64,000 nt of DNA from Candidatus Woesearchaeota archaeon (GCA_043812195.1 JBDRML010000016.1:22093-86092); one strand, 5' to 3'; counted from the stretch's first letter, positions 1-64,000 are shown. Notes: a model not told the origin generated them from the letters alone. Numbers and translations: made by a program.

Positions 1-321
1 AAATGTATAGAGGGAGATTTAGAATTAATTATTTCAAAGGAACAGCTTAAAGAATTAAATAAAGTAATGAATTATCCTAAATTCAAATTTAGTGATGAAC
101 AAAAAGAAACTTTTATTTCAATTATATTAGAAATTGCTAAAGTTGTTGAAATTAAAAATAGCTTAAAAGTTATCAAGGATGATCCAGATGATAATATGAT
201 TTTAGAGACTGCTTTAGCATCGAATGTAGATTACATTATTTCAGGAGACCCGCATTTATTAAATCTTGAAGAATTTAAAGGGATAAAAATTTTAAAAGCA
301 TCTGACTTTTTAGATTTGTAG
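1..321 (+). CDS. PIN-domain protein, C-terminal part (VapC-like toxin); 5' end lies outside the window
   Basis: Frame is open from base 1 into ORF 67..321. C-terminal sequence DPDDNMILETALASNVDYIISGDPHLL is typical of PIN-family toxin components. Confidence 0.55.
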   Translation, partial: KCIEGDLELIISKEQLKELNKVMNYPKFKFSDEQKETFISIILEIAKVVEIKNSLKVIKDDPDDNMILETALASNVDYIISGDPHLLNLEEFKGIKILKASDFLDL

Positions 322-397
322 TAATTTTTTTGTAGTTCAAAATCTGGAGAATAGGAAATCTGTATAAAAATTACCAAAAAATAACAAAAACCAAAAA

Positions 398-441
398 CTA
401 TATAAACCCATAGTTTACATATATAAACTGTGAGTTTATAT
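398..441 (+). promoter_or_regulatory. TATA-like AT box plus two tandem palindromes with TAAAC/GTTTA half-sites overlapping the start of the HTH-nucleotidyltransferase gene; putative autoregulatory operator
   Basis: Seen directly: ataaacccatagtttac (402-418) and perfect 9-bp inverted repeat atataaact-gtg-agtttatat (421-441); acatatataaa lies ~20 nt upstream of the ATG at 440. Confidence 0.3.
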
Positions 442-1024
442 GAAAGATGTAACTAAAAATGAGATGTCTCTCATTCTAACTATTTTTAAAAGCCCTGAAA
501 AAGACTATAATGCAAGAACGATAGCCAAAGAAATAAAGATAACCCACATGGGAGCATTAAAAATAGTCAAAAGATTAGAAAACGAAGGAATTTTAAAATC
601 TAAAGAACTAGGCAAAGCTAAATTTTATACATTAAACTTTGATAATGATTATGTAGAACAATATCTAAAGTTTTTGCTAAAAAGGGAAGTTGAACAATCT
701 AATCCTTATGTAAAAAGATGGATTAAAGAAATTAAAAAAATAAAGAATGCTGACTCTGCAATTTTATTCGGATCTATATTAATAAAACATAAAAAAGCTA
801 AAGATATAGACATTCTATTTATTATAGATAGCAAAAAATTTTCAAAGCTAAAAGATGAAATAACAAAAATAAACTCAATTAACATTAAGAAATTACATCC
901 AATATACCAAACAAAACAGGATATAAAAGACAATATTAAAGAAGAAGATAAACCATTATTAAATGCTATTAAAGGAATAATTATATTTGGAGATAACACA
1001 ATTATAAATCTATTAAGAAAATAA
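440..1024 (+). CDS. winged-helix HTH + minimal nucleotidyltransferase (MNT-type) protein
   Basis: N-terminal HTH-like segment; nucleotidyltransferase motif ILFGSILIKHKKAKDIDILFII (G-S...D-x-D). Confidence 0.55.
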   Translation: MKDVTKNEMSLILTIFKSPEKDYNARTIAKEIKITHMGALKIVKRLENEGILKSKELGKAKFYTLNFDNDYVEQYLKFLLKREVEQSNPYVKRWIKEIKKIKNADSAILFGSILIKHKKAKDIDILFIIDSKKFSKLKDEITKINSINIKKLHPIYQTKQDIKDNIKEEDKPLLNAIKGIIIFGDNTIINLLRK

Positions 1025-1101
1025 CACATGCTAAAAATAAAGTTGATTGGTGTATTAAAAAGGCTGAGAAAGAATTACAAAAATTAAATAGGCACAGAGG
1101 A

Positions 1102-1530
1102 TTGATTAAAACCAGCTCAAATAAAGGAAAATCTAATAATTTTATAGAAAAGGCAGAACATAACTTAAATGCAGCAATAGAGTTTGAAAAAGGAAATTAT
1201 TCTGATTGGTCACCAATTGCCTTTTTCTATTCTATGTATCATTGTTTATTAGCTATAAGTGCAAAATTTGGATATGAATCAAGAAACCAAGAATGTACTC
1301 TTGCACTAATATATAACTTAATTGAAGATAAAAAGATAGATTTTAATAAAAGATTATTAGATGAGATATCAATGTTAGGCATTCCTAAAGATAAAGAAAG
1401 AAGCATTGTAGATATTAGAGAATTTTATCAGTATGGAACTTCACTTTCTATTAAAAAAGATGTATACAAAGATTTATTAAAACTAGCAAAAGAGGTTCTC
1501 TCAAGAACCAAGGATTTATTGGAAGAATGA
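1102..1530 (+). CDS. HEPN-domain protein, likely partner of the upstream nucleotidyltransferase (MNT-HEPN toxin-antitoxin-like pair)
   Basis: AEHNLNAAIEFEKGNY...FFYSMYHCLLAISAKFGYESRNQEC resembles the HEPN fold; stop overlaps next start (ATGA). Confidence 0.5.
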   Translation: MIKTSSNKGKSNNFIEKAEHNLNAAIEFEKGNYSDWSPIAFFYSMYHCLLAISAKFGYESRNQECTLALIYNLIEDKKIDFNKRLLDEISMLGIPKDKERSIVDIREFYQYGTSLSIKKDVYKDLLKLAKEVLSRTKDLLEE

Positions 1531-1859
1531 AAATAAAAGAAAATAAAAGTCTGTTTTTAAAACAGTTTGGGGATACTCCTCAATTAAGAGTATTAGACTT
1601 CCTTATAGATAACCATATGTTTGATTTCCCTATGACAGAGATAGCAAGAGAAAGCAATGTTAGTTATAACTCTATCAAAATCTTTTTTCCTAACCTCGTA
1701 AAATCCAAAGTACTAATCAAAACTAGAAAAATAGGAAAGTCTGACTATTACAAATTAAACATGGAAAACCATTTTATTAAGAACCTTATAAAACTTGATT
1801 GGACGCTAACCAAAGAAAGTATTCCACCAAAAAAGGAAAAACCATTGATTCCTGCCTAA
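1527..1859 (+). CDS. small putative winged-helix DNA-binding protein
   Basis: 110-aa ORF translationally coupled to the HEPN gene; basic helix-turn-helix-like segment. Weak. Confidence 0.3.
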   Translation: MKIKENKSLFLKQFGDTPQLRVLDFLIDNHMFDFPMTEIARESNVSYNSIKIFFPNLVKSKVLIKTRKIGKSDYYKLNMENHFIKNLIKLDWTLTKESIPPKKEKPLIPA

Positions 1860-1907
1860 ACCTCAAAAAAGAATACTTTTATTAAATAAAACAAAGTTCT
1901 CACCTTA

Positions 1908-3527
1908 ATGACCAGTATATCTAAAAAACATATAGTTTACTTCTTAATTCTAATCTTATTTCTAACAGGATTATTCTTTAGAGTATCATTAGATGGCTTG
2001 CCTGAAAATCACCCAGGAAATCTAAAAGCTGCAAATGCATTCTATCACACAATAGCAGCAGATCATATAGCAGAAACAGGGAAAATATTCAATCATCCTT
2101 GGTGGGATGCAGAAGGTCATGATGACATAATAAGCACAGTATCACAACACGAAGCAGTATTAATAGCTCCTTTAATAAAACTCACAGGAATTCCAGATTG
2201 GAACGCAGCATACTTAATTGTCTGTATATTATCAGCATTAGCTATTCCCCTAATGTACATGTTAACAAGAAAACTATTTAATTCTCATCTTATCGGAATC
2301 ATAGCAGCAGGCGTTTTAGTTTTACCTTTAGACTTATCAAACTGGCTTTATTACCAATATATTGGAATTTGGCTACAATCAAGTGTAACACCTTTCATGT
2401 TATTATCCTTCATATTAATAATTGATATCCTTAAAAAACCAGAAACTTGGAAAATTCTAGCACTAGGAATAAACATAGCAGCAGTATTCCTAATGTTCCC
2501 TCCAGTATTAATTTTCTTATTCCCATTATTACTAATAGTTTTATGGAAATTAGCATTCAAAGAAAAAAAGAAAGCAAAAAGATTAGCAGCATACATCATA
2601 ATCCCATTAATCGCAATTATAATCTTCATGCCTAGTTTATTAGTAGGAGATATTGGAGCAAGAATAAACAATGAAGAATCTCCATTTTATTTTGCAACTC
2701 CAAACTATGATAGCACTCCATTCGCAAAAGGATTTGAAGGCACACCAATCATTTTACTAATCTTATTCGGATTAGGAATAATACAATTATTGTTAAACTA
2801 TAAAAAGTATAGACCATTAATAGCTTATTCAATATACTTTGTAGCTGTAGTATATTTATTCCCATTTTTCATACACAATATGGAATACTATCTAATGAGA
2901 ATGAAAGGATTCTTAATTTACTTAATGGCTCCAATAATAGCTTACGGGATATATTATTTCATAATTAAAAATATAGCAAAATATTTCAACAAAAAAACAT
3001 TAATCACAATAGTAATATTAATCTTATTAGTACTTGGAGGAATATCTCAATTTAACACACTAAAAAGTCAATTAAATTATGAACACATCCCAGCAGACAA
3101 ATATGTAGTAGCTAAATGGATACAAGAAAACATACCAGAAGATGAACATTTATTCATGCTTGAAGGAGATTATCAATTAGAAGCAACTTATTTCCAAAGA
3201 GTTAGATTTACATTATACCAAGAAGAATTCGCTAACTACATAAAACAATTACAAGAAACAGGAGACCCAACAGAAGTAACAGGCCATTGGTCAGGATACA
3301 TAGATTGGAGTAAATGGAAAACAAGAACTGGATATCTAAGTTTTGAAGAATACGAACCACTAAGTAAAACTCAAAAAATAACAGACTTCAATTACATTTA
3401 TCTAGAATCATTAAACCAACAATTACTAGAACTAAACCAATATATCGCATCTTGGCTAGTACAAGAAAATAACTATGAACCAATATATGAACAAGGAAGG
3501 TTCCTAATATTAAAGAAAAATGAATAA
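1908..3527 (+). CDS. polytopic integral membrane protein, putative GT-C fold glycosyltransferase (ArnT/PMT/Gtr-type)
   Basis: 539 aa, about 12 predicted TM helices followed by a ~140-aa hydrophilic C-terminal domain; sits in a three-gene overlap with a small membrane protein and a GT2 dolichyl-phosphate sugar synthase. Confidence 0.4.
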   Translation: MTSISKKHIVYFLILILFLTGLFFRVSLDGLPENHPGNLKAANAFYHTIAADHIAETGKIFNHPWWDAEGHDDIISTVSQHEAVLIAPLIKLTGIPDWNAAYLIVCILSALAIPLMYMLTRKLFNSHLIGIIAAGVLVLPLDLSNWLYYQYIGIWLQSSVTPFMLLSFILIIDILKKPETWKILALGINIAAVFLMFPPVLIFLFPLLLIVLWKLAFKEKKKAKRLAAYIIIPLIAIIIFMPSLLVGDIGARINNEESPFYFATPNYDSTPFAKGFEGTPIILLILFGLGIIQLLLNYKKYRPLIAYSIYFVAVVYLFPFFIHNMEYYLMRMKGFLIYLMAPIIAYGIYYFIIKNIAKYFNKKTLITIVILILLVLGGISQFNTLKSQLNYEHIPADKYVVAKWIQENIPEDEHLFMLEGDYQLEATYFQRVRFTLYQEEFANYIKQLQETGDPTEVTGHWSGYIDWSKWKTRTGYLSFEEYEPLSKTQKITDFNYIYLESLNQQLLELNQYIASWLVQENNYEPIYEQGRFLILKKNE

Positions 3528-3849
3528 ATCAATAAAATTATTAATAATAGAAATAATAATCGTTTTCATAATCAGTATTGTATTAAATAACTTCATAGAT
3601 ATGATAAAATTCACAACCTTTTTCATACTCTTATACTTTATCCCAATTCTTCCATGGGTATCAAAAATAAAAATGAACCTTTTAGAAAAAATGATAATAA
3701 TCAACACAATAGGTTTAGCTTTAATACCAATAGTATACATAATAATAGGATCTTTCACAAAACTATCAACAATCTTATATATTTTAGGAGCAGCAGCAAT
3801 ATTTATAGTTGGGATATTAAAAAATAGAAAAGAAAATGAAAAACATTAG
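3520..3849 (+). CDS. small 3-4 TM membrane protein, GtrA-like (putative lipid-linked sugar translocation helper)
   Basis: 109 aa, entirely hydrophobic helices; start overlaps the upstream gene end and its end overlaps the GT2 start. Confidence 0.35.
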   Translation: MNKSIKLLIIEIIIVFIISIVLNNFIDMIKFTTFFILLYFIPILPWVSKIKMNLLEKMIIINTIGLALIPIVYIIIGSFTKLSTILYILGAAAIFIVGILKNRKENEKH

Positions 3850-4561
3850 TCTATCAGTATTCTTTCCATTCTACAATGATGAAGGAAGTATAAGAAAAAT
3901 AGTTAATGATACTTTAGAAACTCTAAAAGAAATTACAGAAGATTATGAAATAATTCTAGTAGATGATCACAGCCCAGACAAAGTAGGAGAAATAGCAGAT
4001 GAATTAGCCAAAGAAAATCCAAAAATAAAAGTTATTCACCATGAAAAAAACAGAGGTTACGGAGGAGCATTAAAATCCGGTTTTTCAAACTCAACAAAAG
4101 AATACATTTTCTACACAGATGGTGATAATCAATACGATGTAAAAGAACTAAAACTATTAGTAGACAAATTAGATGAAGACACAGACTTAGTAAATGGCTA
4201 TAAATTAAGTAGAGGAGATCCTTGGTATAGAAAATTAATAGGAAGAACATATCACTGGACTGTAAAAATATTATTCAATTTAAAAATAAGAGATGTAGAT
4301 TGTGATTTTAGATTAATAAGAAGAAAATTATTTGATCAATTTGATTTGGAGTCTAATTCTGGCGTTATATGTGTAGAACTAATGAAAAAAATTCATATGC
4401 AAAAAGCTAAAATTAAAGAAGTCCCTGTTCATCATTATCCAAGATATTATGGCAAGTCTCAATTTTTTAATTTTAAAAGAATTTTTAAAGTTGGAATAGG
4501 AATTCTAAACCAATGGTATAAATTAATTTTATTAAAAAAAAATGGAAAAAGAAGCATATAA
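3836..4561 (+). CDS. GT2 family glycosyltransferase, dolichyl-phosphate mannose/glucose synthase-like
   Basis: YEIILVDDHSPD ... NRGYGGALKSGF ... YTDGDNQYD motifs of GT-A/GT2 polyprenyl-phosphate sugar synthases. Confidence 0.8.
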   Translation: MKNISLSVFFPFYNDEGSIRKIVNDTLETLKEITEDYEIILVDDHSPDKVGEIADELAKENPKIKVIHHEKNRGYGGALKSGFSNSTKEYIFYTDGDNQYDVKELKLLVDKLDEDTDLVNGYKLSRGDPWYRKLIGRTYHWTVKILFNLKIRDVDCDFRLIRRKLFDQFDLESNSGVICVELMKKIHMQKAKIKEVPVHHYPRYYGKSQFFNFKRIFKVGIGILNQWYKLILLKKNGKRSI

Positions 4562-5264
4562 ACAAACATATGAAGCTGAGGAAAATCACTGGTGGTTTAA
4601 AGGAATCAGAAAAATAATATTTTCAATTTTAGACAAAAAAATAAAAAGAAATGATTTAAAGATATTAGATTCTGGATGTGGAACAGGAATTCTTTTGACT
4701 AAATTAAAAAAATATGGTGAGCCTTCTGGAGTAGATATATCTGAAGAAGCACTAAAATACTGCAAAGAAAGAGGTTTAAAAAAGTTATACAAATCTTCTG
4801 TAGAAAACCTGCCTTTCAAAGAAAACACATTTGATTTAGTGACATCCATAGATGTAATCTACCATAAAGAAGTTCAATCAGATATAAAAGCATTAAAAGA
4901 AATAAATAGGGTATTAAAAAAAGATGGCCTTGCCTTAATTCAGGTTGCAGCTTACAATTTCATGCTTAGTAATCATGATAAGTTTGTTCACACTCAAAGA
5001 AGATACACAAAAAAAGAATTAGAAAAAAAATTAAGAGAGATGGGCTTTAAAATTGAAAAAATAACATATATTAACACATTTTTATTTCCAATAGCATTAA
5101 TTAAAAGACTAACAGAATCAAAAAATACAAAATCAGAACTAAAACCACTTCCAAAAATAATTAATGATTTATTTATAAATATTCTATATTTAGAATCAAA
5201 AATAATAAATATCATAAACCTGCCTTTTGGCCTTTCAATTATTTGTTTAGCTAGAAAACAATAA
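4542..5264 (+). CDS. class I SAM-dependent methyltransferase
   Basis: Motif I ILDSGCGTGILL; acidic loop and VLKKDGLALI motif. Confidence 0.7.
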   Translation: MEKEAYKQTYEAEENHWWFKGIRKIIFSILDKKIKRNDLKILDSGCGTGILLTKLKKYGEPSGVDISEEALKYCKERGLKKLYKSSVENLPFKENTFDLVTSIDVIYHKEVQSDIKALKEINRVLKKDGLALIQVAAYNFMLSNHDKFVHTQRRYTKKELEKKLREMGFKIEKITYINTFLFPIALIKRLTESKNTKSELKPLPKIINDLFINILYLESKIINIINLPFGLSIICLARKQ

Positions 5265-5297
5265 TTTTAAATAACCAGCTTAAATAATCAACATATT

Positions 5298-6248
5298 ATG
5301 TTAAGTTATTTCCAAGAAAAAATTAAAAATAAACAAACCTTAATTTCGTTTATAATTGTAGCAATAATTCTAATCTTTTTGGTTCTCAATGCAAATATAA
5401 ATGAATTAATAAAACATATTTCTCAAATAAACCTAATATATTTCATATTAGCTATAATTGTATTTTACTTATCAATATTTCCAAGAGCATTAAGATACAA
5501 TATATTATTAAAAAATATAGGAATAAATCAAAGATTAAAGAATATCACAGAAATTTATTTTCTTTCCTGGTTTGCAAATTTAATAGCTCCTGCAAAGCTT
5601 GGGGATTTATACAGGAGTTATTTAATAAAAAAGAATTATGGCAATTCAAAATCTGAAACCCTAGGAACAACCTTTGTAGAGAGATTAATGGATTTGATTT
5701 TATTAATTATCTTAATAAGTATAGCTGGCTTTTTAATAATAGAAGAAGCAGTTTCAGGACAAATAAAAAATTTCTTAATAATAGCATACTTAATACTGAT
5801 CATTCTTATAATTTCAATTTTCATTCTAAAAGGATTTAGAGCAAAGCTAACAAGACTACTACCAGAAAGATTCCAACACATAGTACCAAACTTTGAAAAT
5901 AGTATGTCAACATGTTTAACCAAAAAAACAATATTACAAATAGTATTATTAACTATAATTTATTGGGCATTAGAAATTGGAACTCTTTATTTTGTTACTT
6001 TAGCACTAAACACAAATTTATCCTTAATGTTAATAATATTTGTAACTCTGATTTCAGCTTTAACAAGTGTAATTCCACTAACACCATCAGGAGCCGGAGC
6101 AGCAGAAGCAGGAGTAACAGCTACATTAGTAATATTTGGAATACCTTACAGCTTAGCATTCGCAATAGCAATCGTTCATAGAAGCATAGATTATTATTCA
6201 GGTTTAATCATAGGTACAATTGTTTATATTAAATCAAAATTAAAATAG
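5298..6248 (+). CDS. flippase-like / lysylphosphatidylglycerol-synthase TM-region family membrane protein (UPF0104-like)
   Basis: 316 aa, ~8 TM helices; C-terminal PLTPSGAGAAEAGVTATLV motif typical of this family, which often accompanies archaeal GT2 genes. Confidence 0.45.
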   Translation: MLSYFQEKIKNKQTLISFIIVAIILIFLVLNANINELIKHISQINLIYFILAIIVFYLSIFPRALRYNILLKNIGINQRLKNITEIYFLSWFANLIAPAKLGDLYRSYLIKKNYGNSKSETLGTTFVERLMDLILLIILISIAGFLIIEEAVSGQIKNFLIIAYLILIILIISIFILKGFRAKLTRLLPERFQHIVPNFENSMSTCLTKKTILQIVLLTIIYWALEIGTLYFVTLALNTNLSLMLIIFVTLISALTSVIPLTPSGAGAAEAGVTATLVIFGIPYSLAFAIAIVHRSIDYYSGLIIGTIVYIKSKLK

Positions 6249-6440
6249 ATTAAAACTGTGGAGAATTAATCTTTTTTTCAAGACCTGCCTCTATATCATA
6301 CTCAATCCATACATCATTTGATTTAAAATAAACAACAGCTTCTTCTTTAAAAATAATTGGTTCACCCATATCATTTAGATCTTTTAACCCATACCCATAT
6401 CTTCTTCCAATCTCTCTTTCCATAATAAAAAGCAGCAGTA

Positions 6441-7058
6441 TTAAACTTTTAAATCTTTCTTTTTCAAAACAAAAACAGAATAAAACCATAAACCACTTTT
6501 CATAGGATAAAACTTCTCTACATTAAACTTACTCTTTAACATTGAAAGATACTCATTCCCGTTCCTAATATTAGCTCCAACATCATATTTTTGAAGTCTT
6601 TTACTAATAAAATTCTTTGCGGGAGCATCTTCAATTAATAAAAAAACACCATTCTTCTTTAAAACTCTATGGACTTCATCAATAACTTTTCCAGTCTCTT
6701 CTTCACTCAAATGATGAAAAAATCCACTAACTAAAACAGAATCAAAATATTCATCTCCAAAATCCAAATTCAAAGCATCACCAACCACCATATTTTTACC
6801 ATACTTCTCTTTTCCATAATTAACATAGGCCTCAGATAAATCCACACCAGTATAGTTTTCCTTATCAAAAAACACAGAAAATTCACCAACACCGCAAGGA
6901 ATATCTAAAACCAGTCCATGCTTAGGCAATTCATTAGCAATTATCTTTCTTTGACTTTTAAAATTTGCCTCTATAACTTTTCTCAAAAAAGTATAAATTC
7001 CAGGATACTCCGATAATTTATTAGATAACCTCTTTAACATAAAAGAAGTCAATTTCAA
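6441..7058 (-). CDS. class I SAM-dependent methyltransferase (type 11-like)
   Basis: VLDIPCGVGEFS motif I; LKKNGVFLLIE motif. Confidence 0.7.
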   Translation of the reverse strand: MKLTSFMLKRLSNKLSEYPGIYTFLRKVIEANFKSQRKIIANELPKHGLVLDIPCGVGEFSVFFDKENYTGVDLSEAYVNYGKEKYGKNMVVGDALNLDFGDEYFDSVLVSGFFHHLSEEETGKVIDEVHRVLKKNGVFLLIEDAPAKNFISKRLQKYDVGANIRNGNEYLSMLKSKFNVEKFYPMKSGLWFYSVFVLKKKDLKV

Positions 7059-7092
7059 TATATATTTAAGGTTTTACCTTTTTCAAAATAAT

Positions 7093-8307
7093 ATGAAAGC
7101 TCTATTAATAACTGAATACTTTCCACCAATAATACATGGGGGAGGTGAAATAAGCGCATATTCCCTAGCACAAGCTTTAGCAAAAAATAATATAGAAGTT
7201 CATGTTCTTACTTCTTACTTTCCAAACCTCAAAAAATATGAAGAAAAAGATAATATAAAAATATACAGGCTCTTAGAAACAGGATTAAATCCAAGAAAAC
7301 TAACAGATAATATAAAAAGAAACATTCTATTAAAAAGATCTATAAAAAAATACGCCACAGAACTAAATAAAAAAGAAAATTTTGATATAATACACTTTCT
7401 AAATACAACTTCAATAACAAACTTACCAGAGATAAAAGCAAAAAAAATAGCAACAATAAACAATTACACAAACTTCTGTCCCAAATCAGATTTATATTAT
7501 ACAAAAACAAACTTTTCACCAGGAGAAAAAAATTTCAGAAAATATATAATAGAAATGCTTAATACAAACTACATAGGAAAACAAAAATTAAGATTCTATT
7601 TAAAATACAACCCAGCGTTTTTAACATGGCTATATTTAAATTATCTTCAAAGAAGAAAACAAATAAATTATGTAGATAAATTAATAGTCTTAAATGATCT
7701 CATAAAAAGAAAAAACACAGAAAAAATATACAACATAGCAAATATAGAAACAAAAATAACATTCTATCCAATAAAATCAGAAAACAAAAACCCAATAATT
7801 ACATTTATAGGAACTTTAGAAAAAATAAAGGGGGTAGATCTATTAATAAAAGCTTTCTCAAAAACAAAAGAAGCAAATCTATTAATAGTTGGTTCAGGCT
7901 CAGAAGAAAATAATCTCAAACAACTCTGCAAAGAGCTTAATATAGAAAATAAAGTAGAGTTCACAGGAAAACTAAACCAAAAATACTTACCATATATTTA
8001 TTCAAAAACAGACATAGTAGTATTACCAACAAGATGGCCAGAACCATTTGCTAGAGTTCTATTAGAAGCCACATTTTTCAAAAAACCAATAATAGCTACA
8101 AACACAGGTGGAAATCCAGAAGCAGTAATAGAAAATCTAAACGGGTTCCTAATAAACACAGAACAAGAACTAGCAAACAAGCTAAATATACTAATTAACA
8201 ATAAAAATCTAAGGGAAAAAATGGCTATAGAATCAGGAAATATATACAAAACTAAATTCATAACAGAAAAAATTATAAAGCAAATAATACACCTCTATCA
8301 AAAATGA
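7093..8307 (+). CDS. GT4 family (group 1) glycosyltransferase
   Basis: N-terminal ITEYFPPIIHGGGE; C-terminal EPFARVLLEATFFKKPIIATNTGGNPE (E-x7-E GT4 signature). Confidence 0.8.
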   Translation: MKALLITEYFPPIIHGGGEISAYSLAQALAKNNIEVHVLTSYFPNLKKYEEKDNIKIYRLLETGLNPRKLTDNIKRNILLKRSIKKYATELNKKENFDIIHFLNTTSITNLPEIKAKKIATINNYTNFCPKSDLYYTKTNFSPGEKNFRKYIIEMLNTNYIGKQKLRFYLKYNPAFLTWLYLNYLQRRKQINYVDKLIVLNDLIKRKNTEKIYNIANIETKITFYPIKSENKNPIITFIGTLEKIKGVDLLIKAFSKTKEANLLIVGSGSEENNLKQLCKELNIENKVEFTGKLNQKYLPYIYSKTDIVVLPTRWPEPFARVLLEATFFKKPIIATNTGGNPEAVIENLNGFLINTEQELANKLNILINNKNLREKMAIESGNIYKTKFITEKIIKQIIHLYQK

Positions 8308-8849
8308 ATAAGAAACTCAATATGGGATGTAATAGAAAAAAATTAAATGGTTATCTAAACGCAGATATAAATAATAATACAAATCCAGATATGGTAGTTC
8401 CACCATTACCTCAAAGACAACCATTTAAAGATAAAGAATTTGATGAAGTATTATTTGATAATTGCATGCAATATGTCCCTGTAATAGATATAGTTCCTAG
8501 TTTAAAAGAAATGTGTAGAATAGGTAAAAAAGTTATAGTCAGTTTTAGTCCTAAAAATATGGTTGGTAGTACTATATTTGAAAGAGGGATAAATATGATT
8601 GGTTATTCTATATTAAGTTTTTATTATTTGGATGAAGAAAATAGAAAAAGTAAATCATGGAGAGATTGGGATTATGATTTTAAGATAAATAAAATTTGGT
8701 TTGAATTAAATTTTAGAAGGTTTTGGCATGTTAGATTATTGGAATGGTGGGTAAATAAATCTAAAAGAAATCAGCAACTGTATGAAAACTCATGTTTATT
8801 TTATTTATTTCCTGCCAGATGGATATGGATAGAATTTAAAGGAGTTTAA
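8304..8849 (+). CDS. small putative SAM-dependent methyltransferase-like protein
   Basis: LNMGCNRKKLNGYLNADI N-terminus and later FDEVLFDNCMQYV...EMCRIGKKVIVSF resemble class I methyltransferases. Weak. Confidence 0.35.
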   Translation: MNKKLNMGCNRKKLNGYLNADINNNTNPDMVVPPLPQRQPFKDKEFDEVLFDNCMQYVPVIDIVPSLKEMCRIGKKVIVSFSPKNMVGSTIFERGINMIGYSILSFYYLDEENRKSKSWRDWDYDFKINKIWFELNFRRFWHVRLLEWWVNKSKRNQQLYENSCLFYLFPARWIWIEFKGV

Positions 8850-8899
8850 AAAGAACCAGATGAAAATGATGATTTTGAGAATTTAAAATAAGTTAAAAA

Positions 8900-9382
8900 A
8901 TGGAAACGAAGAAAATAAATTTCGGCTGTGGAAAAGATATAAAAAAGGGTTTTTTAAATGTCGATTACCCAGAGATTAATTTGAATAAACCATTACATTA
9001 TCAAGATAATGAATTTGATTATGGTTTGTGTAAATCAGTTATACCTTACTTAAAAAATTTGCATTTTTCATTAAAAGAAATGAAAAGAATATGTAAAAAA
9101 TTAGAAGTTGCATTTCCACATTTCTCTGTTGGGACCCCTAATCAAATATCTTATGGTAAGGTCTATTACTTGGGATTTAGTATTAACAATATGTTTCTAT
9201 TAAAACCTGATGAGATTATAGTTAAAAATTCTTTCTTTAAAATAAAATTAAAGAAGAAGAATTGGAAAGGGAAATTAATGATTTATTTTGAGCAGTATCT
9301 TAGTGCTATAATTAAAATAAGAGAAATGTATTTAATATGGAATAAAAAATCTAATAATTCGCAGGAGAAAACAGGGAGTTGA
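8900..9382 (+). CDS. small putative SAM-dependent methyltransferase-like protein, paralog of 8304..8849
   Basis: INFGCGKDIKKGFLNVD N-terminus; similar layout to the upstream gene. Confidence 0.35.
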   Translation: METKKINFGCGKDIKKGFLNVDYPEINLNKPLHYQDNEFDYGLCKSVIPYLKNLHFSLKEMKRICKKLEVAFPHFSVGTPNQISYGKVYYLGFSINNMFLLKPDEIIVKNSFFKIKLKKKNWKGKLMIYFEQYLSAIIKIREMYLIWNKKSNNSQEKTGS

Positions 9383-9478
9383 TTAAGAATGGAAAACCAA
9401 AACAATCAAGAAAAATATATGAAACAAAATTCAATCCTCAAAAACTAATAAAGCAAATAATAACCCTATACCAAAATG
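9383..9478 (+). repeat. degenerate copy of the 3' end of the GT4 gene 7093..8307
   Basis: Seen directly: ~75% identity to 8235..8310, including the ...aaagcaaataata...ccaaaATGA stop/start overlap arrangement. Confidence 0.5.
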
Positions 9479-9850
9479 AAAATAGCATTACTAATACCAT
9501 CTTTTCTTCCAATGAATGAAGGAGCAAAAAATGGATTTTTAGTTCCTTCTCAAGATTTAGAATTATTTACAGAAAAAGTAACCGTTTAGCTACCTTTTGC
9601 TTTATCGACGATAAACATGATTTTTCACAAAAATGGCCAAAATTGGCTCAGTGACGTTTTTATTCTCGATAAATTAGTTTTTCACTTTCTTTCAGTGGGC
9701 GATCAGCTAAACGGTTACCAGAAAAACAAACATTTTAATACAAAATAAAGACTTAAGAGAAAAATGTCTTTAGAATCAGAAAATATATACAAAACTAAAT
9801 TCATAACAGAAAAAATTATAAAGCAAATAATTGATCTTTATAGTAAATGA
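9477..9850 (+). pseudogene. remnant glycosyltransferase gene: ~34 N-terminal codons (MKIALLIPSFLPMNEGAKNGF...) and ~37 C-terminal codons (near-identical to the GT4 7093..8307 C-terminus) separated by a 141-bp inverted-repeat element
   Basis: Seen directly: 9735..9850 matches 8193..8307 (…ESENIYKTKFITEKIIKQII…*); 9477..9577 encodes a GT4-like N-terminus with no downstream body. Confidence 0.5.
9578..9718. repeat. inverted-repeat element: 14-bp perfect terminal inverted repeats (GTAACCGTTTAGCT / AGCTAAACGGTTAC) around a 113-bp core with internal imperfect direct repeats (CGATAAAc.tgaTTTTTCAC); MITE-like or recombination scar
   Basis: Seen directly in sequence; the same 14-20 nt motif recurs at 39831..39881 and 55901..55918. 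Confidence 0.6.
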
Positions 9851-9891
9851 GTTCATAAGTTTTATAAAACAAATCTCGATTATTTCTGATA

Positions 9892-10869
9892 ATGAAAAAA
9901 GCACTTATTACAGGTATTACTGGTCAAGATGGTTCTTACTTAGCAGAATTATTATTAAATAAGGAATATGAAGTTCACGGAATCGTAAGAAGAGCAGCAA
10001 TAGAAGATTCCAATCATAGATTAAGTAGAATTAAACATATAGAAGACAGCATAGAACTACATCCGGGATCTCTCGAAGCATATCCTACCATATTCAATAT
10101 TTTTCAAGAAGTCAAACCAGATGAATGTTATCATCTGGCATCACAGAGTTTTGTTTTTGAATCATTTAAAGATCCATTCACAACATTCAATACAAACATT
10201 TATGGAACACTTCATGTTTTAGAAGCATTAAAAAGAGTAACACCAAATTGTAGATTCTATTTTGCAGGCACATCTGAAATGTTCGGAAATATAAAAGAAT
10301 CACCACAAAATGAAAAAACCCCTTTCCACCCAAGATCTCCATATGGAATATCTAAAAACACTGGATTTGATTTAACTAGAAATTATAGGGAAGGTCACAA
10401 TATATTTGGAGCTTCTGGAATATTATTCAACCATGAATCGCCGAGAAGAGGCCTAGAATTTGTTACAAGAAAAATAACAGATGGAGTTGCAAAAATAAAA
10501 CATGGTTTAGAAAGTGAATTAAGATTAGGAAACTTAGACGCTAAAAGAGATTGGGGGTTTGCTAAAGACTATGTAGAAGCCATGTGGATGATGTTACAAG
10601 CTGAAGAACCATCAGATTATGTGGTTTCCTCAGGAAGATCGCACTCCATAAGAGATTTCTTAGATATCGCATTCAACCATGTTGGTTTAGAATTTAGGGA
10701 TTATGTCAAAGTTGATCCAAAATTCTTAAGACCAGCAGAGGTACACACACTACAAGGAGATTCATCAAAAATAAAAACAGAACTTGGATGGGAACCCAAA
10801 ACAGAATTTGGGGATCTAATAAAAATGATGGTAGATCATGATATGGAAAGAGTCAAAAAAGAATTGTAA
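9892..10869 (+). CDS. gmd: GDP-mannose 4,6-dehydratase
   Basis: MKKALITGITGQDGSYLAELLLNKEYEVHGIVRR N-terminus and overall length are characteristic of Gmd. Confidence 0.9.
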   Translation: MKKALITGITGQDGSYLAELLLNKEYEVHGIVRRAAIEDSNHRLSRIKHIEDSIELHPGSLEAYPTIFNIFQEVKPDECYHLASQSFVFESFKDPFTTFNTNIYGTLHVLEALKRVTPNCRFYFAGTSEMFGNIKESPQNEKTPFHPRSPYGISKNTGFDLTRNYREGHNIFGASGILFNHESPRRGLEFVTRKITDGVAKIKHGLESELRLGNLDAKRDWGFAKDYVEAMWMMLQAEEPSDYVVSSGRSHSIRDFLDIAFNHVGLEFRDYVKVDPKFLRPAEVHTLQGDSSKIKTELGWEPKTEFGDLIKMMVDHDMERVKKEL

Positions 10870-10870
10870 A

Positions 10871-12025
10871 ATGAATATTTGTTTGATAAACCCTTCTTTC
10901 TTTCCAGTTAGAGGGGGAGGAGAACAATTAACATATGACGTTGCAAAGGAATTATCAAATTCAAACAAAGTAGTAATCGCAACAGAACAGTTACCAAACA
11001 CAAAACCTATAGAAATAATAAACAACATAAAGGTATACAGAGCAAAAACTTCAAAAATTCCATTCTTAAGATTATTTTTAAATCAAATATATTTCTACAA
11101 AATGTTGCTAAAAATAATCGATAAAGAAAAAATAAATTTGCTTCATATGTTTCACCTTTTCAATTTGGGAGGTGCGGCAGTTTTAGCCAAAAGAAAGAAA
11201 AAATTAAAACTAATAACTAGTCTAATTGGATGGGACACATATGATCCAATAAAACCTGTTCCAAAATACGCATTTCCATACATGGCATGGGTAATGAACA
11301 ACTCAGACACTGTATTAACTAGCTCTAAACACTTATTAAAATCTGCAAGAAAACAAGGTGCAAGAAAACAAATTCCAATAATCTCACATGGAACAAATTT
11401 GCATAGAATAAAGCAAAAAACAATAGATATAAAAAAAAAATATAACATAAAAAAAGATGAAAAAATTGTTTTCTCTCTTCAAAGACTTCACAAAAGAAAA
11501 GGTTTAGAATATTTAATTCTTGCAGCCAAAAAAGTTCTGGCAAACAAACCAAATATAAAATTCATAATCGGAGGAAAGGGTCCTGAACTAAATAATTTAA
11601 AAGTACTTGCCAAAAGACTAAGACTAGAAAAAAATATTATATTCGCTGGATTCATACCAGACGAAGAATTAAACAATTACTATCAAACTGCAGATCTCTT
11701 CTCATTGCCAAGTCTTTACGAAGGGTTTGGAATAGTTTATGTGGATGCTCTAATCAATGGATTACCAATAGCAACAACAAAATGTGGCGGTTCAGAAGAA
11801 ATGGTAAACAAATCAAATGGAATTTTAGTAAAACCAAAAAGTAGCGAACAATTAGCCAATGCAATCTTAGAAGTATTAAACAAAACATGGAATAAAAAAG
11901 AAATCAAGAAAAATGCTGAAAAATATAAATGGGAAAATATAATAAAAAAATACGAAGAAATTTATGAAAAACTATCTTTTTCTGTATCTAATAACCCAAA
12001 ACAACACATTCTTAATCCAAGCTAA
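10871..12025 (+). CDS. GT4 family glycosyltransferase
   Basis: Start moved to in-frame ATG at 10871 (MNICLINPSFFPVRGGGEQ), just after the gmd stop; C-terminal EGFGIVYVDALINGLPIATTKCGG GT4 signature. Confidence 0.8.
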   Translation: MNICLINPSFFPVRGGGEQLTYDVAKELSNSNKVVIATEQLPNTKPIEIINNIKVYRAKTSKIPFLRLFLNQIYFYKMLLKIIDKEKINLLHMFHLFNLGGAAVLAKRKKKLKLITSLIGWDTYDPIKPVPKYAFPYMAWVMNNSDTVLTSSKHLLKSARKQGARKQIPIISHGTNLHRIKQKTIDIKKKYNIKKDEKIVFSLQRLHKRKGLEYLILAAKKVLANKPNIKFIIGGKGPELNNLKVLAKRLRLEKNIIFAGFIPDEELNNYYQTADLFSLPSLYEGFGIVYVDALINGLPIATTKCGGSEEMVNKSNGILVKPKSSEQLANAILEVLNKTWNKKEIKKNAEKYKWENIIKKYEEIYEKLSFSVSNNPKQHILNPS

Positions 12026-12619
12026 ATTAAACAAAACTGCAAACAACAACAACAAAACCACTAATTGATTAAAAATAATCAAAACAGATATAACTAAATT
12101 CTGTATTGCAACATCTACTTCAATTGGTTTCTGATCTTTTGGTTTTGAATCTTCAACATTAAATTTAACTTTAGTAAATAATGCACTATGTCTCCAAAAC
12201 AAGGTGCTTATAATAGCCAAAATAGATAAAACCATAACAAAAAGAGAGGGTTCATTAATATAAATCACAACAGAAATTGCTATAAGAATTATCAATTCCC
12301 TTATTCTATCTAATATTCCATCAAGCCATGCTCCAAATTGAGAAGCTTTTCCTTTAAGTCTAGCAAGTTCTCCATCAACCAAATCAAAAACCCAAGAAAA
12401 CCAATAAACTATTCCTGCAAATACATAATTCCCATTTAATAAGAGAAAAGCAGAAAAGACACCAATTAAAAAACTGAGAACCGTCACAAAATTTGGAGAA
12501 ATAAATCTAAGCTTATAAAAAAGCACAGTAAAGGGATATGAAAACAACCTACTAAACTCGAACAAATAAGATTCCTTAAAAGATTTTCTTCTCCTTCTCC
12601 ATAAAGATTGCATTCTCAA
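11972..12619 (-). CDS. CDP-alcohol phosphatidyltransferase family membrane protein
   Basis: DLVDGELARLKGKASQFGAWLDGILDRIRE matches D-G-x2-A-R-x8-G-x3-D-x3-D. Confidence 0.7.
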   Translation of the reverse strand: MRMQSLWRRRRKSFKESYLFEFSRLFSYPFTVLFYKLRFISPNFVTVLSFLIGVFSAFLLLNGNYVFAGIVYWFSWVFDLVDGELARLKGKASQFGAWLDGILDRIRELIILIAISVVIYINEPSLFVMVLSILAIISTLFWRHSALFTKVKFNVEDSKPKDQKPIEVDVAIQNLVISVLIIFNQLVVLLLLFAVLFNLAWIKNVLFWVIRYRKR

Positions 12620-12709
12620 AAACTACAAAACCTCGTATATAAAGTTTATTAAAATTAATTTAGAATCCACAAAGCTTAAGAATAGTATAACATTCCAAAT
12701 CATGTTTAA

Positions 12710-13471
12710 ATGAATTTAAAAGAGAGATACAATAAAATAAAAGAGCACTCATTCAGCAGAGCCAGAAAATACAAAGGATTTGACAAAATCTACGATACAT
12801 TTATGAGAGTTATAACATTTATACCAGTATTCATTTTATCCTTTTTTCCTATAACAGGTAACGCTGTATCAATATTAGCCATTTTAGGTAATTTTCTAGC
12901 ATTCTATTTATTTATAACTCAACAATTTATTTTAGGTATAATAATCATTTTTGCTACTGAAGTATTAGATTACATGGATGGAACTGTAGCAAGGATAAGA
13001 AATGAAAAAAATCCAATAATGGGTAGCTTTTTAGGAAGGTTATATCATGTAGTTAGTTTTGGGATAATTTTTATCGGTATTTGTATAGGAATTGGTATTT
13101 GGGAGATGGGTATAGTATTAGGGATTAGTTATTATATCAGAGTATATATGATAGAATTAAGAAATAGTCTATTAAACATAGTCCACAAAGATATTCAAAA
13201 ACCAGAAGAAACAAAAAAACAAAACAAATTATATAAATTTATCAAAAATCTTATAGTATTTCCAATAAGTGATGGAAAGGTTATTATTCTAATAATTTTA
13301 ATTAGCATAATATTGGGCATTTTAAAAGAAGTTATGATATTTTATGCAATTCATTCAGTAATTTTAGCTTTAGCAGTATTTGTAATAACATATAGACAAT
13401 TAATAGCAAAAAAGAAGGAACCTACAGAAAATAGTAACATAAACATTAAAAAAGAAGAAGAGGTAAATTAA
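12710..13471 (+). CDS. CDP-alcohol phosphatidyltransferase family membrane protein (second copy)
   Basis: EVLDYMDGTVARIRNEKNPIMGSFLGRLYH; multi-TM. Confidence 0.6.
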   Translation: MNLKERYNKIKEHSFSRARKYKGFDKIYDTFMRVITFIPVFILSFFPITGNAVSILAILGNFLAFYLFITQQFILGIIIIFATEVLDYMDGTVARIRNEKNPIMGSFLGRLYHVVSFGIIFIGICIGIGIWEMGIVLGISYYIRVYMIELRNSLLNIVHKDIQKPEETKKQNKLYKFIKNLIVFPISDGKVIILIILISIILGILKEVMIFYAIHSVILALAVFVITYRQLIAKKKEPTENSNINIKKEEEVN

Positions 13472-13506
13472 AAAATCGTTTCAAAAAACAAAGGAGGAAA
13501 TAAAAA

Positions 13507-13941
13507 ATGAAAATAGTTTATTCATATTATGTATTAGATTTGGTACATAAAGGACACATTCTTCAAATGAGAAATTCTAAAAACTTTGCAGGTGAAGATG
13601 GAAAACTAGTTGTTGGGATTTTAACAGATGAAGCCGCAATGGAAAAAAAACCAAAACCAATTATGCCATTTGACGAGAGGGTAATTCTCGCTAAAGCCAT
13701 AAAATATGCAGATGTAGTTATTCCGCAAGAAACTTATTCTCCAATAGATAATATAAGAAGAATAAAACCAGATATTTTAATGGAATCAGTAAGCCACAAT
13801 GAAAAAGATATAAAAGAAGCGATTGAAGTAATGAAAGAATGGGGTGGTAAAGTCATAATAACTCCAAATTACCCACAACAATCTTCAACAAATTTAAAAA
13901 AAGAATTAAGAAGAACTAACGCTAAAAGGGAGGAAATATAA
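13507..13941 (+). CDS. small cytidylyltransferase, TagD / glycerol-3-phosphate (or ethanolamine-phosphate) cytidylyltransferase-like
   Basis: 144 aa with HxGH motif (VHKGH) near the N-terminus and the TagD-like size. Confidence 0.6.
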   Translation: MKIVYSYYVLDLVHKGHILQMRNSKNFAGEDGKLVVGILTDEAAMEKKPKPIMPFDERVILAKAIKYADVVIPQETYSPIDNIRRIKPDILMESVSHNEKDIKEAIEVMKEWGGKVIITPNYPQQSSTNLKKELRRTNAKREEI

Positions 13942-14876
13942 TGAAAAAAACAAATTTGGCAATCGGAGCGTTAGTAATACTCTTAGGAATAGTATTAATT
14001 TTTCCAATTATATCTGGAGAAGAAAAATTACAGGAAGAGATAACAGGAGACATTGTTAAAAATACAAATGAAATAAAAGTCTTAAAGATGGGTTTAATCC
14101 CTGCAGATGACGCAGCAGAAATGCTAAGAAATTATGAACCTATTAAAGAATACCTATCTGAAAAATTAGGAATTCCAGTAGAAATTCAAGTAACTTCAGA
14201 TTATACTGCTGCAATTGAAGCAATGAGAGCAAAACATATTGATATGGCATGGTTTGGACCATTCTCATACATAATAGCAGCCAATGTTGCAGACGCAGAA
14301 GCAATAGTTAATGGAGTTAAAGAAGATGGAAAATCTACCTACAAATCAATAATAGTAGTTAATGCAAATAGTGGAATAAAAACATTAGAAGATTTAAAAG
14401 GCAAAAGTTTCGCTTTTGTAGATCCAGCATCAACGTCAGGAAATTTAATACCTAGAAAGATGTTAATTGAAAATGGAATAGATCCAGACAACGATTTTAG
14501 CACTCAATATTATGCTGGCACACACAATGCAGTACAATATGCAATAGCAAACGGAAAAGTAGATGCAGGAGCAGATAGTGATAATTCATATTACAGAATG
14601 TTAGAAGCTGGAGAAATAGATTCTGAAGTTAATATAATCATTTACGAATCTGAACCAATTCCGGGATCTCCAATAGCAGTTAGGGGAGGCTTACCTAAAG
14701 ATTTCAAAAAAGCCATCCAAGATGCTTTAATAGCAATGGAAGAACAGACAATCCATAAAGTAGATGGTTGGGGTGGAATTATAAGGTATCAAGCAGTCAC
14801 AGATAGTGATTACGACATTATTAGAGATACTGCAAAAATATTAGGAATGGATGTAACAAACCCAGACGCTACTTAA
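13941..14876 (+). CDS. phnD: phosphonate/phosphite/phosphate ABC transporter substrate-binding protein (PhnD family)
   Basis: Signal/anchor N-terminus; LKMGLIPADDAAEMLRNYEPIKEYLSEKLGIPVEIQVTSDYTAAIEAMRAKHIDMAWFGPFSY matches PhnD-family binding proteins. Confidence 0.7.
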   Translation: MKKTNLAIGALVILLGIVLIFPIISGEEKLQEEITGDIVKNTNEIKVLKMGLIPADDAAEMLRNYEPIKEYLSEKLGIPVEIQVTSDYTAAIEAMRAKHIDMAWFGPFSYIIAANVADAEAIVNGVKEDGKSTYKSIIVVNANSGIKTLEDLKGKSFAFVDPASTSGNLIPRKMLIENGIDPDNDFSTQYYAGTHNAVQYAIANGKVDAGADSDNSYYRMLEAGEIDSEVNIIIYESEPIPGSPIAVRGGLPKDFKKAIQDALIAMEEQTIHKVDGWGGIIRYQAVTDSDYDIIRDTAKILGMDVTNPDAT

Positions 14877-14929
14877 ATAAATTATTTTTTATTTTTTTAT
14901 AATTCTAAAATAAGAAAAATAAAATAAAA

Positions 14930-15676
14930 ATGATAAAAATAGAAAACCTAACCCATACTTACAAAAATAGAAATGAAGAAGCAATTAAATGTATTAATTT
15001 GCACATCAAAAAAGGAGAAAGTATAGTTATAATAGGATCAAGTGGATCTGGAAAATCAACATTACTAAGATGTATCAATAAATTAATAGAACCTAATTCT
15101 GGAAAAATATTAATAGAAGATGAAGATATTATAAATTGTTCAGCTAAAAAAGCAGAAAAAATACGTGGAAAAATTGCAATGATTTTCCAGAATTTCAACC
15201 TTATAGAAAGAGAGAGTGTTCTTAAAAACGTTTTAAATGGAAGATTAAAATATAATAGCACAATCAAAACTTTATTCGGAAAGTTTTCTAAAGAAGATTA
15301 TAATATTGTAAAAGAAAACATCAAAATAGTTGGATTGGAAGGATACGAAGAAGAAAGAATCAATAATTTAAGTGGCGGACAAAAACAAAGAGTCGCTATA
15401 GCAAGAGCATTGTCACAAAAACCAGATATCATTCTAGCTGATGAACCAGTATCAAACTTAGATCCAATGCTAATGACAGAAATAATGGATTTACTTAAAA
15501 GTATTTGTGATAAAAAAAATATAACACTTATAACAAGTTTGCATTTTCTTGAATTTGCAAAAAGATATGGTACAAGAATAATAGGAATGCGAAACGGGCA
15601 GATTGTTTTTAATGGGACCCCAGAAGAACTTACAGAAAGAGACATAGTAGAAATATACCAAAAAACTCAAAACTAA
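14930..15676 (+). CDS. phnC: ABC transporter ATP-binding protein, phosphonate type (PhnC-like)
   Basis: Walker A GSSGSGKST, ABC signature LSGGQKQRVAIARAL, Walker B ILADEP. Confidence 0.8.
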   Translation: MIKIENLTHTYKNRNEEAIKCINLHIKKGESIVIIGSSGSGKSTLLRCINKLIEPNSGKILIEDEDIINCSAKKAEKIRGKIAMIFQNFNLIERESVLKNVLNGRLKYNSTIKTLFGKFSKEDYNIVKENIKIVGLEGYEEERINNLSGGQKQRVAIARALSQKPDIILADEPVSNLDPMLMTEIMDLLKSICDKKNITLITSLHFLEFAKRYGTRIIGMRNGQIVFNGTPEELTERDIVEIYQKTQN

Positions 15677-15677
15677 C

Positions 15678-16478
15678 TTGCCAAAAATGACTAAACTAAA
15701 ACTCCCAAAAAATAAGTATAAAGGAATTATTATAGGTATATTAATAGTCATAATCTATTACTGGGCCATTACTGGAACTGAAACAAGCCCTATTAATTTT
15801 GTCAAAGGTCTTCCAAATATGGCAGATTTCATCAGTAGAATGTTCCCACCAGACATAACTAACTTAGAAAGATTTCTATTAAAAGCTGTAGAAACTCTAC
15901 AAATGGCTATAGTAGGATCAACATTAGGAGCATTAATAGCACTACCATTATCATTTTTGGCTGCAAGAAATATAATGCACAATAAATTAATATATCATAC
16001 AACAAGAACTATATTTGATGCTTTAAGAGGAATTAACGAAATAGTATGGGGTCTAATTTTTGTTTCAATGGTAGGACTAGGACCATTTCCAGGAGTATTA
16101 GCATTAACAGCGCACGTTACAGGTGCGTTAGGAAGATATTTTTCAGAAGCAATAGAAACAGTAGATCCAGAATCAATAAGAGCTATTGTCTCAACAGGAG
16201 CAAGCAAAATTCAAGTAATAGCTAGAGGAATTTTCCCACAAGTTAAACCACTATTTGCCAATTATTCCTTGTACTATTTAGAAAATAATTTCAGAGCTGC
16301 AACAGTCTTAGGATTGGTAGGAGCAGGAGGAATAGGTATGGAGCTCATCACAAGTATGAGACTATTCAAAAACCAAGAAGTTCTAACTATTCTAATAATA
16401 ATGGTATTAATGGTTATAATGATAGATCGATTAAGTGCATTCGTTAGAAAAAAGATAATTAAAATTGAAAATGTTTAA
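15678..16478 (+). CDS. phnE: ABC transporter permease, phosphonate type (PhnE-like)
   Basis: 266 aa, 6 TM helices; position after the PhnD/PhnC genes. Confidence 0.65.
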   Translation: MPKMTKLKLPKNKYKGIIIGILIVIIYYWAITGTETSPINFVKGLPNMADFISRMFPPDITNLERFLLKAVETLQMAIVGSTLGALIALPLSFLAARNIMHNKLIYHTTRTIFDALRGINEIVWGLIFVSMVGLGPFPGVLALTAHVTGALGRYFSEAIETVDPESIRAIVSTGASKIQVIARGIFPQVKPLFANYSLYYLENNFRAATVLGLVGAGGIGMELITSMRLFKNQEVLTILIIMVLMVIMIDRLSAFVRKKIIKIENV

Positions 16479-16723
16479 CAAAAATTAAATAAGACTTTAT
16501 TGCATAATTGCTTCTTCACTCAATTTACCTTCTTTTAAAGCTTGTACCCTTTCACAAACCTCAAAAATTCTTGACAATCCAATATTCATTGCTTTAACCA
16601 AAGTAGGATTAAATTTAGAAAGAACAGAATCTTCATAATACCTTGATTTAATATCAGCTATTCTTTATCTAAAAAACATTCTCGCACCATTTACATTACA
16701 TGCATAGCCCACTTATAATCTCA

Positions 16724-17386
16724 TTATGCATCAATCTTTGATACAGCCTTATAACTATTCTTAAATGAATAAATAACCATTAAACTTGTTATCAACAAAT
16801 AACCTAAATTTAATACCATCATTAAACCAAGTATTTTACCAATAATTATCATAGGCAAATAACCTTCAAAACTTAAAGCAATTCTTATTACTTCGTTCTG
16901 TTTTCCACCGACTTTCTTACTTTTTTTGTTTGTAGTTTTTAGTAGATTATCTTTGTATCTAAAAGAAATCTGACTAAGCAAATAAAATATTGCAGATGTT
17001 ACACCAACCACTAAATAACCACTTCCAATTCCAACACCTATTAAAAGCGTTATTAAAGATACAATATGAAACATGTGGTCTAAATATGCATATGTCTTAT
17101 TGTTTAAGTTATTTGTTGAGTGTGCTATTGCACCATCTACGCAATCTAAAATATGGCCCAAAATTAAGAACAACATTCCAATCCAAAACTCATTAGATAA
17201 AAAGAAAATTATTGCAGGTATTCTACTTAAGATTGCTAACCAAGTGATTGTATCTGGCTTTATCTTTAACCATTTAAATGAATAATAGAATGGAATTGAA
17301 AGTATTATTAAACAACAATATACTATCTTCCATATTAAAGGATTATTCTTAAACTTCCTTTTTATGGTTACTTCGTATAGTTCCAA
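16724..17386 (-). CDS. CDP-alcohol phosphatidyltransferase-like membrane protein (third, divergent copy)
   Basis: DCVDGAIAHSTNN...GVGIGSG is a D-x2-D-G-x2-A-[RH] variant; multi-TM. Confidence 0.4.
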   Translation of the reverse strand: MELYEVTIKRKFKNNPLIWKIVYCCLIILSIPFYYSFKWLKIKPDTITWLAILSRIPAIIFFLSNEFWIGMLFLILGHILDCVDGAIAHSTNNLNNKTYAYLDHMFHIVSLITLLIGVGIGSGYLVVGVTSAIFYLLSQISFRYKDNLLKTTNKKSKKVGGKQNEVIRIALSFEGYLPMIIIGKILGLMMVLNLGYLLITSLMVIYSFKNSYKAVSKIDA

Positions 17387-19292
17387 GTATCACATCTCCT
17401 GATTTTTTTGAAGAATCAAATAAATTTTCCCTTATGGATAAATTCCTCTTCTTTATGCTTTCTAATATTCTTAAAAAATGTTCAATACTAACATTTCTAA
17501 TATCAACTTCTAATAACTCGTGTTTCCCCAAACATTTTTCTGAAAATCCTTCCGTATCTTTATATTTTATTATTATTATTGGTCTATCTACGTATATTGC
17601 TTCTAACACTATTGATGAAAAAAATGTTATTACTAAATCATATTTTTTTAGAAAATCATATTTATCACCCACATTTTTATCTTCATAAACTTTATTAGAA
17701 ATTTTATTATAGATTTCTTTATTTTCTTCAGATGGATGCATCTTTATATCTAACTCAAAATCTCCCTTCAATTTTTCACTTAATTCTTTTATATAACTCT
17801 CATACTCTTTGATTGTTGATGTTCCTTCTTCCACAAAAGCATTTGTGCATAACAAAACTTTCTTCTTTGGTTTCTTTACAAAACTATATCCCACCAAATG
17901 TAAGTTTTCTTTCTTCGCCCCATTCTTTAATAACATATCTTTTAATAAATGATTATAACACAATACATGGCAATTATCTGGGTATGTATATTCTACATCG
18001 GGAATAAGGAAACCATGTGTCAATCTAAAACAAGGTATATTCATAGACTTACCCGCAATAATCATACACTTTTCAACAAGGTTTCCAAATCCATCTAACA
18101 AAACACATTTACAATCGTACTTTTTTATTATATCCAAACAAATTTTATAATAAATGTTTATTAATCGTATTACTTCTTTTGAATATATAAAATCTTCTGG
18201 AGGAATCTTTGTTTTTTTATATTTAATATTATTCGATTGAAAAATAGAGTCAAAATAATTGTATATCATATCCTCCCTATACCTAATTCTTTTACTTGAT
18301 AACTTATCGAAATAGATTACTTTTTGTGCATGTCCCAAACTTTTTATGTAATTATAAATATCGCCAACTCTTTCTAGTTCATCACCTTTCTTTCTTATTA
18401 ATGGCAGTAAGTATAGTATATCATACTTATTATTATCTTTTATTTTTTTAGACGCAATCAGCTTTGTTATTTGAGAGATATACATTGCTTTTCTATATAT
18501 ATTTCTTTTTTCACCGTATACCCATTTTGGCATTTCACCAACTAATATTTTCTGTTTAAAAAACAATCCAATGTTATAATCGCCGATTTTATAATTCTCA
18601 TCTATACTAAAATTGCCAGATTTTTTATTGATAGATGAACCTTGCATAAGATCTTGCCCCTCCATTATTTTTACTCTTTTTTCTTTTTTCTTTTCAATAA
18701 TTAAATTCATCCATTTTTTTTGGTATTTTATGTTATAATCTTCATAAAATTCAATTACATCAAACCCATTTTCATTAAACATCTCAATAAACTCATCTTT
18801 AACAAATCGCCTTCTAAATCTTTTAGTTACATTTTTATAATCTTCTTTAATAAAATACCCTTCTTCTGATTTTTCATTTATAGTGGTACAAACAAAAATA
18901 CATCCATTCGGCATTAATAATGATTTTAATTTGTTTAATATTATTTTTGTTTCATCTTTTGGAAATAAGTGTATAAAAGCATCTAAAATTATTCCATCAT
19001 ATTTTCTATCAAATTCCTTTTTTAAGAAATCTATAACTTCTAATTTTGCTTCTGGAACATTCTTTTTAGCAAATTTAATCATCTCTTTTGAACAATCAAT
19101 ACCATAGGTTTTAAATCCAAAATTATTTAAAATATGTAAATCAAGACCAACGCCGCAACCAATATCTAAAACTTCTGGTTTCTTGAATCTTTTTGCTAAT
19201 ATTTTTTTAAAGGGTAATAATACTTTTGTTTGATACAAAATATTATTTTTATTTCTTTCATTATATTCTTTAGCAACAGAATCATAGTTCAT
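17349..19292 (-). CDS. fusion protein: N-terminal class I SAM methyltransferase + C-terminal CDP-glycerol glycerophosphotransferase (TagB/TagF, Glyphos_transf)-like domain
   Basis: N-terminal VLDIGCGVGLDL motif I. C-terminal KKVLLCTNAFVEEG...DIKMHPSEEN...YDLVITFFSSIVLEAIYVDRPIII resembles TagF (HP motif, DYSS-like motif). Confidence 0.55.
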   Translation of the reverse strand: MNYDSVAKEYNERNKNNILYQTKVLLPFKKILAKRFKKPEVLDIGCGVGLDLHILNNFGFKTYGIDCSKEMIKFAKKNVPEAKLEVIDFLKKEFDRKYDGIILDAFIHLFPKDETKIILNKLKSLLMPNGCIFVCTTINEKSEEGYFIKEDYKNVTKRFRRRFVKDEFIEMFNENGFDVIEFYEDYNIKYQKKWMNLIIEKKKEKRVKIMEGQDLMQGSSINKKSGNFSIDENYKIGDYNIGLFFKQKILVGEMPKWVYGEKRNIYRKAMYISQITKLIASKKIKDNNKYDILYLLPLIRKKGDELERVGDIYNYIKSLGHAQKVIYFDKLSSKRIRYREDMIYNYFDSIFQSNNIKYKKTKIPPEDFIYSKEVIRLINIYYKICLDIIKKYDCKCVLLDGFGNLVEKCMIIAGKSMNIPCFRLTHGFLIPDVEYTYPDNCHVLCYNHLLKDMLLKNGAKKENLHLVGYSFVKKPKKKVLLCTNAFVEEGTSTIKEYESYIKELSEKLKGDFELDIKMHPSEENKEIYNKISNKVYEDKNVGDKYDFLKKYDLVITFFSSIVLEAIYVDRPIIIIKYKDTEGFSEKCLGKHELLEVDIRNVSIEHFLRILESIKKRNLSIRENLFDSSKKSGDVILGTIRSNHKKEV

Positions 19293-19626
19293 TTATCTAT
19301 TTCCTTCCTAATTTTTATCAATAAATATTCTTATTATTCTTTTTAGGCATACTAAAAATTCTAGCTCTTGCCTTAACATACACAAAAAGATATTTACCCC
19401 TCTTTATAAATTTTATTAAAAAAGAAACCCATAAAACTTAAAAAGACAAATATATTTTAAAATCTAAAAGAAATACTGCAAAAACACAGCATATATTAAA
19501 AAGTTAATCTATATATTAATTATAATTACTACCTTAAAAACTACTTAGAAAGATAATAGAACCTATCAGTAAAAATAAATTCATTTTTAATAAAATTTAT
19601 AAGGTATAAAAAAAACACTTAATTTA

Positions 19627-21120
19627 ATGACTGATTATTCTAAAACTTTGATAAAAGGAACAAGTGTTATTTTCATTGCAACAATAAGCACAAGTCTAAT
19701 TGGTTATTTTCTAAAATTATTATTAGCAAAAAACTTAACTATAACGGAATTTGGATTAGTTTATTCAATAATAGCATTATTCGGAGTTTTTCTAATATTG
19801 CCTGGAATAGGATCAGGCAAAGCATTAGTTAGATTTATAACAGAATACAAGACCAAAAATAAATTAAAAGAAATTAAAACAACCATACTAACAAGTTTCT
19901 TAATCAACATGTGTTTATCTCTAACAATAGGCCTTATATTAATTATATTTTCAGAACCAATAGCTCTAAATTATTTACATGATATAACCAAATCATCTTA
20001 CATAAGATTATATGCTATAGCATTTATTCTTACCCCTACAATAAGTATATTTAAATCTATTTTTGCAGGATTCAAAAAAAGTAAATATTATTCAATAATA
20101 GACTTATCAAAAATGTTAACAATCCTAATTTTCGCTTATATCTTCCTAAAATTAAACTTGGGTGTAACAGGGGTATTTTTAGCCTACATTTTAGTATATA
20201 TTCTACCAATAATATTCTATTTCCCATTACTAATAAAAAAAGTATTTCCAACTTTCTTAAAGGTAAAAGCAGGAATCAAATCACAAAAAGCAAAAAGATT
20301 AATAAAATTTGGGATACCCCTCACAATAGCAAGTACAGCAGGTATGATATTTGGATACATGGACACAGTGATAATCACTTTCTTTAGATCTCTAGAAGAA
20401 GTAGCACTATACAATGTAGGATTGCCAACTATAAGAATTGTATGGAACTTTGAAAGGGCTCTAACTGTAATACTTTTTCCAATAGCAGTAGAATTATGGC
20501 TCCAAAAAGATAAAACCAGATTCAGAAACGGAATAAAAAATCTCTACAAATACATTTTAATTATAATAATACCATTTACTATGGTCTTATTCATATTTCC
20601 TGAATTAATCCTCAAAGTATTATTTGGCCAAGCATTTGTGGGGGCTGCTAGTGTAGTGAGAATTCTTGCAATCACATCGCTAATTATAGTTTTAGCAAGA
20701 ATAAATATAGCCATAATAACCAGCATAGGAAAACCAAGCATTATAACTAAAGTAATGGTAATAGGCGCGCTGATAAATATTATAATAAACCTAATTTTAA
20801 TCCCGATAATAGGTATAAATGGTGCTGCGATATCCACAGCAGCCGCCTTTTCATTTATATTGATTTACACACATAATAATCTAAAAAAATTAGCACAAAT
20901 AAATTTCCCAGTAGGAAAAATAATCAAAATATTATTAATCAGCACAATTATAACTATTACAGCTTACATTTTAAAAGAAATTATTCAAATAAATATCTAT
21001 TTAGAATCTATAATTATAATATTAATAGGAATGATAATCTACACAACTCTGATTTTTGTATTCAAAGTCTTAACTCCAAAAGAAGTTAAAAATCTGCTTA
21101 ACAAGCTTAAAAATAAATAA
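19627..21120 (+). CDS. Wzx-type oligosaccharide/polysaccharide flippase (MOP superfamily)
   Basis: 497 aa, ~14 TM helices; Wzx-like N-terminus. Confidence 0.7.
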   Translation: MTDYSKTLIKGTSVIFIATISTSLIGYFLKLLLAKNLTITEFGLVYSIIALFGVFLILPGIGSGKALVRFITEYKTKNKLKEIKTTILTSFLINMCLSLTIGLILIIFSEPIALNYLHDITKSSYIRLYAIAFILTPTISIFKSIFAGFKKSKYYSIIDLSKMLTILIFAYIFLKLNLGVTGVFLAYILVYILPIIFYFPLLIKKVFPTFLKVKAGIKSQKAKRLIKFGIPLTIASTAGMIFGYMDTVIITFFRSLEEVALYNVGLPTIRIVWNFERALTVILFPIAVELWLQKDKTRFRNGIKNLYKYILIIIIPFTMVLFIFPELILKVLFGQAFVGAASVVRILAITSLIIVLARINIAIITSIGKPSIITKVMVIGALINIIINLILIPIIGINGAAISTAAAFSFILIYTHNNLKKLAQINFPVGKIIKILLISTIITITAYILKEIIQINIYLESIIIILIGMIIYTTLIFVFKVLTPKEVKNLLNKLKNK

Positions 21121-21146
21121 TAAATCTGACAAAACTAAAAAGATAA

Positions 21147-21920
21147 TTAATATTCAACTTTGAAAGTATTTTCTAAAGCTGTGGGCCCATGAGAAAACAC
21201 ACGAGTCCCTTCAGCCATTGTTTCGAGTATTATTCTATCCATAAATTCTCTTTGTGAAGGTAAGGTTCTACCAGTTTCACCTAATTTAGGTTTATAAAAA
21301 TAATTACCACCATAATAACTAGAATCACTAGAAACCTCATTACTAAATTCAACACCATACAAATGAATTGAAGATGCACCCATGACATGAGCGACTTGTA
21401 GAGCCATACATGCACTTGTACCCCCAACATTAATCGCCTTTTGATGTCTTCTAGAAACTGGAACAGGATTCTTAGATCCAGCAATATAATGCATTAATAA
21501 ATGTGGCTCAGAAGGGCTAGGTAATTGTAAAAAAAGATTATTGATATGTTCATCTCTGCTAGAAACCCATCTTAATCCTAATTCAGTAGTTTTAACTAAA
21601 CTAGGTTTCTCATCCATATATTTTTCATATTCATTAATAAATTTATTCCTAATCTTTTCATCAGGATAAAATTTGGGAGAGTAAATAGCTGAATGTGGTT
21701 TAATTATACATTGCACATCCTCATCCAAATCCAAAAACCAACTTCTAGTATGTGCAGCTTGGTCTCCAGAAAGAAAAATATCTCTTCCATGAAGTAAATA
21801 ACCCGCACCATTAACACCAATAACAATGTCTTCCCCTCTATTAAAAATCATAACAGAAGGAGCAGAACCTAAAACAGCAATTTCAGTACCATAATAAATA
21901 TTTCTTACTTTATCAAGCAT
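21147..21920 (-). CDS. GT42-like sialyltransferase-fold protein (Cst-II / DUF115 / Maf-like); candidate nonulosonic-acid transferase
   Basis: IAVLGSAPS (compare GNGPSL) and INVGGTSACMALQVAHVMGASSIHLYGVEF (compare Cst-II ITSGVYMCAVAIALGYKEIYLSGIDF). Visibly more GC-rich than its neighbours. Confidence 0.45.
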   Translation of the reverse strand: MLDKVRNIYYGTEIAVLGSAPSVMIFNRGEDIVIGVNGAGYLLHGRDIFLSGDQAAHTRSWFLDLDEDVQCIIKPHSAIYSPKFYPDEKIRNKFINEYEKYMDEKPSLVKTTELGLRWVSSRDEHINNLFLQLPSPSEPHLLMHYIAGSKNPVPVSRRHQKAINVGGTSACMALQVAHVMGASSIHLYGVEFSNEVSSDSSYYGGNYFYKPKLGETGRTLPSQREFMDRIILETMAEGTRVFSHGPTALENTFKVEY

Positions 21921-22947
21921 TTTTTAACGTTTTAATCAGTTTTTTCTCTAATCCTAAAGCAATTTCTGTTCTATTATTGAAAAAATCATATCTTCTACTA
22001 AAATAATCTCTCTCAGCATCTGAAGACGTAGGTAAATATCCTTCACCCCACGTAACTATTAAACTATTTAACCCAACATCAGCAAGCATTAAGGGTAAGC
22101 TCTCAATCTGATCTCTAATAGAAGGATCAAATTTCCTATATTCAGAAAAACATTCTTTTAATTTATCCCAATCAACCCTATCATCAAGAGCAATATCTTT
22201 TGTTTCTTTATCAAAACAATATAAATCAGAGGTATGTATCGCATCAGTCCCTCTAAAATCCATTCTAACTAAATCATAATCAACAACAGCAACCAATTTG
22301 CCATTGTTTATCAACGCGCACCCTAAATTAAAGTCGCCATGAATCAATTGCTTAGGTTTACCTAATTTAGGTAATCTTTCTTCAACTGTACTTATCATCT
22401 CTCTAACTCTACTAACCTGAGAAAGAACATATTCATCCGTATCATTACATGCACTTCTGGGCAAATGTGGTTCTAATTCTTCAAGCAATCTTCTATGGGA
22501 TTTAAAAAATCTTGGCAAAGCTTCATATTCTTCTAAATTCTCAAATTGGCCCAATGCTAAATTAAATCTAGCTAAACCATGAAATGCTAAATTTATTTCT
22601 GATTGAACAGATTCTCTTGGATGTCTCCCTTCAACAAATGTCATCAAGGAATAAAGGTTATTTTCAAAAGTCGTTAAGTTTTCTCCATTTATACTCTTCA
22701 AAATCTTTGGTGTAGGCACTCCACAAGCATAAACAAAATCATTTAACCTTAGTTGAAATTCTGCTATTTGGGGTGTAAAATCATAAGAATATTTCTTAAC
22801 AACATACTTAGATGCATTAGAATCAGTCAAAAAAACGACTTGGTTTTTGTCTCCTTTTTCAGGAAATTCTTGATTTGGGGTAAAATCTAAATCATATGCA
22901 CGTGATAAAAAATCAATCTCTTCCGGTGTAAATTTTTCCCTTAACAT
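21913..22947 (-). CDS. phosphotransferase of the aminoglycoside-phosphotransferase / choline-kinase family
   Basis: Brenner motif HGDFNLGCALINNGK and VVDYD (D-x-E/D) motif. Confidence 0.6.
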   Translation of the reverse strand: MLREKFTPEEIDFLSRAYDLDFTPNQEFPEKGDKNQVVFLTDSNASKYVVKKYSYDFTPQIAEFQLRLNDFVYACGVPTPKILKSINGENLTTFENNLYSLMTFVEGRHPRESVQSEINLAFHGLARFNLALGQFENLEEYEALPRFFKSHRRLLEELEPHLPRSACNDTDEYVLSQVSRVREMISTVEERLPKLGKPKQLIHGDFNLGCALINNGKLVAVVDYDLVRMDFRGTDAIHTSDLYCFDKETKDIALDDRVDWDKLKECFSEYRKFDPSIRDQIESLPLMLADVGLNSLIVTWGEGYLPTSSDAERDYFSRRYDFFNNRTEIALGLEKKLIKTLKNA

Positions 22948-23045
22948 AAAAAAAGAATTTAACGACTACTTATAAAGTTTACTAATATTAAAAAAATTAG
23001 AAATTATTCCACAAGCTTTTTAAACAAATATCATTTCTCAAACTC

Positions 23046-23795
23046 ATGCAAAACAATAAAGTATTAGCTATAATCCCTGCAAGAGGTGGTTCTAAAGGAA
23101 TTCCAAGAAAAAACATAAAACCATTTCTAGGCAAACCATTAATAACATACACAATTAAATTAGCATTATCTTGTCCAGAAATAGACAAAGTAATTGTTTC
23201 TACAGATGACGAAGAAATAGCTCAAATTTCTAAAGAAGCTGGAGCAGAAATACCTTTCATAAGACCTGAAGAATTGGCAAGAGATGATACACCAGCCATT
23301 CCTGTATTCAGACATGTTATAAAATTCTTAGAAGAAAAAAACGAACATTATGAAAATATATTAATTCTAGAACCAACAGCACCACTAAGAACAAAAGAAC
23401 ACATTTTACAAACAATAAAAACACTAAAAGAAGAAGATGTTGAAACAGTAGTAAGCGTCAGAAAATTTGATATAGATTTCACAGATGTACTTGAAAAAAA
23501 TGAAAACAATTATCTAACACCTTTTTTAGGAACTAAAACAACAATCAGAAGACAAGATACAAAAGATGTCTACATAATGGATGCAGCAATCTACGGAGTC
23601 AAAAGAGATGCATTAATGGATGAATCATTAATCATGCTTAACCCATACAAAGGAAGAAATCCACAATTAAAAACAAAAATGGTATTATCAAATCCAAATC
23701 TATCTTGTGAGATTGATAATGAAGAAGATTGGGAATATGCTGAATTTTTATACAACAAATACAAAAAAGAAATAGAAAGAGAAAAAAATGATTAA
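23046..23795 (+). CDS. neuA: CMP-nonulosonic acid synthetase (acylneuraminate cytidylyltransferase family)
   Basis: LAIIPARGGSKGIPRKNIKPFLGKPLITYTI N-terminal motif of CMP-NeuAc/CMP-Kdo synthetases. Confidence 0.8.
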   Translation: MQNNKVLAIIPARGGSKGIPRKNIKPFLGKPLITYTIKLALSCPEIDKVIVSTDDEEIAQISKEAGAEIPFIRPEELARDDTPAIPVFRHVIKFLEEKNEHYENILILEPTAPLRTKEHILQTIKTLKEEDVETVVSVRKFDIDFTDVLEKNENNYLTPFLGTKTTIRRQDTKDVYIMDAAIYGVKRDALMDESLIMLNPYKGRNPQLKTKMVLSNPNLSCEIDNEEDWEYAEFLYNKYKKEIEREKND

Positions 23796-24501
23796 CATAA
23801 TAGGTCCATCTACTGGATGGTTATACGCAATTGGAACAAATACATTAGAAGAACAAGAAAAAATAATAAAAGAAGCAAATGCAAACGCATTTGAAATTTC
23901 ATTCGAGCCAGAAGTACCAAGAATTAGATCTTTATTAAATGGAAGCTTTAATGGTTTCAAATATAGATCAATGCATCTACCTGAAATAGATCCAGCAAAA
24001 CCTCTAGAAGCACAATTAGGAGCAATGAAATCAGTAATAAGCAAACATAAAATAGAAACAGGAGTAATTCATCCTTGTGATGTCTCTTCAAGAGATTACT
24101 GGAGAAGAATGGTTACTTACACAATTCCTGTAGCAGCAGAAAATATGGACAAAAATAAACCAAGCGGATTCAAATTAGAAGAACTAAGAGAATTAAACGA
24201 AATTTATGGAGTAAATTTTGTATTAGATGTTCAACACGCATATGAACATGATCCAACTATGAATTATGCTAAAGAATTATTAAATATGATGGAACCTAAT
24301 TTAAAACACCTACATGTTAGTGGAGAAACAGAAGACAACTGTCATTCATTAGTATATAAAGCAAGAAACGCAGATACAATAACAGATTTCATAGGAACAG
24401 TATTATCAAGAAAGGAAGTTCCGATAATACTTGAAGGACAGTATTCAAATGCAGAAGAATTAAAAACAGAAATAGATTTCCTAAATGGTGAATTAAAATG
24501 A
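23788..24501 (+). CDS. hypothetical protein, possibly TIM-barrel sugar-phosphate isomerase/epimerase-like
   Basis: Lies within the sugar-modification operon; His/Glu-containing segments (HLHVSGETED). Weak. Confidence 0.25.
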   Translation: MINIIGPSTGWLYAIGTNTLEEQEKIIKEANANAFEISFEPEVPRIRSLLNGSFNGFKYRSMHLPEIDPAKPLEAQLGAMKSVISKHKIETGVIHPCDVSSRDYWRRMVTYTIPVAAENMDKNKPSGFKLEELRELNEIYGVNFVLDVQHAYEHDPTMNYAKELLNMMEPNLKHLHVSGETEDNCHSLVYKARNADTITDFIGTVLSRKEVPIILEGQYSNAEELKTEIDFLNGELK

Positions 24502-25808
24502 TAGAACCTAAAAAATTAACATTAACAAAATCTTATGATTATTGGAAAAGAGCCGTAGAAGTAATTCCAAATGGTTGCATGACCATAAGCAATGGACCAA
24601 TAAGTTACATAACAAATGTTTCACCAATATACATTCAAAAAGGAAAGGGATGTAATGTATGGGATGTAGATGGAAATAAATTTTTAGATTTAGCTCCAGG
24701 AGGTTATTTAAAAATATTAGGCCATAACTACAAACCATTAACAAAAGCCATAATAAAACAAGTAAAAGATGATTCAATTTTCCAAATGCCACATCCGCTA
24801 GAAGTAGAAACAGCAGAAACAATAGTAAAGACAATTCCTAGTGCAGAAATGGTTAAATTTGCAAAAAACGGTGCAGATGTTTTAACTATGGGTGTAAGAG
24901 CAGCTAGAGCATACACAAACAGAGACATGATAGCTTCAGAAGGTTACCATGGAATACACGATTGGTATATCGGAACCACAGAAAGAAACAAAGGAGTTCC
25001 AGAAGCAGTCAAAAGATTAACAGCCACATTTAATTACAATGATATAGATTCACTTAAAAAAATATTCGAAAAATATCCAGACCAGATAGCATGCGTAACT
25101 TTAGAACCAGTTCAATTATCAGAGCCAAAAAATAACTTTTTACATCAAGTTAAAAAAATCACACATGAAAATGGCGCAGTATTAATGTTTGACGAGATAA
25201 TAACTGGATTCAGATTTTCACTCGCTGGAGCACAAGGTTATTTTGATATAAAACCAGATTTGTCAGCATTTGGCAAAGCAATGTCAAACGGATTCTCCTG
25301 TTCAGCTTTAGTTGGAAAATCAGATATAATGATGGAATTTGAAAAAGGTGCATTTTTCTCAACAACATACGGTGGAGAAACAACTGGACTAATAGCAGCA
25401 AAGAAAACAATAGAAATAATGAAAGAAAAAAATGTTCACGACCATCTTTGGAAAATGGGATCCATACTAAAAAATGGAATAAATAAAATCATAAAACAAA
25501 ATAATCTACAAGACCATTATTATATTCATGGATATCCTGTTTGGACAGTAATAAAAGCAAAAGGTGATGATAAAATAGGAACAGAAAACGAAAAAACTGG
25601 CTTATTGCAACAAGAAGCAATGCAAAGAGGAATGTTAGCAGGATTATTCCATGGATTATGCTACGCACATAAAGAAAAAGATATTCAAAAAGGATTAGAG
25701 ATTTACGAAGATTCTTTCAAAAAAGTTAAAAAGTACATTAATGAAGGGGATATCAAAAAACATCTAAAGGGAGAATACGGAGGAAAAGTATTCAGAAAAG
25801 TAGGTTAA
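24498..25808 (+). CDS. class III PLP-dependent aminotransferase (glutamate-1-semialdehyde aminomutase-like)
   Basis: FDEIITGFRFSLAGAQGYF ... AFGKAMSNG (PLP-lysine region) motifs. Confidence 0.65.
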   Translation: MIEPKKLTLTKSYDYWKRAVEVIPNGCMTISNGPISYITNVSPIYIQKGKGCNVWDVDGNKFLDLAPGGYLKILGHNYKPLTKAIIKQVKDDSIFQMPHPLEVETAETIVKTIPSAEMVKFAKNGADVLTMGVRAARAYTNRDMIASEGYHGIHDWYIGTTERNKGVPEAVKRLTATFNYNDIDSLKKIFEKYPDQIACVTLEPVQLSEPKNNFLHQVKKITHENGAVLMFDEIITGFRFSLAGAQGYFDIKPDLSAFGKAMSNGFSCSALVGKSDIMMEFEKGAFFSTTYGGETTGLIAAKKTIEIMKEKNVHDHLWKMGSILKNGINKIIKQNNLQDHYYIHGYPVWTVIKAKGDDKIGTENEKTGLLQQEAMQRGMLAGLFHGLCYAHKEKDIQKGLEIYEDSFKKVKKYINEGDIKKHLKGEYGGKVFRKVG

Positions 25809-25809
25809 T

Positions 25810-26613
25810 ATGAAATCAATAAAAGAACTATCAGATTTAAATAAAAAAGTAGCTATAATAACTGGAGCAGTCGGCAATCTGGGAATAGTTCATGCAGAAG
25901 CTCTAGCAGAATTAGGTTGTAATTTAGCACTAATAGATATTTTAGAAGATAAAGCAAGAGAATTAGCTCAAGACATTTCAAATAGATTTGGAGTTAAAGC
26001 TATAGGTCTAAAAATAGATTTATTCAAAAAAGAATCAATTGAAGAAACATTTCAAAAAATACATAATGAGATGGGAAGGATAGACATTCTAATTAACAGC
26101 GCGCAATATTCACCACCAGAAGATATAGAACCTGTAGAAACTTTTGATAAAGATGTTTGGGATAAAGTAATGGCAATAAATGTGACTGGAACTTTCTTGT
26201 GTTGTCAACAAGCATTAAAATATATGAAAGAAGGTGGATCAATTCTAAACATGGGCTCAATAATGGGAGTGATTGCACCAGACAGAAGAATCTATGAGGG
26301 TTCAACTTATGATGGAAAACAAATGAACAGCCCATTAGTATATTCAACTAGTAAAGCAGCCATAATTGGATTAACAAGATATTTAGCAGTAGATTTCGCA
26401 AAGAAAAATATCAGAGTAAACTGCATATCAGCAGCAGGCTTTGAAAGCGGCCAAACAGATTTATTCAAATCAAAATATAAAGACAAAATTCCAATGGCTA
26501 GAATGGCAAACAAAGAAGAACTTAAAGGAGCTATAGCCTATTTATGTTCAGATAATTCATCTTTCGTAACAGGTCATAATTTAATTTTAGATGGCGGCAT
26601 GTCTAGCTGGTAG
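25810..26613 (+). CDS. short-chain dehydrogenase/reductase (SDR)
   Basis: Gly-rich NAD(P) motif ITGAVGNLG; YSTSK catalytic Y-x3-K. Confidence 0.8.
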   Translation: MKSIKELSDLNKKVAIITGAVGNLGIVHAEALAELGCNLALIDILEDKARELAQDISNRFGVKAIGLKIDLFKKESIEETFQKIHNEMGRIDILINSAQYSPPEDIEPVETFDKDVWDKVMAINVTGTFLCCQQALKYMKEGGSILNMGSIMGVIAPDRRIYEGSTYDGKQMNSPLVYSTSKAAIIGLTRYLAVDFAKKNIRVNCISAAGFESGQTDLFKSKYKDKIPMARMANKEELKGAIAYLCSDNSSFVTGHNLILDGGMSSW

Positions 26614-27748
26614 ATTTTTTCAGTCTATAACTTTTATCATAATCTCCAGCCGAAAAATATCCTTTATACGCAGGGAAGAATTTATCATTAAATTCAATAT
26701 TATTCTCTTTACAGTAATTTCTTCTTAAATCAACAAATTTACCATAAACTTCTTGGTTAAAAATAATACCAGCACCTCTAAACATTCCTCTATCATCAGA
26801 AAACCCATATTTAAAATGATACAAAGAATCTCCAGGAGAATTTCCAGCACCTAAATGCAACCTTTTAACTCCTTTTTCCTTTAGATACTTAAAAGCCTCC
26901 CATAAAATAAGATTAGCAGGAGATAACGTCCAATAATCTTTATCTGAACCAGAGAAATGATAATGTGCGTAATCATTTCTATGAATAAAAAAAGAGCCAG
27001 CTATTACTTTCCCATCATATTTAGCAATAAACAAAGAAGCATCATCACCTAAAAAATCCATTGTATTTTTATAAAACTCAAATGGAAAAAAATACTTCTT
27101 TCCAGTATTAACAGCACGCATTCTTCCCAAATATAAATCAACAAAAGATTCAAGATCTCTCATATCTTTACTTTTATAAACTTGAATGCCACTTTTTTCA
27201 GCTTTTCTTATTTGATTTCTTGTTTTCTTCTTCATACTCATCAATATTTCATCAAGACTTTTAGTCAAATCAACATAAACCACATCTCTCTCATCAATAA
27301 GATTAACATGATCTTTAAAATCAAGATAATTATCAGTCATTGGGTGAAATCTAACAAATCCAGAAACTATATTATTCTTTAAACAATATTTATTCAAACT
27401 GGCCATAGATTCTTCAATAAGATCTTCTTTTTTACTTTGATTAGAACATTTTACAATTGGTCCATTGTATCCATAAACAGAAATTAAATCATAAAAATCA
27501 GAATTTTCAATGTAGGGCAAATCAATTTTTCTTTTCATAAAAGGAATTAAAACATAATCATTTTCATCCCCATAAACAAACATAAACGCCTCACCATTAA
27601 AAGCATCATCAATGTCTTTTCCATAACTCTGCTCATAAATTTTATTGTATCCACAAGAATAATACACATCACAGCCACAAGAACCATCTATTAAAGAATT
27701 CCACTCTTTTTCATCCTTTGTAGTTAAAACTCTGTTAGTGTAAACCAT
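26603..27748 (-). CDS. FemAB-like / GNAT-fold acyl- or aminoacyl-transferase
   Basis: 381 aa, size and pattern of FemAB-family transferases. Weak motif evidence. Confidence 0.35.
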   Translation of the reverse strand: MVYTNRVLTTKDEKEWNSLIDGSCGCDVYYSCGYNKIYEQSYGKDIDDAFNGEAFMFVYGDENDYVLIPFMKRKIDLPYIENSDFYDLISVYGYNGPIVKCSNQSKKEDLIEESMASLNKYCLKNNIVSGFVRFHPMTDNYLDFKDHVNLIDERDVVYVDLTKSLDEILMSMKKKTRNQIRKAEKSGIQVYKSKDMRDLESFVDLYLGRMRAVNTGKKYFFPFEFYKNTMDFLGDDASLFIAKYDGKVIAGSFFIHRNDYAHYHFSGSDKDYWTLSPANLILWEAFKYLKEKGVKRLHLGAGNSPGDSLYHFKYGFSDDRGMFRGAGIIFNQEVYGKFVDLRRNYCKENNIEFNDKFFPAYKGYFSAGDYDKSYRLKKSTS

Positions 27749-28775
27749 TTATCACCCCAACAATTCTATACATATCTCTCAAATTATACCTTTGATCTAT
27801 AGGGATAGTTAAAATATTATCTGAAACATCCCACGACTCTGAAAATTCTTCTTTACTAACATCTTTAGGCAAGATCCAATGAATAGAGGGATAAATCTTA
27901 TTCTGTATCAAAAACTTTCTAATTTTATCTCTATCTTTAACTATAATAGGACATCCTAAAGGACAAACATTCTTAGAAATCTTAGGAAATAAAACCTTAA
28001 CATTTTTCATAGTTTTTAGTTTATTAACTAAGTATAAATAATTTCTTCTTCTCTTAAAAATAATCTCTCTCAAATCTATTCTATTCAATAAAAACTTAGA
28101 AATTCCAGACATTGCAACAGGCCTATCATAACTATCAATAGATCTATCTTCAGCTTCAACAAAAAATTTCCTATAATGTTTCTTAAGAAAAATAAAATTC
28201 TTTAACAAACCACCAATTAACCTATTAGAAACAAAATCAGTTTTAGTATGATTAACCTTAACTCTCTTATTAAAATTGCCTAAAAGAAATGCACCATCTG
28301 GCAAAGGTAAAAACTTTCTATAACTATTAAATACATAATCTCCAACAAAAGGATAGCCAGATAAAAATGATTGAACATAATCCTCAACTAATTTAATTTC
28401 ATTTTTTTCACAAATTTCTTTTATTTTATTTATTTCAGGCTGAATAAACCCAAAGTAATGAATAACTAAAACAAATTTAGGTTTTTTCTTTAAAACTTTC
28501 TTCTTTAAATCAACAATATCAACATTCAAATTCTTATCAATTTTATAAAATCCACAATCTAACCCCCATTTCTTTAATGGATCTAAAATAGAATCACAAA
28601 AATAAGAAGGCAAAAGAATATAAGAATCTTTATTTAATCCAAGATCTTTAATAATATAATCTATACAATCCCTTCCGCTAGTTAAAAGAATAGAATTTCT
28701 TAAAATATTATTCCTCTTACTATTAAAAAACAATTCAAATCCTATTTCAAAATCACTACCAATTTCTCTAATCAT
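27735..28775 (-). CDS. divergent DegT/DnrJ/EryC1-like PLP-dependent sugar aminotransferase (or dehydratase)
   Basis: 346 aa; N-terminal GSDFE...LTSGRDCIDY resembles the DegT family. Confidence 0.35.
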   Translation of the reverse strand: MIREIGSDFEIGFELFFNSKRNNILRNSILLTSGRDCIDYIIKDLGLNKDSYILLPSYFCDSILDPLKKWGLDCGFYKIDKNLNVDIVDLKKKVLKKKPKFVLVIHYFGFIQPEINKIKEICEKNEIKLVEDYVQSFLSGYPFVGDYVFNSYRKFLPLPDGAFLLGNFNKRVKVNHTKTDFVSNRLIGGLLKNFIFLKKHYRKFFVEAEDRSIDSYDRPVAMSGISKFLLNRIDLREIIFKRRRNYLYLVNKLKTMKNVKVLFPKISKNVCPLGCPIIVKDRDKIRKFLIQNKIYPSIHWILPKDVSKEEFSESWDVSDNILTIPIDQRYNLRDMYRIVGVINGLH

Positions 28776-28777
28776 TT

Positions 28778-29908
28778 TTAATAGGTCATTTTTTTATTTA
28801 ATAGCTTCTCACCTAATTCTATCTCTTCTAATACTTCACAAATATTTTTTTCTACATTCTCAGAATGATAAGGATTAACCATATCTTTTAACTTTTCTTT
28901 AAATTCATTAGACAAAGCCAAAGAAATAGCTTCTCTAATCTTTTCTTCATCATGTGGAACATCAATAACATTGCCAGCTCTTTCACGTCCTTCTTCCCTA
29001 ATACCTATATTAATACAAGGCAATTTAAACATAGGGGTTTCAACAATACCTGAACTAGAATTTCCAACCATTAAAGAAACATTTCTCAAAATCCCCATAT
29101 AAACTTCCGGACTCAGATTTTTGAATACATGAAAATTAGGTAAATATTCATATCTTTTAATAGCCTCTATTATCTTATCAGAACCAGGATCATTACTTGG
29201 ATAAATAACAACAACCTGTTTATTTAAATCTCTAACAACTTTAAGGGTTAATTCCATGTATTCTCCTGCTTTCTCAAACTCAGTACTAACAGGGTGTTGC
29301 AAAACCAATATAGTCTCCTTAGAAAAATCTACTCCAATTTTCCTTTCTAACTCTTCTTTTGAATCATATTCTTTATACAAAGGTGTTCCAGTCATAAAAA
29401 CTCTCCAAGGTTCTTCACCCATTTTAATTATTCTTTCAGCGCTTTGATAAGAACCAGGTAAATGGATATGTGCAAATTTAGTTATAGAATGTCTAGTAGA
29501 ATCATCAATAGATTTAGAAACATCACCACCACAAGCATGAGCTACAGGAATATTCAAATGTGCAGCAGCAATAGCAGCAGGTAATTTCTCAAAACGATCT
29601 CCTTCTATTAATAATATATCTGGCTTAATTTCATCTAATGCTTTAGTAATTTCAATTAAAAATTTACCAAAAAAAATCGGTGTATTTAGATTACTTTCTT
29701 GGGTATCAACTCCTATATCAATTACCTTAGCAATCTTCAATCCAGTTTCCCTAACAAAATCCAAAGTATATCCATGTTCTCTAGATAAATGCATACCAGT
29801 AACAATTAAAGATAATTCTAAATTAGAATTTTCATCAATAGCTTTTAAGGTAGAATAGAGTAATCCAAACTCAGATCTAGATCCTGTAACACAAACAATC
29901 TTTCTCAT
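28778..29908 (-). CDS. neuC: UDP-N-acetylglucosamine 2-epimerase (hydrolysing), NeuC-like
   Basis: KIVCVTGSRSEFGLL N-terminus; IEGDRFE...PVAHACGGDVSKSIDDSTRHSITKFAHIHL core motifs. Confidence 0.8.
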   Translation of the reverse strand: MRKIVCVTGSRSEFGLLYSTLKAIDENSNLELSLIVTGMHLSREHGYTLDFVRETGLKIAKVIDIGVDTQESNLNTPIFFGKFLIEITKALDEIKPDILLIEGDRFEKLPAAIAAAHLNIPVAHACGGDVSKSIDDSTRHSITKFAHIHLPGSYQSAERIIKMGEEPWRVFMTGTPLYKEYDSKEELERKIGVDFSKETILVLQHPVSTEFEKAGEYMELTLKVVRDLNKQVVVIYPSNDPGSDKIIEAIKRYEYLPNFHVFKNLSPEVYMGILRNVSLMVGNSSSGIVETPMFKLPCINIGIREEGRERAGNVIDVPHDEEKIREAISLALSNEFKEKLKDMVNPYHSENVEKNICEVLEEIELGEKLLNKKMTY

Positions 29909-31080
29909 TCAAAATCATCATAAGAAGCAAGCTGGTCTTTATTAACATTATGCTTCAATTTTCTACCAATAACTTCTTCATATTTATTTGCTGTAATTCC
30001 CCTAGCATCTGCTCTTTTCATAACTAAATGAGCCTCATTCAAAACAGTCCCAGCAACCAATCCATCTCTAAAAACAACAGATTTTTGTACAACTGGTTTA
30101 ATAGTAATTTCTCTTTCACAAGGTTTTTTTTCAAAAGATCCAGCAATCAAATCAAAATATTTCGCACCAATTTTCTCTTTAAGATAATCTACTCTTTTAT
30201 TAATTGGTATCTTTTCCATCTCCTTTATTTCTTGGATCATTTCTTTCAGTTGGTCTACTGATAATGACGCTTTATGATCTGGGCCATATGCCATTCTATC
30301 ATACGTAAAATGTTTTTCAATAAGCTGCGCACCTAATGCAACTGCAACTAAAGAAACATGTATTCCAATTGTATGATCAGAATACCCAAATAAAGTTCCT
30401 AATTCATCTTTCATAGTTAACATAGCATTTATGTTAGAATCTTCATAACGAGCAGGATAATCGGTAGTACAATGTAAAAATATAACATCTTTATTACCTT
30501 GGCTATATATTGCTTCTTGAGCAGCTTTAATCTCTTTGATATTTCCCATACCTGTAGAGACAACTAATGGTTTCCCTAAAGATGCTAAAAATTTCAAATA
30601 AGAAATATTAGTTAATTCCCCAGAACCAACTTTAATAGCAGGAACCTTAGTTTCATTTACTAAAAACCTAGCACTCTTTTCCTCATCAGGAGTTGACATA
30701 AAAATTATTCCTTTTTCATCACAATATTTTTTTAATCCAACAAAATCATCATAACTTAATTCTAATTTTTTAATCATATCAAACTGAGTTTCACCAGCAC
30801 CCGTCTGTTCCTCTTGATAAGAAGCCTTAGCTGTATCTGGTAAACAAAGTTCTTCAGTTATCCATGTTTGAAACTTAACAGCATCAGCGCCAGCATCTTT
30901 AGCAATATCTATTAACTGTTTAGCCTTCTCAACATCTGCATCATGGCAAACTCCAGCCTCAGCAATTATAAAAACAGGATTTCCAGGACCTATTTTTTTC
31001 CCAGTTATGTTTAACTCCATTAAATATAGAAACAAATAACTCCTTATAAAAATTATGTAAAGATGTTCTAAAACTAACAA
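29905..31080 (-). CDS. neuB: N-acetylneuraminate (nonulosonic acid) synthase, NeuB-like, with C-terminal SAF domain
   Basis: GPGNPVFIIAEAGVCHDADVEKAKQLIDIAKDAGADAVKFQT. Confidence 0.85.
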   Translation of the reverse strand: MLVLEHLYIIFIRSYLFLYLMELNITGKKIGPGNPVFIIAEAGVCHDADVEKAKQLIDIAKDAGADAVKFQTWITEELCLPDTAKASYQEEQTGAGETQFDMIKKLELSYDDFVGLKKYCDEKGIIFMSTPDEEKSARFLVNETKVPAIKVGSGELTNISYLKFLASLGKPLVVSTGMGNIKEIKAAQEAIYSQGNKDVIFLHCTTDYPARYEDSNINAMLTMKDELGTLFGYSDHTIGIHVSLVAVALGAQLIEKHFTYDRMAYGPDHKASLSVDQLKEMIQEIKEMEKIPINKRVDYLKEKIGAKYFDLIAGSFEKKPCEREITIKPVVQKSVVFRDGLVAGTVLNEAHLVMKRADARGITANKYEEVIGRKLKHNVNKDQLASYDDFE

Positions 31081-31089
31081 AAATAATAC

Positions 31090-31887
31090 TCAAAGAGCAA
31101 TAGAATATCCACAATCTACTAGAATATTTTGTCCAGTTATTGCACTACTTCTATCAGAAAGCAAAAATAAAACAGAGTCAGCAACTTCCTCAGGCCTAAC
31201 ACCTCTGTGCAAAGGAGCCCTTTCATTAAAACGATCAATCAAATCCTTCTTCTCTTTACTACTAGAACAAGCTTCTAAAACCTTACGTGTTTCAACATTT
31301 CCAGGAGAGACCGTATTAACCCTTATTCTTTTCTCTCCAAAAGTATTTGCATAAGCTCGAGTCATAGCTCCAAGACCTCCTTTAGAAATTGCATATAAAA
31401 CAGTATTAGGATTTTGCATATCTGCATTAATAGAACTTATGTTAACAATAGATCCACCTTCAGACATTTTAGGATACAATAATTCTATCAAATTGAATGG
31501 TGCTCTAGTGTTCACTGAAATAACTCTATCAAAAGATTCAATAGATCTTCCACCATGAGAGTCATCCTTTCCTAAAATAGCAGCATTATTCACTAAGCCA
31601 TAAATAGTATCAAATCTATCACTATCAAAAATTTCTTTCATTCTATCAAAATCAGAAACATCGCCTTGAAAATAATCAATTTTTTGGTGAGGAACCAATA
31701 AATTACTAAGTTCTGATTTATCAAATTCCAAAGAATCTATTCCAATAACATAAGCATTTTCTTGCACCAATTCACTAGAGATTATTGCACCTATTCCACT
31801 TCCAGCACCAGTAACTACAACCTTTTTTCCTTTTAAATTTAAATTCATTTTAAAATAATCTCTCAATAACTTTATGTTCAAGCCCAT
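31090..31887 (-). CDS. short-chain dehydrogenase/reductase (SDR)
   Basis: KKVVVTGAGSGIGA; YAISKGG Y-x3-K. Confidence 0.75.
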   Translation of the reverse strand: MGLNIKLLRDYFKMNLNLKGKKVVVTGAGSGIGAIISSELVQENAYVIGIDSLEFDKSELSNLLVPHQKIDYFQGDVSDFDRMKEIFDSDRFDTIYGLVNNAAILGKDDSHGGRSIESFDRVISVNTRAPFNLIELLYPKMSEGGSIVNISSINADMQNPNTVLYAISKGGLGAMTRAYANTFGEKRIRVNTVSPGNVETRKVLEACSSSKEKKDLIDRFNERAPLHRGVRPEEVADSVLFLLSDRSSAITGQNILVDCGYSIAL

Positions 31888-32602
31888 TTAACCCCTCTTG
31901 AACCCTTGGTTCTTTTAAGGGAAGCATCCATAATCTACCATTATTCACATGTTCATTATTTTCATCCAACATAGGAAACTTAGCTATATATTTTAAACCT
32001 ACTAACTCTTGCATTTTTTCTGCAAATTTAGTAGATGCTAAATCATCAGACTCTATAGAAGTATATGTAGTAATATGTTCAGCACCTTCTTGTTCAGAAA
32101 GCCTCACTGCAGCCAAATAAGCAAATGTTCCAAATCCTTTTCTTCTTACACTCTCCAAAAAAGCCATTTCCCAACAATGTGCTTGATTAGACCATTCTCC
32201 ATGAATCTCTAATTCAGAATCTCCATTTTTATCTTTTCCAGCCTTATAATGATAACCATCTGTAGGTTTAGCATGAACCCTAACACCCACAATCTCATCA
32301 TTAGAATCATAACACATTACAACACTATTTCCTACTTTATCTTCAAACTCCCTACTCCTAATATAAAACTCGTCTCTTAAATGAACATCTCCTCTTCTAA
32401 CTAAATCAATAACACGTTTAGGCAAGGGATTCCCTTCACAATCAGTCAAATCCATTTCAGTAATTACACAATTATAAAGAGTGTCATTATAAACGTTCTT
32501 AGACAATCTCAAAAGATCATTAGCAAGCCCATCAACACTACCTTGTCTAAAAACATGACCATCTTTGGTAGGTTGGCCCAAATAATCTAAAACTTTTTTC
32601 AT
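31850..32602 (-). CDS. hypothetical protein, possible GNAT-type N-acetyltransferase
   Basis: RRKGFGTFAYLAAVR resembles the acetyl-CoA binding motif; context in a nonulosonic acid operon. Weak. Confidence 0.3.
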   Translation of the reverse strand: MKKVLDYLGQPTKDGHVFRQGSVDGLANDLLRLSKNVYNDTLYNCVITEMDLTDCEGNPLPKRVIDLVRRGDVHLRDEFYIRSREFEDKVGNSVVMCYDSNDEIVGVRVHAKPTDGYHYKAGKDKNGDSELEIHGEWSNQAHCWEMAFLESVRRKGFGTFAYLAAVRLSEQEGAEHITTYTSIESDDLASTKFAEKMQELVGLKYIAKFPMLDENNEHVNNGRLWMLPLKEPRVQEGLNGLEHKVIERLF

Positions 32603-32723
32603 AATTTAAAGAAATTTACAACCGTTTTTAAAGCTTATGGTGGCATTTTAAAGTGTATAAAAACCGAACATATAGTCTTTAATTACACATTATTTATAAA
32701 CAAAACCACTTTTCCAAAAATGA

Positions 32724-33830
32724 ATGATACCAATTACAAAACCAACATTACCAAAATATGAAGAGGTAGAAAAAGAGCTAAGAAATATAATTGAAAGTGG
32801 CATGATTACAAATGCCAAATATGTAAGAGAATTAGAAAAAAATGCAGCAGAATATATTCAAATCCCAGACACTGCGGCACTCTCATCATGCACATCTGGT
32901 TTAATCCTAACACAAAAACTATTAAATCTAAAAGGAGAAGTAATACTTCCAAGTTTCACATTTCATGCAACTGCACATTCATTAGTTTGGAACAATTTAA
33001 AACCTAAATTCGTAGACATAGAAGAAAATCACTACAATATAGATCCACAAAAAGTAAATGAAGCCATAACTCCAAACACATCAGCAATTCTAGCAGTACA
33101 CATGTTTGGTCATCCAGCAGATACAAAAGCACTTCAAGAAATAGCAAAAGATAACAACTTAAAATTAATTTTTGATGCTGCACACGCCTTCGGCTCTAAA
33201 ATAAACAATTTAAACATAGGTAGATTTGGAGATGCAGAGGTCTTCAGTCTATCACCAACAAAATTATTAACCGCAGGTGAAGGAGGAATAGTATCTTCCA
33301 ATAATAAAGTGTTAATAAAAAAATTAAAAATAGCAAGAAATTACGGAGATGATGGAAGTTATAATTGTGAATATTCTGGATTAAATGCAAGAATGTCTGA
33401 ATTAAATGGAATTTTAGGCATTAAAACATTACAACAATTAGACCAAAATATAGAAAATAGAAACAAGCTAGCAGAATTCTACAAACAAAAATTATCAAAA
33501 TTAAAGATAGGTTTTCAAAAAATAGCTCCAAATGTAAAAACTACTTACAAAGATTTCTCTTTATATATTAACCCAGAAGAAATAGGCATTAACAGAGATG
33601 AATTATGTAATCAATTGGAAAAGAAAGGGATTATATCTAAAAAATACTTTTACCCTCCAGTCCACAAACAAACAGCATTTAAAGAATTCAACAATTTAAG
33701 GTATCCAATTACAGAAAAAGTTTCCACAAACGTTTTAAGTGTACCACTTTACTCCCACATGAAAAAAACAGAGGTAGAAAAGGTGTGTGATGCTATTTCT
33801 ACTATAATTCAAGAAAATGGAAGAAAATAA
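32724..33830 (+). CDS. DegT/DnrJ/EryC1/StrS family PLP-dependent sugar aminotransferase
   Basis: 368 aa; FDAAHAFGSK and SLSPTKLLTAGEGG (PLP-lysine region). Confidence 0.8.
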   Translation: MIPITKPTLPKYEEVEKELRNIIESGMITNAKYVRELEKNAAEYIQIPDTAALSSCTSGLILTQKLLNLKGEVILPSFTFHATAHSLVWNNLKPKFVDIEENHYNIDPQKVNEAITPNTSAILAVHMFGHPADTKALQEIAKDNNLKLIFDAAHAFGSKINNLNIGRFGDAEVFSLSPTKLLTAGEGGIVSSNNKVLIKKLKIARNYGDDGSYNCEYSGLNARMSELNGILGIKTLQQLDQNIENRNKLAEFYKQKLSKLKIGFQKIAPNVKTTYKDFSLYINPEEIGINRDELCNQLEKKGIISKKYFYPPVHKQTAFKEFNNLRYPITEKVSTNVLSVPLYSHMKKTEVEKVCDAISTIIQENGRK

Positions 33831-35238
33831 CAAGATAGACATGATACTTATACAAGAAAATGCAACTTTAAGAGATGTAATGAACAATATTGATAATTCT
33901 GGATTAGGCATATGCATAATAATAAACAATGAAAAGAAAATAAAGGGAATATTATCTGATGGAGATATAAGAAGAGCAATTCTAACAGGACACTCAATAG
34001 AAGATTCCGCATCTAAAATAATGAATAAAAATCCAACTATAGTTACAGGAAACTTCTCACTAAAAGAATTAGAAAAAACAATAAAAGAAAAAAAAATAAA
34101 CGGAAAAATACCAATAATAGATGAAGATGGGAAAATTATAGATTTAGCAATAATACCAGAACAAAAAATTAGATTCTTATCAAAACATAACGTAGCTGAA
34201 ATGCCAATGAAAAAAATACTGATCACAGGTGGTGCCGGTTATTTAGGATCAATCCTTTGTAGAAAGTTGTTAGAAAGGGGTTATGAAGTAAGAGTTTTAG
34301 ACAATTTAACATATGGAGATGATTCAATAAAAGATCTTTATGATAATCCAAATTTCGAACTAAAAATAGGAGACATTAGGCATATTGAAAACATAAGTAA
34401 AAATATACAAGACGTAAATGCAGTTGTTCATTTAGCAGGCATAGTAGGAGATCCTGCATGTGGGTTAGATCCACAACAAACCATAGAACAAAATCTTTTA
34501 GCAACTATGGCATTAGCACAAACTTGCAAGCATTTCCAAGTAAACAGATTTTTATTCGCATCAAGCTGTTCAGTTTACGGAGAAAATAATGATGTTCTTA
34601 CAGAAGAATCAAAATTAAATCCAATATCAGTTTATGGAAAAGATAAAATAGAAAGTGAAAAAGCTATCTTAAATTTAGCAAATGAAAACTTTTCCCCAAC
34701 AATACTAAGAATGGGAACACTATATGGTCCTTCTTATAGGATGAGATTTGATTTAGTATTGAACACAATAACTACATTAGCAATAAAAGAAGGAAAATTC
34801 TGCATATTCGGTGGAAACCAATGGAGACCTATGTTACATGTAAACGATGCGGCAGATGCTTACATAAAAGTTCTTGAAGCCCCGCTAAACAAAATAGGAA
34901 GAGAAATATTTAATATTGGTTCTGACGAAGGAAACCACAAAATCATAGATATTGGGAAAAAAGTAAAAGAAATTATTCCAGAAGCAATAATGGAAATAAA
35001 TGCAGAAGAAGTAGACGAAAGAAACTATAGAGTAAGTTTCAAAAAACTAAGAGAAACTCTAAGTTTTGAACCAAAAAAAACTATAAAAGATGGAATAATT
35101 GAAATTAAAACTATGACAGAAAGAGGAGAACATATAGACTTCAGAAATCCAAAATATAATAATTATATTTTTCTTAAAAATAAAAATTTAAAAGAATATA
35201 GGAGTAATATAAACTTCCAAGAAAGCAGCAAACAATAG
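33817..35238 (+). CDS. CBS-domain pair fused to NAD-dependent nucleotide-sugar epimerase/dehydratase (extended SDR)
   Basis: N-terminal CBS pair; KKILITGGAGYLGSILCRKL Rossmann motif; YGKDK catalytic Y-x3-K. Confidence 0.75.
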   Translation: MEENNKIDMILIQENATLRDVMNNIDNSGLGICIIINNEKKIKGILSDGDIRRAILTGHSIEDSASKIMNKNPTIVTGNFSLKELEKTIKEKKINGKIPIIDEDGKIIDLAIIPEQKIRFLSKHNVAEMPMKKILITGGAGYLGSILCRKLLERGYEVRVLDNLTYGDDSIKDLYDNPNFELKIGDIRHIENISKNIQDVNAVVHLAGIVGDPACGLDPQQTIEQNLLATMALAQTCKHFQVNRFLFASSCSVYGENNDVLTEESKLNPISVYGKDKIESEKAILNLANENFSPTILRMGTLYGPSYRMRFDLVLNTITTLAIKEGKFCIFGGNQWRPMLHVNDAADAYIKVLEAPLNKIGREIFNIGSDEGNHKIIDIGKKVKEIIPEAIMEINAEEVDERNYRVSFKKLRETLSFEPKKTIKDGIIEIKTMTERGEHIDFRNPKYNNYIFLKNKNLKEYRSNINFQESSKQ

Positions 35239-36036
35239 CATCGCCACAGCAATCAAAACTAAATCAATAGCATCTATCATTATATTCTTAAATCTGCCAG
35301 TTTCTAAATCCTTATTTATCATAGCAACAGAAATTATTCCGCCAGCTAATCCACCAACAAAATAAGCAGCAATCTCTGGAACACCATGAATAATATATCT
35401 CAATAACCCTAAAGAAAAAGCATGGAAATAACTAACAGCTCCAACACCACCAGCAGCTGCCCACATAGCTAACTTATCTTTAATGAAACTACCCATCGCA
35501 GCAGATATCACAGAAGCATTCCAAGTCAAAATAAATATAGCTCCAGCTCCAAAAAAGAACGCAAAGAATAATGAAAATAATAAGACTTTAAAATTATTCA
35601 AAAATATATGTAAAAAAATAGCGCCAGAACCAACAGCATCACCAACAATTTTACTATTAATCGCGCCAATAGTTTCTAATTGACTAGAAAATAAAGATTG
35701 AACTATAGTTGTAGGCAACACAACAAACCATACTGCAAATGCCAATAAAAACCCAACAAACATAAACAATAAATAACGCAAAGTCTTTCCATGATGGCTC
35801 AATAAATCTACTTGATCTTTAGACTTAGCAGCCTCTTCCTCTTCAGATTTCATAGATTTGTACATTAAAGGAACACTAACTAAAACAGTCAACAAAACCA
35901 TAATTAAACTAGAATAAGCTCTAAATATCCATGTAGCCAAAAACACAGCCACAGTAGCATATAAAAAACCTATAAACAAAAGTTCCCAAGGTCTTTTTAT
36001 TGCCCTTATCGGCGTTGACAAAGATTCTAAAGCCAT
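35188..36036 (-). CDS. SpoIIM/DUF95-like integral membrane protein
   Basis: 282 aa, 6 TM helices, Gly/Ala-rich helices resembling the stage II sporulation protein M family. Confidence 0.35.
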   Translation of the reverse strand: MALESLSTPIRAIKRPWELLFIGFLYATVAVFLATWIFRAYSSLIMVLLTVLVSVPLMYKSMKSEEEEAAKSKDQVDLLSHHGKTLRYLLFMFVGFLLAFAVWFVVLPTTIVQSLFSSQLETIGAINSKIVGDAVGSGAIFLHIFLNNFKVLLFSLFFAFFFGAGAIFILTWNASVISAAMGSFIKDKLAMWAAAGGVGAVSYFHAFSLGLLRYIIHGVPEIAAYFVGGLAGGIISVAMINKDLETGRFKNIMIDAIDLVLIAVAMLLFAAFLEVYITPIFF

Positions 36037-36069
36037 AACTAAAAGTACTCTACTTTATTTATATAGCTT

Positions 36070-36441
36070 TTGGAAAACAATATAACTTTAGAGGTTTTTA
36101 CATCAAAAAAACAAACAAATATTACAAATGATGGTGAAAGGGAATTCGATTTAATAGAACAATCAATTTCTGTTAAAAGTGACTTTTCTAGTTTAGAAAG
36201 TTTCAACTTAGACAATAAAAAATATTATATGCAATATGTTGGTAAAAACTTGCTTGGAGCACATTTAATTAGAATAGCAACTACAAAAAATAGAAAATAT
36301 CCAGACTTAAACAAAAAAACTGCAGTTTTACAACCAAGCTTAAATGAAGGTAGTTTTGAATTAGATGGATACACAGTAGACTACAATATTAAAGAAGGTA
36401 AAAGAAGAAGCGCTAAGATATATTTGAATAAAGCTAAATAA
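36070..36441 (+). CDS. hypothetical protein
   Basis: 123-aa ORF; no recognisable motif. Confidence 0.3.
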   Translation: MENNITLEVFTSKKQTNITNDGEREFDLIEQSISVKSDFSSLESFNLDNKKYYMQYVGKNLLGAHLIRIATTKNRKYPDLNKKTAVLQPSLNEGSFELDGYTVDYNIKEGKRRSAKIYLNKAK

Positions 36442-36471
36442 TACAAACAACAATATTTTTCTTTTTTATTT

Positions 36472-37506
36472 TTAATTTAATAATTCTTTCTGACTAATAT
36501 GTATATTCTTTTCTTCATATATCTTGTATATAACTAATAATATAGATAAAATCAAAGGACCAACTATAATTCCAACCATTCCAAATAAAGATATTCCTCC
36601 AACTATCCCTAACAAAATTATTACTGGATCTATTTTGGATCTTTTTCCTATAAAAATAGGTTTAAGGAAAGTATCTACATAAGTCAACAAAATTCCAGAA
36701 TAAATTATCAAAAGAATCCCATTTGTTACTTGGTTATTAATTAAAAGATATATAGCAGCAAATGGCCATACTAATAAAGGTCCAACAACAGGAATCATTG
36801 CAAACAAAGCTATAACAAGTGCCCATATAATTGGATTAGGAACTCCAAATAAAGAAAAACCAATCCACGCTATTACACCTTCTAAAATAGCAATTAAAAA
36901 TAAGCCCTTGAACAAACCTTTAATTATGCTATTTATTTCAGAGAATAATTTATCTTTATCCTCTTTTTTCATTGGAAACAATTTCTTAATTTTTGAAATT
37001 ATTTCAGTGCCTCTAATTAAAAGAAGATAAATTAGAAAAAACATTATTAAAAGACTAATTGTTCCCTTAGCCAAAAATTCTATTATTTTAGAACTTGATA
37101 GCAAGAAGAACTTTGATACTTCTTCTAAATTTTCCCTTATATGTCTCTCAAAATTTATGTTTAACCCAGTTACTTCTTTAAGAGTTTCTGAAACAGATGT
37201 CAACTCTAAATTATTAGCAGAATTAAAGGTATTTATAGCCTGATTAAATAAAGTATTTGCAAAAAAGATTAGTGGAATTATTATAAAAACAACTATAAGT
37301 ACTATAATAATAAGAGATGATAATCCTTTCTTTTTAATCTTTTTATTTATCCTTAAGTATACTGGATGTAATAATATAGTAAAGATTATTGCCCCTAAAA
37401 GAGCTGGCAACAAAGGTTCTATTACTTTATATGATAAATATATTAGTAATAATACTATTATTAGCAAAATATATCTACTATAATCTTTAAGATTTACTGA
37501 AACCAT
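36472..37506 (-). CDS. AI-2E family transporter (PerM/UPF0118-like membrane protein)
   Basis: 344 aa, 7-8 TM helices; family-typical segment GLFKGLFLIAILEGVIAWIGFSLFGVPNPIIWALVIALFAMIPVVGPLL. Confidence 0.6.
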   Translation of the reverse strand: MVSVNLKDYSRYILLIIVLLLIYLSYKVIEPLLPALLGAIIFTILLHPVYLRINKKIKKKGLSSLIIIVLIVVFIIIPLIFFANTLFNQAINTFNSANNLELTSVSETLKEVTGLNINFERHIRENLEEVSKFFLLSSSKIIEFLAKGTISLLIMFFLIYLLLIRGTEIISKIKKLFPMKKEDKDKLFSEINSIIKGLFKGLFLIAILEGVIAWIGFSLFGVPNPIIWALVIALFAMIPVVGPLLVWPFAAIYLLINNQVTNGILLIIYSGILLTYVDTFLKPIFIGKRSKIDPVIILLGIVGGISLFGMVGIIVGPLILSILLVIYKIYEEKNIHISQKELLN

Positions 37507-37583
37507 TAATAAAATACTCTTGTTTTAGTTTATAAATATTATCATTAGTTAGAATTATTTAAAAATAAAGAAGAAGAAAAAAA

Positions 37584-39593
37584 TTATTTTTTCTTTTTCA
37601 ACACACTGAATAATATTATTGCTATTATAACTATCGCAACAATAACTATTATCCATACATAGCCTGTCGTACTTGGCACAGTAGATGTATCTCCAGCCGT
37701 AGTTGTAGTATCTGATTCATCATCACCTGACGTAGTCTGAGTTTCAACAAGACCTGTTATCCTAAAGTCGGCTTCATTATTCACATTTATTCTCAATAAT
37801 TTAACCATGGTATCGTCAATTCCGTTATCATTCAAATCAAATTGTTTTTCCTGTCCGACTGTAAATGTCGATGTAACAGGTGCAGATCTAATTGTTATTG
37901 TTGCTGTACCAGTAACAGAATCAGCTGAATCTACAGTAATTGAATGTCCAATTCCACTTAATCTAAAGCTATGGCTTTCTCCAGCTCCTAATCCTCTTGC
38001 AGTAGTGCTTCCACCATCTTCTATATCAACTAATTCCTCTGTTTCTGTTTCATCTCCAGTATCACTAGCTCCACCACCAGTATCTGTATCACCACTACCT
38101 CCAGACGCAGCTATCGCAACTGTAATTTGTCTCGTTCCGGATGCTCCTCGTCTTCCAGATTTGTCGTAACAATAAATATACCAATCGACATTTTCACCTT
38201 CTAGGTTACTATTATCTGTAGTAGTTATTGTGAAATTAACCACAGTATCTGTAATCGTAGTTGTATTAGAAAATAACACATTATTAAGACTTAGTGTACA
38301 ATTATTCACAATACCATTCTCACCCGTCACATCACTAACAACATATATAAAAGTCGTAGAACCATCTATATCAGAATCGCCATCTACTGGAGATAATGAA
38401 GTTATATTTGGATCCCAAGTATCAATAGCAAATGTTCTATTACTCGTCACATTAAACATTGCATTTGAATTGTTATCATAAGCTAAGCAATTCCACTTAT
38501 ATGTAACATTAGTTCCATTATCAGTGCTCTGATCACTTGCATTAGTCAAATTAGTGTAACCAGTTATGTTAAATAATTCAGACCAAGTTCCATTTTCTGC
38601 TCCGCTAACATTAATACTATAATTAAATGCCTGTGCCCCACTAGTAGCATTCCAAACCATAAAGACCATACTTGATATATTAGCTGCACGATTAACACTA
38701 TTGGGTGTTGTAGGTGTCGCACTACAATTAAATCCATTAGGACTAGTATTGGTAAACCATGTATCATTGTTAACTCCCGCGTGTGTTGTAGCTATAGTCA
38801 AAGTATCAAAGATAAATGTGCTACTTACATTACTATTACTAGCATTGTCAAAACACTGCACATACCATTCTAATGTATCATCAAAAATATCCAACGATGT
38901 AATTGAAAAATTAGTCATTGATCCGTTTCTATGTGTTGATGTATTAGTTTCATTTATTGCACCATTCAAATACAAACTACAATTCTTCTCAACCCTTACA
39001 GCACCAGATAAAGCACCTATAGAATCTGATACGTTAAATGAAAATTGGAACGCTCTACTATTAGTAGGTCCACTAAATATTGTTCTGTTCAGTGTATCGC
39101 CATGCCAATTCATAGTAATGGCTGGAGCTACAGAATCTAAACCAAACGTACGGTTAGATGTATTATAACTATAATTACCATCTTTAAATGCAGCATAACA
39201 ATTCCATGACCAATTAAGTCCTCCATCCATCTCAGTTAAATTTGTAACAGTAAAATTTACAGTTAAAGTTCCATTAACCGCGCTCTCATTACTATAACCA
39301 TAATCTGCACTAGTTGAATTTACTAATACTTGCAAAGCAGTAGAATTTCCACTTGTATTTGTAGTATTCCAAACCAAAAGAGTTATACTAGTAACATTAG
39401 TATCTCCTGTAGCTGTTGCAGAACAATTAAAAGTCATATTATTTCCTGAAGTGGTCCAATAATTATCAGCTGGTGAATTAAAAGTAACAGGCCCTACATC
39501 ACCCTTAGCCATAAAAGCCATAACAATAATAATTAAAATATATATAAAGATTCTCCCGTAATTAAAATTTTTCTTCAATAAAAACACCTCCAT
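37584..39593 (-). CDS. cell-surface glycoprotein: N-terminal signal/anchor, ~600-aa ectodomain saturated with N-x-S/T sequons, Thr/Ser-rich linker, C-terminal TM anchor + KKKK
   Basis: Seen directly: dozens of N-x-T/S sequons (NMTFNCSATATGDTNVTSITLLVWNTTNTSGNSTALQVLVNSTS...); C-terminus ...TTTTAGDTSTVPSTTGYVWIIVIVAIVIIAIILFSVLKKKK. Confidence 0.6.
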   Translation of the reverse strand: MEVFLLKKNFNYGRIFIYILIIIVMAFMAKGDVGPVTFNSPADNYWTTSGNNMTFNCSATATGDTNVTSITLLVWNTTNTSGNSTALQVLVNSTSADYGYSNESAVNGTLTVNFTVTNLTEMDGGLNWSWNCYAAFKDGNYSYNTSNRTFGLDSVAPAITMNWHGDTLNRTIFSGPTNSRAFQFSFNVSDSIGALSGAVRVEKNCSLYLNGAINETNTSTHRNGSMTNFSITSLDIFDDTLEWYVQCFDNASNSNVSSTFIFDTLTIATTHAGVNNDTWFTNTSPNGFNCSATPTTPNSVNRAANISSMVFMVWNATSGAQAFNYSINVSGAENGTWSELFNITGYTNLTNASDQSTDNGTNVTYKWNCLAYDNNSNAMFNVTSNRTFAIDTWDPNITSLSPVDGDSDIDGSTTFIYVVSDVTGENGIVNNCTLSLNNVLFSNTTTITDTVVNFTITTTDNSNLEGENVDWYIYCYDKSGRRGASGTRQITVAIAASGGSGDTDTGGGASDTGDETETEELVDIEDGGSTTARGLGAGESHSFRLSGIGHSITVDSADSVTGTATITIRSAPVTSTFTVGQEKQFDLNDNGIDDTMVKLLRINVNNEADFRITGLVETQTTSGDDESDTTTTAGDTSTVPSTTGYVWIIVIVAIVIIAIILFSVLKKKK

Positions 39594-39728
39594 ATTTTTA
39601 TAGTAGTTTTTATAATAGTATTATATCCTATTTTTTAGTATCATAATCCTTATATATAAAACTTTTGATTTTTGCAGAATTTTTTTAAATACTTTATTTG
39701 TTTGGTATAAAATATCAAATAAAAAAAA

Positions 39729-39741
39729 CGCCGCGACTGGG
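39729..39741. repeat. 13-bp copy of the 3' end of the tRNA gene at 40446..40560 (att-like direct repeat)
   Basis: Seen directly: CGCCGCGACTGGG at 39729..39741 equals 40446..40458. Confidence 0.55.
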
Positions 39742-39830
39742 CTTGAGGAGTTTAGGTAGAAATCCGTATTGTTATTTCTACTTTATTTTTATTACTATTA
39801 ATTTAAAGATATATAAATATTTGTTAACTT

Positions 39831-39881
39831 CGTAACCATTTAGTATGCTTAGGCAAACCCTAAGCAGCTAAACGGTTACCG
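39831..39881. repeat. long near-perfect hairpin (22-bp stem, 5-nt loop) whose arms carry the GTAACC(A/G)TTTAG...AGCTAAACGGTTACC motif
   Basis: Seen directly: cgtaaccatttagtatgcttagg-caaac-cctaagcagctaaacggttaccg. Confidence 0.6.
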
Positions 39882-39922
39882 GAAACAGAAATCTTTAAAA
39901 ACAATCATAATAACACTAAAAT

Positions 39923-40072
39923 ATGGAAACTGTAACAATACCAAAGGAAGAGTATGAATGCTTAAAAGAGAAAGCAGAATTAGATGAAGATTTATTAATT
40001 TCATTAGTCAGAGGTTTAGAAGATATAAAATCCGGCAGAATAAAACCATGGAAAAGCAAAATTAAAGATTAA
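39923..40072 (+). CDS. small ORF (49 aa) with antitoxin-like C-terminus (…GLEDIKSGRIKPW), convergent with and overlapping the RelE-like gene
   Basis: Not in the supplied ORF track (<60 aa); ATG at 39923, TAA at 40070. Weak. Confidence 0.25.
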   Translation: METVTIPKEEYECLKEKAELDEDLLISLVRGLEDIKSGRIKPWKSKIKD

Positions 40073-40373
40073 GTTTTCTTTTGATTTCTTCTTTATAGGT
40101 GGGTATTAAACTTTTTATTTTATCGATTGCTTTTTGTTGATCCCTTTTAGTGCTTATAGCAATTAAAAAAACTACAACATGTTCTTCATAAATTAGATAG
40201 TATATTCTATGGTTTTTAATTTTCTTCTCTCTGAAGAATTTATAACCTAAAGATCTACCAACGTAGGGATTCATTTCTAATTGTTCAATTTCGTTATCGA
40301 TCATTATTTGAAGAGATTTATCTAATCTATCAAAATACTTATCATATTCATCTGTAGTGAATATATTGTACAT
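40062..40373 (-). CDS. RelE/ParE-family type II toxin
   Basis: 103 aa; ...KKIKNHRIYYLIYEEHVVVFLIAISTKRDQ matches the RelE/StbE family C-terminal pattern. Confidence 0.55.
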   Translation of the reverse strand: MYNIFTTDEYDKYFDRLDKSLQIMIDNEIEQLEMNPYVGRSLGYKFFREKKIKNHRIYYLIYEEHVVVFLIAISTKRDQQKAIDKIKSLIPTYKEEIKRKLNL

Positions 40374-40445
40374 ATGAAATCAGTAATGGCTTATTGTTTT
40401 TAAATTATTTGATTTCAGTGGTGGGATTTCGACCTAAACATAGGA

Positions 40446-40560
40446 CGCCGCGACTGGGATTCGAACCCAGATATCCTTTCGGAAACAGGTTTTCAAGACT
40501 TACGCTTCAAAGATATTAAATCACTTGAATCTGCGCGATACCAGATTACGCGATCGCGGC
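40446..40560 (-). tRNA. tRNA gene (~115 nt, probably intron-containing and/or with long variable arm); anticodon not confidently assigned (candidate CAA/Leu from loop UUCAAGU)
   Basis: Perfect 7-bp acceptor stem GCCGCGA/UCGCGGC, discriminator G, T-arm CUGGG-UUCGAAU-CCCAG, D-loop with GG. Too long for an intron-less type I tRNA; anticodon-stem partner strand is not contiguous. Confidence 0.65.
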
Positions 40561-41208
40561 ATAAACTTTGTAAAACCATGTTGCTTTCAGCCATATTTAA
40601 ATTTAACTGATATGAAAAATATTTGTTTTTTTGTATAACAGCTTTAACAGGTTTATTAAATCCCAATAAACTTTCAGTTATCTTGCCTATATCCAATAAT
40701 AAACCCCTACTAGCCATATGAAATAATACTCTCCCTCTTTTATTTATCACTCTATCTGTTAATAATAATCCAAGGAAAAAATATTTTTTAACTTTCCTAC
40801 ATGAATTCAATATTAAATTCGGAACCCTTACAATAGATGCTTTCTTTCCTGAAGGAATATTCAATTCATTTACTAAATAATCAAACATTGATCTTGAGTA
40901 TTTAAAAAATTCATAGATAGTCTTTCTATTTGACCTAGTTCTATTTATTATCTTTCCTTTCTCACCAAATAAATCAAAGTATAAATTATAAAATAAGTCA
41001 ACTAAAGATTAGAAGTATTATAGAACATAATTGAATAAGTAAGATAACCAGATCCATTCATTACGGTTAGAAATACTACCATCTCCGATTACCATCCCCA
41101 AAAAAAGAGCTAATTTATTAATATTTATATCTTCCACGCCATCCTATAGATTTACAGATTTATAAATTCTGAACCAACATATGATAAAATTTCGGAAAAT
41201 CTTTTTAT

Positions 41209-41892
41209 TTAAAATATTCCAACTAAATGGTAAACTAACTTAGTAGAAACAGCAATTGCATCATCATAATCAATAAATTCTAAGATAATACAGTCATTAT
41301 CTGTTAAATAAATCTGATTCTCATCCCCTTTCTCAAATAATATTATGGTTCTCCCATTACCAGAATCATCACATGTTCTTACAGGAATATCTATATCTTG
41401 TGTAAACTCATTCTCTTCAGTCAACGCACTAATAGTATTTATCTTAAAAACAGCAGGCTCAACACCAGTACTTAATATTCTCTGAGCAGTCAATATAGCA
41501 ATTGCCATTTTTCCATCTGATTCAATATCAAGATCAACATCTCTAGTAATATAAATATTCTTAGTTTTAGACTTATTAAATATTAAATCATTTATAGTAT
41601 CATCTAAAGGGATACCTTCTAACTCTTCAGGACCATATTCAAAGGGAACCTTATACTCCTTTCTAAATTGAGGTACATTATTAACTGTTCTATAATCAAT
41701 CCAAAAAGATACTATATGTATCGGTTTTCCAGTATGTTTATCTACACTTATATTATATTCAATCCCATCAGCCCCAAGATAGCTATACTCATAGGAAATT
41801 CTAGATAAAGTAGGCACAAAAATAACTATTAAAAGTAAAACAACTAAAACAATAATACCTATTGTTATATTTCTTCCCTGTTTTTTATCCAT
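41209..41892 (-). CDS. membrane-anchored extracellular protein (N-terminal TM), paralog of 41895..42395 in its C-terminal Cys-loop region
   Basis: N-terminal MDKKQGRNITIGIIVLVVLLLIVIF; C-terminal CDDSGNGRTIILFEKGDENQIYLTDNDCIILEF similar to DCDGDNFVVVLDSSADEDFYLEDNCIFING. Confidence 0.4.
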   Translation of the reverse strand: MDKKQGRNITIGIIVLVVLLLIVIFVPTLSRISYEYSYLGADGIEYNISVDKHTGKPIHIVSFWIDYRTVNNVPQFRKEYKVPFEYGPEELEGIPLDDTINDLIFNKSKTKNIYITRDVDLDIESDGKMAIAILTAQRILSTGVEPAVFKINTISALTEENEFTQDIDIPVRTCDDSGNGRTIILFEKGDENQIYLTDNDCIILEFIDYDDAIAVSTKLVYHLVGIF

Positions 41893-41894
41893 TT

Positions 41895-42395
41895 TTAAAC
41901 AATAATCCCGAATACAACGTAAGCGAGAAAGTCTATTCCTTTATTAAGATTTCCATTAATAAAAATACAATTATCTTCCAAATAAAAATCTTCATCAGCA
42001 GACGAATCTAATACAACCACAAAATTATCCCCATCACAATCAATAATAGGTAATGTGCTGTTATCATCCAAACTACCAAATTGACTAATTATACCAGCAG
42101 AAGTAAAAACATCTCTCAATCTGGCTCCCTGATACCCATTACTTTTATCAACAACATAAATCAAATTGCCTTTAATATCTATAGGACCCATATCTTCTAC
42201 TTCACTTGGCAAATATGTAAAAGTTTGATAAGAATTAGTTCTTGAAACAAAAGTGGCCCATCCTTGATCAGTTTGTTGAAATTTATATCCGTTGTATTTT
42301 TCAGAACCACCCCCACTATAAATAAATCCCAAAGTACTCATTACCATTATAAATATAATAAAAAGAGCTGCAAACAGATTTTTAGATTTTTTCAT
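41895..42395 (-). CDS. secreted/membrane-anchored small protein with C-terminal Cys-x(~20)-Cys loop
   Basis: Signal peptide MKKSKNLFAALFIIFIMVMS; downstream of the S-layer-like gene in the same orientation. Confidence 0.4.
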   Translation of the reverse strand: MKKSKNLFAALFIIFIMVMSTLGFIYSGGGSEKYNGYKFQQTDQGWATFVSRTNSYQTFTYLPSEVEDMGPIDIKGNLIYVVDKSNGYQGARLRDVFTSAGIISQFGSLDDNSTLPIIDCDGDNFVVVLDSSADEDFYLEDNCIFINGNLNKGIDFLAYVVFGIIV

Positions 42396-42477
42396 AAATA
42401 ATTAGAATTTAATCTTAATTAAAAAGGTTTCGTAAAAAATTAAAAAGAAAAAAAGAAAGAAAAAGTGTAAAATTTAT

Positions 42478-44685
42478 TTACACTATTTGTTCTGTTCCAG
42501 TTAGGCCACTAGCTGCTACACTACTTGCTGCTCTTGCAGTATCTGCTTTCTCCCATCCAGCTACAATCAATGCCATCTTATCGCCATCTTCCATTAACTT
42601 AATAACGGCTGTATCTGCTGCGATTCCAGAAGCACTTTCACAAGCTGGGTAAGTTAAGCTCATCCATTCTGCAGTTAAGCTATTAACACATGGTCCACCA
42701 ACAAGGATTAAATTGTTATAACCAGCTGCTCCAGATTCAGTTACAAGTACTGCTTCAACATTTGTTGCTGCTCCACCTTCATAAACTCCTACATTAGCTT
42801 TTACCTGATCACCAGGAATTTGTAATGTAAACAAGTCGTTGTCTCCAGAAGAATCAGTTTCATCTGCCCTGATACCATATCCAGTTAACAAGTCATATTT
42901 CTTAGCTCCAACCATTACTCTTTCTACAGCAGTTGCAGTTGCACTTGGTGCCAATGTTGCTCCCCATACAACTTCAGTACTTTCAGAGTTATCTGTAGTT
43001 CCAAATCCTAGATAGTTACCAGCTGTAGCGTTTGTAGATTGTATTCTCCACCATAAGTTATCATTCACATCAGTTGCGTTATCTGGAATAATCCCTAAAT
43101 ACCATGCGTCATCTGCACCAATATCTCCGTATGATCCAAAAACCATATCTGTAGATTTAGTATTTCTGTAGTTCACATATCCCCATGCAGTATAATTAGC
43201 ATTATTAGATATATTTCCTGCGTGTTGCACCTTGTTATCTGAGTCTGTATAGAAGATTAAAGTTCTTCCTACATCCCTATCTGCTGTAGCAGAATTATTT
43301 CCAGCAAAAGTGGTATTAGTCCATAAAAAAATCTCGTCTGTTTTTATATCAGATGTTATCTTTGCTGTACCTGCAGCCTCTATTGCACTTTGATCAAGCA
43401 CCAATCCCTCATTTTCATCAGACACTATAGAAATAACAATAGCTGCGCTTGGGAAAAGTCCTGCATTGGTAAGATCTTCTGTATTTTGACTATCTGTATA
43501 AATTTGTACCTGCATATAGTCATCATCAGCCACATTGAAGTCTTTAACTCCTATGTAAGCATATCCCTCTGGCAATCCATAATACTCTCCAGTTCCAGCA
43601 GGGTCTTTATTATAGTTATATGCTTCAAAGTCGTTTTCTATACAAACCTCATTAAAAGATCCAGATGCTCCAGATGTCAAAGCTCCTGCTTGCAATCCCT
43701 TAATATCCCAAACCCAATCAGGATTATTCTTATCACAATCAGGATCACCATGTGCGTCACTTGGAGAACAATATGTAGGATACTTATCTCCATCTTTATA
43801 AGTTACTCTAGCGTCTTCACCAATCACGAATGTTGCAACTGCTTCAGCTGCAGTACCAACACCAGCTATAGCAGAGTCCAAATAAACATCGATTTCTCCT
43901 TCAGAAACTGTAGAACCTTCACTAATTGTTCTCTGGTCATTTCCAAAATCAATAATAGCACTAGTTCCATCTACAGCAACTACTTCCATTGTTATTCCAT
44001 TACCAGAGTATACTTCTCCTGTGTGTCCAACCCAAGTATCACCAACTTGTGCAGTAAAAGATGAGTTGCTTGCAATAGCGTCAACTCTTAATGTCTTTCC
44101 TAAAAACATCATATCAAATGGATTTGAAGTACTAACTATTCCACTCACATTAATATGTTCATCAAAAGTATAACAATACTTAATTGCATCTTTTCTAATC
44201 TCTAACTTAGGATCCCATTCATACTTATCATCACTACTTGTTAGACTAGTTTCCATATCAAAGTTATTAGCAGTAGCTGTTATTTGAAGTTCATGATGGT
44301 AATCATAACTTGTTCCAGCAATACTCACTTCTGCATCATCAAAGATAGCAGAATCTGAGTCATCATAAATTGTATCCAAACCAGTACTTGTTGCAATGTT
44401 ATCTTGTAATTTAATTTCTTCTATCTGAATTAAATCCCCTAGACCTGCAGCTTCAGCTGTAGCTAAACCATCAAAATATGTTTTCAAAGTGCTTCTTGCA
44501 GCGTCATCATTTGTTCCAGCAGCGCTACCTACAACCATTGCAGTATCTACATAAGAATCACTTACAATAAATGGCGCAGGTAAATCAGCTAAAGTTTCTC
44601 CAGCTGCGAATGCGCCCCCGAAAGCAGACAATAACATTAGTCCACCAGCACCAGCTGCTGCTACTTTTTTAATTATTCGTTTCAT
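42478..44685 (-). CDS. large secreted acidic Thr/Ser/Ala/Gly/Asp-rich protein, candidate S-layer or major surface protein
   Basis: Signal peptide MKRIIKKVAAAGAGGLMLLSAFGGAFAAGE; 735 aa, no TM, low-complexity acidic composition; gene visibly more GC-rich than its surroundings. Confidence 0.5.
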   Translation of the reverse strand: MKRIIKKVAAAGAGGLMLLSAFGGAFAAGETLADLPAPFIVSDSYVDTAMVVGSAAGTNDDAARSTLKTYFDGLATAEAAGLGDLIQIEEIKLQDNIATSTGLDTIYDDSDSAIFDDAEVSIAGTSYDYHHELQITATANNFDMETSLTSSDDKYEWDPKLEIRKDAIKYCYTFDEHINVSGIVSTSNPFDMMFLGKTLRVDAIASNSSFTAQVGDTWVGHTGEVYSGNGITMEVVAVDGTSAIIDFGNDQRTISEGSTVSEGEIDVYLDSAIAGVGTAAEAVATFVIGEDARVTYKDGDKYPTYCSPSDAHGDPDCDKNNPDWVWDIKGLQAGALTSGASGSFNEVCIENDFEAYNYNKDPAGTGEYYGLPEGYAYIGVKDFNVADDDYMQVQIYTDSQNTEDLTNAGLFPSAAIVISIVSDENEGLVLDQSAIEAAGTAKITSDIKTDEIFLWTNTTFAGNNSATADRDVGRTLIFYTDSDNKVQHAGNISNNANYTAWGYVNYRNTKSTDMVFGSYGDIGADDAWYLGIIPDNATDVNDNLWWRIQSTNATAGNYLGFGTTDNSESTEVVWGATLAPSATATAVERVMVGAKKYDLLTGYGIRADETDSSGDNDLFTLQIPGDQVKANVGVYEGGAATNVEAVLVTESGAAGYNNLILVGGPCVNSLTAEWMSLTYPACESASGIAADTAVIKLMEDGDKMALIVAGWEKADTARAASSVAASGLTGTEQIV

Positions 44686-44910
44686 TTAATCTAAACACCT
44701 CCTCGTGTTCATTTTTTCATTGTATCAAGAACACTGTCACCTCTACAAATGTCATACTGTCGTCTTATTAATCTTAATTAAATCTAACGCATTTCGTCTA
44801 TTTATAAACATTTATACACTATAGTAAACAAAATAATGTCAATTCCTTATAATTTAGCAATTTCAAGCCCCAATTCCTTATAATTTCAATTATAGAAGAT
44901 ACTTCTATAA

Positions 44911-44945
44911 AAAACATCATTTCTCACAAATTACAACATAAAATA
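44911..44945 (+). repeat. copy 1 of a 33-35 bp intergenic direct-repeat family (AAACaTyaTTTyTCACAAATTACAACATAAAA)
   Basis: Seen directly; near-identical copies at 46009, 47378, 47535. Confidence 0.6.
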
Positions 44946-45016
44946 TCTTTCATCAAAAATTTGAAAAGCTTTTTATATTGATAGTAATTCCCACCCAACA
45001 ATAGAAAAACTTATAA

Positions 45017-45029
45017 ATGTAGTCACCCA
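45017..45029 (+). repeat. 13-bp direct repeat ATGTAGTCACCCA bracketing the Fic gene (left copy)
   Basis: Seen directly; identical copy at 45993..46005, immediately after the Fic stop codon. Confidence 0.55.
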
Positions 45030-45039
45030 TATATTAAAT

Positions 45040-45990
45040 ATGAATTTAGAAGTAAGAAATGTTGGGAAAAAGAAAAAGTATTATTTAGCTCACTCATTCA
45101 GAGAAGGAAAAAAAGTAAAGAAAATAAGAAGATATTTAGGCTCAAATCTAAATAAAATTCAACTAGAAAAACTAAAAGAAAGATCAGAAGAAATCATAAA
45201 GCAACAAATAGAAAACTATAAGATCATAGCAGATCCATTAAAACACGAATTAACAGAAAAAGAATTAGAATTCCTAAAAAATTTAGAAACAAAAGGAAAA
45301 ATAGAAATAAAACATCTTTCCAAAGAGCAATGGACTAAATTCACAGAGCTTTTTACATATAACACAAATGCCATTGAAGGCTCTGAAGTAAATCAAAAAG
45401 AAGTTAAAGAAATTTTAGAAGAAAACAAATGGCCAAAAGAAGTAGATAGGGAAGATATTTCAGAAACATACGGGGTAGCAGAAGCAATTGAATTCATAAG
45501 AAAAACAAAAGAACATATATCCCTTTCCTTGATTAAAAAAATACACCAAATAATTTTCAAAAATTCCAAATCATTTGCAGGGAAATTTAGAACCAAAGGT
45601 ATTGAAGTAGCTATTAGGGATAAATTAGGAAATATAGCCCATATAGGGGCTCCTGCCAATAGAATTAGAGGATTATTAGAAGAACTAATAGATTGGCATA
45701 ATAAAAATAAGAATAAATATCCCCCAATACTATTAGCCGCTGTTGTTCATAATCAATTTGAAAATATCCACCCTTTTCAAGATGGCAATGGGAGAGTGGG
45801 AAGGCTATTGTTAAATAATATTTTATTAAAAAATAACCTGCCTCCAGTAAATATAAGTCTTGGAAATAGAAGAGAATATTATTCAACTCTACAATCTTAT
45901 CAAAAAAAAGGAGACATAAAACCCACAATTAAATTGATTTTAAAAGAATATAAAGAATTAAAGAAAGAATTAGGTGTCTACAAAAATTAA
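45040..45990 (+). CDS. Fic/Doc family protein (AMPylation/phosphocholination-type)
   Basis: Canonical Fic motif HPFQDGNGRVGRLL. Confidence 0.85.
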   Translation: MNLEVRNVGKKKKYYLAHSFREGKKVKKIRRYLGSNLNKIQLEKLKERSEEIIKQQIENYKIIADPLKHELTEKELEFLKNLETKGKIEIKHLSKEQWTKFTELFTYNTNAIEGSEVNQKEVKEILEENKWPKEVDREDISETYGVAEAIEFIRKTKEHISLSLIKKIHQIIFKNSKSFAGKFRTKGIEVAIRDKLGNIAHIGAPANRIRGLLEELIDWHNKNKNKYPPILLAAVVHNQFENIHPFQDGNGRVGRLLLNNILLKNNLPPVNISLGNRREYYSTLQSYQKKGDIKPTIKLILKEYKELKKELGVYKN

Positions 45991-45992
45991 TG

Positions 45993-46005
45993 ATGTAGTC
46001 ACCCA
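45993..46005 (+). repeat. 13-bp direct repeat ATGTAGTCACCCA (right copy)
   Basis: Seen directly. Confidence 0.55.
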
Positions 46006-46008
46006 ACA

Positions 46009-46043
46009 TCAAAACATTATTTTTTACAAATTACAACATAAAA
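46009..46043 (+). repeat. copy 2 of the 33-35 bp repeat family
   Basis: caaaacattattttttacaaattacaacataaaac. Confidence 0.6.
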
Positions 46044-46052
46044 CTCAAATGC

Positions 46053-47330
46053 CTATAACAACCATTTCCACAAAGAAATATATTTTATCTTTTTACCATT
46101 AATTCTCTCTTCACCATCCTTATCATTGGTTATAATAACTAAATTATTGCATTTAAGCTCTATACTCGCTTTCAATAATGATTTAATCTCTCTGCTTTTC
46201 GTATTTTCACTTTCAATATCATAGCATACCTGAATTAGTTCTTTAATCTTTAATCCTTCCTTAACAACAAAATCAACTTCATTTTGTTGATGGTCCTTCC
46301 AATAATAAACTTCAGTATTAATTTTATCGTTTTTGAACTTTCTTCTTAATAATTCTATAACGACTATATTTTCGAATAATTTACCATTATCTTTCGACAA
46401 CCTAAAACTAACAAAATTGCAGAATCCATGATCAACAGAATAAACCTTTTTAGGAGCAATTATTTGCTGTTTCAATTTATTTGAATATCTTTCCAAAACT
46501 ATTATCAAAAAAGCTTCCTTTAAATAATTAACATAGTTTTTAATCGTATGAGGATCTTTTATATTAAATATTTTAGAAAGTTTTGAATATGTAAATTCAC
46601 TAGAAAAATTGCTTATGAGATAGCTAGAAAGTTCTCTAAAAGTGCCTTTTTTTTCAATAGCATATCTTCTCAAACAATCTTTGTTTATTATATCCTCGTA
46701 AATTCTCACAACCATATTTGAGCCAAACTTTGCAAATTCAGGAAATCCGCTGCCATGAAGATACTTATTAAACTCCCGCCTTATTTTGGCGCGATCTTCA
46801 GTTGCATAAATATTAGGCTTAAAGCTTAATGTTTCTTTAAATGAAAACGGATATAAAACAAAATCTATGTATCTGCCAGTTAAATGAGTAGCTAACTCAC
46901 CGGATAATAATTTAGAATTACTGCCGGTTATAATAACTTTCTTGCTTCTTCTAAGCCTTGTCGCAAATAATTCCCAGCCAGTTACATTTTGAATTTCATC
47001 CAAAACTACAAGGTCTATATCACCATACATTTCATAAAATGCTTCCAATATTTTATTCAAATCAGATGTCTTGACATTAATCAGCCTTTCATCGTCAAAG
47101 TTTATATAAGCAAAATTTTGTTTTAATTCTTTTGATAAAATCAGAGAAAAAATAGACTTTCCGCTTCTTCTAACACCAAGTATAGCAAGTATATTAGGAT
47201 ACTTAAGATATTTTTTCTCGTAGTCTATGAGCTCTCTTTCTACTATTTTCTCTTCACTAAATTTCTTTTCCAGCTCTCTCCTTTGGTCTTCTATTATCCT
47301 TTTTAGTATCTCTAATTGCATAGGAATCAA
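46053..47330 (-). CDS. AAA+ superfamily ATPase with DUF4143-like C-terminus (COG1373-type predicted archaeal ATPase)
   Basis: P-loop GVRRSGKS; Walker B LVVLDEIQ; 425 aa. Confidence 0.7.
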   Translation of the reverse strand: MIPMQLEILKRIIEDQRRELEKKFSEEKIVERELIDYEKKYLKYPNILAILGVRRSGKSIFSLILSKELKQNFAYINFDDERLINVKTSDLNKILEAFYEMYGDIDLVVLDEIQNVTGWELFATRLRRSKKVIITGSNSKLLSGELATHLTGRYIDFVLYPFSFKETLSFKPNIYATEDRAKIRREFNKYLHGSGFPEFAKFGSNMVVRIYEDIINKDCLRRYAIEKKGTFRELSSYLISNFSSEFTYSKLSKIFNIKDPHTIKNYVNYLKEAFLIIVLERYSNKLKQQIIAPKKVYSVDHGFCNFVSFRLSKDNGKLFENIVVIELLRRKFKNDKINTEVYYWKDHQQNEVDFVVKEGLKIKELIQVCYDIESENTKSREIKSLLKASIELKCNNLVIITNDKDGEERINGKKIKYISLWKWLL

Positions 47331-47377
47331 AACACAAACATCTTTATAAAGTTTGCGGTTACGAACTACATACTTTT

Positions 47378-47470
47378 AAACCTTTATTTTTCACAAATTA
47401 CAACATAAAATTCAAATTCCCAAGATCTCCTAAAAGATTCAGAATTAATGCCTAAAAAACAATCTCCAAC
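47378..47470 (+). repeat. copy 3 of the 33-bp repeat plus ~60 bp duplicate of the 3' end of the pilin-like gene 47541..47951 (93-bp segment ~90% identical to 47535..47628)
   Basis: Seen directly: ...cacaaattacaacataaaattcaaattcccaagatctcctaaaagattcagaattaatgcctaaaaaacaatctccaact versus 47535 onward. Confidence 0.6.
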
Positions 47471-47534
47471 TACGCTCAAACTATGCCATTATTCACAAAA
47501 AGTTTAGTATTCTTAAATAAAAAGTGAATAATAG

Positions 47535-47569
47535 AAACATTTATTTTTCACAAATTACAACATAAAATT
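47535..47569 (+). repeat. copy 4 of the 33-bp repeat, overlapping the true 3' end of pilin-like gene 47541..47951
   Basis: aaacatttatttttcacaaattacaacataaaatt. Confidence 0.6.
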
Positions 47570-47951
47570 CAAACTCTCCAGACCTTCTAAAAGATTCAGA
47601 ATTAATGCCTAAAAAACAATCTCCAACTCTAATTTCTTCACCACTACTGCATTCCATTACAAATCCAGAATCCTCATCAACAAAATTCATATTCCCAGAT
47701 ACAAAATTTCTCAATGTATTACAATCAACTTCTTCACCCAAACAACAACTAGTTGCTAAATCTCCAAAATTAGTTCCGCTAACATCAGCTTTAGCCAAAG
47801 CATTAGCAAAATTATACGCTTTATTATTCAAATAAACATTCCTATCATCTCCTCCACTCCTAGAAAACAATAAAGCAAACAACCCAATAAACACAACTAA
47901 CAAAACAATAATAACCAATCCAAATGTTTCTATTTGTCCTTTTTTAAACAT
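47541..47951 (-). CDS. class III signal peptide (archaeal type IV pilin-like) protein
   Basis: N-terminus MFKKGQIETFGLVIIVLLVVFIGLFALLF: basic residues, G-Q processing motif, hydrophobic helix. Confidence 0.5.
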   Translation of the reverse strand: MFKKGQIETFGLVIIVLLVVFIGLFALLFSRSGGDDRNVYLNNKAYNFANALAKADVSGTNFGDLATSCCLGEEVDCNTLRNFVSGNMNFVDEDSGFVMECSSGEEIRVGDCFLGINSESFRRSGEFEFYVVICEK

Positions 47952-48396
47952 ACCTCTCTACCTCCAGAACACCAACATAATACTTCTCATCCCATGCATT
48001 ATACACACTAACAGGACTAGTTATTTTTCTTATTCCAGTATAACTTGATAATTTATTATCATACAAAACTAAAGTATCAGCAGAAACTTTCAATGTAATT
48101 TTCTTATAACCGAACAAATTCTTATAATATTCATTATCACTCACATCAGCAAAAGCTCTTGCCTTATAAAAATCAATACTTCCTTTTTGATCTCCTCTAA
48201 CAGAATAACTCAATTCAGGCATACTAGGAACAAAACTAATCATATCTTCAAATTTATCTTCTTGATACTTCTCATTTAGATTCTCAATAGATCTAATTTG
48301 AAATTGATAAAACAAAACAAAACCAATCAATAAAATAACCACAACTATAAATATAACAAATCCTGTTTCCTGTATTTGTAATTGTCCTTTTTTCAT
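47944..48396 (-). CDS. class III signal peptide (pilin-like) protein
   Basis: MKKGQLQIQETGFVIFIVVVILLIGFVLFY. Confidence 0.5.
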   Translation of the reverse strand: MKKGQLQIQETGFVIFIVVVILLIGFVLFYQFQIRSIENLNEKYQEDKFEDMISFVPSMPELSYSVRGDQKGSIDFYKARAFADVSDNEYYKNLFGYKKITLKVSADTLVLYDNKLSSYTGIRKITSPVSVYNAWDEKYYVGVLEVERYV

Positions 48397-49217
48397 TAAT
48401 AAATTACCTCACAACCATGATTATCCAAAGCCTCATTCAAACTAATAATTGAATTAATATTATCATCTCTTAAAGCACCTATAATTTGTCCATATTCAGC
48501 ACATTTACTTCCAAAATATTGTGCCTTCTTGATATAAAGTTCTTTCAAACTATTCTTCCTTTCTTCTAAATAATTCTTACTACATTCAAAAACATCCGGA
48601 CTTGAAAACATCGCACCATAAACAAAAACATTATCTCCATTATAATTAAAATATTTATCTTCATTAACATACCAAATCTGATTTCCATTAAAAGCTATAA
48701 CTTTTTTATTAGGATTAGGTTCAGCACCTCCAAAATAAACCAAAACATCAGCATTCCCTTCACTAGTTATTTTCAATTCATTAGGTATCTCATCCATAAA
48801 TTCTTCATTAACACCAGAAAAATAAAATTTCAAATCAGAATTCCATAAATAAACCACAGTATCAATCAAATAAGGTTTTTCATAATTCTGACTCCACATA
48901 CTAAAAGGACCTTCGCTTTTATCTTCAACAAAGATTACACTACTAGATTCAATAGACTGATCTTCATTAATATACATCCTCTCACAATTATATTCTAAAA
49001 CAAAATCTGAAAAATCTTCTCCAAAAACTTTATACTGAGAAATTCCTTTAGCACCCAAAATAGAACTATCCAAAGCCCTTACAATCTTACCATTTTCTTT
49101 ACTCTGCTCTAAATCAATATATCTTACACTAAAGAATGCAAAAAATATTAAAAACAACGCACCAGCAATAATAACAAAAATCCAATTAAACTGAATGCCC
49201 TGACCTCTTTTTTCCAT
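48396..49217 (-). CDS. class III signal peptide (pilin-like) protein, larger (273 aa), possible minor pilin or adhesin
   Basis: MEKRGQGIQFNWIFVIIAGALFLIFFAF. Confidence 0.45.
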   Translation of the reverse strand: MEKRGQGIQFNWIFVIIAGALFLIFFAFFSVRYIDLEQSKENGKIVRALDSSILGAKGISQYKVFGEDFSDFVLEYNCERMYINEDQSIESSSVIFVEDKSEGPFSMWSQNYEKPYLIDTVVYLWNSDLKFYFSGVNEEFMDEIPNELKITSEGNADVLVYFGGAEPNPNKKVIAFNGNQIWYVNEDKYFNYNGDNVFVYGAMFSSPDVFECSKNYLEERKNSLKELYIKKAQYFGSKCAEYGQIIGALRDDNINSIISLNEALDNHGCEVIY

Positions 49218-49322
49218 AACCTAAATTCAGAATTATTATTTAAATAGATTGTGTTAAGGTAAAAACCCAAAGGTTTATATATATTAACGTATTTATGTTT
49301 TTTAACGTAAGGAGGTTTAAAA

Positions 49323-49565
49323 ATGGTGAGCATCACATTATCTGTCCCAGAAGAAATTAAAAAAAGCATGGAAACATTTTCAGAAATAAACTGGTCTGGA
49401 TTTGTCAGAAAATCCATCATAGAAAAAACACAAGAACTAACAAAAAAAGAAGAGTTATTAAAAGAATTAGAAAAAGAAAAAGATATAATAGATTGGTCTG
49501 TAAAACTTCAAAGAGTATCAAGGAAAGGAAGATTCCAAGATTTAAAAAAGAAGGGATTAATATGA
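49323..49565 (+). CDS. ribbon-helix-helix (CopG-like) antitoxin
   Basis: MVSITLSVPEEIKKSMETFSE... beta-strand/helix pattern of RHH antitoxins; stop overlaps the PIN gene start (ATGA). Confidence 0.45.
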   Translation: MVSITLSVPEEIKKSMETFSEINWSGFVRKSIIEKTQELTKKEELLKELEKEKDIIDWSVKLQRVSRKGRFQDLKKKGLI

Positions 49566-49990
49566 AATTGGTAACTGATACAAACATATTATTCACTTTT
49601 TTCTGGAAAAACTCCTATACAAGAAAATTATTCATAAATCAAGATTTAGAATTAATATCTCCAGAATTCGCTTTAGAAGAAATAAAAAAATATTCCGAAG
49701 AAATAATTAGAAGAGCAAAAATATCAAAAAAAGAATTTCAGGATATCAGAAAAGAACTCGCTCTTATGGTTGAATTTATACCTTTAAAAGAATATTCAGA
49801 ATATTTAAAAAAAGCATCAGAAATTTCTTATGATAAAGATGATGTTGATTTTATTGCTTTAGCTTTAAAACTAAAATCCCCCATATGGTCTAATGATAAA
49901 GAATTTAAGAAACAAAATAAAATTAAAGTTTACTCTACTCTAGAAGTTTTAAAAGAATTAAACTATGGATCAATTAATAATGAAAAGTAA
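49562..49990 (+). CDS. PIN-domain toxin (VapC-like)
   Basis: Start moved to in-frame ATG at 49562: MKLVTDTNILF ... DFIALALKLKSPIWSNDKEF (PIN acidic residues). Confidence 0.55.
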   Translation: MKLVTDTNILFTFFWKNSYTRKLFINQDLELISPEFALEEIKKYSEEIIRRAKISKKEFQDIRKELALMVEFIPLKEYSEYLKKASEISYDKDDVDFIALALKLKSPIWSNDKEFKKQNKIKVYSTLEVLKELNYGSINNEK

Positions 49991-50121
49991 AAAAATGCCA
50001 GAAAATCCTTTAAAAGATTGTTTAGGAATTCTAAAAAAAGATAAAGAATGGGAAGAATTAGAAAAAAATCTAAAAATAGATTGGAAAAATTTTAACGAAA
50101 AATTAAAAAGGACTTAAAGGA

Positions 50122-50613
50122 TTAAATATGTTCCGCTAATACTAATTCTCCTTTATTAGTAAATCTAATGTCAATTTTATTATCAATTAAGTTATCACAT
50201 AATGGATTCAAACCTTCAATATAAATTCTTTCGAATTCTTTAGATCTTAATTTCTCATCAGCAAAAAACACATTTTCATCTTGAAAACCAGAATAAGACA
50301 AATTAATAAATTCTCTCAAATTAAAATTATTAACCAAACTTAAATCAATTTCACTATTTCTATCAATAATACAAATTTCAGAAATACTATTTGGAATATT
50401 AATATTTTCTAAAGACATTATACTTCCAAAACTATCATGATAAACCTTACTTTCAACTTCCTCTATATCACTAACAAATCTTTGATACTCAACTTCCTGT
50501 CCAGTATTTATAACATTAATAATAGCTTTCACTCCAAAAAATAAAATAATAGCAGCAACTATCAAAAGAAAAATATACACAAAAGGTTGCCCCATTAATT
50601 GTCCTTTTCTCAT
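50122..50613 (-). CDS. class III signal peptide (pilin-like) protein
   Basis: MRKGQLMGQPFVYIFLLIVAAIILFFGV; start overlaps the end of the giant gene. Confidence 0.5.
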   Translation of the reverse strand: MRKGQLMGQPFVYIFLLIVAAIILFFGVKAIINVINTGQEVEYQRFVSDIEEVESKVYHDSFGSIMSLENINIPNSISEICIIDRNSEIDLSLVNNFNLREFINLSYSGFQDENVFFADEKLRSKEFERIYIEGLNPLCDNLIDNKIDIRFTNKGELVLAEHI

Positions 50614-53600
50614 CTTGGATAAACTGTAAATGGATTAGTATTCTTATTGTCCCATTTATCTAAACACTTAATATAATAAACATCTTCACCTAAAGAAGCA
50701 TAGTGTTCTTTCTCGTTTCTAGCAGAAATCATAGTAAAGACTGTATCTTCATTTTCATCCTGCACATCAAAGTTATCTTTCTCACTACTATATTTACATA
50801 CACTTTCTTCATTCATCAAAACATGTAATTGCTGACTTGTTGTCCAAACTCTTAATAAAATAGGAGCATCTAAGTCCTTGAATATAACTATAGTTCTTTC
50901 TTCCTGCACCACATTACCAGCAAAATCAGTACACTCATATAAAACAGGATAATGCAGACCTTCAGGAGTTCCTTCAATATCTTCATGTAAAGTCTTATGT
51001 GTTCTTGAAAACAAAGTAGTTACATTATACCAATTATCTCCTATCTGATATTTACATATAGCATCATTTCCTGTTTCAATCTCAATTTCAAATTTATCAT
51101 CATATGTTTCAAATGTTGCATTAGGCTCAATAATATCCATTTCAAATGTTGGCCAAATCATTGCAGTCCATAAGTAAGGATCTTCCATAACATTAGATTC
51201 CTCCCCAATATCAGGTACATCTCCACATTTAATCCATAATGGACAGAAAGTACTATTAAATGGTTTTGTAATTCCATTACCTTCAGGTATATTAATTTCT
51301 TCACACCAGCCAGCTTCTCCTAAATTAAACTCAGTTTGGAATTTCTGGCAAGTTTCATCAGTCTGACTACATGGAGTATTTCCTTTACCACCAAAGCTTG
51401 TCATATCTCCATAATTCAAAGTATCATTATCCTTAGAATATTTACAATCTTGAACATTATTCTTATCATAAGCATACAATATAAATGGAATATTTGTAGT
51501 TCCTTCAGGTACATTAATATTCACAGGATTAATATAATCAATAATTGGAGGCAATTCATCAGGAGCCTCTTTAAAACTAAAACTCACATAATCTTTATCT
51601 TCTTTATTAGTATTTCCAGCTATATCTTGGCATTTAATATAAATATAAGTTTTGTCTCTAACTTTATCTTCAGCTCTAAATGTAATATTCACTCCATGAT
51701 CAGCAGATGCACCCCATGGGAATGAAGTCATATCATCATATTCAGTACTTCTAGCAAAACTATATTTACAATGTCCTATTTCACTAGTATTTATTTTTAG
51801 AAGAGTATAAGAAGTTTCCCATTCAATTTTATCACTAATTTCTAATTTTCTTCCTTCACCCTTAAATTCTTGTATTGTTAAATTATCTTCACCCTTAAAT
51901 TCAATCTCTATAGATTCTAAATAAGGGGAACTATGATCATCAGGCTCAGAAGGCAAACACAATCCTCCAACAACCCCATTTTCTTCAAAAGGAACATAAC
52001 TACACCAATCACTCTCAGCTCCTAAAATCTTACATCTCTTTTCAGTGCAATCCCATTGTCCTTCTAATCCACACTCAGCACAATGAATATTATCAGTATA
52101 TGGTTTCTCCGGAATACATTCTCCTGTTTTAAATGAGGTTGTTACAGTATAAATTGAAGCTATATATGATGCTATAATCAAAATCTTACTAACAGCCTGA
52201 GAAGAAATTTTACCAAATAAACCACCACTAGAAACTTCACCACCTTCAAGAGTATAAGCAACCCCTTCAACACTTTGTGTCACTTGTAAATTAAATTTTA
52301 CTAATGGAGAAATCATATTAGGAGCAATCTTAGAAAATACAATAGTTAAAACATTAGCAGCAGCAGAATAATAGAATGAATTAGGAAATTTTCTATCAGA
52401 ATCAATACCACTAGCCTCAAATATTTCATTTTTTTCTTCTTCGCTCAAAATCTTATCTAAATGGTTAGCCCAAGATAAGATATAAGATAATCTCAATTTA
52501 TCATTATAATATAAATCTCCAGCATCTTTCGGAGTATCGTGTGTACCTGTAGCAGCAGTATAACCATAAACAATAGATAAAACACCCCAATATATTACCG
52601 CACCAAGCGACATAAATCCACCAACAACACCAGACGCACATGCAGCCCACCCTGGGAACCCAACACCAGGAAGTGCAGCAACAACACCACAAACTGCAAT
52701 CATAGATCCCATTGTACCTACAGCAATTGCTCCAGTAGTTGCAAGCCCTGCTGTTGAAAAACCATCAGCTTCGAACTGGCAATCTCCTAAAGCATTACAC
52801 TCAAAATCAGTACAAACATTTACAGAACCATCGCCACCTTTTCCACACTGGCTACATCTATTTCCTGAATCACCATATCCTTCAGCTCCTTCACCAGGAG
52901 GATACAAAGCATTACAACTTCCAATTGGTGCCCAAACATCCCTATCATAACCTTCCTCTTGCATTAAAGGTCCACCACCACAATTACCAAAATCAGAACA
53001 TTTATCTTGATTATTAAACCACCCATTATCATCAGTACATTGTTTGCCAACAACATTAGCTAAAAATTGTCCAACACCTGGCGCATAATTAAAAAAATCA
53101 ATCACAGAACGCCCATCTCCACAATCCTTATGACATTTTTCCCAGGCATTATCAACCAAATCAGCCTCTACCCTTGTTAAATTTCCAATCTTAGTTACAG
53201 ATTCTTCACATCTCATTCCCCTATTTTTATCATCATAATCAGGTTCTATTTCTCTATTCTGGCATGTTAACACATAATTATGCAATCCAGTACTTTTTCT
53301 ATCATTCAAAAAATGTCCAGAAAGAACATTCATACAAATAGACTCTCCACTTTTAAAAGTATTTGGCCATGTATTAGGAGAATCTTCAACACAATCAGTA
53401 CTTAAACAAACCGCATCTTCACCACCAACCACATTATCAGGGTCATCACACATTCCACCAGGCCTGCATTCATCAAATATTTCTTCTCTATTTCCATCAG
53501 AATCATAATAATAAACATCCCACTTATCATCATCAGTAGTTCCATCGCCGCAGCTTTTAAACTTATGACCTTCTCTATAACTAGGACACCCAACAACTTC

Positions 53601-54221
53601 AGAACATAAAGTACTTTCAAAGAAATTAGCCCTTTCAAATCCAGGAGCATCTTTAAATCTATCTAAAGGACCATATTCACAAACTCCACCACCCGCACTC
53701 TTATAACATCCAGTTACAGAACCAGAACATTCTAAATTACAATCTTGTCTATTTGTAATTCCACCAATAAATTGTTCGCCACCTAAATCAGTTCTACAAA
53801 CTTTTTCTTCTTGAACACTACAAGAACCAAATTGTATGCAACATCCAGATTGACAAGCACTAACAGATTCCTTAGAAGCACCTAAATGAAAAGTGCCGCC
53901 ATCTGTTTTACATCTAACTTCTTCAACATTATCTAAACAACCACCAACATCAGAAGGGACACATGCACCTTTTTGACACTCATTTATTTCTCCTTTAGTC
54001 TGAAAATTCCATTCATGCCCTCCTGCACATCCACCATAAGCATCCCAACCTTGTCCATTAGAAACTTCAACACAATAATCTCCATTATTAGTTAAACCGC
54101 AAGTATCAACATTAGCAGCTGAAACTTCTTCAGTATTTAAAACCAAAGCAAAATTAATAACAGCTACAATCATTATAACTGAGAAAAATACAGCAATTGA
54201 TTTTCTAATAGCATATTTCAT
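50610..54221 (-). CDS. giant (1203 aa) cysteine-rich secreted/polytopic surface protein of unknown function
   Basis: Signal peptide MKYAIRKSIAVFFSVIMIVAVINFALVLNTEEVSAA; ~480-aa Cys-rich ectodomain; central Gly/Ala-rich hydrophobic block (~aa 490-690, 2-4 TM helices); ~500-aa C-terminal domain with further Cys pairs. Confidence 0.6.
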   Translation of the reverse strand: MKYAIRKSIAVFFSVIMIVAVINFALVLNTEEVSAANVDTCGLTNNGDYCVEVSNGQGWDAYGGCAGGHEWNFQTKGEINECQKGACVPSDVGGCLDNVEEVRCKTDGGTFHLGASKESVSACQSGCCIQFGSCSVQEEKVCRTDLGGEQFIGGITNRQDCNLECSGSVTGCYKSAGGGVCEYGPLDRFKDAPGFERANFFESTLCSEVVGCPSYREGHKFKSCGDGTTDDDKWDVYYYDSDGNREEIFDECRPGGMCDDPDNVVGGEDAVCLSTDCVEDSPNTWPNTFKSGESICMNVLSGHFLNDRKSTGLHNYVLTCQNREIEPDYDDKNRGMRCEESVTKIGNLTRVEADLVDNAWEKCHKDCGDGRSVIDFFNYAPGVGQFLANVVGKQCTDDNGWFNNQDKCSDFGNCGGGPLMQEEGYDRDVWAPIGSCNALYPPGEGAEGYGDSGNRCSQCGKGGDGSVNVCTDFECNALGDCQFEADGFSTAGLATTGAIAVGTMGSMIAVCGVVAALPGVGFPGWAACASGVVGGFMSLGAVIYWGVLSIVYGYTAATGTHDTPKDAGDLYYNDKLRLSYILSWANHLDKILSEEEKNEIFEASGIDSDRKFPNSFYYSAAANVLTIVFSKIAPNMISPLVKFNLQVTQSVEGVAYTLEGGEVSSGGLFGKISSQAVSKILIIASYIASIYTVTTSFKTGECIPEKPYTDNIHCAECGLEGQWDCTEKRCKILGAESDWCSYVPFEENGVVGGLCLPSEPDDHSSPYLESIEIEFKGEDNLTIQEFKGEGRKLEISDKIEWETSYTLLKINTSEIGHCKYSFARSTEYDDMTSFPWGASADHGVNITFRAEDKVRDKTYIYIKCQDIAGNTNKEDKDYVSFSFKEAPDELPPIIDYINPVNINVPEGTTNIPFILYAYDKNNVQDCKYSKDNDTLNYGDMTSFGGKGNTPCSQTDETCQKFQTEFNLGEAGWCEEINIPEGNGITKPFNSTFCPLWIKCGDVPDIGEESNVMEDPYLWTAMIWPTFEMDIIEPNATFETYDDKFEIEIETGNDAICKYQIGDNWYNVTTLFSRTHKTLHEDIEGTPEGLHYPVLYECTDFAGNVVQEERTIVIFKDLDAPILLRVWTTSQQLHVLMNEESVCKYSSEKDNFDVQDENEDTVFTMISARNEKEHYASLGEDVYYIKCLDKWDNKNTNPFTVYPR

Positions 54222-55054
54222 TCTTCAATTATAAAGTGAAATCTTAAAGCTTCACCATCCTCCTCATCTTCATATCCTTCTAAATACCACGGCTTAAATC
54301 CTTCATCATTAGGACCATTTGCAATTGAAGCAGCTAAAATATCTCCCCCTTGCTCATGATCCCACACATAATCATCAATTTCAAATCCTTCTCCACCACA
54401 TTCTCCATTCACAACATCAATAGCAATCATATAAATGTCAAACAAATTAGAATCCAAATCAATAGATAAATCTCTAAAATCAGTGCTATAACCAGATTTA
54501 CTTATTTTAACTGGAAAACTAACATCCTGTCTTATTTTTTTAGGTAAAATATCAGGAGCATCTAAATTCAATTTTAAAAATTCATAATCTAAATCCAAAC
54601 CTTCTCTTTCAAATTCTACAAAAGAACTACCAATACAATTCTCCAAATCTTCTCTCTGCTCAGCACTATTCATAAATAACTTTATCTGTTTAGCAACATT
54701 AAAAAGCAAAGGCAATGTATTTGCATCACCTTTACAAGCATAACCAATACTTATATTTTCAAAACATTCTTCAGAATTTAAATCATAATCAACACACACA
54801 TTTTCATAATAAACAGGATTGTAAAATCCACCTTGCCAAGAAACTAATCTAACACCTTCCATCAGCTTAGAACTCACACAATTTCTAACAACATTCTTAA
54901 TAGGTTCAACTCTAGCAGAAACAAATCTCTCAGCTTCTTCATCATCTAAATCTCCTTTAAATATAGTATCTCTAAAAAAGAATAAAAGCCCAACTATAAT
55001 TAAAACAACAATACCCAGAATAATAAAAATTGTTACTTGACCTCTTTTATTCAT
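54218..55054 (-). CDS. class III signal peptide (pilin-like) protein, 278 aa
   Basis: MNKRGQVTIFIILGIVVLIIVGLLFF; end overlaps the giant gene start. Confidence 0.5.
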   Translation of the reverse strand: MNKRGQVTIFIILGIVVLIIVGLLFFFRDTIFKGDLDDEEAERFVSARVEPIKNVVRNCVSSKLMEGVRLVSWQGGFYNPVYYENVCVDYDLNSEECFENISIGYACKGDANTLPLLFNVAKQIKLFMNSAEQREDLENCIGSSFVEFEREGLDLDYEFLKLNLDAPDILPKKIRQDVSFPVKISKSGYSTDFRDLSIDLDSNLFDIYMIAIDVVNGECGGEGFEIDDYVWDHEQGGDILAASIANGPNDEGFKPWYLEGYEDEEDGEALRFHFIIEE

Positions 55055-55267
55055 TATTAACTTAAAAACAAGATAGAAACTTATAAACTTTTCCTTTTAT
55101 TAGTTTACGACATAAATAAAATATAAAAACTATTAAAGATTTTTCCATTATTTAACACCTTAAGCTATTTCTAAGATATATTAATATAACTTACTTTTGT
55201 CCAGTAACTATATCAATCTTGAAACTATTAATAATTAGAAAAAACAAGATTTATAATATTTAATTAT

Positions 55268-55609
55268 TCACCTACCTTCTGCCCCTATCACAATTTTATT
55301 TCCAATTTTTGTTATAGATATTTCAGTATGCTCATCCAATTTAAGTTGTTTTTCTAAGTCACTGGGTATTCTAAATGTTAAACCACCCCCGCTTTTTGAC
55401 AGATGTCTATAAAGCTTTAACGGCTCAGGCCAAACACCTAATTTTCTTGCTACTTCAATTGTTTTTTGTGTTTCTTCTTCAAAAGGGAACTCTTCATTAC
55501 AATTAATACATCTCTCCCCCTTAACTATAAACACATAACCTTCAATTTCTAATACTATATCCTCTACTTTTATTAAATTTCCTTTCTCACATGTTAGACA
55601 TTTTCTCAT
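55268..55609 (-). CDS. putative antitoxin: YgiT/MqsA-type zinc ribbon + AbrB/SpoVT-like C-terminal domain
   Basis: CLTCEKG...CINCNEE zinc-ribbon pattern; C-terminal GGGLTFRIPSDLEKQLKL...ISITKIGNKIVI swapped-hairpin-like. Confidence 0.4.
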   Translation of the reverse strand: MRKCLTCEKGNLIKVEDIVLEIEGYVFIVKGERCINCNEEFPFEEETQKTIEVARKLGVWPEPLKLYRHLSKSGGGLTFRIPSDLEKQLKLDEHTEISITKIGNKIVIGAEGR

Positions 55610-55848
55610 TTTCCTTCAGCTCCAGTTATTATGAAAATTTCTTTATAATCCTCATCCTTTATAAATATTAATTTCCTACTTTTTCTTTTTGTCCTCATAT
55701 ATGCCTCATATTTATTTTTGCCAACTTTGTCAATCTTATACGCATTCTCCAATGCATTTTTTAGTGAATAAATATCATAATCCCACTTTCTCATCCATGT
55801 TAAAATAAAATGCTTGCTTGGTCTAATTTTGTAGTTACTTATGTCCAT
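55606..55848 (-). CDS. putative toxin, DUF4258-like (RelE/BrnT fold)
   Basis: 80 aa; HFILTWMRKWDYDIYSLKNALENA...KLIFIKDEDYKEIFIITGAE resembles DUF4258; 4-nt overlap with the downstream gene. Confidence 0.35.
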   Translation of the reverse strand: MDISNYKIRPSKHFILTWMRKWDYDIYSLKNALENAYKIDKVGKNKYEAYMRTKRKSRKLIFIKDEDYKEIFIITGAEGK

Positions 55849-55900
55849 ACTTTTTCACTACTTTTTGTGGTATTTTTGATATATATAAATCTTTCTTTTT

Positions 55901-55918
55901 TAGTAGCTAAACGGTTAC
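55901..55918. repeat. single copy of the AAAAAGTAACCGTTTAGCTAC motif (reverse orientation) between the toxin-antitoxin pair and PCNA
   Basis: Seen directly: tagtagctaaacggttac; reverse complement matches 9572..9592 over 21 nt. Confidence 0.55.
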
Positions 55919-55954
55919 TTTTTTAGAACCCTCATTTCACTTGTCTATCAACTA

Positions 55955-56728
55955 CTATTTGTTCTCAACTCTCGGAGCCAAGATAGTCATCAAATGTAAT
56001 TTATCAGTAACTCTGTACTCAACTTGTAATGGATAGTCATCAGAAAACTTTATAGAAACATTATCAGCCAATCTAGCACCTTTTACAATTTTTTTCAAAT
56101 ACTCTGCAGAATATTTTGCTTTTGTAATTTTATCATTATCAAACTTAAACTTATTTTCCTCACTTCTTCTAACTTCAAATCTTGCATCACTAACATTTCC
56201 ACTAGATTCTAAAACAAAAATATCACCATCTGCAACTAAAGAAATAGAATCCGCAACAATTCCCATATCATCTACAGCATCACTAAAGAAATGTGCAGCT
56301 ATTTCAACACTAGCAGCAAAATTCAAATCTGGAACATTCTGGGCTTTATCCTGTAAATCAATTAAACCTATATTAAAACTTCTATTAATCTCTCCTTTCA
56401 AATCAACTTTTAATTTATTCTTGCCTTCATCTAATTCCATTATAATACTATCAGAAGGTTTAGCTCTGCCTAAAATCTGTCTAAACAAATCTAAATTAAT
56501 AGCAAAACTTTCTTCATCCTTAACATCATACTCGACAAAAGCGCTACTTAACAAATTAAAAACAACCATGGCAACATTAGCAGGATCCATAGCAACTATC
56601 TCTAATTTATTAGAATCCAATTTAATCCGAACATCATTAACAAGTTCAGAAATGATATTTATACCTTCTTTCAAAAGTCGTGGTTCAGCTAATACTAATT
56701 TCATCAAAAAAAGAGATGGGTATCTCAT
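55955..56728 (-). CDS. pcn: DNA polymerase sliding clamp (PCNA)
   Basis: …LVLAEPRLLKEGINIISELVNDVRIKLDSNKLEIVAMDPANVAMVVFNLLSSAFVEYDV matches the archaeal PCNA N-terminal domain; true start probably the second Met (56704). Confidence 0.8.
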   Translation of the reverse strand: MRYPSLFLMKLVLAEPRLLKEGINIISELVNDVRIKLDSNKLEIVAMDPANVAMVVFNLLSSAFVEYDVKDEESFAINLDLFRQILGRAKPSDSIIMELDEGKNKLKVDLKGEINRSFNIGLIDLQDKAQNVPDLNFAASVEIAAHFFSDAVDDMGIVADSISLVADGDIFVLESSGNVSDARFEVRRSEENKFKFDNDKITKAKYSAEYLKKIVKGARLADNVSIKFSDDYPLQVEYRVTDKLHLMTILAPRVENK

Positions 56729-56750
56729 TTAAATCTATTTCGATTCTGTA

Positions 56751-57077
56751 CTAATACACTCGCCATCTATATCCGCATTTAGTACACTCATAAAATTGGG
56801 TTTCAGACTCATCACTTGACCTTGTTTGTAATGTCCAGTAATATGCTTGTTTATTTCCACATTTCTTACAATCTTCTTTAACTTTTGGTAAAGTCTCTAC
56901 TTTTTTATCACTAACCTCAATTTCTTGACTTTTAGTTAAAGCAACTTTTTCTTTTAAAATTATATTCTCGCTCTTTCCTCTAGGAGAATAATTACAACTA
57001 GGACATTTCATTTTTTTCTTATCACTATCAAGAATCATTATGGTCCCACACTTTTGACAAAATAGATTCGCCATCAT
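56751..57077 (-). CDS. tfs: transcription factor S (TFS) / RNAP subunit M-like
   Basis: N-terminal zinc ribbon CQKCG...CPSCNY; C-terminal TFIIS-type ribbon CKKCG...QTRSSDESETQFYECTKCGYRW with acidic hairpin. Confidence 0.85.
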   Translation of the reverse strand: MMANLFCQKCGTIMILDSDKKKMKCPSCNYSPRGKSENIILKEKVALTKSQEIEVSDKKVETLPKVKEDCKKCGNKQAYYWTLQTRSSDESETQFYECTKCGYRWRVY

Positions 57078-57078
57078 T

Positions 57079-57663
57079 TTATATCAACTCCGAAAACGCA
57101 ATTTTTAACCAGCCAAGATAAGGCACCTTAAAAACGGCCCTCCCAACAACTCTATCTTCTGTAATATCTAATTCATTTAATCCTTGGCCACTATCCACAT
57201 TATTATCTCCTTTTGTCTGGAAATGATACTCTCCATCTACATCCCAAACCTTTACAACCCTATGTATGATTGGATTGTCTAAATTTGATTGAAATACTAG
57301 TATATCCCCTATATTTATATTTTGTGGAGATTCACCAACTAGTATCATAATATCTCCTTTATTAAATCCATTCTTAAATTCAAAGTTTTCAAAGTCTTCT
57401 ATTTTTATATTATTACTCTCGTACCATTCTTTATTATCTTCCCACCAAGCAAAAAAATCATTATTATCATGCTCCATACTCCCAGAAACAACAGCCACAA
57501 TAGGAAACCCAGTTCCCAATAGTAAACCTAATCCAGGATATATTAAAAATTTAACAATTATAAATGCTAATACAAAAGATACTAACCAACTCCAAACTGA
57601 ATCACTTTTCCATAAAAAATTCCAAGTCTTTTTTAAAGTACTAACCATAAGAATATATGACAA
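57079..57663 (-). CDS. signal peptidase I, archaeal/eukaryotic Sec11-type
   Basis: N-terminal TM; VAVVSGSMEH catalytic Ser box. Confidence 0.75.
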   Translation of the reverse strand: MSYILMVSTLKKTWNFLWKSDSVWSWLVSFVLAFIIVKFLIYPGLGLLLGTGFPIVAVVSGSMEHDNNDFFAWWEDNKEWYESNNIKIEDFENFEFKNGFNKGDIMILVGESPQNINIGDILVFQSNLDNPIIHRVVKVWDVDGEYHFQTKGDNNVDSGQGLNELDITEDRVVGRAVFKVPYLGWLKIAFSELI

Positions 57664-57675
57664 AAATAACCCTTT

Positions 57676-57948
57676 TTAAATCTTTTGAATTTTCTGAAGA
57701 ATTTCGTTGTTTTTTTTCTTAAGTCTATCAACAGCATCAAATAAAGCTTTTCTAGCTTCTTTCTTGCCAGAAGTCTCTACAGTCAAAACAGGATTACTAA
57801 CTAATGGATGTTCTATATTATAACCAGAAATAGTTACATCAGCCTCATTCCACAACTCTTGTCTCAAAGCATCAGCTAAAGTATGATCTTCTCCAATTAT
57901 CTCAACATTAATTAATTTCTTATCCTCTTCTAAAACTTTAACTTCCAT
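57676..57948 (-). CDS. rpoL: DNA-directed RNA polymerase subunit L (Rpo11)
   Basis: MEVKVLEEDKKLINVEIIGEDHTLADALRQELW...GYNIEHPL typical of Rpo11. Confidence 0.8.
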   Translation of the reverse strand: MEVKVLEEDKKLINVEIIGEDHTLADALRQELWNEADVTISGYNIEHPLVSNPVLTVETSGKKEARKALFDAVDRLKKKNNEILQKIQKI

Positions 57949-57994
57949 TTTATAAATGGAAAAAATATAGTCTTTTAAACCTTTCGTTTTTCAA

Positions 57995-58360
57995 TTATTT
58001 AACAAATTCAACATTATCAAGATTTTCAAACTCTTTATCTCCTGTAACAAACTTCCATTTCCTATTTATTGATATAGCATATCCCAAACAATCTATATAA
58101 CTAAATTTTTTTGGTTTAAATTTAGATTTTAATTTTGAAGCAAGTTTTATATCTTCTATGTCAAATGATATTAAAAGTTCTTTAAATTTTTCAGTTATTT
58201 CATCCGCTTTTCCCTCTCCAAAAGATTTAAGAATAGCATTATGTAACTCTAAAAGATTAAGTAATGATGTAAAATTTATAGTGTCCTTAAACTTTTCATA
58301 ATTATTATTTTCCTTAACAATTTCAATTAATGCATAAGTGTCTAAGAGATATTCTTCCAT
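57995..58360 (-). CDS. vapC: PIN-domain toxin VapC
   Basis: MEEYLLDTYALIEIVKEN... N-terminal Asp; 121 aa; overlaps the upstream AbrB-type antitoxin gene by 19 nt. Confidence 0.5.
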   Translation of the reverse strand: MEEYLLDTYALIEIVKENNNYEKFKDTINFTSLLNLLELHNAILKSFGEGKADEITEKFKELLISFDIEDIKLASKLKSKFKPKKFSYIDCLGYAISINRKWKFVTGDKEFENLDNVEFVK

Positions 58361-58596
58361 TTCCTTTTTTCAGCTTCATACTCCTCTTTTCTAATCTCAT
58401 CCTTAAATTTCTGTGTATCTATTTTCCAATTCTTTAAAGTCCCAAAAGTCTCTCTTAAAACATTCCTGCCTTCTCTTTTAACCAAAACTGTAACTTCATC
58501 TCCTTCTTTTATATTCTCATCTTTAACTTCACCAATAGGTATAATTACACCAAACGAATTTCCCCATTTCCTTAATTTAGATTTGATTTCTATCAT
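58342..58596 (-). CDS. vapB: AbrB/MazE/SpoVT-type antitoxin VapB
   Basis: MIEIKSKLRKWGNSFGVIIPIGEVKDENIKEGDEVTV swapped-hairpin signature (WGNS..IP). Confidence 0.6.
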   Translation of the reverse strand: MIEIKSKLRKWGNSFGVIIPIGEVKDENIKEGDEVTVLVKREGRNVLRETFGTLKNWKIDTQKFKDEIRKEEYEAEKRKWKNIS

Positions 58597-58641
58597 GTAT
58601 AAACAGTATAATTATTTATATAAAAACCTTTCGTTTTTCAA

Positions 58642-59106
58642 TTATTCTACTTTTTTGAGTATATCACCAATAGTCACAGCCTTATCCCCAAAATTCACAG
58701 ATTTTTCTTTTTTAGACATACTTTGCTCAACACTCTCAACCAAATCTATTGCTAAAAACACAGAAATTTTTTTAGCTAATTTAAAACTAGGTTTTAATCT
58801 TCCAGTCTCTAACTGATGTATCACAGATTCTTTCTCAGCAATAGCTTTAGCCAAATCTTCTTGTTTCATTCCTCTTCTCTCTCTAGCTCTTTTAATTCTA
58901 TCTGGAAAATCCTCTTTAATAATATCCACATATTGAAAAGTAGCTTCTTCCTCTCGTCTCCTCTCTAATTGTTTTTCAACAACAGGTTGATTAACCGCAA
59001 TTACATTGCCATGTTTAGAACAATCAAGACAAATTCTCATCATCGCACCTTCAACAATAGCATCAACTAATTCACCACCTTTTCCACACATTTCGCAACC
59101 AACCAT
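58642..59106 (-). CDS. mbf1: multiprotein bridging factor 1 (MBF1)-type HTH protein
   Basis: N-terminal zinc ribbon CEMCGKGG...CLDCSKHG; C-terminal XRE-type HTH (MKQEDLAKAIAEKESVIHQLE). Confidence 0.7.
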   Translation of the reverse strand: MVGCEMCGKGGELVDAIVEGAMMRICLDCSKHGNVIAVNQPVVEKQLERRREEEATFQYVDIIKEDFPDRIKRARERRGMKQEDLAKAIAEKESVIHQLETGRLKPSFKLAKKISVFLAIDLVESVEQSMSKKEKSVNFGDKAVTIGDILKKVE

Positions 59107-59143
59107 ACAAAAGGTAATCTACTTAAAATTAAAAAGATTGTGG

Positions 59144-59800
59144 TTATAAAAAACTCTCAATATCTTCAAAACTATGCAATCCATGCAAAACAACAGATTC
59201 ATCAATCATCACAGCAGGTGTTTCTTTAACATTATAAGTGCTAACAAATATATCAATCACACTAACATCCAAATCAATAGGTAATGGAATCAACATTATA
59301 TCTCTACCATATTTTTCTTTTAAATCTCCTAAAATACCAGATTGAACTTTCTGTTCCTGTTTTTCAAAATCAGAATTAGGATCATCCTTATAAAAATAAA
59401 CAACATTATGATAATCAGCATTACACCTCTCTTTCAATAAAATAGCATTCATAAAAAACTCAGTCTTCAACAAAGCATACTTTCTTTTTTCTTTAAGCAA
59501 TTTTTCATCAAATTTATTAGCTTGCTCATTCAACTCTATCTGTCTTCCTCTAGCATAAATAGCATCTGAAAACTCTAAATTTTCTTCAATTGCATATTCA
59601 CAAAAATCTCTTCCCAATAACTGATAAAAATCAGTCCTTAATTTAGAATCTTGCCATCTCAACTCCAAATCCTCATAACCATCTTGAATACCCTCGGTTC
59701 TAATGCTTTCTATATAAACACCCAATAAAAGCCCAACTATAAAAATAACCAAAGTAGCTATTGCAGCTTTCCAAAATACACTCTTTTGATTCTCTACCAT
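59144..59800 (-). CDS. membrane-anchored hypothetical protein, translationally coupled downstream of the processive GT2 synthase
   Basis: N-terminal TM (AAIATLVIFIVGLLLGVYI); 218 aa; start overlaps the GT2 stop. Confidence 0.3.
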   Translation of the reverse strand: MVENQKSVFWKAAIATLVIFIVGLLLGVYIESIRTEGIQDGYEDLELRWQDSKLRTDFYQLLGRDFCEYAIEENLEFSDAIYARGRQIELNEQANKFDEKLLKEKRKYALLKTEFFMNAILLKERCNADYHNVVYFYKDDPNSDFEKQEQKVQSGILGDLKEKYGRDIMLIPLPIDLDVSVIDIFVSTYNVKETPAVMIDESVVLHGLHSFEDIESFL

Positions 59801-61014
59801 TCACTATACCCCTTAATCCATTTAAAAAATGAAACTATCAAAATAACAGGAAACGTAGTTAAATAAAACAAAGCATATATAATAAATGAAAACCTAATTT
59901 TCACTTCAGCTTTCTTCAAAGTTCTTAAAGAAATTATAATTCCAACCAAAAAAATAAGAACTAATAAAATACCAAAAACAGTCAACACATTAGGCAAAAG
60001 ATTAATTTCCGGCATCCTGGCTAATCCTTCCCCTGCTTTCACACTATAACTAGCAAGTATGACCCAATTAAAAAGTCTATGCAAAATCACACCTAAAAAC
60101 ACTGAAAACCCTGCAAAAGATAAAATTATATGCGTTAAAAAGAAAGGAATCACAAATACACCAAACATTGCGTAGTTTGTCTTAAACATATACTTCCTAT
60201 GCTTCCAAAAAGTCTGAAAACCTCCAACACTCCACCGTATTCTCTGTCTCCACCAAACCTTAAGTTTACTAGGAGCTAAAGTAAAAGAATGTGCAATAGA
60301 TTCCATCCTTATCTTATATTTATATCTTAACAAATTCCACGCTATTTCAATGTCTTCAGTCATAACATTTTTATCAAAACCTCCAACTTCATTCAAAGCA
60401 GATTTTCTATACATGCTTAAAGATCCTGGAGTAACAAACACACTATCTAAAAAATCTAAAATCCTTCTTGTCCATGCAATTAAAGCATATTCCATAGCCT
60501 GCATTTTTTCCATAAGATTATTTTTATTCTTAACTAAAGCAGTTCCAGTAACAGCACCAACTCTTTCATCCTTAAAATGTCTAGACATCTTCCTAAATGC
60601 TATCGATTCAGGGTGAGAATCACTATCAATAATTCCAATTAATTCACCTTTAGCTATTTTAGTAGCTTGATTAATAGAATCTGGTTTTCCACTATTTGGC
60701 TTTGTAAAAACTTTAACTCCCCTATCTTCAAATGTCTTAGCAATTTCTTCAGTTCGGTCAGTACTGCCATCATTCACCACAATAACTTCAAATTTATCTT
60801 TAGGATAATCACTAGCTAAAACAGATTCCAGAGTATCTGCTATTGTATCTTCTTCATTATACGCAGGGATTAAAACAGTCAGACTAGGAGTATAATCTTC
60901 AGGAGTATCATCAAAATATTTAGACCTATTCTTAAAAAATACCATCAATGTGACTAATGAAAAGTACAGAGATGTCAAAATATAAAACAAATATACAATA
61001 GTTAAAGCGTTCAT
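59794..61014 (-). CDS. processive GT2 beta-glycosyltransferase (NodC / chitin / hyaluronan / cellulose-synthase-like)
   Basis: LIPAYNEE; DxD VVNDGSTD; TED motif MTEDIEIAW; QRIRW (QxxRW); TM helices at both ends. Confidence 0.75.
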   Translation of the reverse strand: MNALTIVYLFYILTSLYFSLVTLMVFFKNRSKYFDDTPEDYTPSLTVLIPAYNEEDTIADTLESVLASDYPKDKFEVIVVNDGSTDRTEEIAKTFEDRGVKVFTKPNSGKPDSINQATKIAKGELIGIIDSDSHPESIAFRKMSRHFKDERVGAVTGTALVKNKNNLMEKMQAMEYALIAWTRRILDFLDSVFVTPGSLSMYRKSALNEVGGFDKNVMTEDIEIAWNLLRYKYKIRMESIAHSFTLAPSKLKVWWRQRIRWSVGGFQTFWKHRKYMFKTNYAMFGVFVIPFFLTHIILSFAGFSVFLGVILHRLFNWVILASYSVKAGEGLARMPEINLLPNVLTVFGILLVLIFLVGIIISLRTLKKAEVKIRFSFIIYALFYLTTFPVILIVSFFKWIKGYSEW

Positions 61015-61063
61015 TCTACCTCAAAAACAGAAACCCCAGAATTATTATAAAGATTGTGATTAA

Positions 61064-61588
61064 TTATAAAGTTTTCAAACCTTCTAAACTAATTTCATTT
61101 CCACCATCTAATCTCTCTTTTAATTTATCTTCAACTACATCAAAATAATCATAAAATTTAGGAGTCAACTTCAACAACCTAGTTCTTCCAAATTTCTCAG
61201 TCACTATAAAATTTTCTTCCTTCAACTTCCTAACATGATCATAAGCCTTATTTCCCCTAATTCCAATAATATCTGCCTGGATTGCTGGTTGTCTATAAGC
61301 AATAATAGCCAAAGTCTCCTGAGTAGGTTTATCTAACTCAGCATCGCTTAATAATTGTTCAGTTAAATAAATATATTCTTTCCTTAAATTTAATTTCCAT
61401 CTATTATTCTCAAAAACAACCTCTAAAGCCCCTTCCTTTTTCCCATATTCCTCTTTTAATTCTCCCAAAATCTGTTTTAAGTATCCCACACTACCAATCC
61501 CTGCTAATTTAGATATTTCATCAATAGTCAGAAATCTCCCTGTAGTAAACAATACAGCTTCAACTCTATGCTTAGGATTATCTTCCAT
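61064..61588 (-). CDS. scpB: segregation and condensation protein B (ScpB)
   Basis: VEAVLFTTGRFLTIDEISKLAG ... ETLAIIAYRQPAIQADIIGIRG are two ScpB winged-helix signatures. Confidence 0.75.
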   Translation of the reverse strand: MEDNPKHRVEAVLFTTGRFLTIDEISKLAGIGSVGYLKQILGELKEEYGKKEGALEVVFENNRWKLNLRKEYIYLTEQLLSDAELDKPTQETLAIIAYRQPAIQADIIGIRGNKAYDHVRKLKEENFIVTEKFGRTRLLKLTPKFYDYFDVVEDKLKERLDGGNEISLEGLKTL

Positions 61589-61667
61589 AAATACATATGT
61601 GTTTTCTTAATTTATAAATCTAATGCTAAAAAGAAAGATTTAAAACAAATCCAATAAATTTAGATTT

Positions 61668-62249
61668 ATGAGAGAATTCATATATTTTTCAAGAGATGCA
61701 AGAACTTCTGGTAATTTTCAAGATTTAATGAAAGCAGGTAGAATGGATATAGCCTGCCACACAATAATAGCAGCCTTTTTCCTATCTCATAATTTAAGAG
61801 AAGACGTAAAATTGCATTTAATTTTTTACGGTCCTCCAGATCCACCAAAACATTTAGAAATTATAAGCTCAGAAAGGTTGCACGAATTCTTAAGTAAAAA
61901 AGACGTAGCAGGACTAATAAAAAGAATGTTATTCAAATATAAAAAAGGAAAGAAAACAGAACCATTTCCATCCTGTTTCATAGAAAAAAAGCCATTATTA
62001 AATTTAATAGAAGAATTAAAAAAAGAAGGTAAAGAAATATACATTCTAGACAAAAAAGGAAATTCATTAAGAAACCAAAAACTATCAAATAAATCTGTAT
62101 TTTTATTAGGAGATCACAAAGGAATACCACAAAAAGAAAAAAAGAGAATATCAAAAATCGCAGAAAAAGTTTCAATAGGTCCACAAATGTATTTTGCTAG
62201 TCACACCTTAACTATTCTACAAAATGAATTAGATATAAGAAATCTTTAA
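61668..62249 (+). CDS. trmY: tRNA (pseudouridine54-N1)-methyltransferase TrmY (Mja_1640/DUF358 SPOUT family)
   Basis: MREFIYFSRDARTSGNF...FFLSH...FLLGDHKGIPQKE closely resembles methanogen TrmY. Confidence 0.8.
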   Translation: MREFIYFSRDARTSGNFQDLMKAGRMDIACHTIIAAFFLSHNLREDVKLHLIFYGPPDPPKHLEIISSERLHEFLSKKDVAGLIKRMLFKYKKGKKTEPFPSCFIEKKPLLNLIEELKKEGKEIYILDKKGNSLRNQKLSNKSVFLLGDHKGIPQKEKKRISKIAEKVSIGPQMYFASHTLTILQNELDIRNL

Positions 62250-63346
62250 ATCTTAAACCTTAAAATTGCACCCATGCCACCAATTTTTCCCAATTGTTGA
62301 CCTTCAGCACTATCAATAGAAATCATTACAACACTAGCACCTATATCTTCTGCTTTCTTCTCCAACTCTTCAACTATTTTATCATCTAAATCTTCAGACA
62401 ACAATAATACATCAACAGCACCCATTTCTAAAGCCTTCCTAACATCTTTCTCTTTGTAAACACCTTTATTGCCACCCTTAGTAGACATAGAATTAAAAAA
62501 CCTCTCCATAATTTTCTTTTCTTCTATAATTCCTTCTTTACCCAAAACATCGTGACTCTTATCCACAAGCTCATTCAAACCAAACTCTCCAGTATAACTT
62601 AAATCCTTTACACCAATTATTTTTTCTTTAATTCTAGCATGCAAATAATCACCATCTAAAAAAGTATCTTTAGTAGGACCAGGACCTCCGACTATAATTC
62701 CTTTTAAATCTTCCATCTCAATAAATTCTTTATTACAAGCACTTCCAACTTTCTTAAAAAAATTATGAGCAGCCTCTTCTCTTAATCTAGCATACCTGGC
62801 TTGTGATTGTCCGCCTTTAGTAGTTTTTCCAGGAACATCAGATGTAAAATTAGCAATCTTAGCAATATAATTTCCTTTCAAATATCCCAAAGTTCCTTCT
62901 CTCCTATCAACAACAAGTAAACCATAAACACCTTTATGAACCATCATATCTTTCAAAATATCAACCACAAAAGTCTGATCACATCTATAAAGACGAATAT
63001 TCAAAGGATGTGAAGGTTCAATACTAAACACTTGAATATCAATCTGGTTCTCTTTATCACTAATATTACCACCAAAAACAGCTAAACCATTTTCAGGTGT
63101 TTTCTTAAATAATCTCAAATGTCTAATAACTTTCTCCAAAGCATCAATAACATTAGTTCTAGTTCTTTTATCTTTAATATTAGAAGCAGTTCCTTGTTCT
63201 TCCATTAAATGATGAATAATTTTAATCAAATCATAACCAGCAGGAACATAAACACTAACTAATTCAGTATGTCTACCTCTATACTGTTCCAAATTCTCAA
63301 TAAATTTCCTTAACTCTCTCTTTTGTTTTACTTCCATATCATTCAA
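62246..63346 (-). CDS. prf1: peptide chain release factor aRF1
   Basis: GGQ motif (KTTKGGQSQARYARLREE); NIKS-region reads TASNIKD; YRCDQTF (YxCxxxF). Confidence 0.85.
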   Translation of the reverse strand: MNDMEVKQKRELRKFIENLEQYRGRHTELVSVYVPAGYDLIKIIHHLMEEQGTASNIKDKRTRTNVIDALEKVIRHLRLFKKTPENGLAVFGGNISDKENQIDIQVFSIEPSHPLNIRLYRCDQTFVVDILKDMMVHKGVYGLLVVDRREGTLGYLKGNYIAKIANFTSDVPGKTTKGGQSQARYARLREEAAHNFFKKVGSACNKEFIEMEDLKGIIVGGPGPTKDTFLDGDYLHARIKEKIIGVKDLSYTGEFGLNELVDKSHDVLGKEGIIEEKKIMERFFNSMSTKGGNKGVYKEKDVRKALEMGAVDVLLLSEDLDDKIVEELEKKAEDIGASVVMISIDSAEGQQLGKIGGMGAILRFKI

Positions 63347-63379
63347 AATTCAAAGCCCCTGGAACGTATTTAAACCTTT

Positions 63380-64000
63380 CTAATGAATATTTTTAATGTG
63401 CCCAACTAACTTTCTCTTCTTATGATAATGGGTAATCTTAACTTTAGTTAACTTTTTTCTCTTTTTCTCTAATCCAAATAAGATAAAGAATCCAACCAAT
63501 GCCATCAGACCTACAAAAATAAAAGTATAACTAAATCCAATAAATTCTGCAATTAAAGCTCCAATTAAAGCCGTTACTGCAGTTCCTATCCCTGCTAAAG
63601 TGGAATATAAACTCCACTCAAAACTTTCATGCTTTTTATCCAAATGAGTACTCCATAATCCCAACCAAGTAGGATGAGCAAATCCTGCTCCAATACCATT
63701 CAAAATTTGAGCTAAATAAATATGCCAGATATTGGTAGAAAAAATATAAATAAACGGAACTATAGAAATCAACAAAGTTCCAAAAATCAGCCATTTTACT
63801 TTATTATCATGTGAGTCTACATATTTAGAAAAAGGAAGTTGAATAACACTTCTAGTAAGGATAAATAAAGCACTAGCCAATCCAGCAGCAAATATTGTTC
63901 CACCAATTAAATTTTCTTTTATAAAAATAGATAATATTGGAGCTATTAACCCAAAACCAGTAATCAAAAAAATATCAGAAAGCATCAACAATCTAATTGT
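63380..64000 (-). CDS. C-terminal half of an MFS-type transporter (5' part of the gene lies beyond the window end)
   Basis: Six TM helices; AGFAHPTWLGLWS-like motif. Confidence 0.45.
   Translation of the reverse strand, partial: TIRLLMLSDIFLITGFGLIAPILSIFIKENLIGGTIFAAGLASALFILTRSVIQLPFSKYVDSHDNKVKWLIFGTLLISIVPFIYIFSTNIWHIYLAQILNGIGAGFAHPTWLGLWSTHLDKKHESFEWSLYSTLAGIGTAVTALIGALIAEFIGFSYTFIFVGLMALVGFFILFGLEKKRKKLTKVKITHYHKKRKLVGHIKNIH

What the first reader, a model, noticed from the sequence alone, without database searches (positions are those of the whole stretch)
50610..54221. Giant Cys-rich protein with an ectodomain / polytopic middle / ectodomain architecture
After a signal peptide, the first ~480 residues carry dozens of cysteines in CxxC, CxC and Cx(4-8)C spacings (e.g. 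CGLTNNGDYCVEVSNGQGWDAYGGCAGGHEWNFQTKGEINECQKGAC). A ~200-residue Gly/Ala-rich hydrophobic block follows (…AIAVGTMGSMIAVCGVVAALPGVGFPGWAACASGVVGGFMSLGAVIYWGVLSIVYGY…) and is predicted to cross the membrane several times. A further ~500-residue domain follows, with its own Cys pairs and no obvious enzymatic motif. This combination does not match a protein family I recognise. Extracellular disulfide-rich modules anchored by an internal membrane block suggest a receptor- or fusion-like surface machine.
Basis: seen in the sequence. Interest (0 to 1): 0.75.

Follow-up and report, generated by a model that had tools for sequence, protein, structure and literature searches.

The report
Disulfide-stapled envelope protein of Woesearchaeota
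This gene encodes a 1,203-residue, cysteine-packed surface protein from an unannotated family found only in tiny Nanoarchaeota-type archaea, where it is always encoded beside pilin-like genes and usually near the S-layer gene, so it is probably a core but unstudied part of how these cells build their surface or attach to others.

Summary
The ORF is real. It lies on the minus strand (50610-54221), encodes 1,203 aa and carries 58 Cys.

Architecture:
- N-terminal signal or anchor.
- A ~450-aa Cys-rich head with no sequence or fold relatives.
- A small Cys "knuckle".
- A ~210-aa hypervariable middle. Only ~60 aa of it form a Gly/Ala-rich hydrophobic block, closed by its own Cys pair, and there is one further hydrophobic helix.
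- A second copy of the knuckle.
- Four Ig-like domains.

There is no Pfam, NCBIfam or PDB hit.

The protein belongs to a large, wholly "hypothetical" superfamily. At least 120 full-length clusters were seen, and every organism-labelled member is from Woesearchaeota, Pacearchaeota or Nanoarchaeota.

Cys counts are odd in the N half, even in the middle and odd in the C half in nearly all members. I infer that all Cys are paired and that one disulfide staples the two halves, which puts both outside the cell.

The gene is translationally coupled to a class-III-signal (pilin-like) protein. It sits in a conserved cluster: PCNA, pilin-like, giant, four pilin-like genes, S-layer gene, two anchored proteins.

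Best reading (about 0.45): it is the large non-pilin subunit of a pilin-like envelope assembly, acting as an anchored adhesin or scaffold.

The parts
50610..54221 (-). Whole ORF, 1,203 aa. Identical to NCBI MAG protein ABIH25_01895 'hypothetical protein', Candidatus Woesearchaeota archaeon.
54117..54221 (-). Residues 1-35: N-terminal signal or anchor. The h-region is ~21 aa, preceded by R-K-S (K/R-G in most homologs, which is class-III-like) and followed by V-S-A|A-N (an AxA site for signal peptidase I). The cleavage type is ambiguous.
52764..54116 (-). Residues 36-486: Cys-rich head with 37 Cys. The model shows tandem beta-beta-alpha-beta Cys repeats (about 78-215) and then a beta-rich part. 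pLDDT is 75-90 for the first ~240 aa and lower beyond. No fold relative was found.
52773..52868 (-). Residues 452-483: Cys knuckle 1, motif CxxCGxGGDxxxNxCTxxECNALGDCxF.
   Evidence: hhalign to knuckle 2, probability 92%
52557..52754 (-). Residues 490-555: Gly/Ala-rich hydrophobic block. G502, P518 and W545 (the 'LYWG' motif) are conserved.
52638..52691 (-). Residues 511-528: C511-x16-C528 loop containing P518. Homologs carry 0, 2 or 4 Cys here and never an odd number.
52197..52556 (-). Residues 556-675: hypervariable, acidic, Cys-free segment. The model shows helices at pLDDT<50.
52131..52196 (-). Residues 676-697: moderately hydrophobic helix just before knuckle 2. In distant relatives the equivalent helix is amphipathic and carries charged residues.
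51942..52124 (-). Residues 700-760: Cys knuckle 2 region, motif GxCxPE...CxxCGxxEGQWxCTxxRCxILG...C...C.
50613..51926 (-). Residues 766-1203: four Ig-like beta-sandwich repeats. Each has a conserved Cys pair of the form 'CxY ... (I/Y)xCxDxxGN'. pLDDT is 80-90.
54218..55054 (-). Partner gene, 278 aa, N-terminus MNKRGQVTIFIILG... (class-III/pilin-like). Its stop codon overlaps the giant's start codon. It is paired with a giant in every locus examined except L027, where it was not detected.
50122..50613 (-). Pilin-like gene, 163 aa (MRKGQL...). Its start codon overlaps the giant's stop codon.
48396..49217 (-). Pilin-like gene, 273 aa (MEKRGQG...).
47944..48396 (-). Pilin-like gene, 150 aa (MKKGQL...).
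47541..47951 (-). Pilin-like gene, 136 aa (MFKKGQI...), 6 Cys.
42478..44685 (-). S-layer-like protein, 735 aa (PF05124, 35.4 bits against a cut-off of 23.9). It is the conserved downstream member of the cluster.
41209..42395 (-). Two conserved N-terminally anchored proteins (166 and 227 aa) that follow the S-layer gene in most loci.

Best explanation
The gene encodes an extracytoplasmic, essentially fully disulfide-bonded envelope protein. It is the large non-pilin subunit of a lineage-specific, type-IV-pilin-like (class III signal peptide) surface assembly of Woesearchaeales/Pacearchaeales-type Nanoarchaeota.

Shown:
- Domain order: signal or anchor; a ~450-aa Cys-rich head of novel fold; a Cys knuckle; a ~210-aa hypervariable loop that begins with a ~60-aa Gly/Ala-rich hydrophobic block closed by its own Cys pair; a duplicated Cys knuckle; four Ig-like domains.
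- A fixed gene cluster: PCNA, pilin-like 278, giant, pilin-like 163, 273, 150 and 136, S-layer, two anchored proteins.
- Start and stop codon overlaps with both neighbouring genes.

Inferred:
- All Cys form disulfides.
- One disulfide, most simply between the two homologous knuckles, staples head to stalk across the variable loop.
- Both halves therefore face outward, and the hydrophobic loop dips into or through the cell's own membrane as an anchor. An even number of passes, or a peripheral insertion, would fit.
- In relatives that lack any hydrophobic loop, the membrane helix of the pilin-like partner would do the anchoring.
- The complex projects an adhesive or structural head-plus-Ig stalk into the S-layer zone. 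It would serve cell-to-cell or cell-to-host attachment, or envelope scaffolding, in the way large accessory proteins (PilY1-type adhesins, Ig-rich 'S-layer-like' proteins) accompany minor pilins in other type IV filament loci.
For: - The ORF is real and its composition is far from chance.
- 21 full-length homologs at 28-55% identity keep nearly every Cys.
- A profile search of 1.84 billion representatives gives 3,459 hits, 899 of them at E<1e-30. Of the 150 listed, 120 are 950-1,450 aa with at least 50 Cys.
- A 45-sequence alignment at 21% mean identity still keeps 37 invariant Cys columns across the whole length.
- Cys parity: N half odd, middle even, C half odd, total even, in 31/31 and 43/45 sequences. 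Counts change only in steps of two.
- The Cys-Pro-Cys loop in the hydrophobic block holds an even number of Cys in 31/31 sequences.
- Knuckle 1 matches knuckle 2 (hhalign 92%), with negative controls below 2%.
- The C half is tandem Ig-like: pLDDT 80-90 and Foldseek E down to 3e-10 against Ig/FN3/cadherin ectodomains and an S-layer. Distant members give sub-threshold Big_13, Y_Y_Y and DUF4625 hits.
- The cluster is kept in about 20 of 30 loci, down to 28% identity, and the pilin-like 278-aa partner is present in all but one locus with flanks.
- In the 64-kb window the class-III-like N-terminus occurs only in the five cluster genes, apart from one spurious out-of-frame ORF inside the giant gene, and it is conserved in their orthologs.
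- All organism-labelled members are from Woesearchaeota, Pacearchaeota, Nanoarchaeota or Nanoarchaeia.
- Literature: archaeal type IV filament loci often carry large Ig-rich adhesin or S-layer-like accessory proteins with conserved cysteines (PMC4858521; bioRxiv 10.64898/2026.04.22.720090).
Against: - No type IV filament ATPase, TadC/platform protein or prepilin peptidase was found among the window ORFs that were Pfam-scanned or among the genes called in the flanks of L001-L004, L031 and L032 (19-22, 58, 59). About 20 window ORFs were not scanned.
- The pilin-like assignment of the neighbours rests only on an N-terminal motif. No pilin HMM matches them.
- A protein held in the membrane by its own hairpin cannot sit at the tip of a long filament, so the PilY1 analogy is only organisational.
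- The adjacency to PCNA/TFS and to the S-layer gene fits a purely structural S-layer role equally well.
- Disulfides are inferred from parity, not observed, and many of these organisms live in anoxic water.
Confidence: 0.45

Rival explanations
1. S-layer anchor or second S-layer subunit. The protein would be the membrane-embedded pedestal that tethers the PF05124-type S-layer lattice, in the role SlaB plays for SlaA. The pilin-like neighbours would be merely N-terminally anchored envelope proteins and no filament would be involved.
For: - An S-layer gene lies in the same conserved cluster in about 20 loci.
- The gene is near-universal, has one or a few copies, and sits in a housekeeping position next to PCNA/TFS.
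- Ig-like arrays are typical of archaeal S-layer proteins, and one Foldseek hit is the Deinococcus HPI S-layer.
- No filament ATPase or platform gene was found in the parts of the window and flanks that were scanned.
Against: - In L004, L031 and L032 the giant-plus-partner pair occurs without an adjacent S-layer gene.
- The tightest linkage is to the 278-aa pilin-like gene, not to the S-layer gene.
- Many superfamily members have no hydrophobic segment at all and so could not act as an anchor.
- The giant itself has no sequence similarity to S-layer families.
Confidence: 0.22
2. Host-membrane insertion or fusion device. The Gly/Ala/Pro/Trp-rich loop bounded by Cys511 and Cys528, bracketed by two knuckles, would act like the disulfide-closed internal fusion loops of some viral class I glycoproteins (Ebola GP2 and ASLV TM, cited from my own knowledge). 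It would insert into a host cell membrane to make the contacts or bridges that DPANN symbionts need.
For: - The composition of the loop and its conserved Cys pairing.
- Both halves lie on the outside.
- The family is restricted to a lineage thought to be episymbiotic.
- The middle region is hypervariable, as expected for a host-facing element.
Against: - No fold similarity to any fusogen or viral glycoprotein and no viral homologs.
- No heptad-repeat or trimerisation signal was examined or seen.
- The hydrophobic element is absent from a large part of the superfamily.
- The hydrophobic stretch extends well beyond the Cys loop (about 60 aa), which looks more like an anchor.
- The resemblance is by composition only.
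Confidence: 0.12
3. The protein would be a true polytopic membrane protein (3+1 or 1+1 spans) with a ~120-aa cytoplasmic loop, acting as a receptor or transducer between two ectodomains.
For: - KD peaks at 493-553 and 676-694.
- AF2 places three helices in the first block and one at 674-694 in protein numbering.
- An even number of spans would satisfy the parity-derived N-out/C-out topology.
Against: - The would-be cytoplasmic loop is acidic and poor in K/R (for example 2-5 K/R against 20-25 D/E in P0019-P0021), which runs against the positive-inside rule.
- It is hypervariable in sequence and length, and in many relatives it has no flanking hydrophobic segments, so it would have to be extracellular there.
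- A paired Cys loop lies between the first two putative spans.
- Model confidence is below 50 throughout the region.
Confidence: 0.13
4. Extracellular metal- or cluster-binding (redox) protein. The cysteines would ligate Zn or Fe-S rather than forming disulfides. The two CxxCG...CxxxxC knuckles would be zinc ribbons.
For: - The CxxCG...C-x4-C spacing of the knuckles resembles zinc knuckles (the comparison is from my own knowledge).
- Many of these organisms live in anoxic habitats.
Against: - Strict even total and pairwise gain and loss of Cys across 45 sequences is the signature of disulfides, not of 4-Cys metal sites.
- Each Ig repeat has exactly one Cys pair in the classic cross-sandwich position.
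- There is no heme, ferredoxin or other redox motif and no matching HMM.
Confidence: 0.05

Closest known systems
Large accessory adhesin or 'S-layer-like' Ig-fold proteins encoded in archaeal type IV pilus loci (Makarova, Koonin & Albers 2016, PMC4858521; 2026 TFF survey, bioRxiv 10.64898/2026.04.22.720090)
   Same: A large signal-peptide protein with Ig-like domains and many conserved cysteines, encoded among several pilin-like genes and next to an S-layer-like gene.
   Different: - No ATPase, TadC or peptidase genes were found at the locus.
- The Cys-rich head, the duplicated knuckles and the internal hydrophobic loop are not described for those proteins.
- No sequence link to any arCOG could be tested with these tools.
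Bacterial PilY1 / PilC with the minor-pilin operon (fimU-pilVWXY1E)
   Same: The operon logic: four to five distinct, fixed-order pilin-like genes plus one non-pilin protein of about 1,100-1,200 aa that has an N-terminal signal.
   Different: - No PilY1 beta-propeller or vWA domain (no Pfam hit).
- The domain is archaeal rather than bacterial.
- The giant may be anchored in the membrane, whereas PilY1 sits at the pilus tip.
SlaB-type S-layer anchor of Sulfolobales
   Same: An envelope protein encoded beside the S-layer gene, with an elongated ectodomain and a hydrophobic anchor.
   Different: - SlaB has a single C-terminal TM helix and a coiled coil.
- Here the hydrophobic element is internal, the protein is bipartite and Cys-rich, and there is no sequence similarity.
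Big_13 / Y_Y_Y / DUF4625 bacterial Ig-like domains (PF19077, PF07495, PF15418)
   Same: The four C-terminal repeats are Ig-like sandwiches ending in a '...C-x-D-x-x-G-N' strand. Distant family members give weak hits to these models.
   Different: The target itself gives no hit even at E<=0.1, and the hits in relatives are below the gathering scores.
Disulfide-bounded internal fusion loops of viral class I glycoproteins, and archaeal fusexin Fsx1
   Same: A hydrophobic Gly/Ala/Pro/Trp-rich loop closed by a Cys pair in an extracellular, disulfide-rich protein.
   Different: - No C-terminal TM helix.
- No evidence of trimeric coiled coils.

Membership tests
Any Pfam-A / NCBIfam family (whole protein) | HMM match at or above the curated cut-off | tested here: not met
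   0 families at E<=0.1 in Pfam and in NCBIfam. The precomputed Pfam field is '-' for all 21 homologs.
Ig-like beta-sandwich ectodomain arrays | Tandem two-sheet sandwiches with fold-level similarity to Ig/FN3/cadherin | tested here: met
   - AF2 pLDDT is 80-90 for residues about 700-1203.
- Foldseek against PDB gives 382 hits at E<=1e-3, and those listed are tandem Ig/FN3/cadherin-like chains.
- The repeats are homologous to one another (hhalign 63-96%).
Big_13 (PF19077) / Y_Y_Y / DUF4625 | Pfam gathering score reached | tested here: not met
   There is no hit in the target. Full-length family relatives give only sub-threshold hits, e.g. P0053 with 26.2 bits against a cut-off of 27.
Type IV pilin / class III signal peptide protein (the giant itself) | A short basic N-terminus with K/R at -2 and G/A/S at -1, followed by a ~20-aa hydrophobic helix and cleaved by a PibD/FlaK-type peptidase | tested here: inconclusive
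   The motif [KR][GS][IVF]AVF is present in most of the subfamily, but an AxA signal-peptidase-I site follows about 25 aa later, and many distant members have plain short Sec signals. Cleavage cannot be tested here.
Type IV pilin-like proteins (the five neighbours) | The class III signal motif, conserved in orthologs | tested here: met
   - M-x(1-3)-[KR]-G-Q followed by a hydrophobic helix is present in all five genes and in their orthologs.
- In the window it is unique to these genes, apart from one spurious out-of-frame ORF inside the giant gene.
- No pilin HMM matches, so homology to known pilins is not shown.
Type IV filament system (complete) | A secretion ATPase, a TadC/FlaJ platform protein and a prepilin peptidase encoded with the pilins | tested here: not met
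   None was found among the window ORFs scanned or in the gene tables of the flanks of L001-L004, L031 and L032. About 20 window ORFs were not scanned. The genes may lie elsewhere in the genome, which was not testable.
PilY1 / PilC adhesins | A C-terminal PilY1 beta-propeller (PF05567), with or without an N-terminal vWA domain | tested here: not met
   No Pfam hit. The fold searches return only Ig-like matches for the C half and nothing for the N half.
Archaeal S-layer protein (PF05124 / TIGR01564) | HMM match | tested here: not met
   The giant has no hit. The neighbour at 42478-44685 does match PF05124, with 35.4 bits against a cut-off of 23.9.
Fusexin / HAP2 class II fusogens | A three-domain beta fold with fusion loops, and structural similarity to Fsx1/HAP2 | tested here: not met
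   [not shown]
Polytopic integral membrane protein | Several conserved, clearly hydrophobic ~20-aa spans and loops obeying the positive-inside rule | tested here: inconclusive
   - KD peaks are 1.6-2.1 in the target.
- They are absent in P0002, P0013 and many distant members.
- The loops are acidic.
- pLDDT is below 50.
- No dedicated topology predictor was available.
Disulfide-rich extracytoplasmic protein | Cys conserved in pairs, with an even total | tested here: met
   The total is even in 31/31 and 43/45 sequences, and counts vary only in steps of two. This is an inference from counts. The bonds themselves were not observed.

The most novel reading that the evidence does not exclude
The family is a lineage-wide DPANN cell-contact machine. 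The head and the Ig stalk, stapled together by a disulfide between the two knuckles, would present a disulfide-closed hydrophobic loop that inserts into a partner or host membrane, in the manner of an internal fusion loop. The five pilin-like proteins would act as a short pseudopilus that pushes or positions it through the S-layer. This would be the long-sought protein basis for the membrane contacts and cytoplasmic bridges of nanosized archaeal symbionts.
Probability: 0.1. Interest if true: 0.9.

Novelty: new variant of a known kind. Interest (0 to 1): 0.55.

Why it matters
Woesearchaeota and Pacearchaeota are abundant, uncultured, small-genome archaea whose way of life (free-living or attached to hosts) is unresolved, and almost nothing is known about their envelopes.

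This work defines a large, completely unannotated protein superfamily that is apparently universal in these lineages and is fixed in a conserved envelope gene cluster with pilin-like and S-layer genes.

It also gives concrete, testable structural predictions:
- about 29 disulfides;
- one bridge between head and stalk;
- a Cys-closed hydrophobic loop;
- a two-gene core module.

If the complex mediates attachment, it is a prime target for understanding, and perhaps for capturing or cultivating, these organisms. If it is only an S-layer pedestal, it still fills a gap in archaeal envelope biology.

Tried and rejected
- Sequence families: Pfam and NCBIfam on the target and its neighbours gave nothing for the giant or for the pilin-like genes.
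- PDB by sequence: the profile of the giant and the profile of the 278-aa partner gave nothing meaningful.
- Fold searches:
  - The full model against PDB with Foldseek returned only generic tandem Ig-like hits from the C half.
  - The N-domain model against BFVD gave nothing at E<=1e-3.
  - The afdb50 library was not available.
- A second homolog search with the 45-sequence alignment returned essentially the same 21 proteins, so it was unproductive.
- The search for related loci with the broad alignment failed for lack of a conserved stretch. It was rerun with the close alignment.
- The viral contig scan found no relatives, so a viral or mobile origin is rejected. The fixed chromosomal synteny points the same way.
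- Literature searches and the papers read do not describe this family. The DPANN 'dark matter' cluster cls.004306 (NEQ255, 'secreted protein next to S-layer-like proteins', PMC6393860) may be one of the neighbours, but this could not be checked.
- The plus-strand ORFs inside the gene (51336-51725 and 52739-53017) are low-complexity antisense artefacts.
- An enzymatic role was considered and dropped, because there is no catalytic motif and no matching HMM.
- The TM-hairpin model, in which the Cys-Pro-Cys turn would face the cytoplasm, was considered and down-weighted because the Cys in that turn are gained and lost in pairs.

Full report
**Observation**

The interval 50610-54221 holds one uninterrupted ORF on the minus strand, encoding 1,203 aa.

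The protein has 58 Cys (4.8%). The other 64 ORFs of the window have 0.93%, giving a binomial P of about 2e-23. Of the 58 Cys, 37 lie in residues 36-485, 2 in the hydrophobic block and 19 in residues 702-1203.

The window is archaeal and AT-rich (about 29% GC). It carries PCNA, TFS, RpoL, aRF1 and an archaeal signal peptidase I (gene tables). The protein is identical to a 'hypothetical protein' of a Candidatus Woesearchaeota MAG.

**Correction to the observation**

The '~200-residue hydrophobic block' breaks down as follows:
- A ~60-residue Gly/Ala-rich hydrophobic stretch (about 493-553, Kyte-Doolittle peaks 1.6-2.1).
- About 120 polar, acidic, Cys-free residues.
- One further moderately hydrophobic helix at 676-694.

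In the closest homolog (55% identity) and several others, no 19-residue window in this region reaches KD 1.5. AlphaFold2 draws helices here, but at pLDDT<50.

**Family**

Pfam, NCBIfam and a PDB sequence-profile search find nothing.

A first search found 21 full-length homologs at 28-55% identity, all from metagenomes. Nearly all Cys columns are invariant among them.

A profile search of 1.84 billion representative proteins gave 3,459 hits, 899 of them at E<1e-30. Part of that tail consists of unrelated proteins that share only Ig-like repeats. Of the 150 hits listed, however, 120 are 950-1,450 aa with at least 50 Cys.

A 45-sequence alignment at about 21% mean identity keeps 37 invariant Cys columns spread over the whole length. 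The whole architecture is therefore a conserved superfamily.

Every member that carries an organism label is from Woesearchaeota, Pacearchaeota, Nanoarchaeota or Nanoarchaeia, and all are annotated as hypothetical. There are no viral relatives.

**Anatomy**

1. *Residues 1-35.* These form a signal or anchor. Most subfamily members read M-x5-[KR]-G-[IVF]-A-V-F, a class-III-like -2/-1 motif. An AxA site (VSA|AN) follows about 25 residues later, so the processing route is ambiguous.
3. *The two knuckles.* A small Cys knuckle lies at 452-483 (CxxCGxGGD...CTxxECNALGDCxF). A second copy lies at about 712-740 (CxxCGxxEGQWxCTxxRCxILG). hhalign probability between them is 92%, and controls are below 2%. 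The two knuckles bracket the variable middle.
4. *Residues 766-1203.* These form four mutually homologous Ig-like sandwiches, each with one conserved Cys pair ('CxY ... xCxDxxGN'). pLDDT is 80-90, and Foldseek E-values reach 3e-10 against tandem Ig/FN3/cadherin ectodomains.

**New evidence on topology: Cys parity**

In 31 of 31 subfamily members the N part has an odd number of Cys (37-43). The middle is even (0, 2 or 4) and the C part odd (17-21) in 30 of the 31; the one exception (middle 3, C part 20) looks like a boundary mis-assignment. The total is even in all 31.

In the 45-sequence superfamily alignment the same pattern holds in 43 of 45. Two of the odd cases are boundary mis-assignments. 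Counts range over 37-55 and 17-27 and always change in steps of two.

I draw three inferences from this:
- Essentially all Cys are disulfide-bonded.
- One bond must link the N half to the C half, most simply knuckle to knuckle. Both halves therefore lie in the same oxidising compartment, outside the cell.
- The two Cys inside the hydrophobic block (C511 and C528, flanking the near-invariant P518) pair with each other. Homologs have 0, 2 or 4 Cys there in 31 of 31 cases.

A disulfide-closed turn is hard to reconcile with a simple TM hairpin whose turn faces the cytoplasm.

The middle region is also hypervariable and acidic, and it is poor in K/R. Many distant members have no hydrophobic stretch at all. 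These are typically the ones with short Sec signals and a mature 'CCEKT' N-terminus. Members with long '[KR][GA][IVL]xF'-type N-termini usually do have a hydrophobic stretch (Mann-Whitney P=6e-4).

The robust statement is therefore limited. There are two covalently linked ectodomains joined by a plastic, often hydrophobic loop that probably serves as a membrane anchor. The number of spans is unknown. A literal polytopic core is not established.

**Genomic context**

The stop codon of the upstream 278-aa gene overlaps the giant's start codon, and the giant's stop codon overlaps the start of the downstream 163-aa gene.

These two genes and three further downstream genes (273, 150 and 136 aa) all begin M-x(1-3)-[KR]-G-Q followed by a ~20-aa hydrophobic helix. 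This is the archaeal class III (type IV pilin-like) signal. In the 64-kb window the pattern occurs only in these five genes, apart from one spurious out-of-frame ORF inside the giant gene. It is conserved in their orthologs.

Across 32 loci from metagenomes and GTDB species representatives the following order recurs, down to 28% identity:
- aRF1, ScpB, GT2, a 218-aa protein, HTH, RpoL, signal peptidase I, TFS, PCNA
- [278] [giant] [163] [273] [150] [136]
- S-layer (PF05124)
- [166] [227]

Very distant members (P0146, P0065) still sit near TFS/PCNA and are still paired with a 'KRGQVT.F.I.G' protein. The pair is tandemly duplicated in L031. The two-gene pair is therefore the core module.

The partner family has no Pfam or PDB relative. 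No type IV filament ATPase, platform protein or prepilin peptidase was found among the window ORFs scanned or among the genes called in the flanks of six loci (19-22, 58, 59).

**Interpretation**

My best explanation (about 0.45) is that the protein is the large non-pilin subunit of a lineage-specific pilin-like envelope assembly. It would be anchored by its hydrophobic loop, or by its partner's helix in relatives that lack the loop. It would project a disulfide-rigidified head and Ig stalk into the S-layer zone for attachment or scaffolding.

This matches a known organisational theme. Archaeal type IV filament loci often include large Ig-rich adhesin or 'S-layer-like' proteins with conserved cysteines (PMC4858521; bioRxiv 10.64898/2026.04.22.720090). 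Bacterial minor-pilin operons carry PilY1.

Membership in any of those families was tested and not met. The claim is about how the protein works, not about homology.

Rivals:
- A pure S-layer pedestal (0.22).
- A host-membrane insertion or fusion device built on the Cys-closed hydrophobic loop (0.12).
- The literal polytopic receptor (0.13).
- A metal-binding protein (0.05).

**Verdict**

The membrane block is overstated, and the fusion idea is unsupported but not excluded.

The family is unannotated and its head has no detectable structural relatives. The general kind, a large Cys/Ig-rich surface protein encoded with pilin-like and S-layer genes, is already known in archaea. I therefore rate it a new variant of a known kind, with interest 0.55.

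Noticed in passing
window 59144-59800 (-): A conserved N-terminally anchored 218-aa protein that always follows the GT2 gene in this neighbourhood. It has 2 Cys in the window and in two of the three orthologs examined (L001, L002), and 4 in L003. It gives weak, sub-threshold thioredoxin-fold hits at its C-terminus (PF13192 E=0.0017; TIGR00412 E=0.0012). It has no CxxC motif. It could be an extracytoplasmic thiol-disulfide protein relevant to the heavy disulfide load of the giant protein.
   Followed up: partly
window 57079-57663 (-): An archaeal-type signal peptidase I (TIGR02228, 74 bits against a cut-off of 51.85). It is conserved three genes upstream of the cluster in nearly all loci.
   Followed up: yes
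window 45040-47330, 49323-49990, 55268-55848, 57995-58596: This genome has mobile-type insertions inside an otherwise contiguous conserved cluster. They are a Fic protein, an AAA_14/DUF4143 ATPase, a small ORF plus PIN_2 pair on the opposite strand, two small ORFs between PCNA and the 278-aa gene, and a MazE-like/PIN pair. None of them is present in the 55%-identity ortholog locus L001.
   Followed up: partly
window 37584-39593 (-): A 669-aa protein with dozens of N-x-S/T sequons, a C-terminal TM helix followed by KKKK, and repeated 'W.C.A.D..(G/S)N'-type strands resembling the giant's Ig repeats. It has no Pfam or NCBIfam hit. It is probably a heavily N-glycosylated surface protein.
   Followed up: partly
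window 1-36000: Among the ORFs scanned, the upstream half of the window is mostly envelope-glycan and lipid genes: GT1/GT4 glycosyltransferases, GDP-mannose dehydratase, DegT aminotransferase, a Wzx-like flippase, the MprF-like LPG_synthase_TM domain and a CDP-alcohol phosphatidyltransferase. The whole region is therefore envelope-themed.
   Followed up: partly
L031 3090-11651; L032 8001-19019: Some Nanoarchaeia genomes carry two giant paralogs. In L031 the (pilin-like 253 aa + giant) pair is tandemly duplicated. In L032 a second giant (1,195 aa) follows a PEGA-domain protein, and the first giant is followed by two copies of the pilin-like partner.
   Followed up: partly
superfamily members P0051, P0056, P0057, P0094, P0106, P0113, P0117, P0118, P0146 and others: Many distant members start their mature chain with a conserved 'CCEKT' motif straight after a short Sec signal, and they have no hydrophobic middle. 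The target's clade instead has 'AANVDTC' or 'CC' variants after a long anchor-like signal. These look like two anchoring styles within one superfamily.
   Followed up: partly
window 41209-42395 (-): Two N-terminally anchored proteins (166 and 227 aa) with 2 Cys each in the window and in the three orthologs examined (L001-L003) follow the S-layer gene in most loci. They have no family hit and their function is unknown.
   Followed up: no
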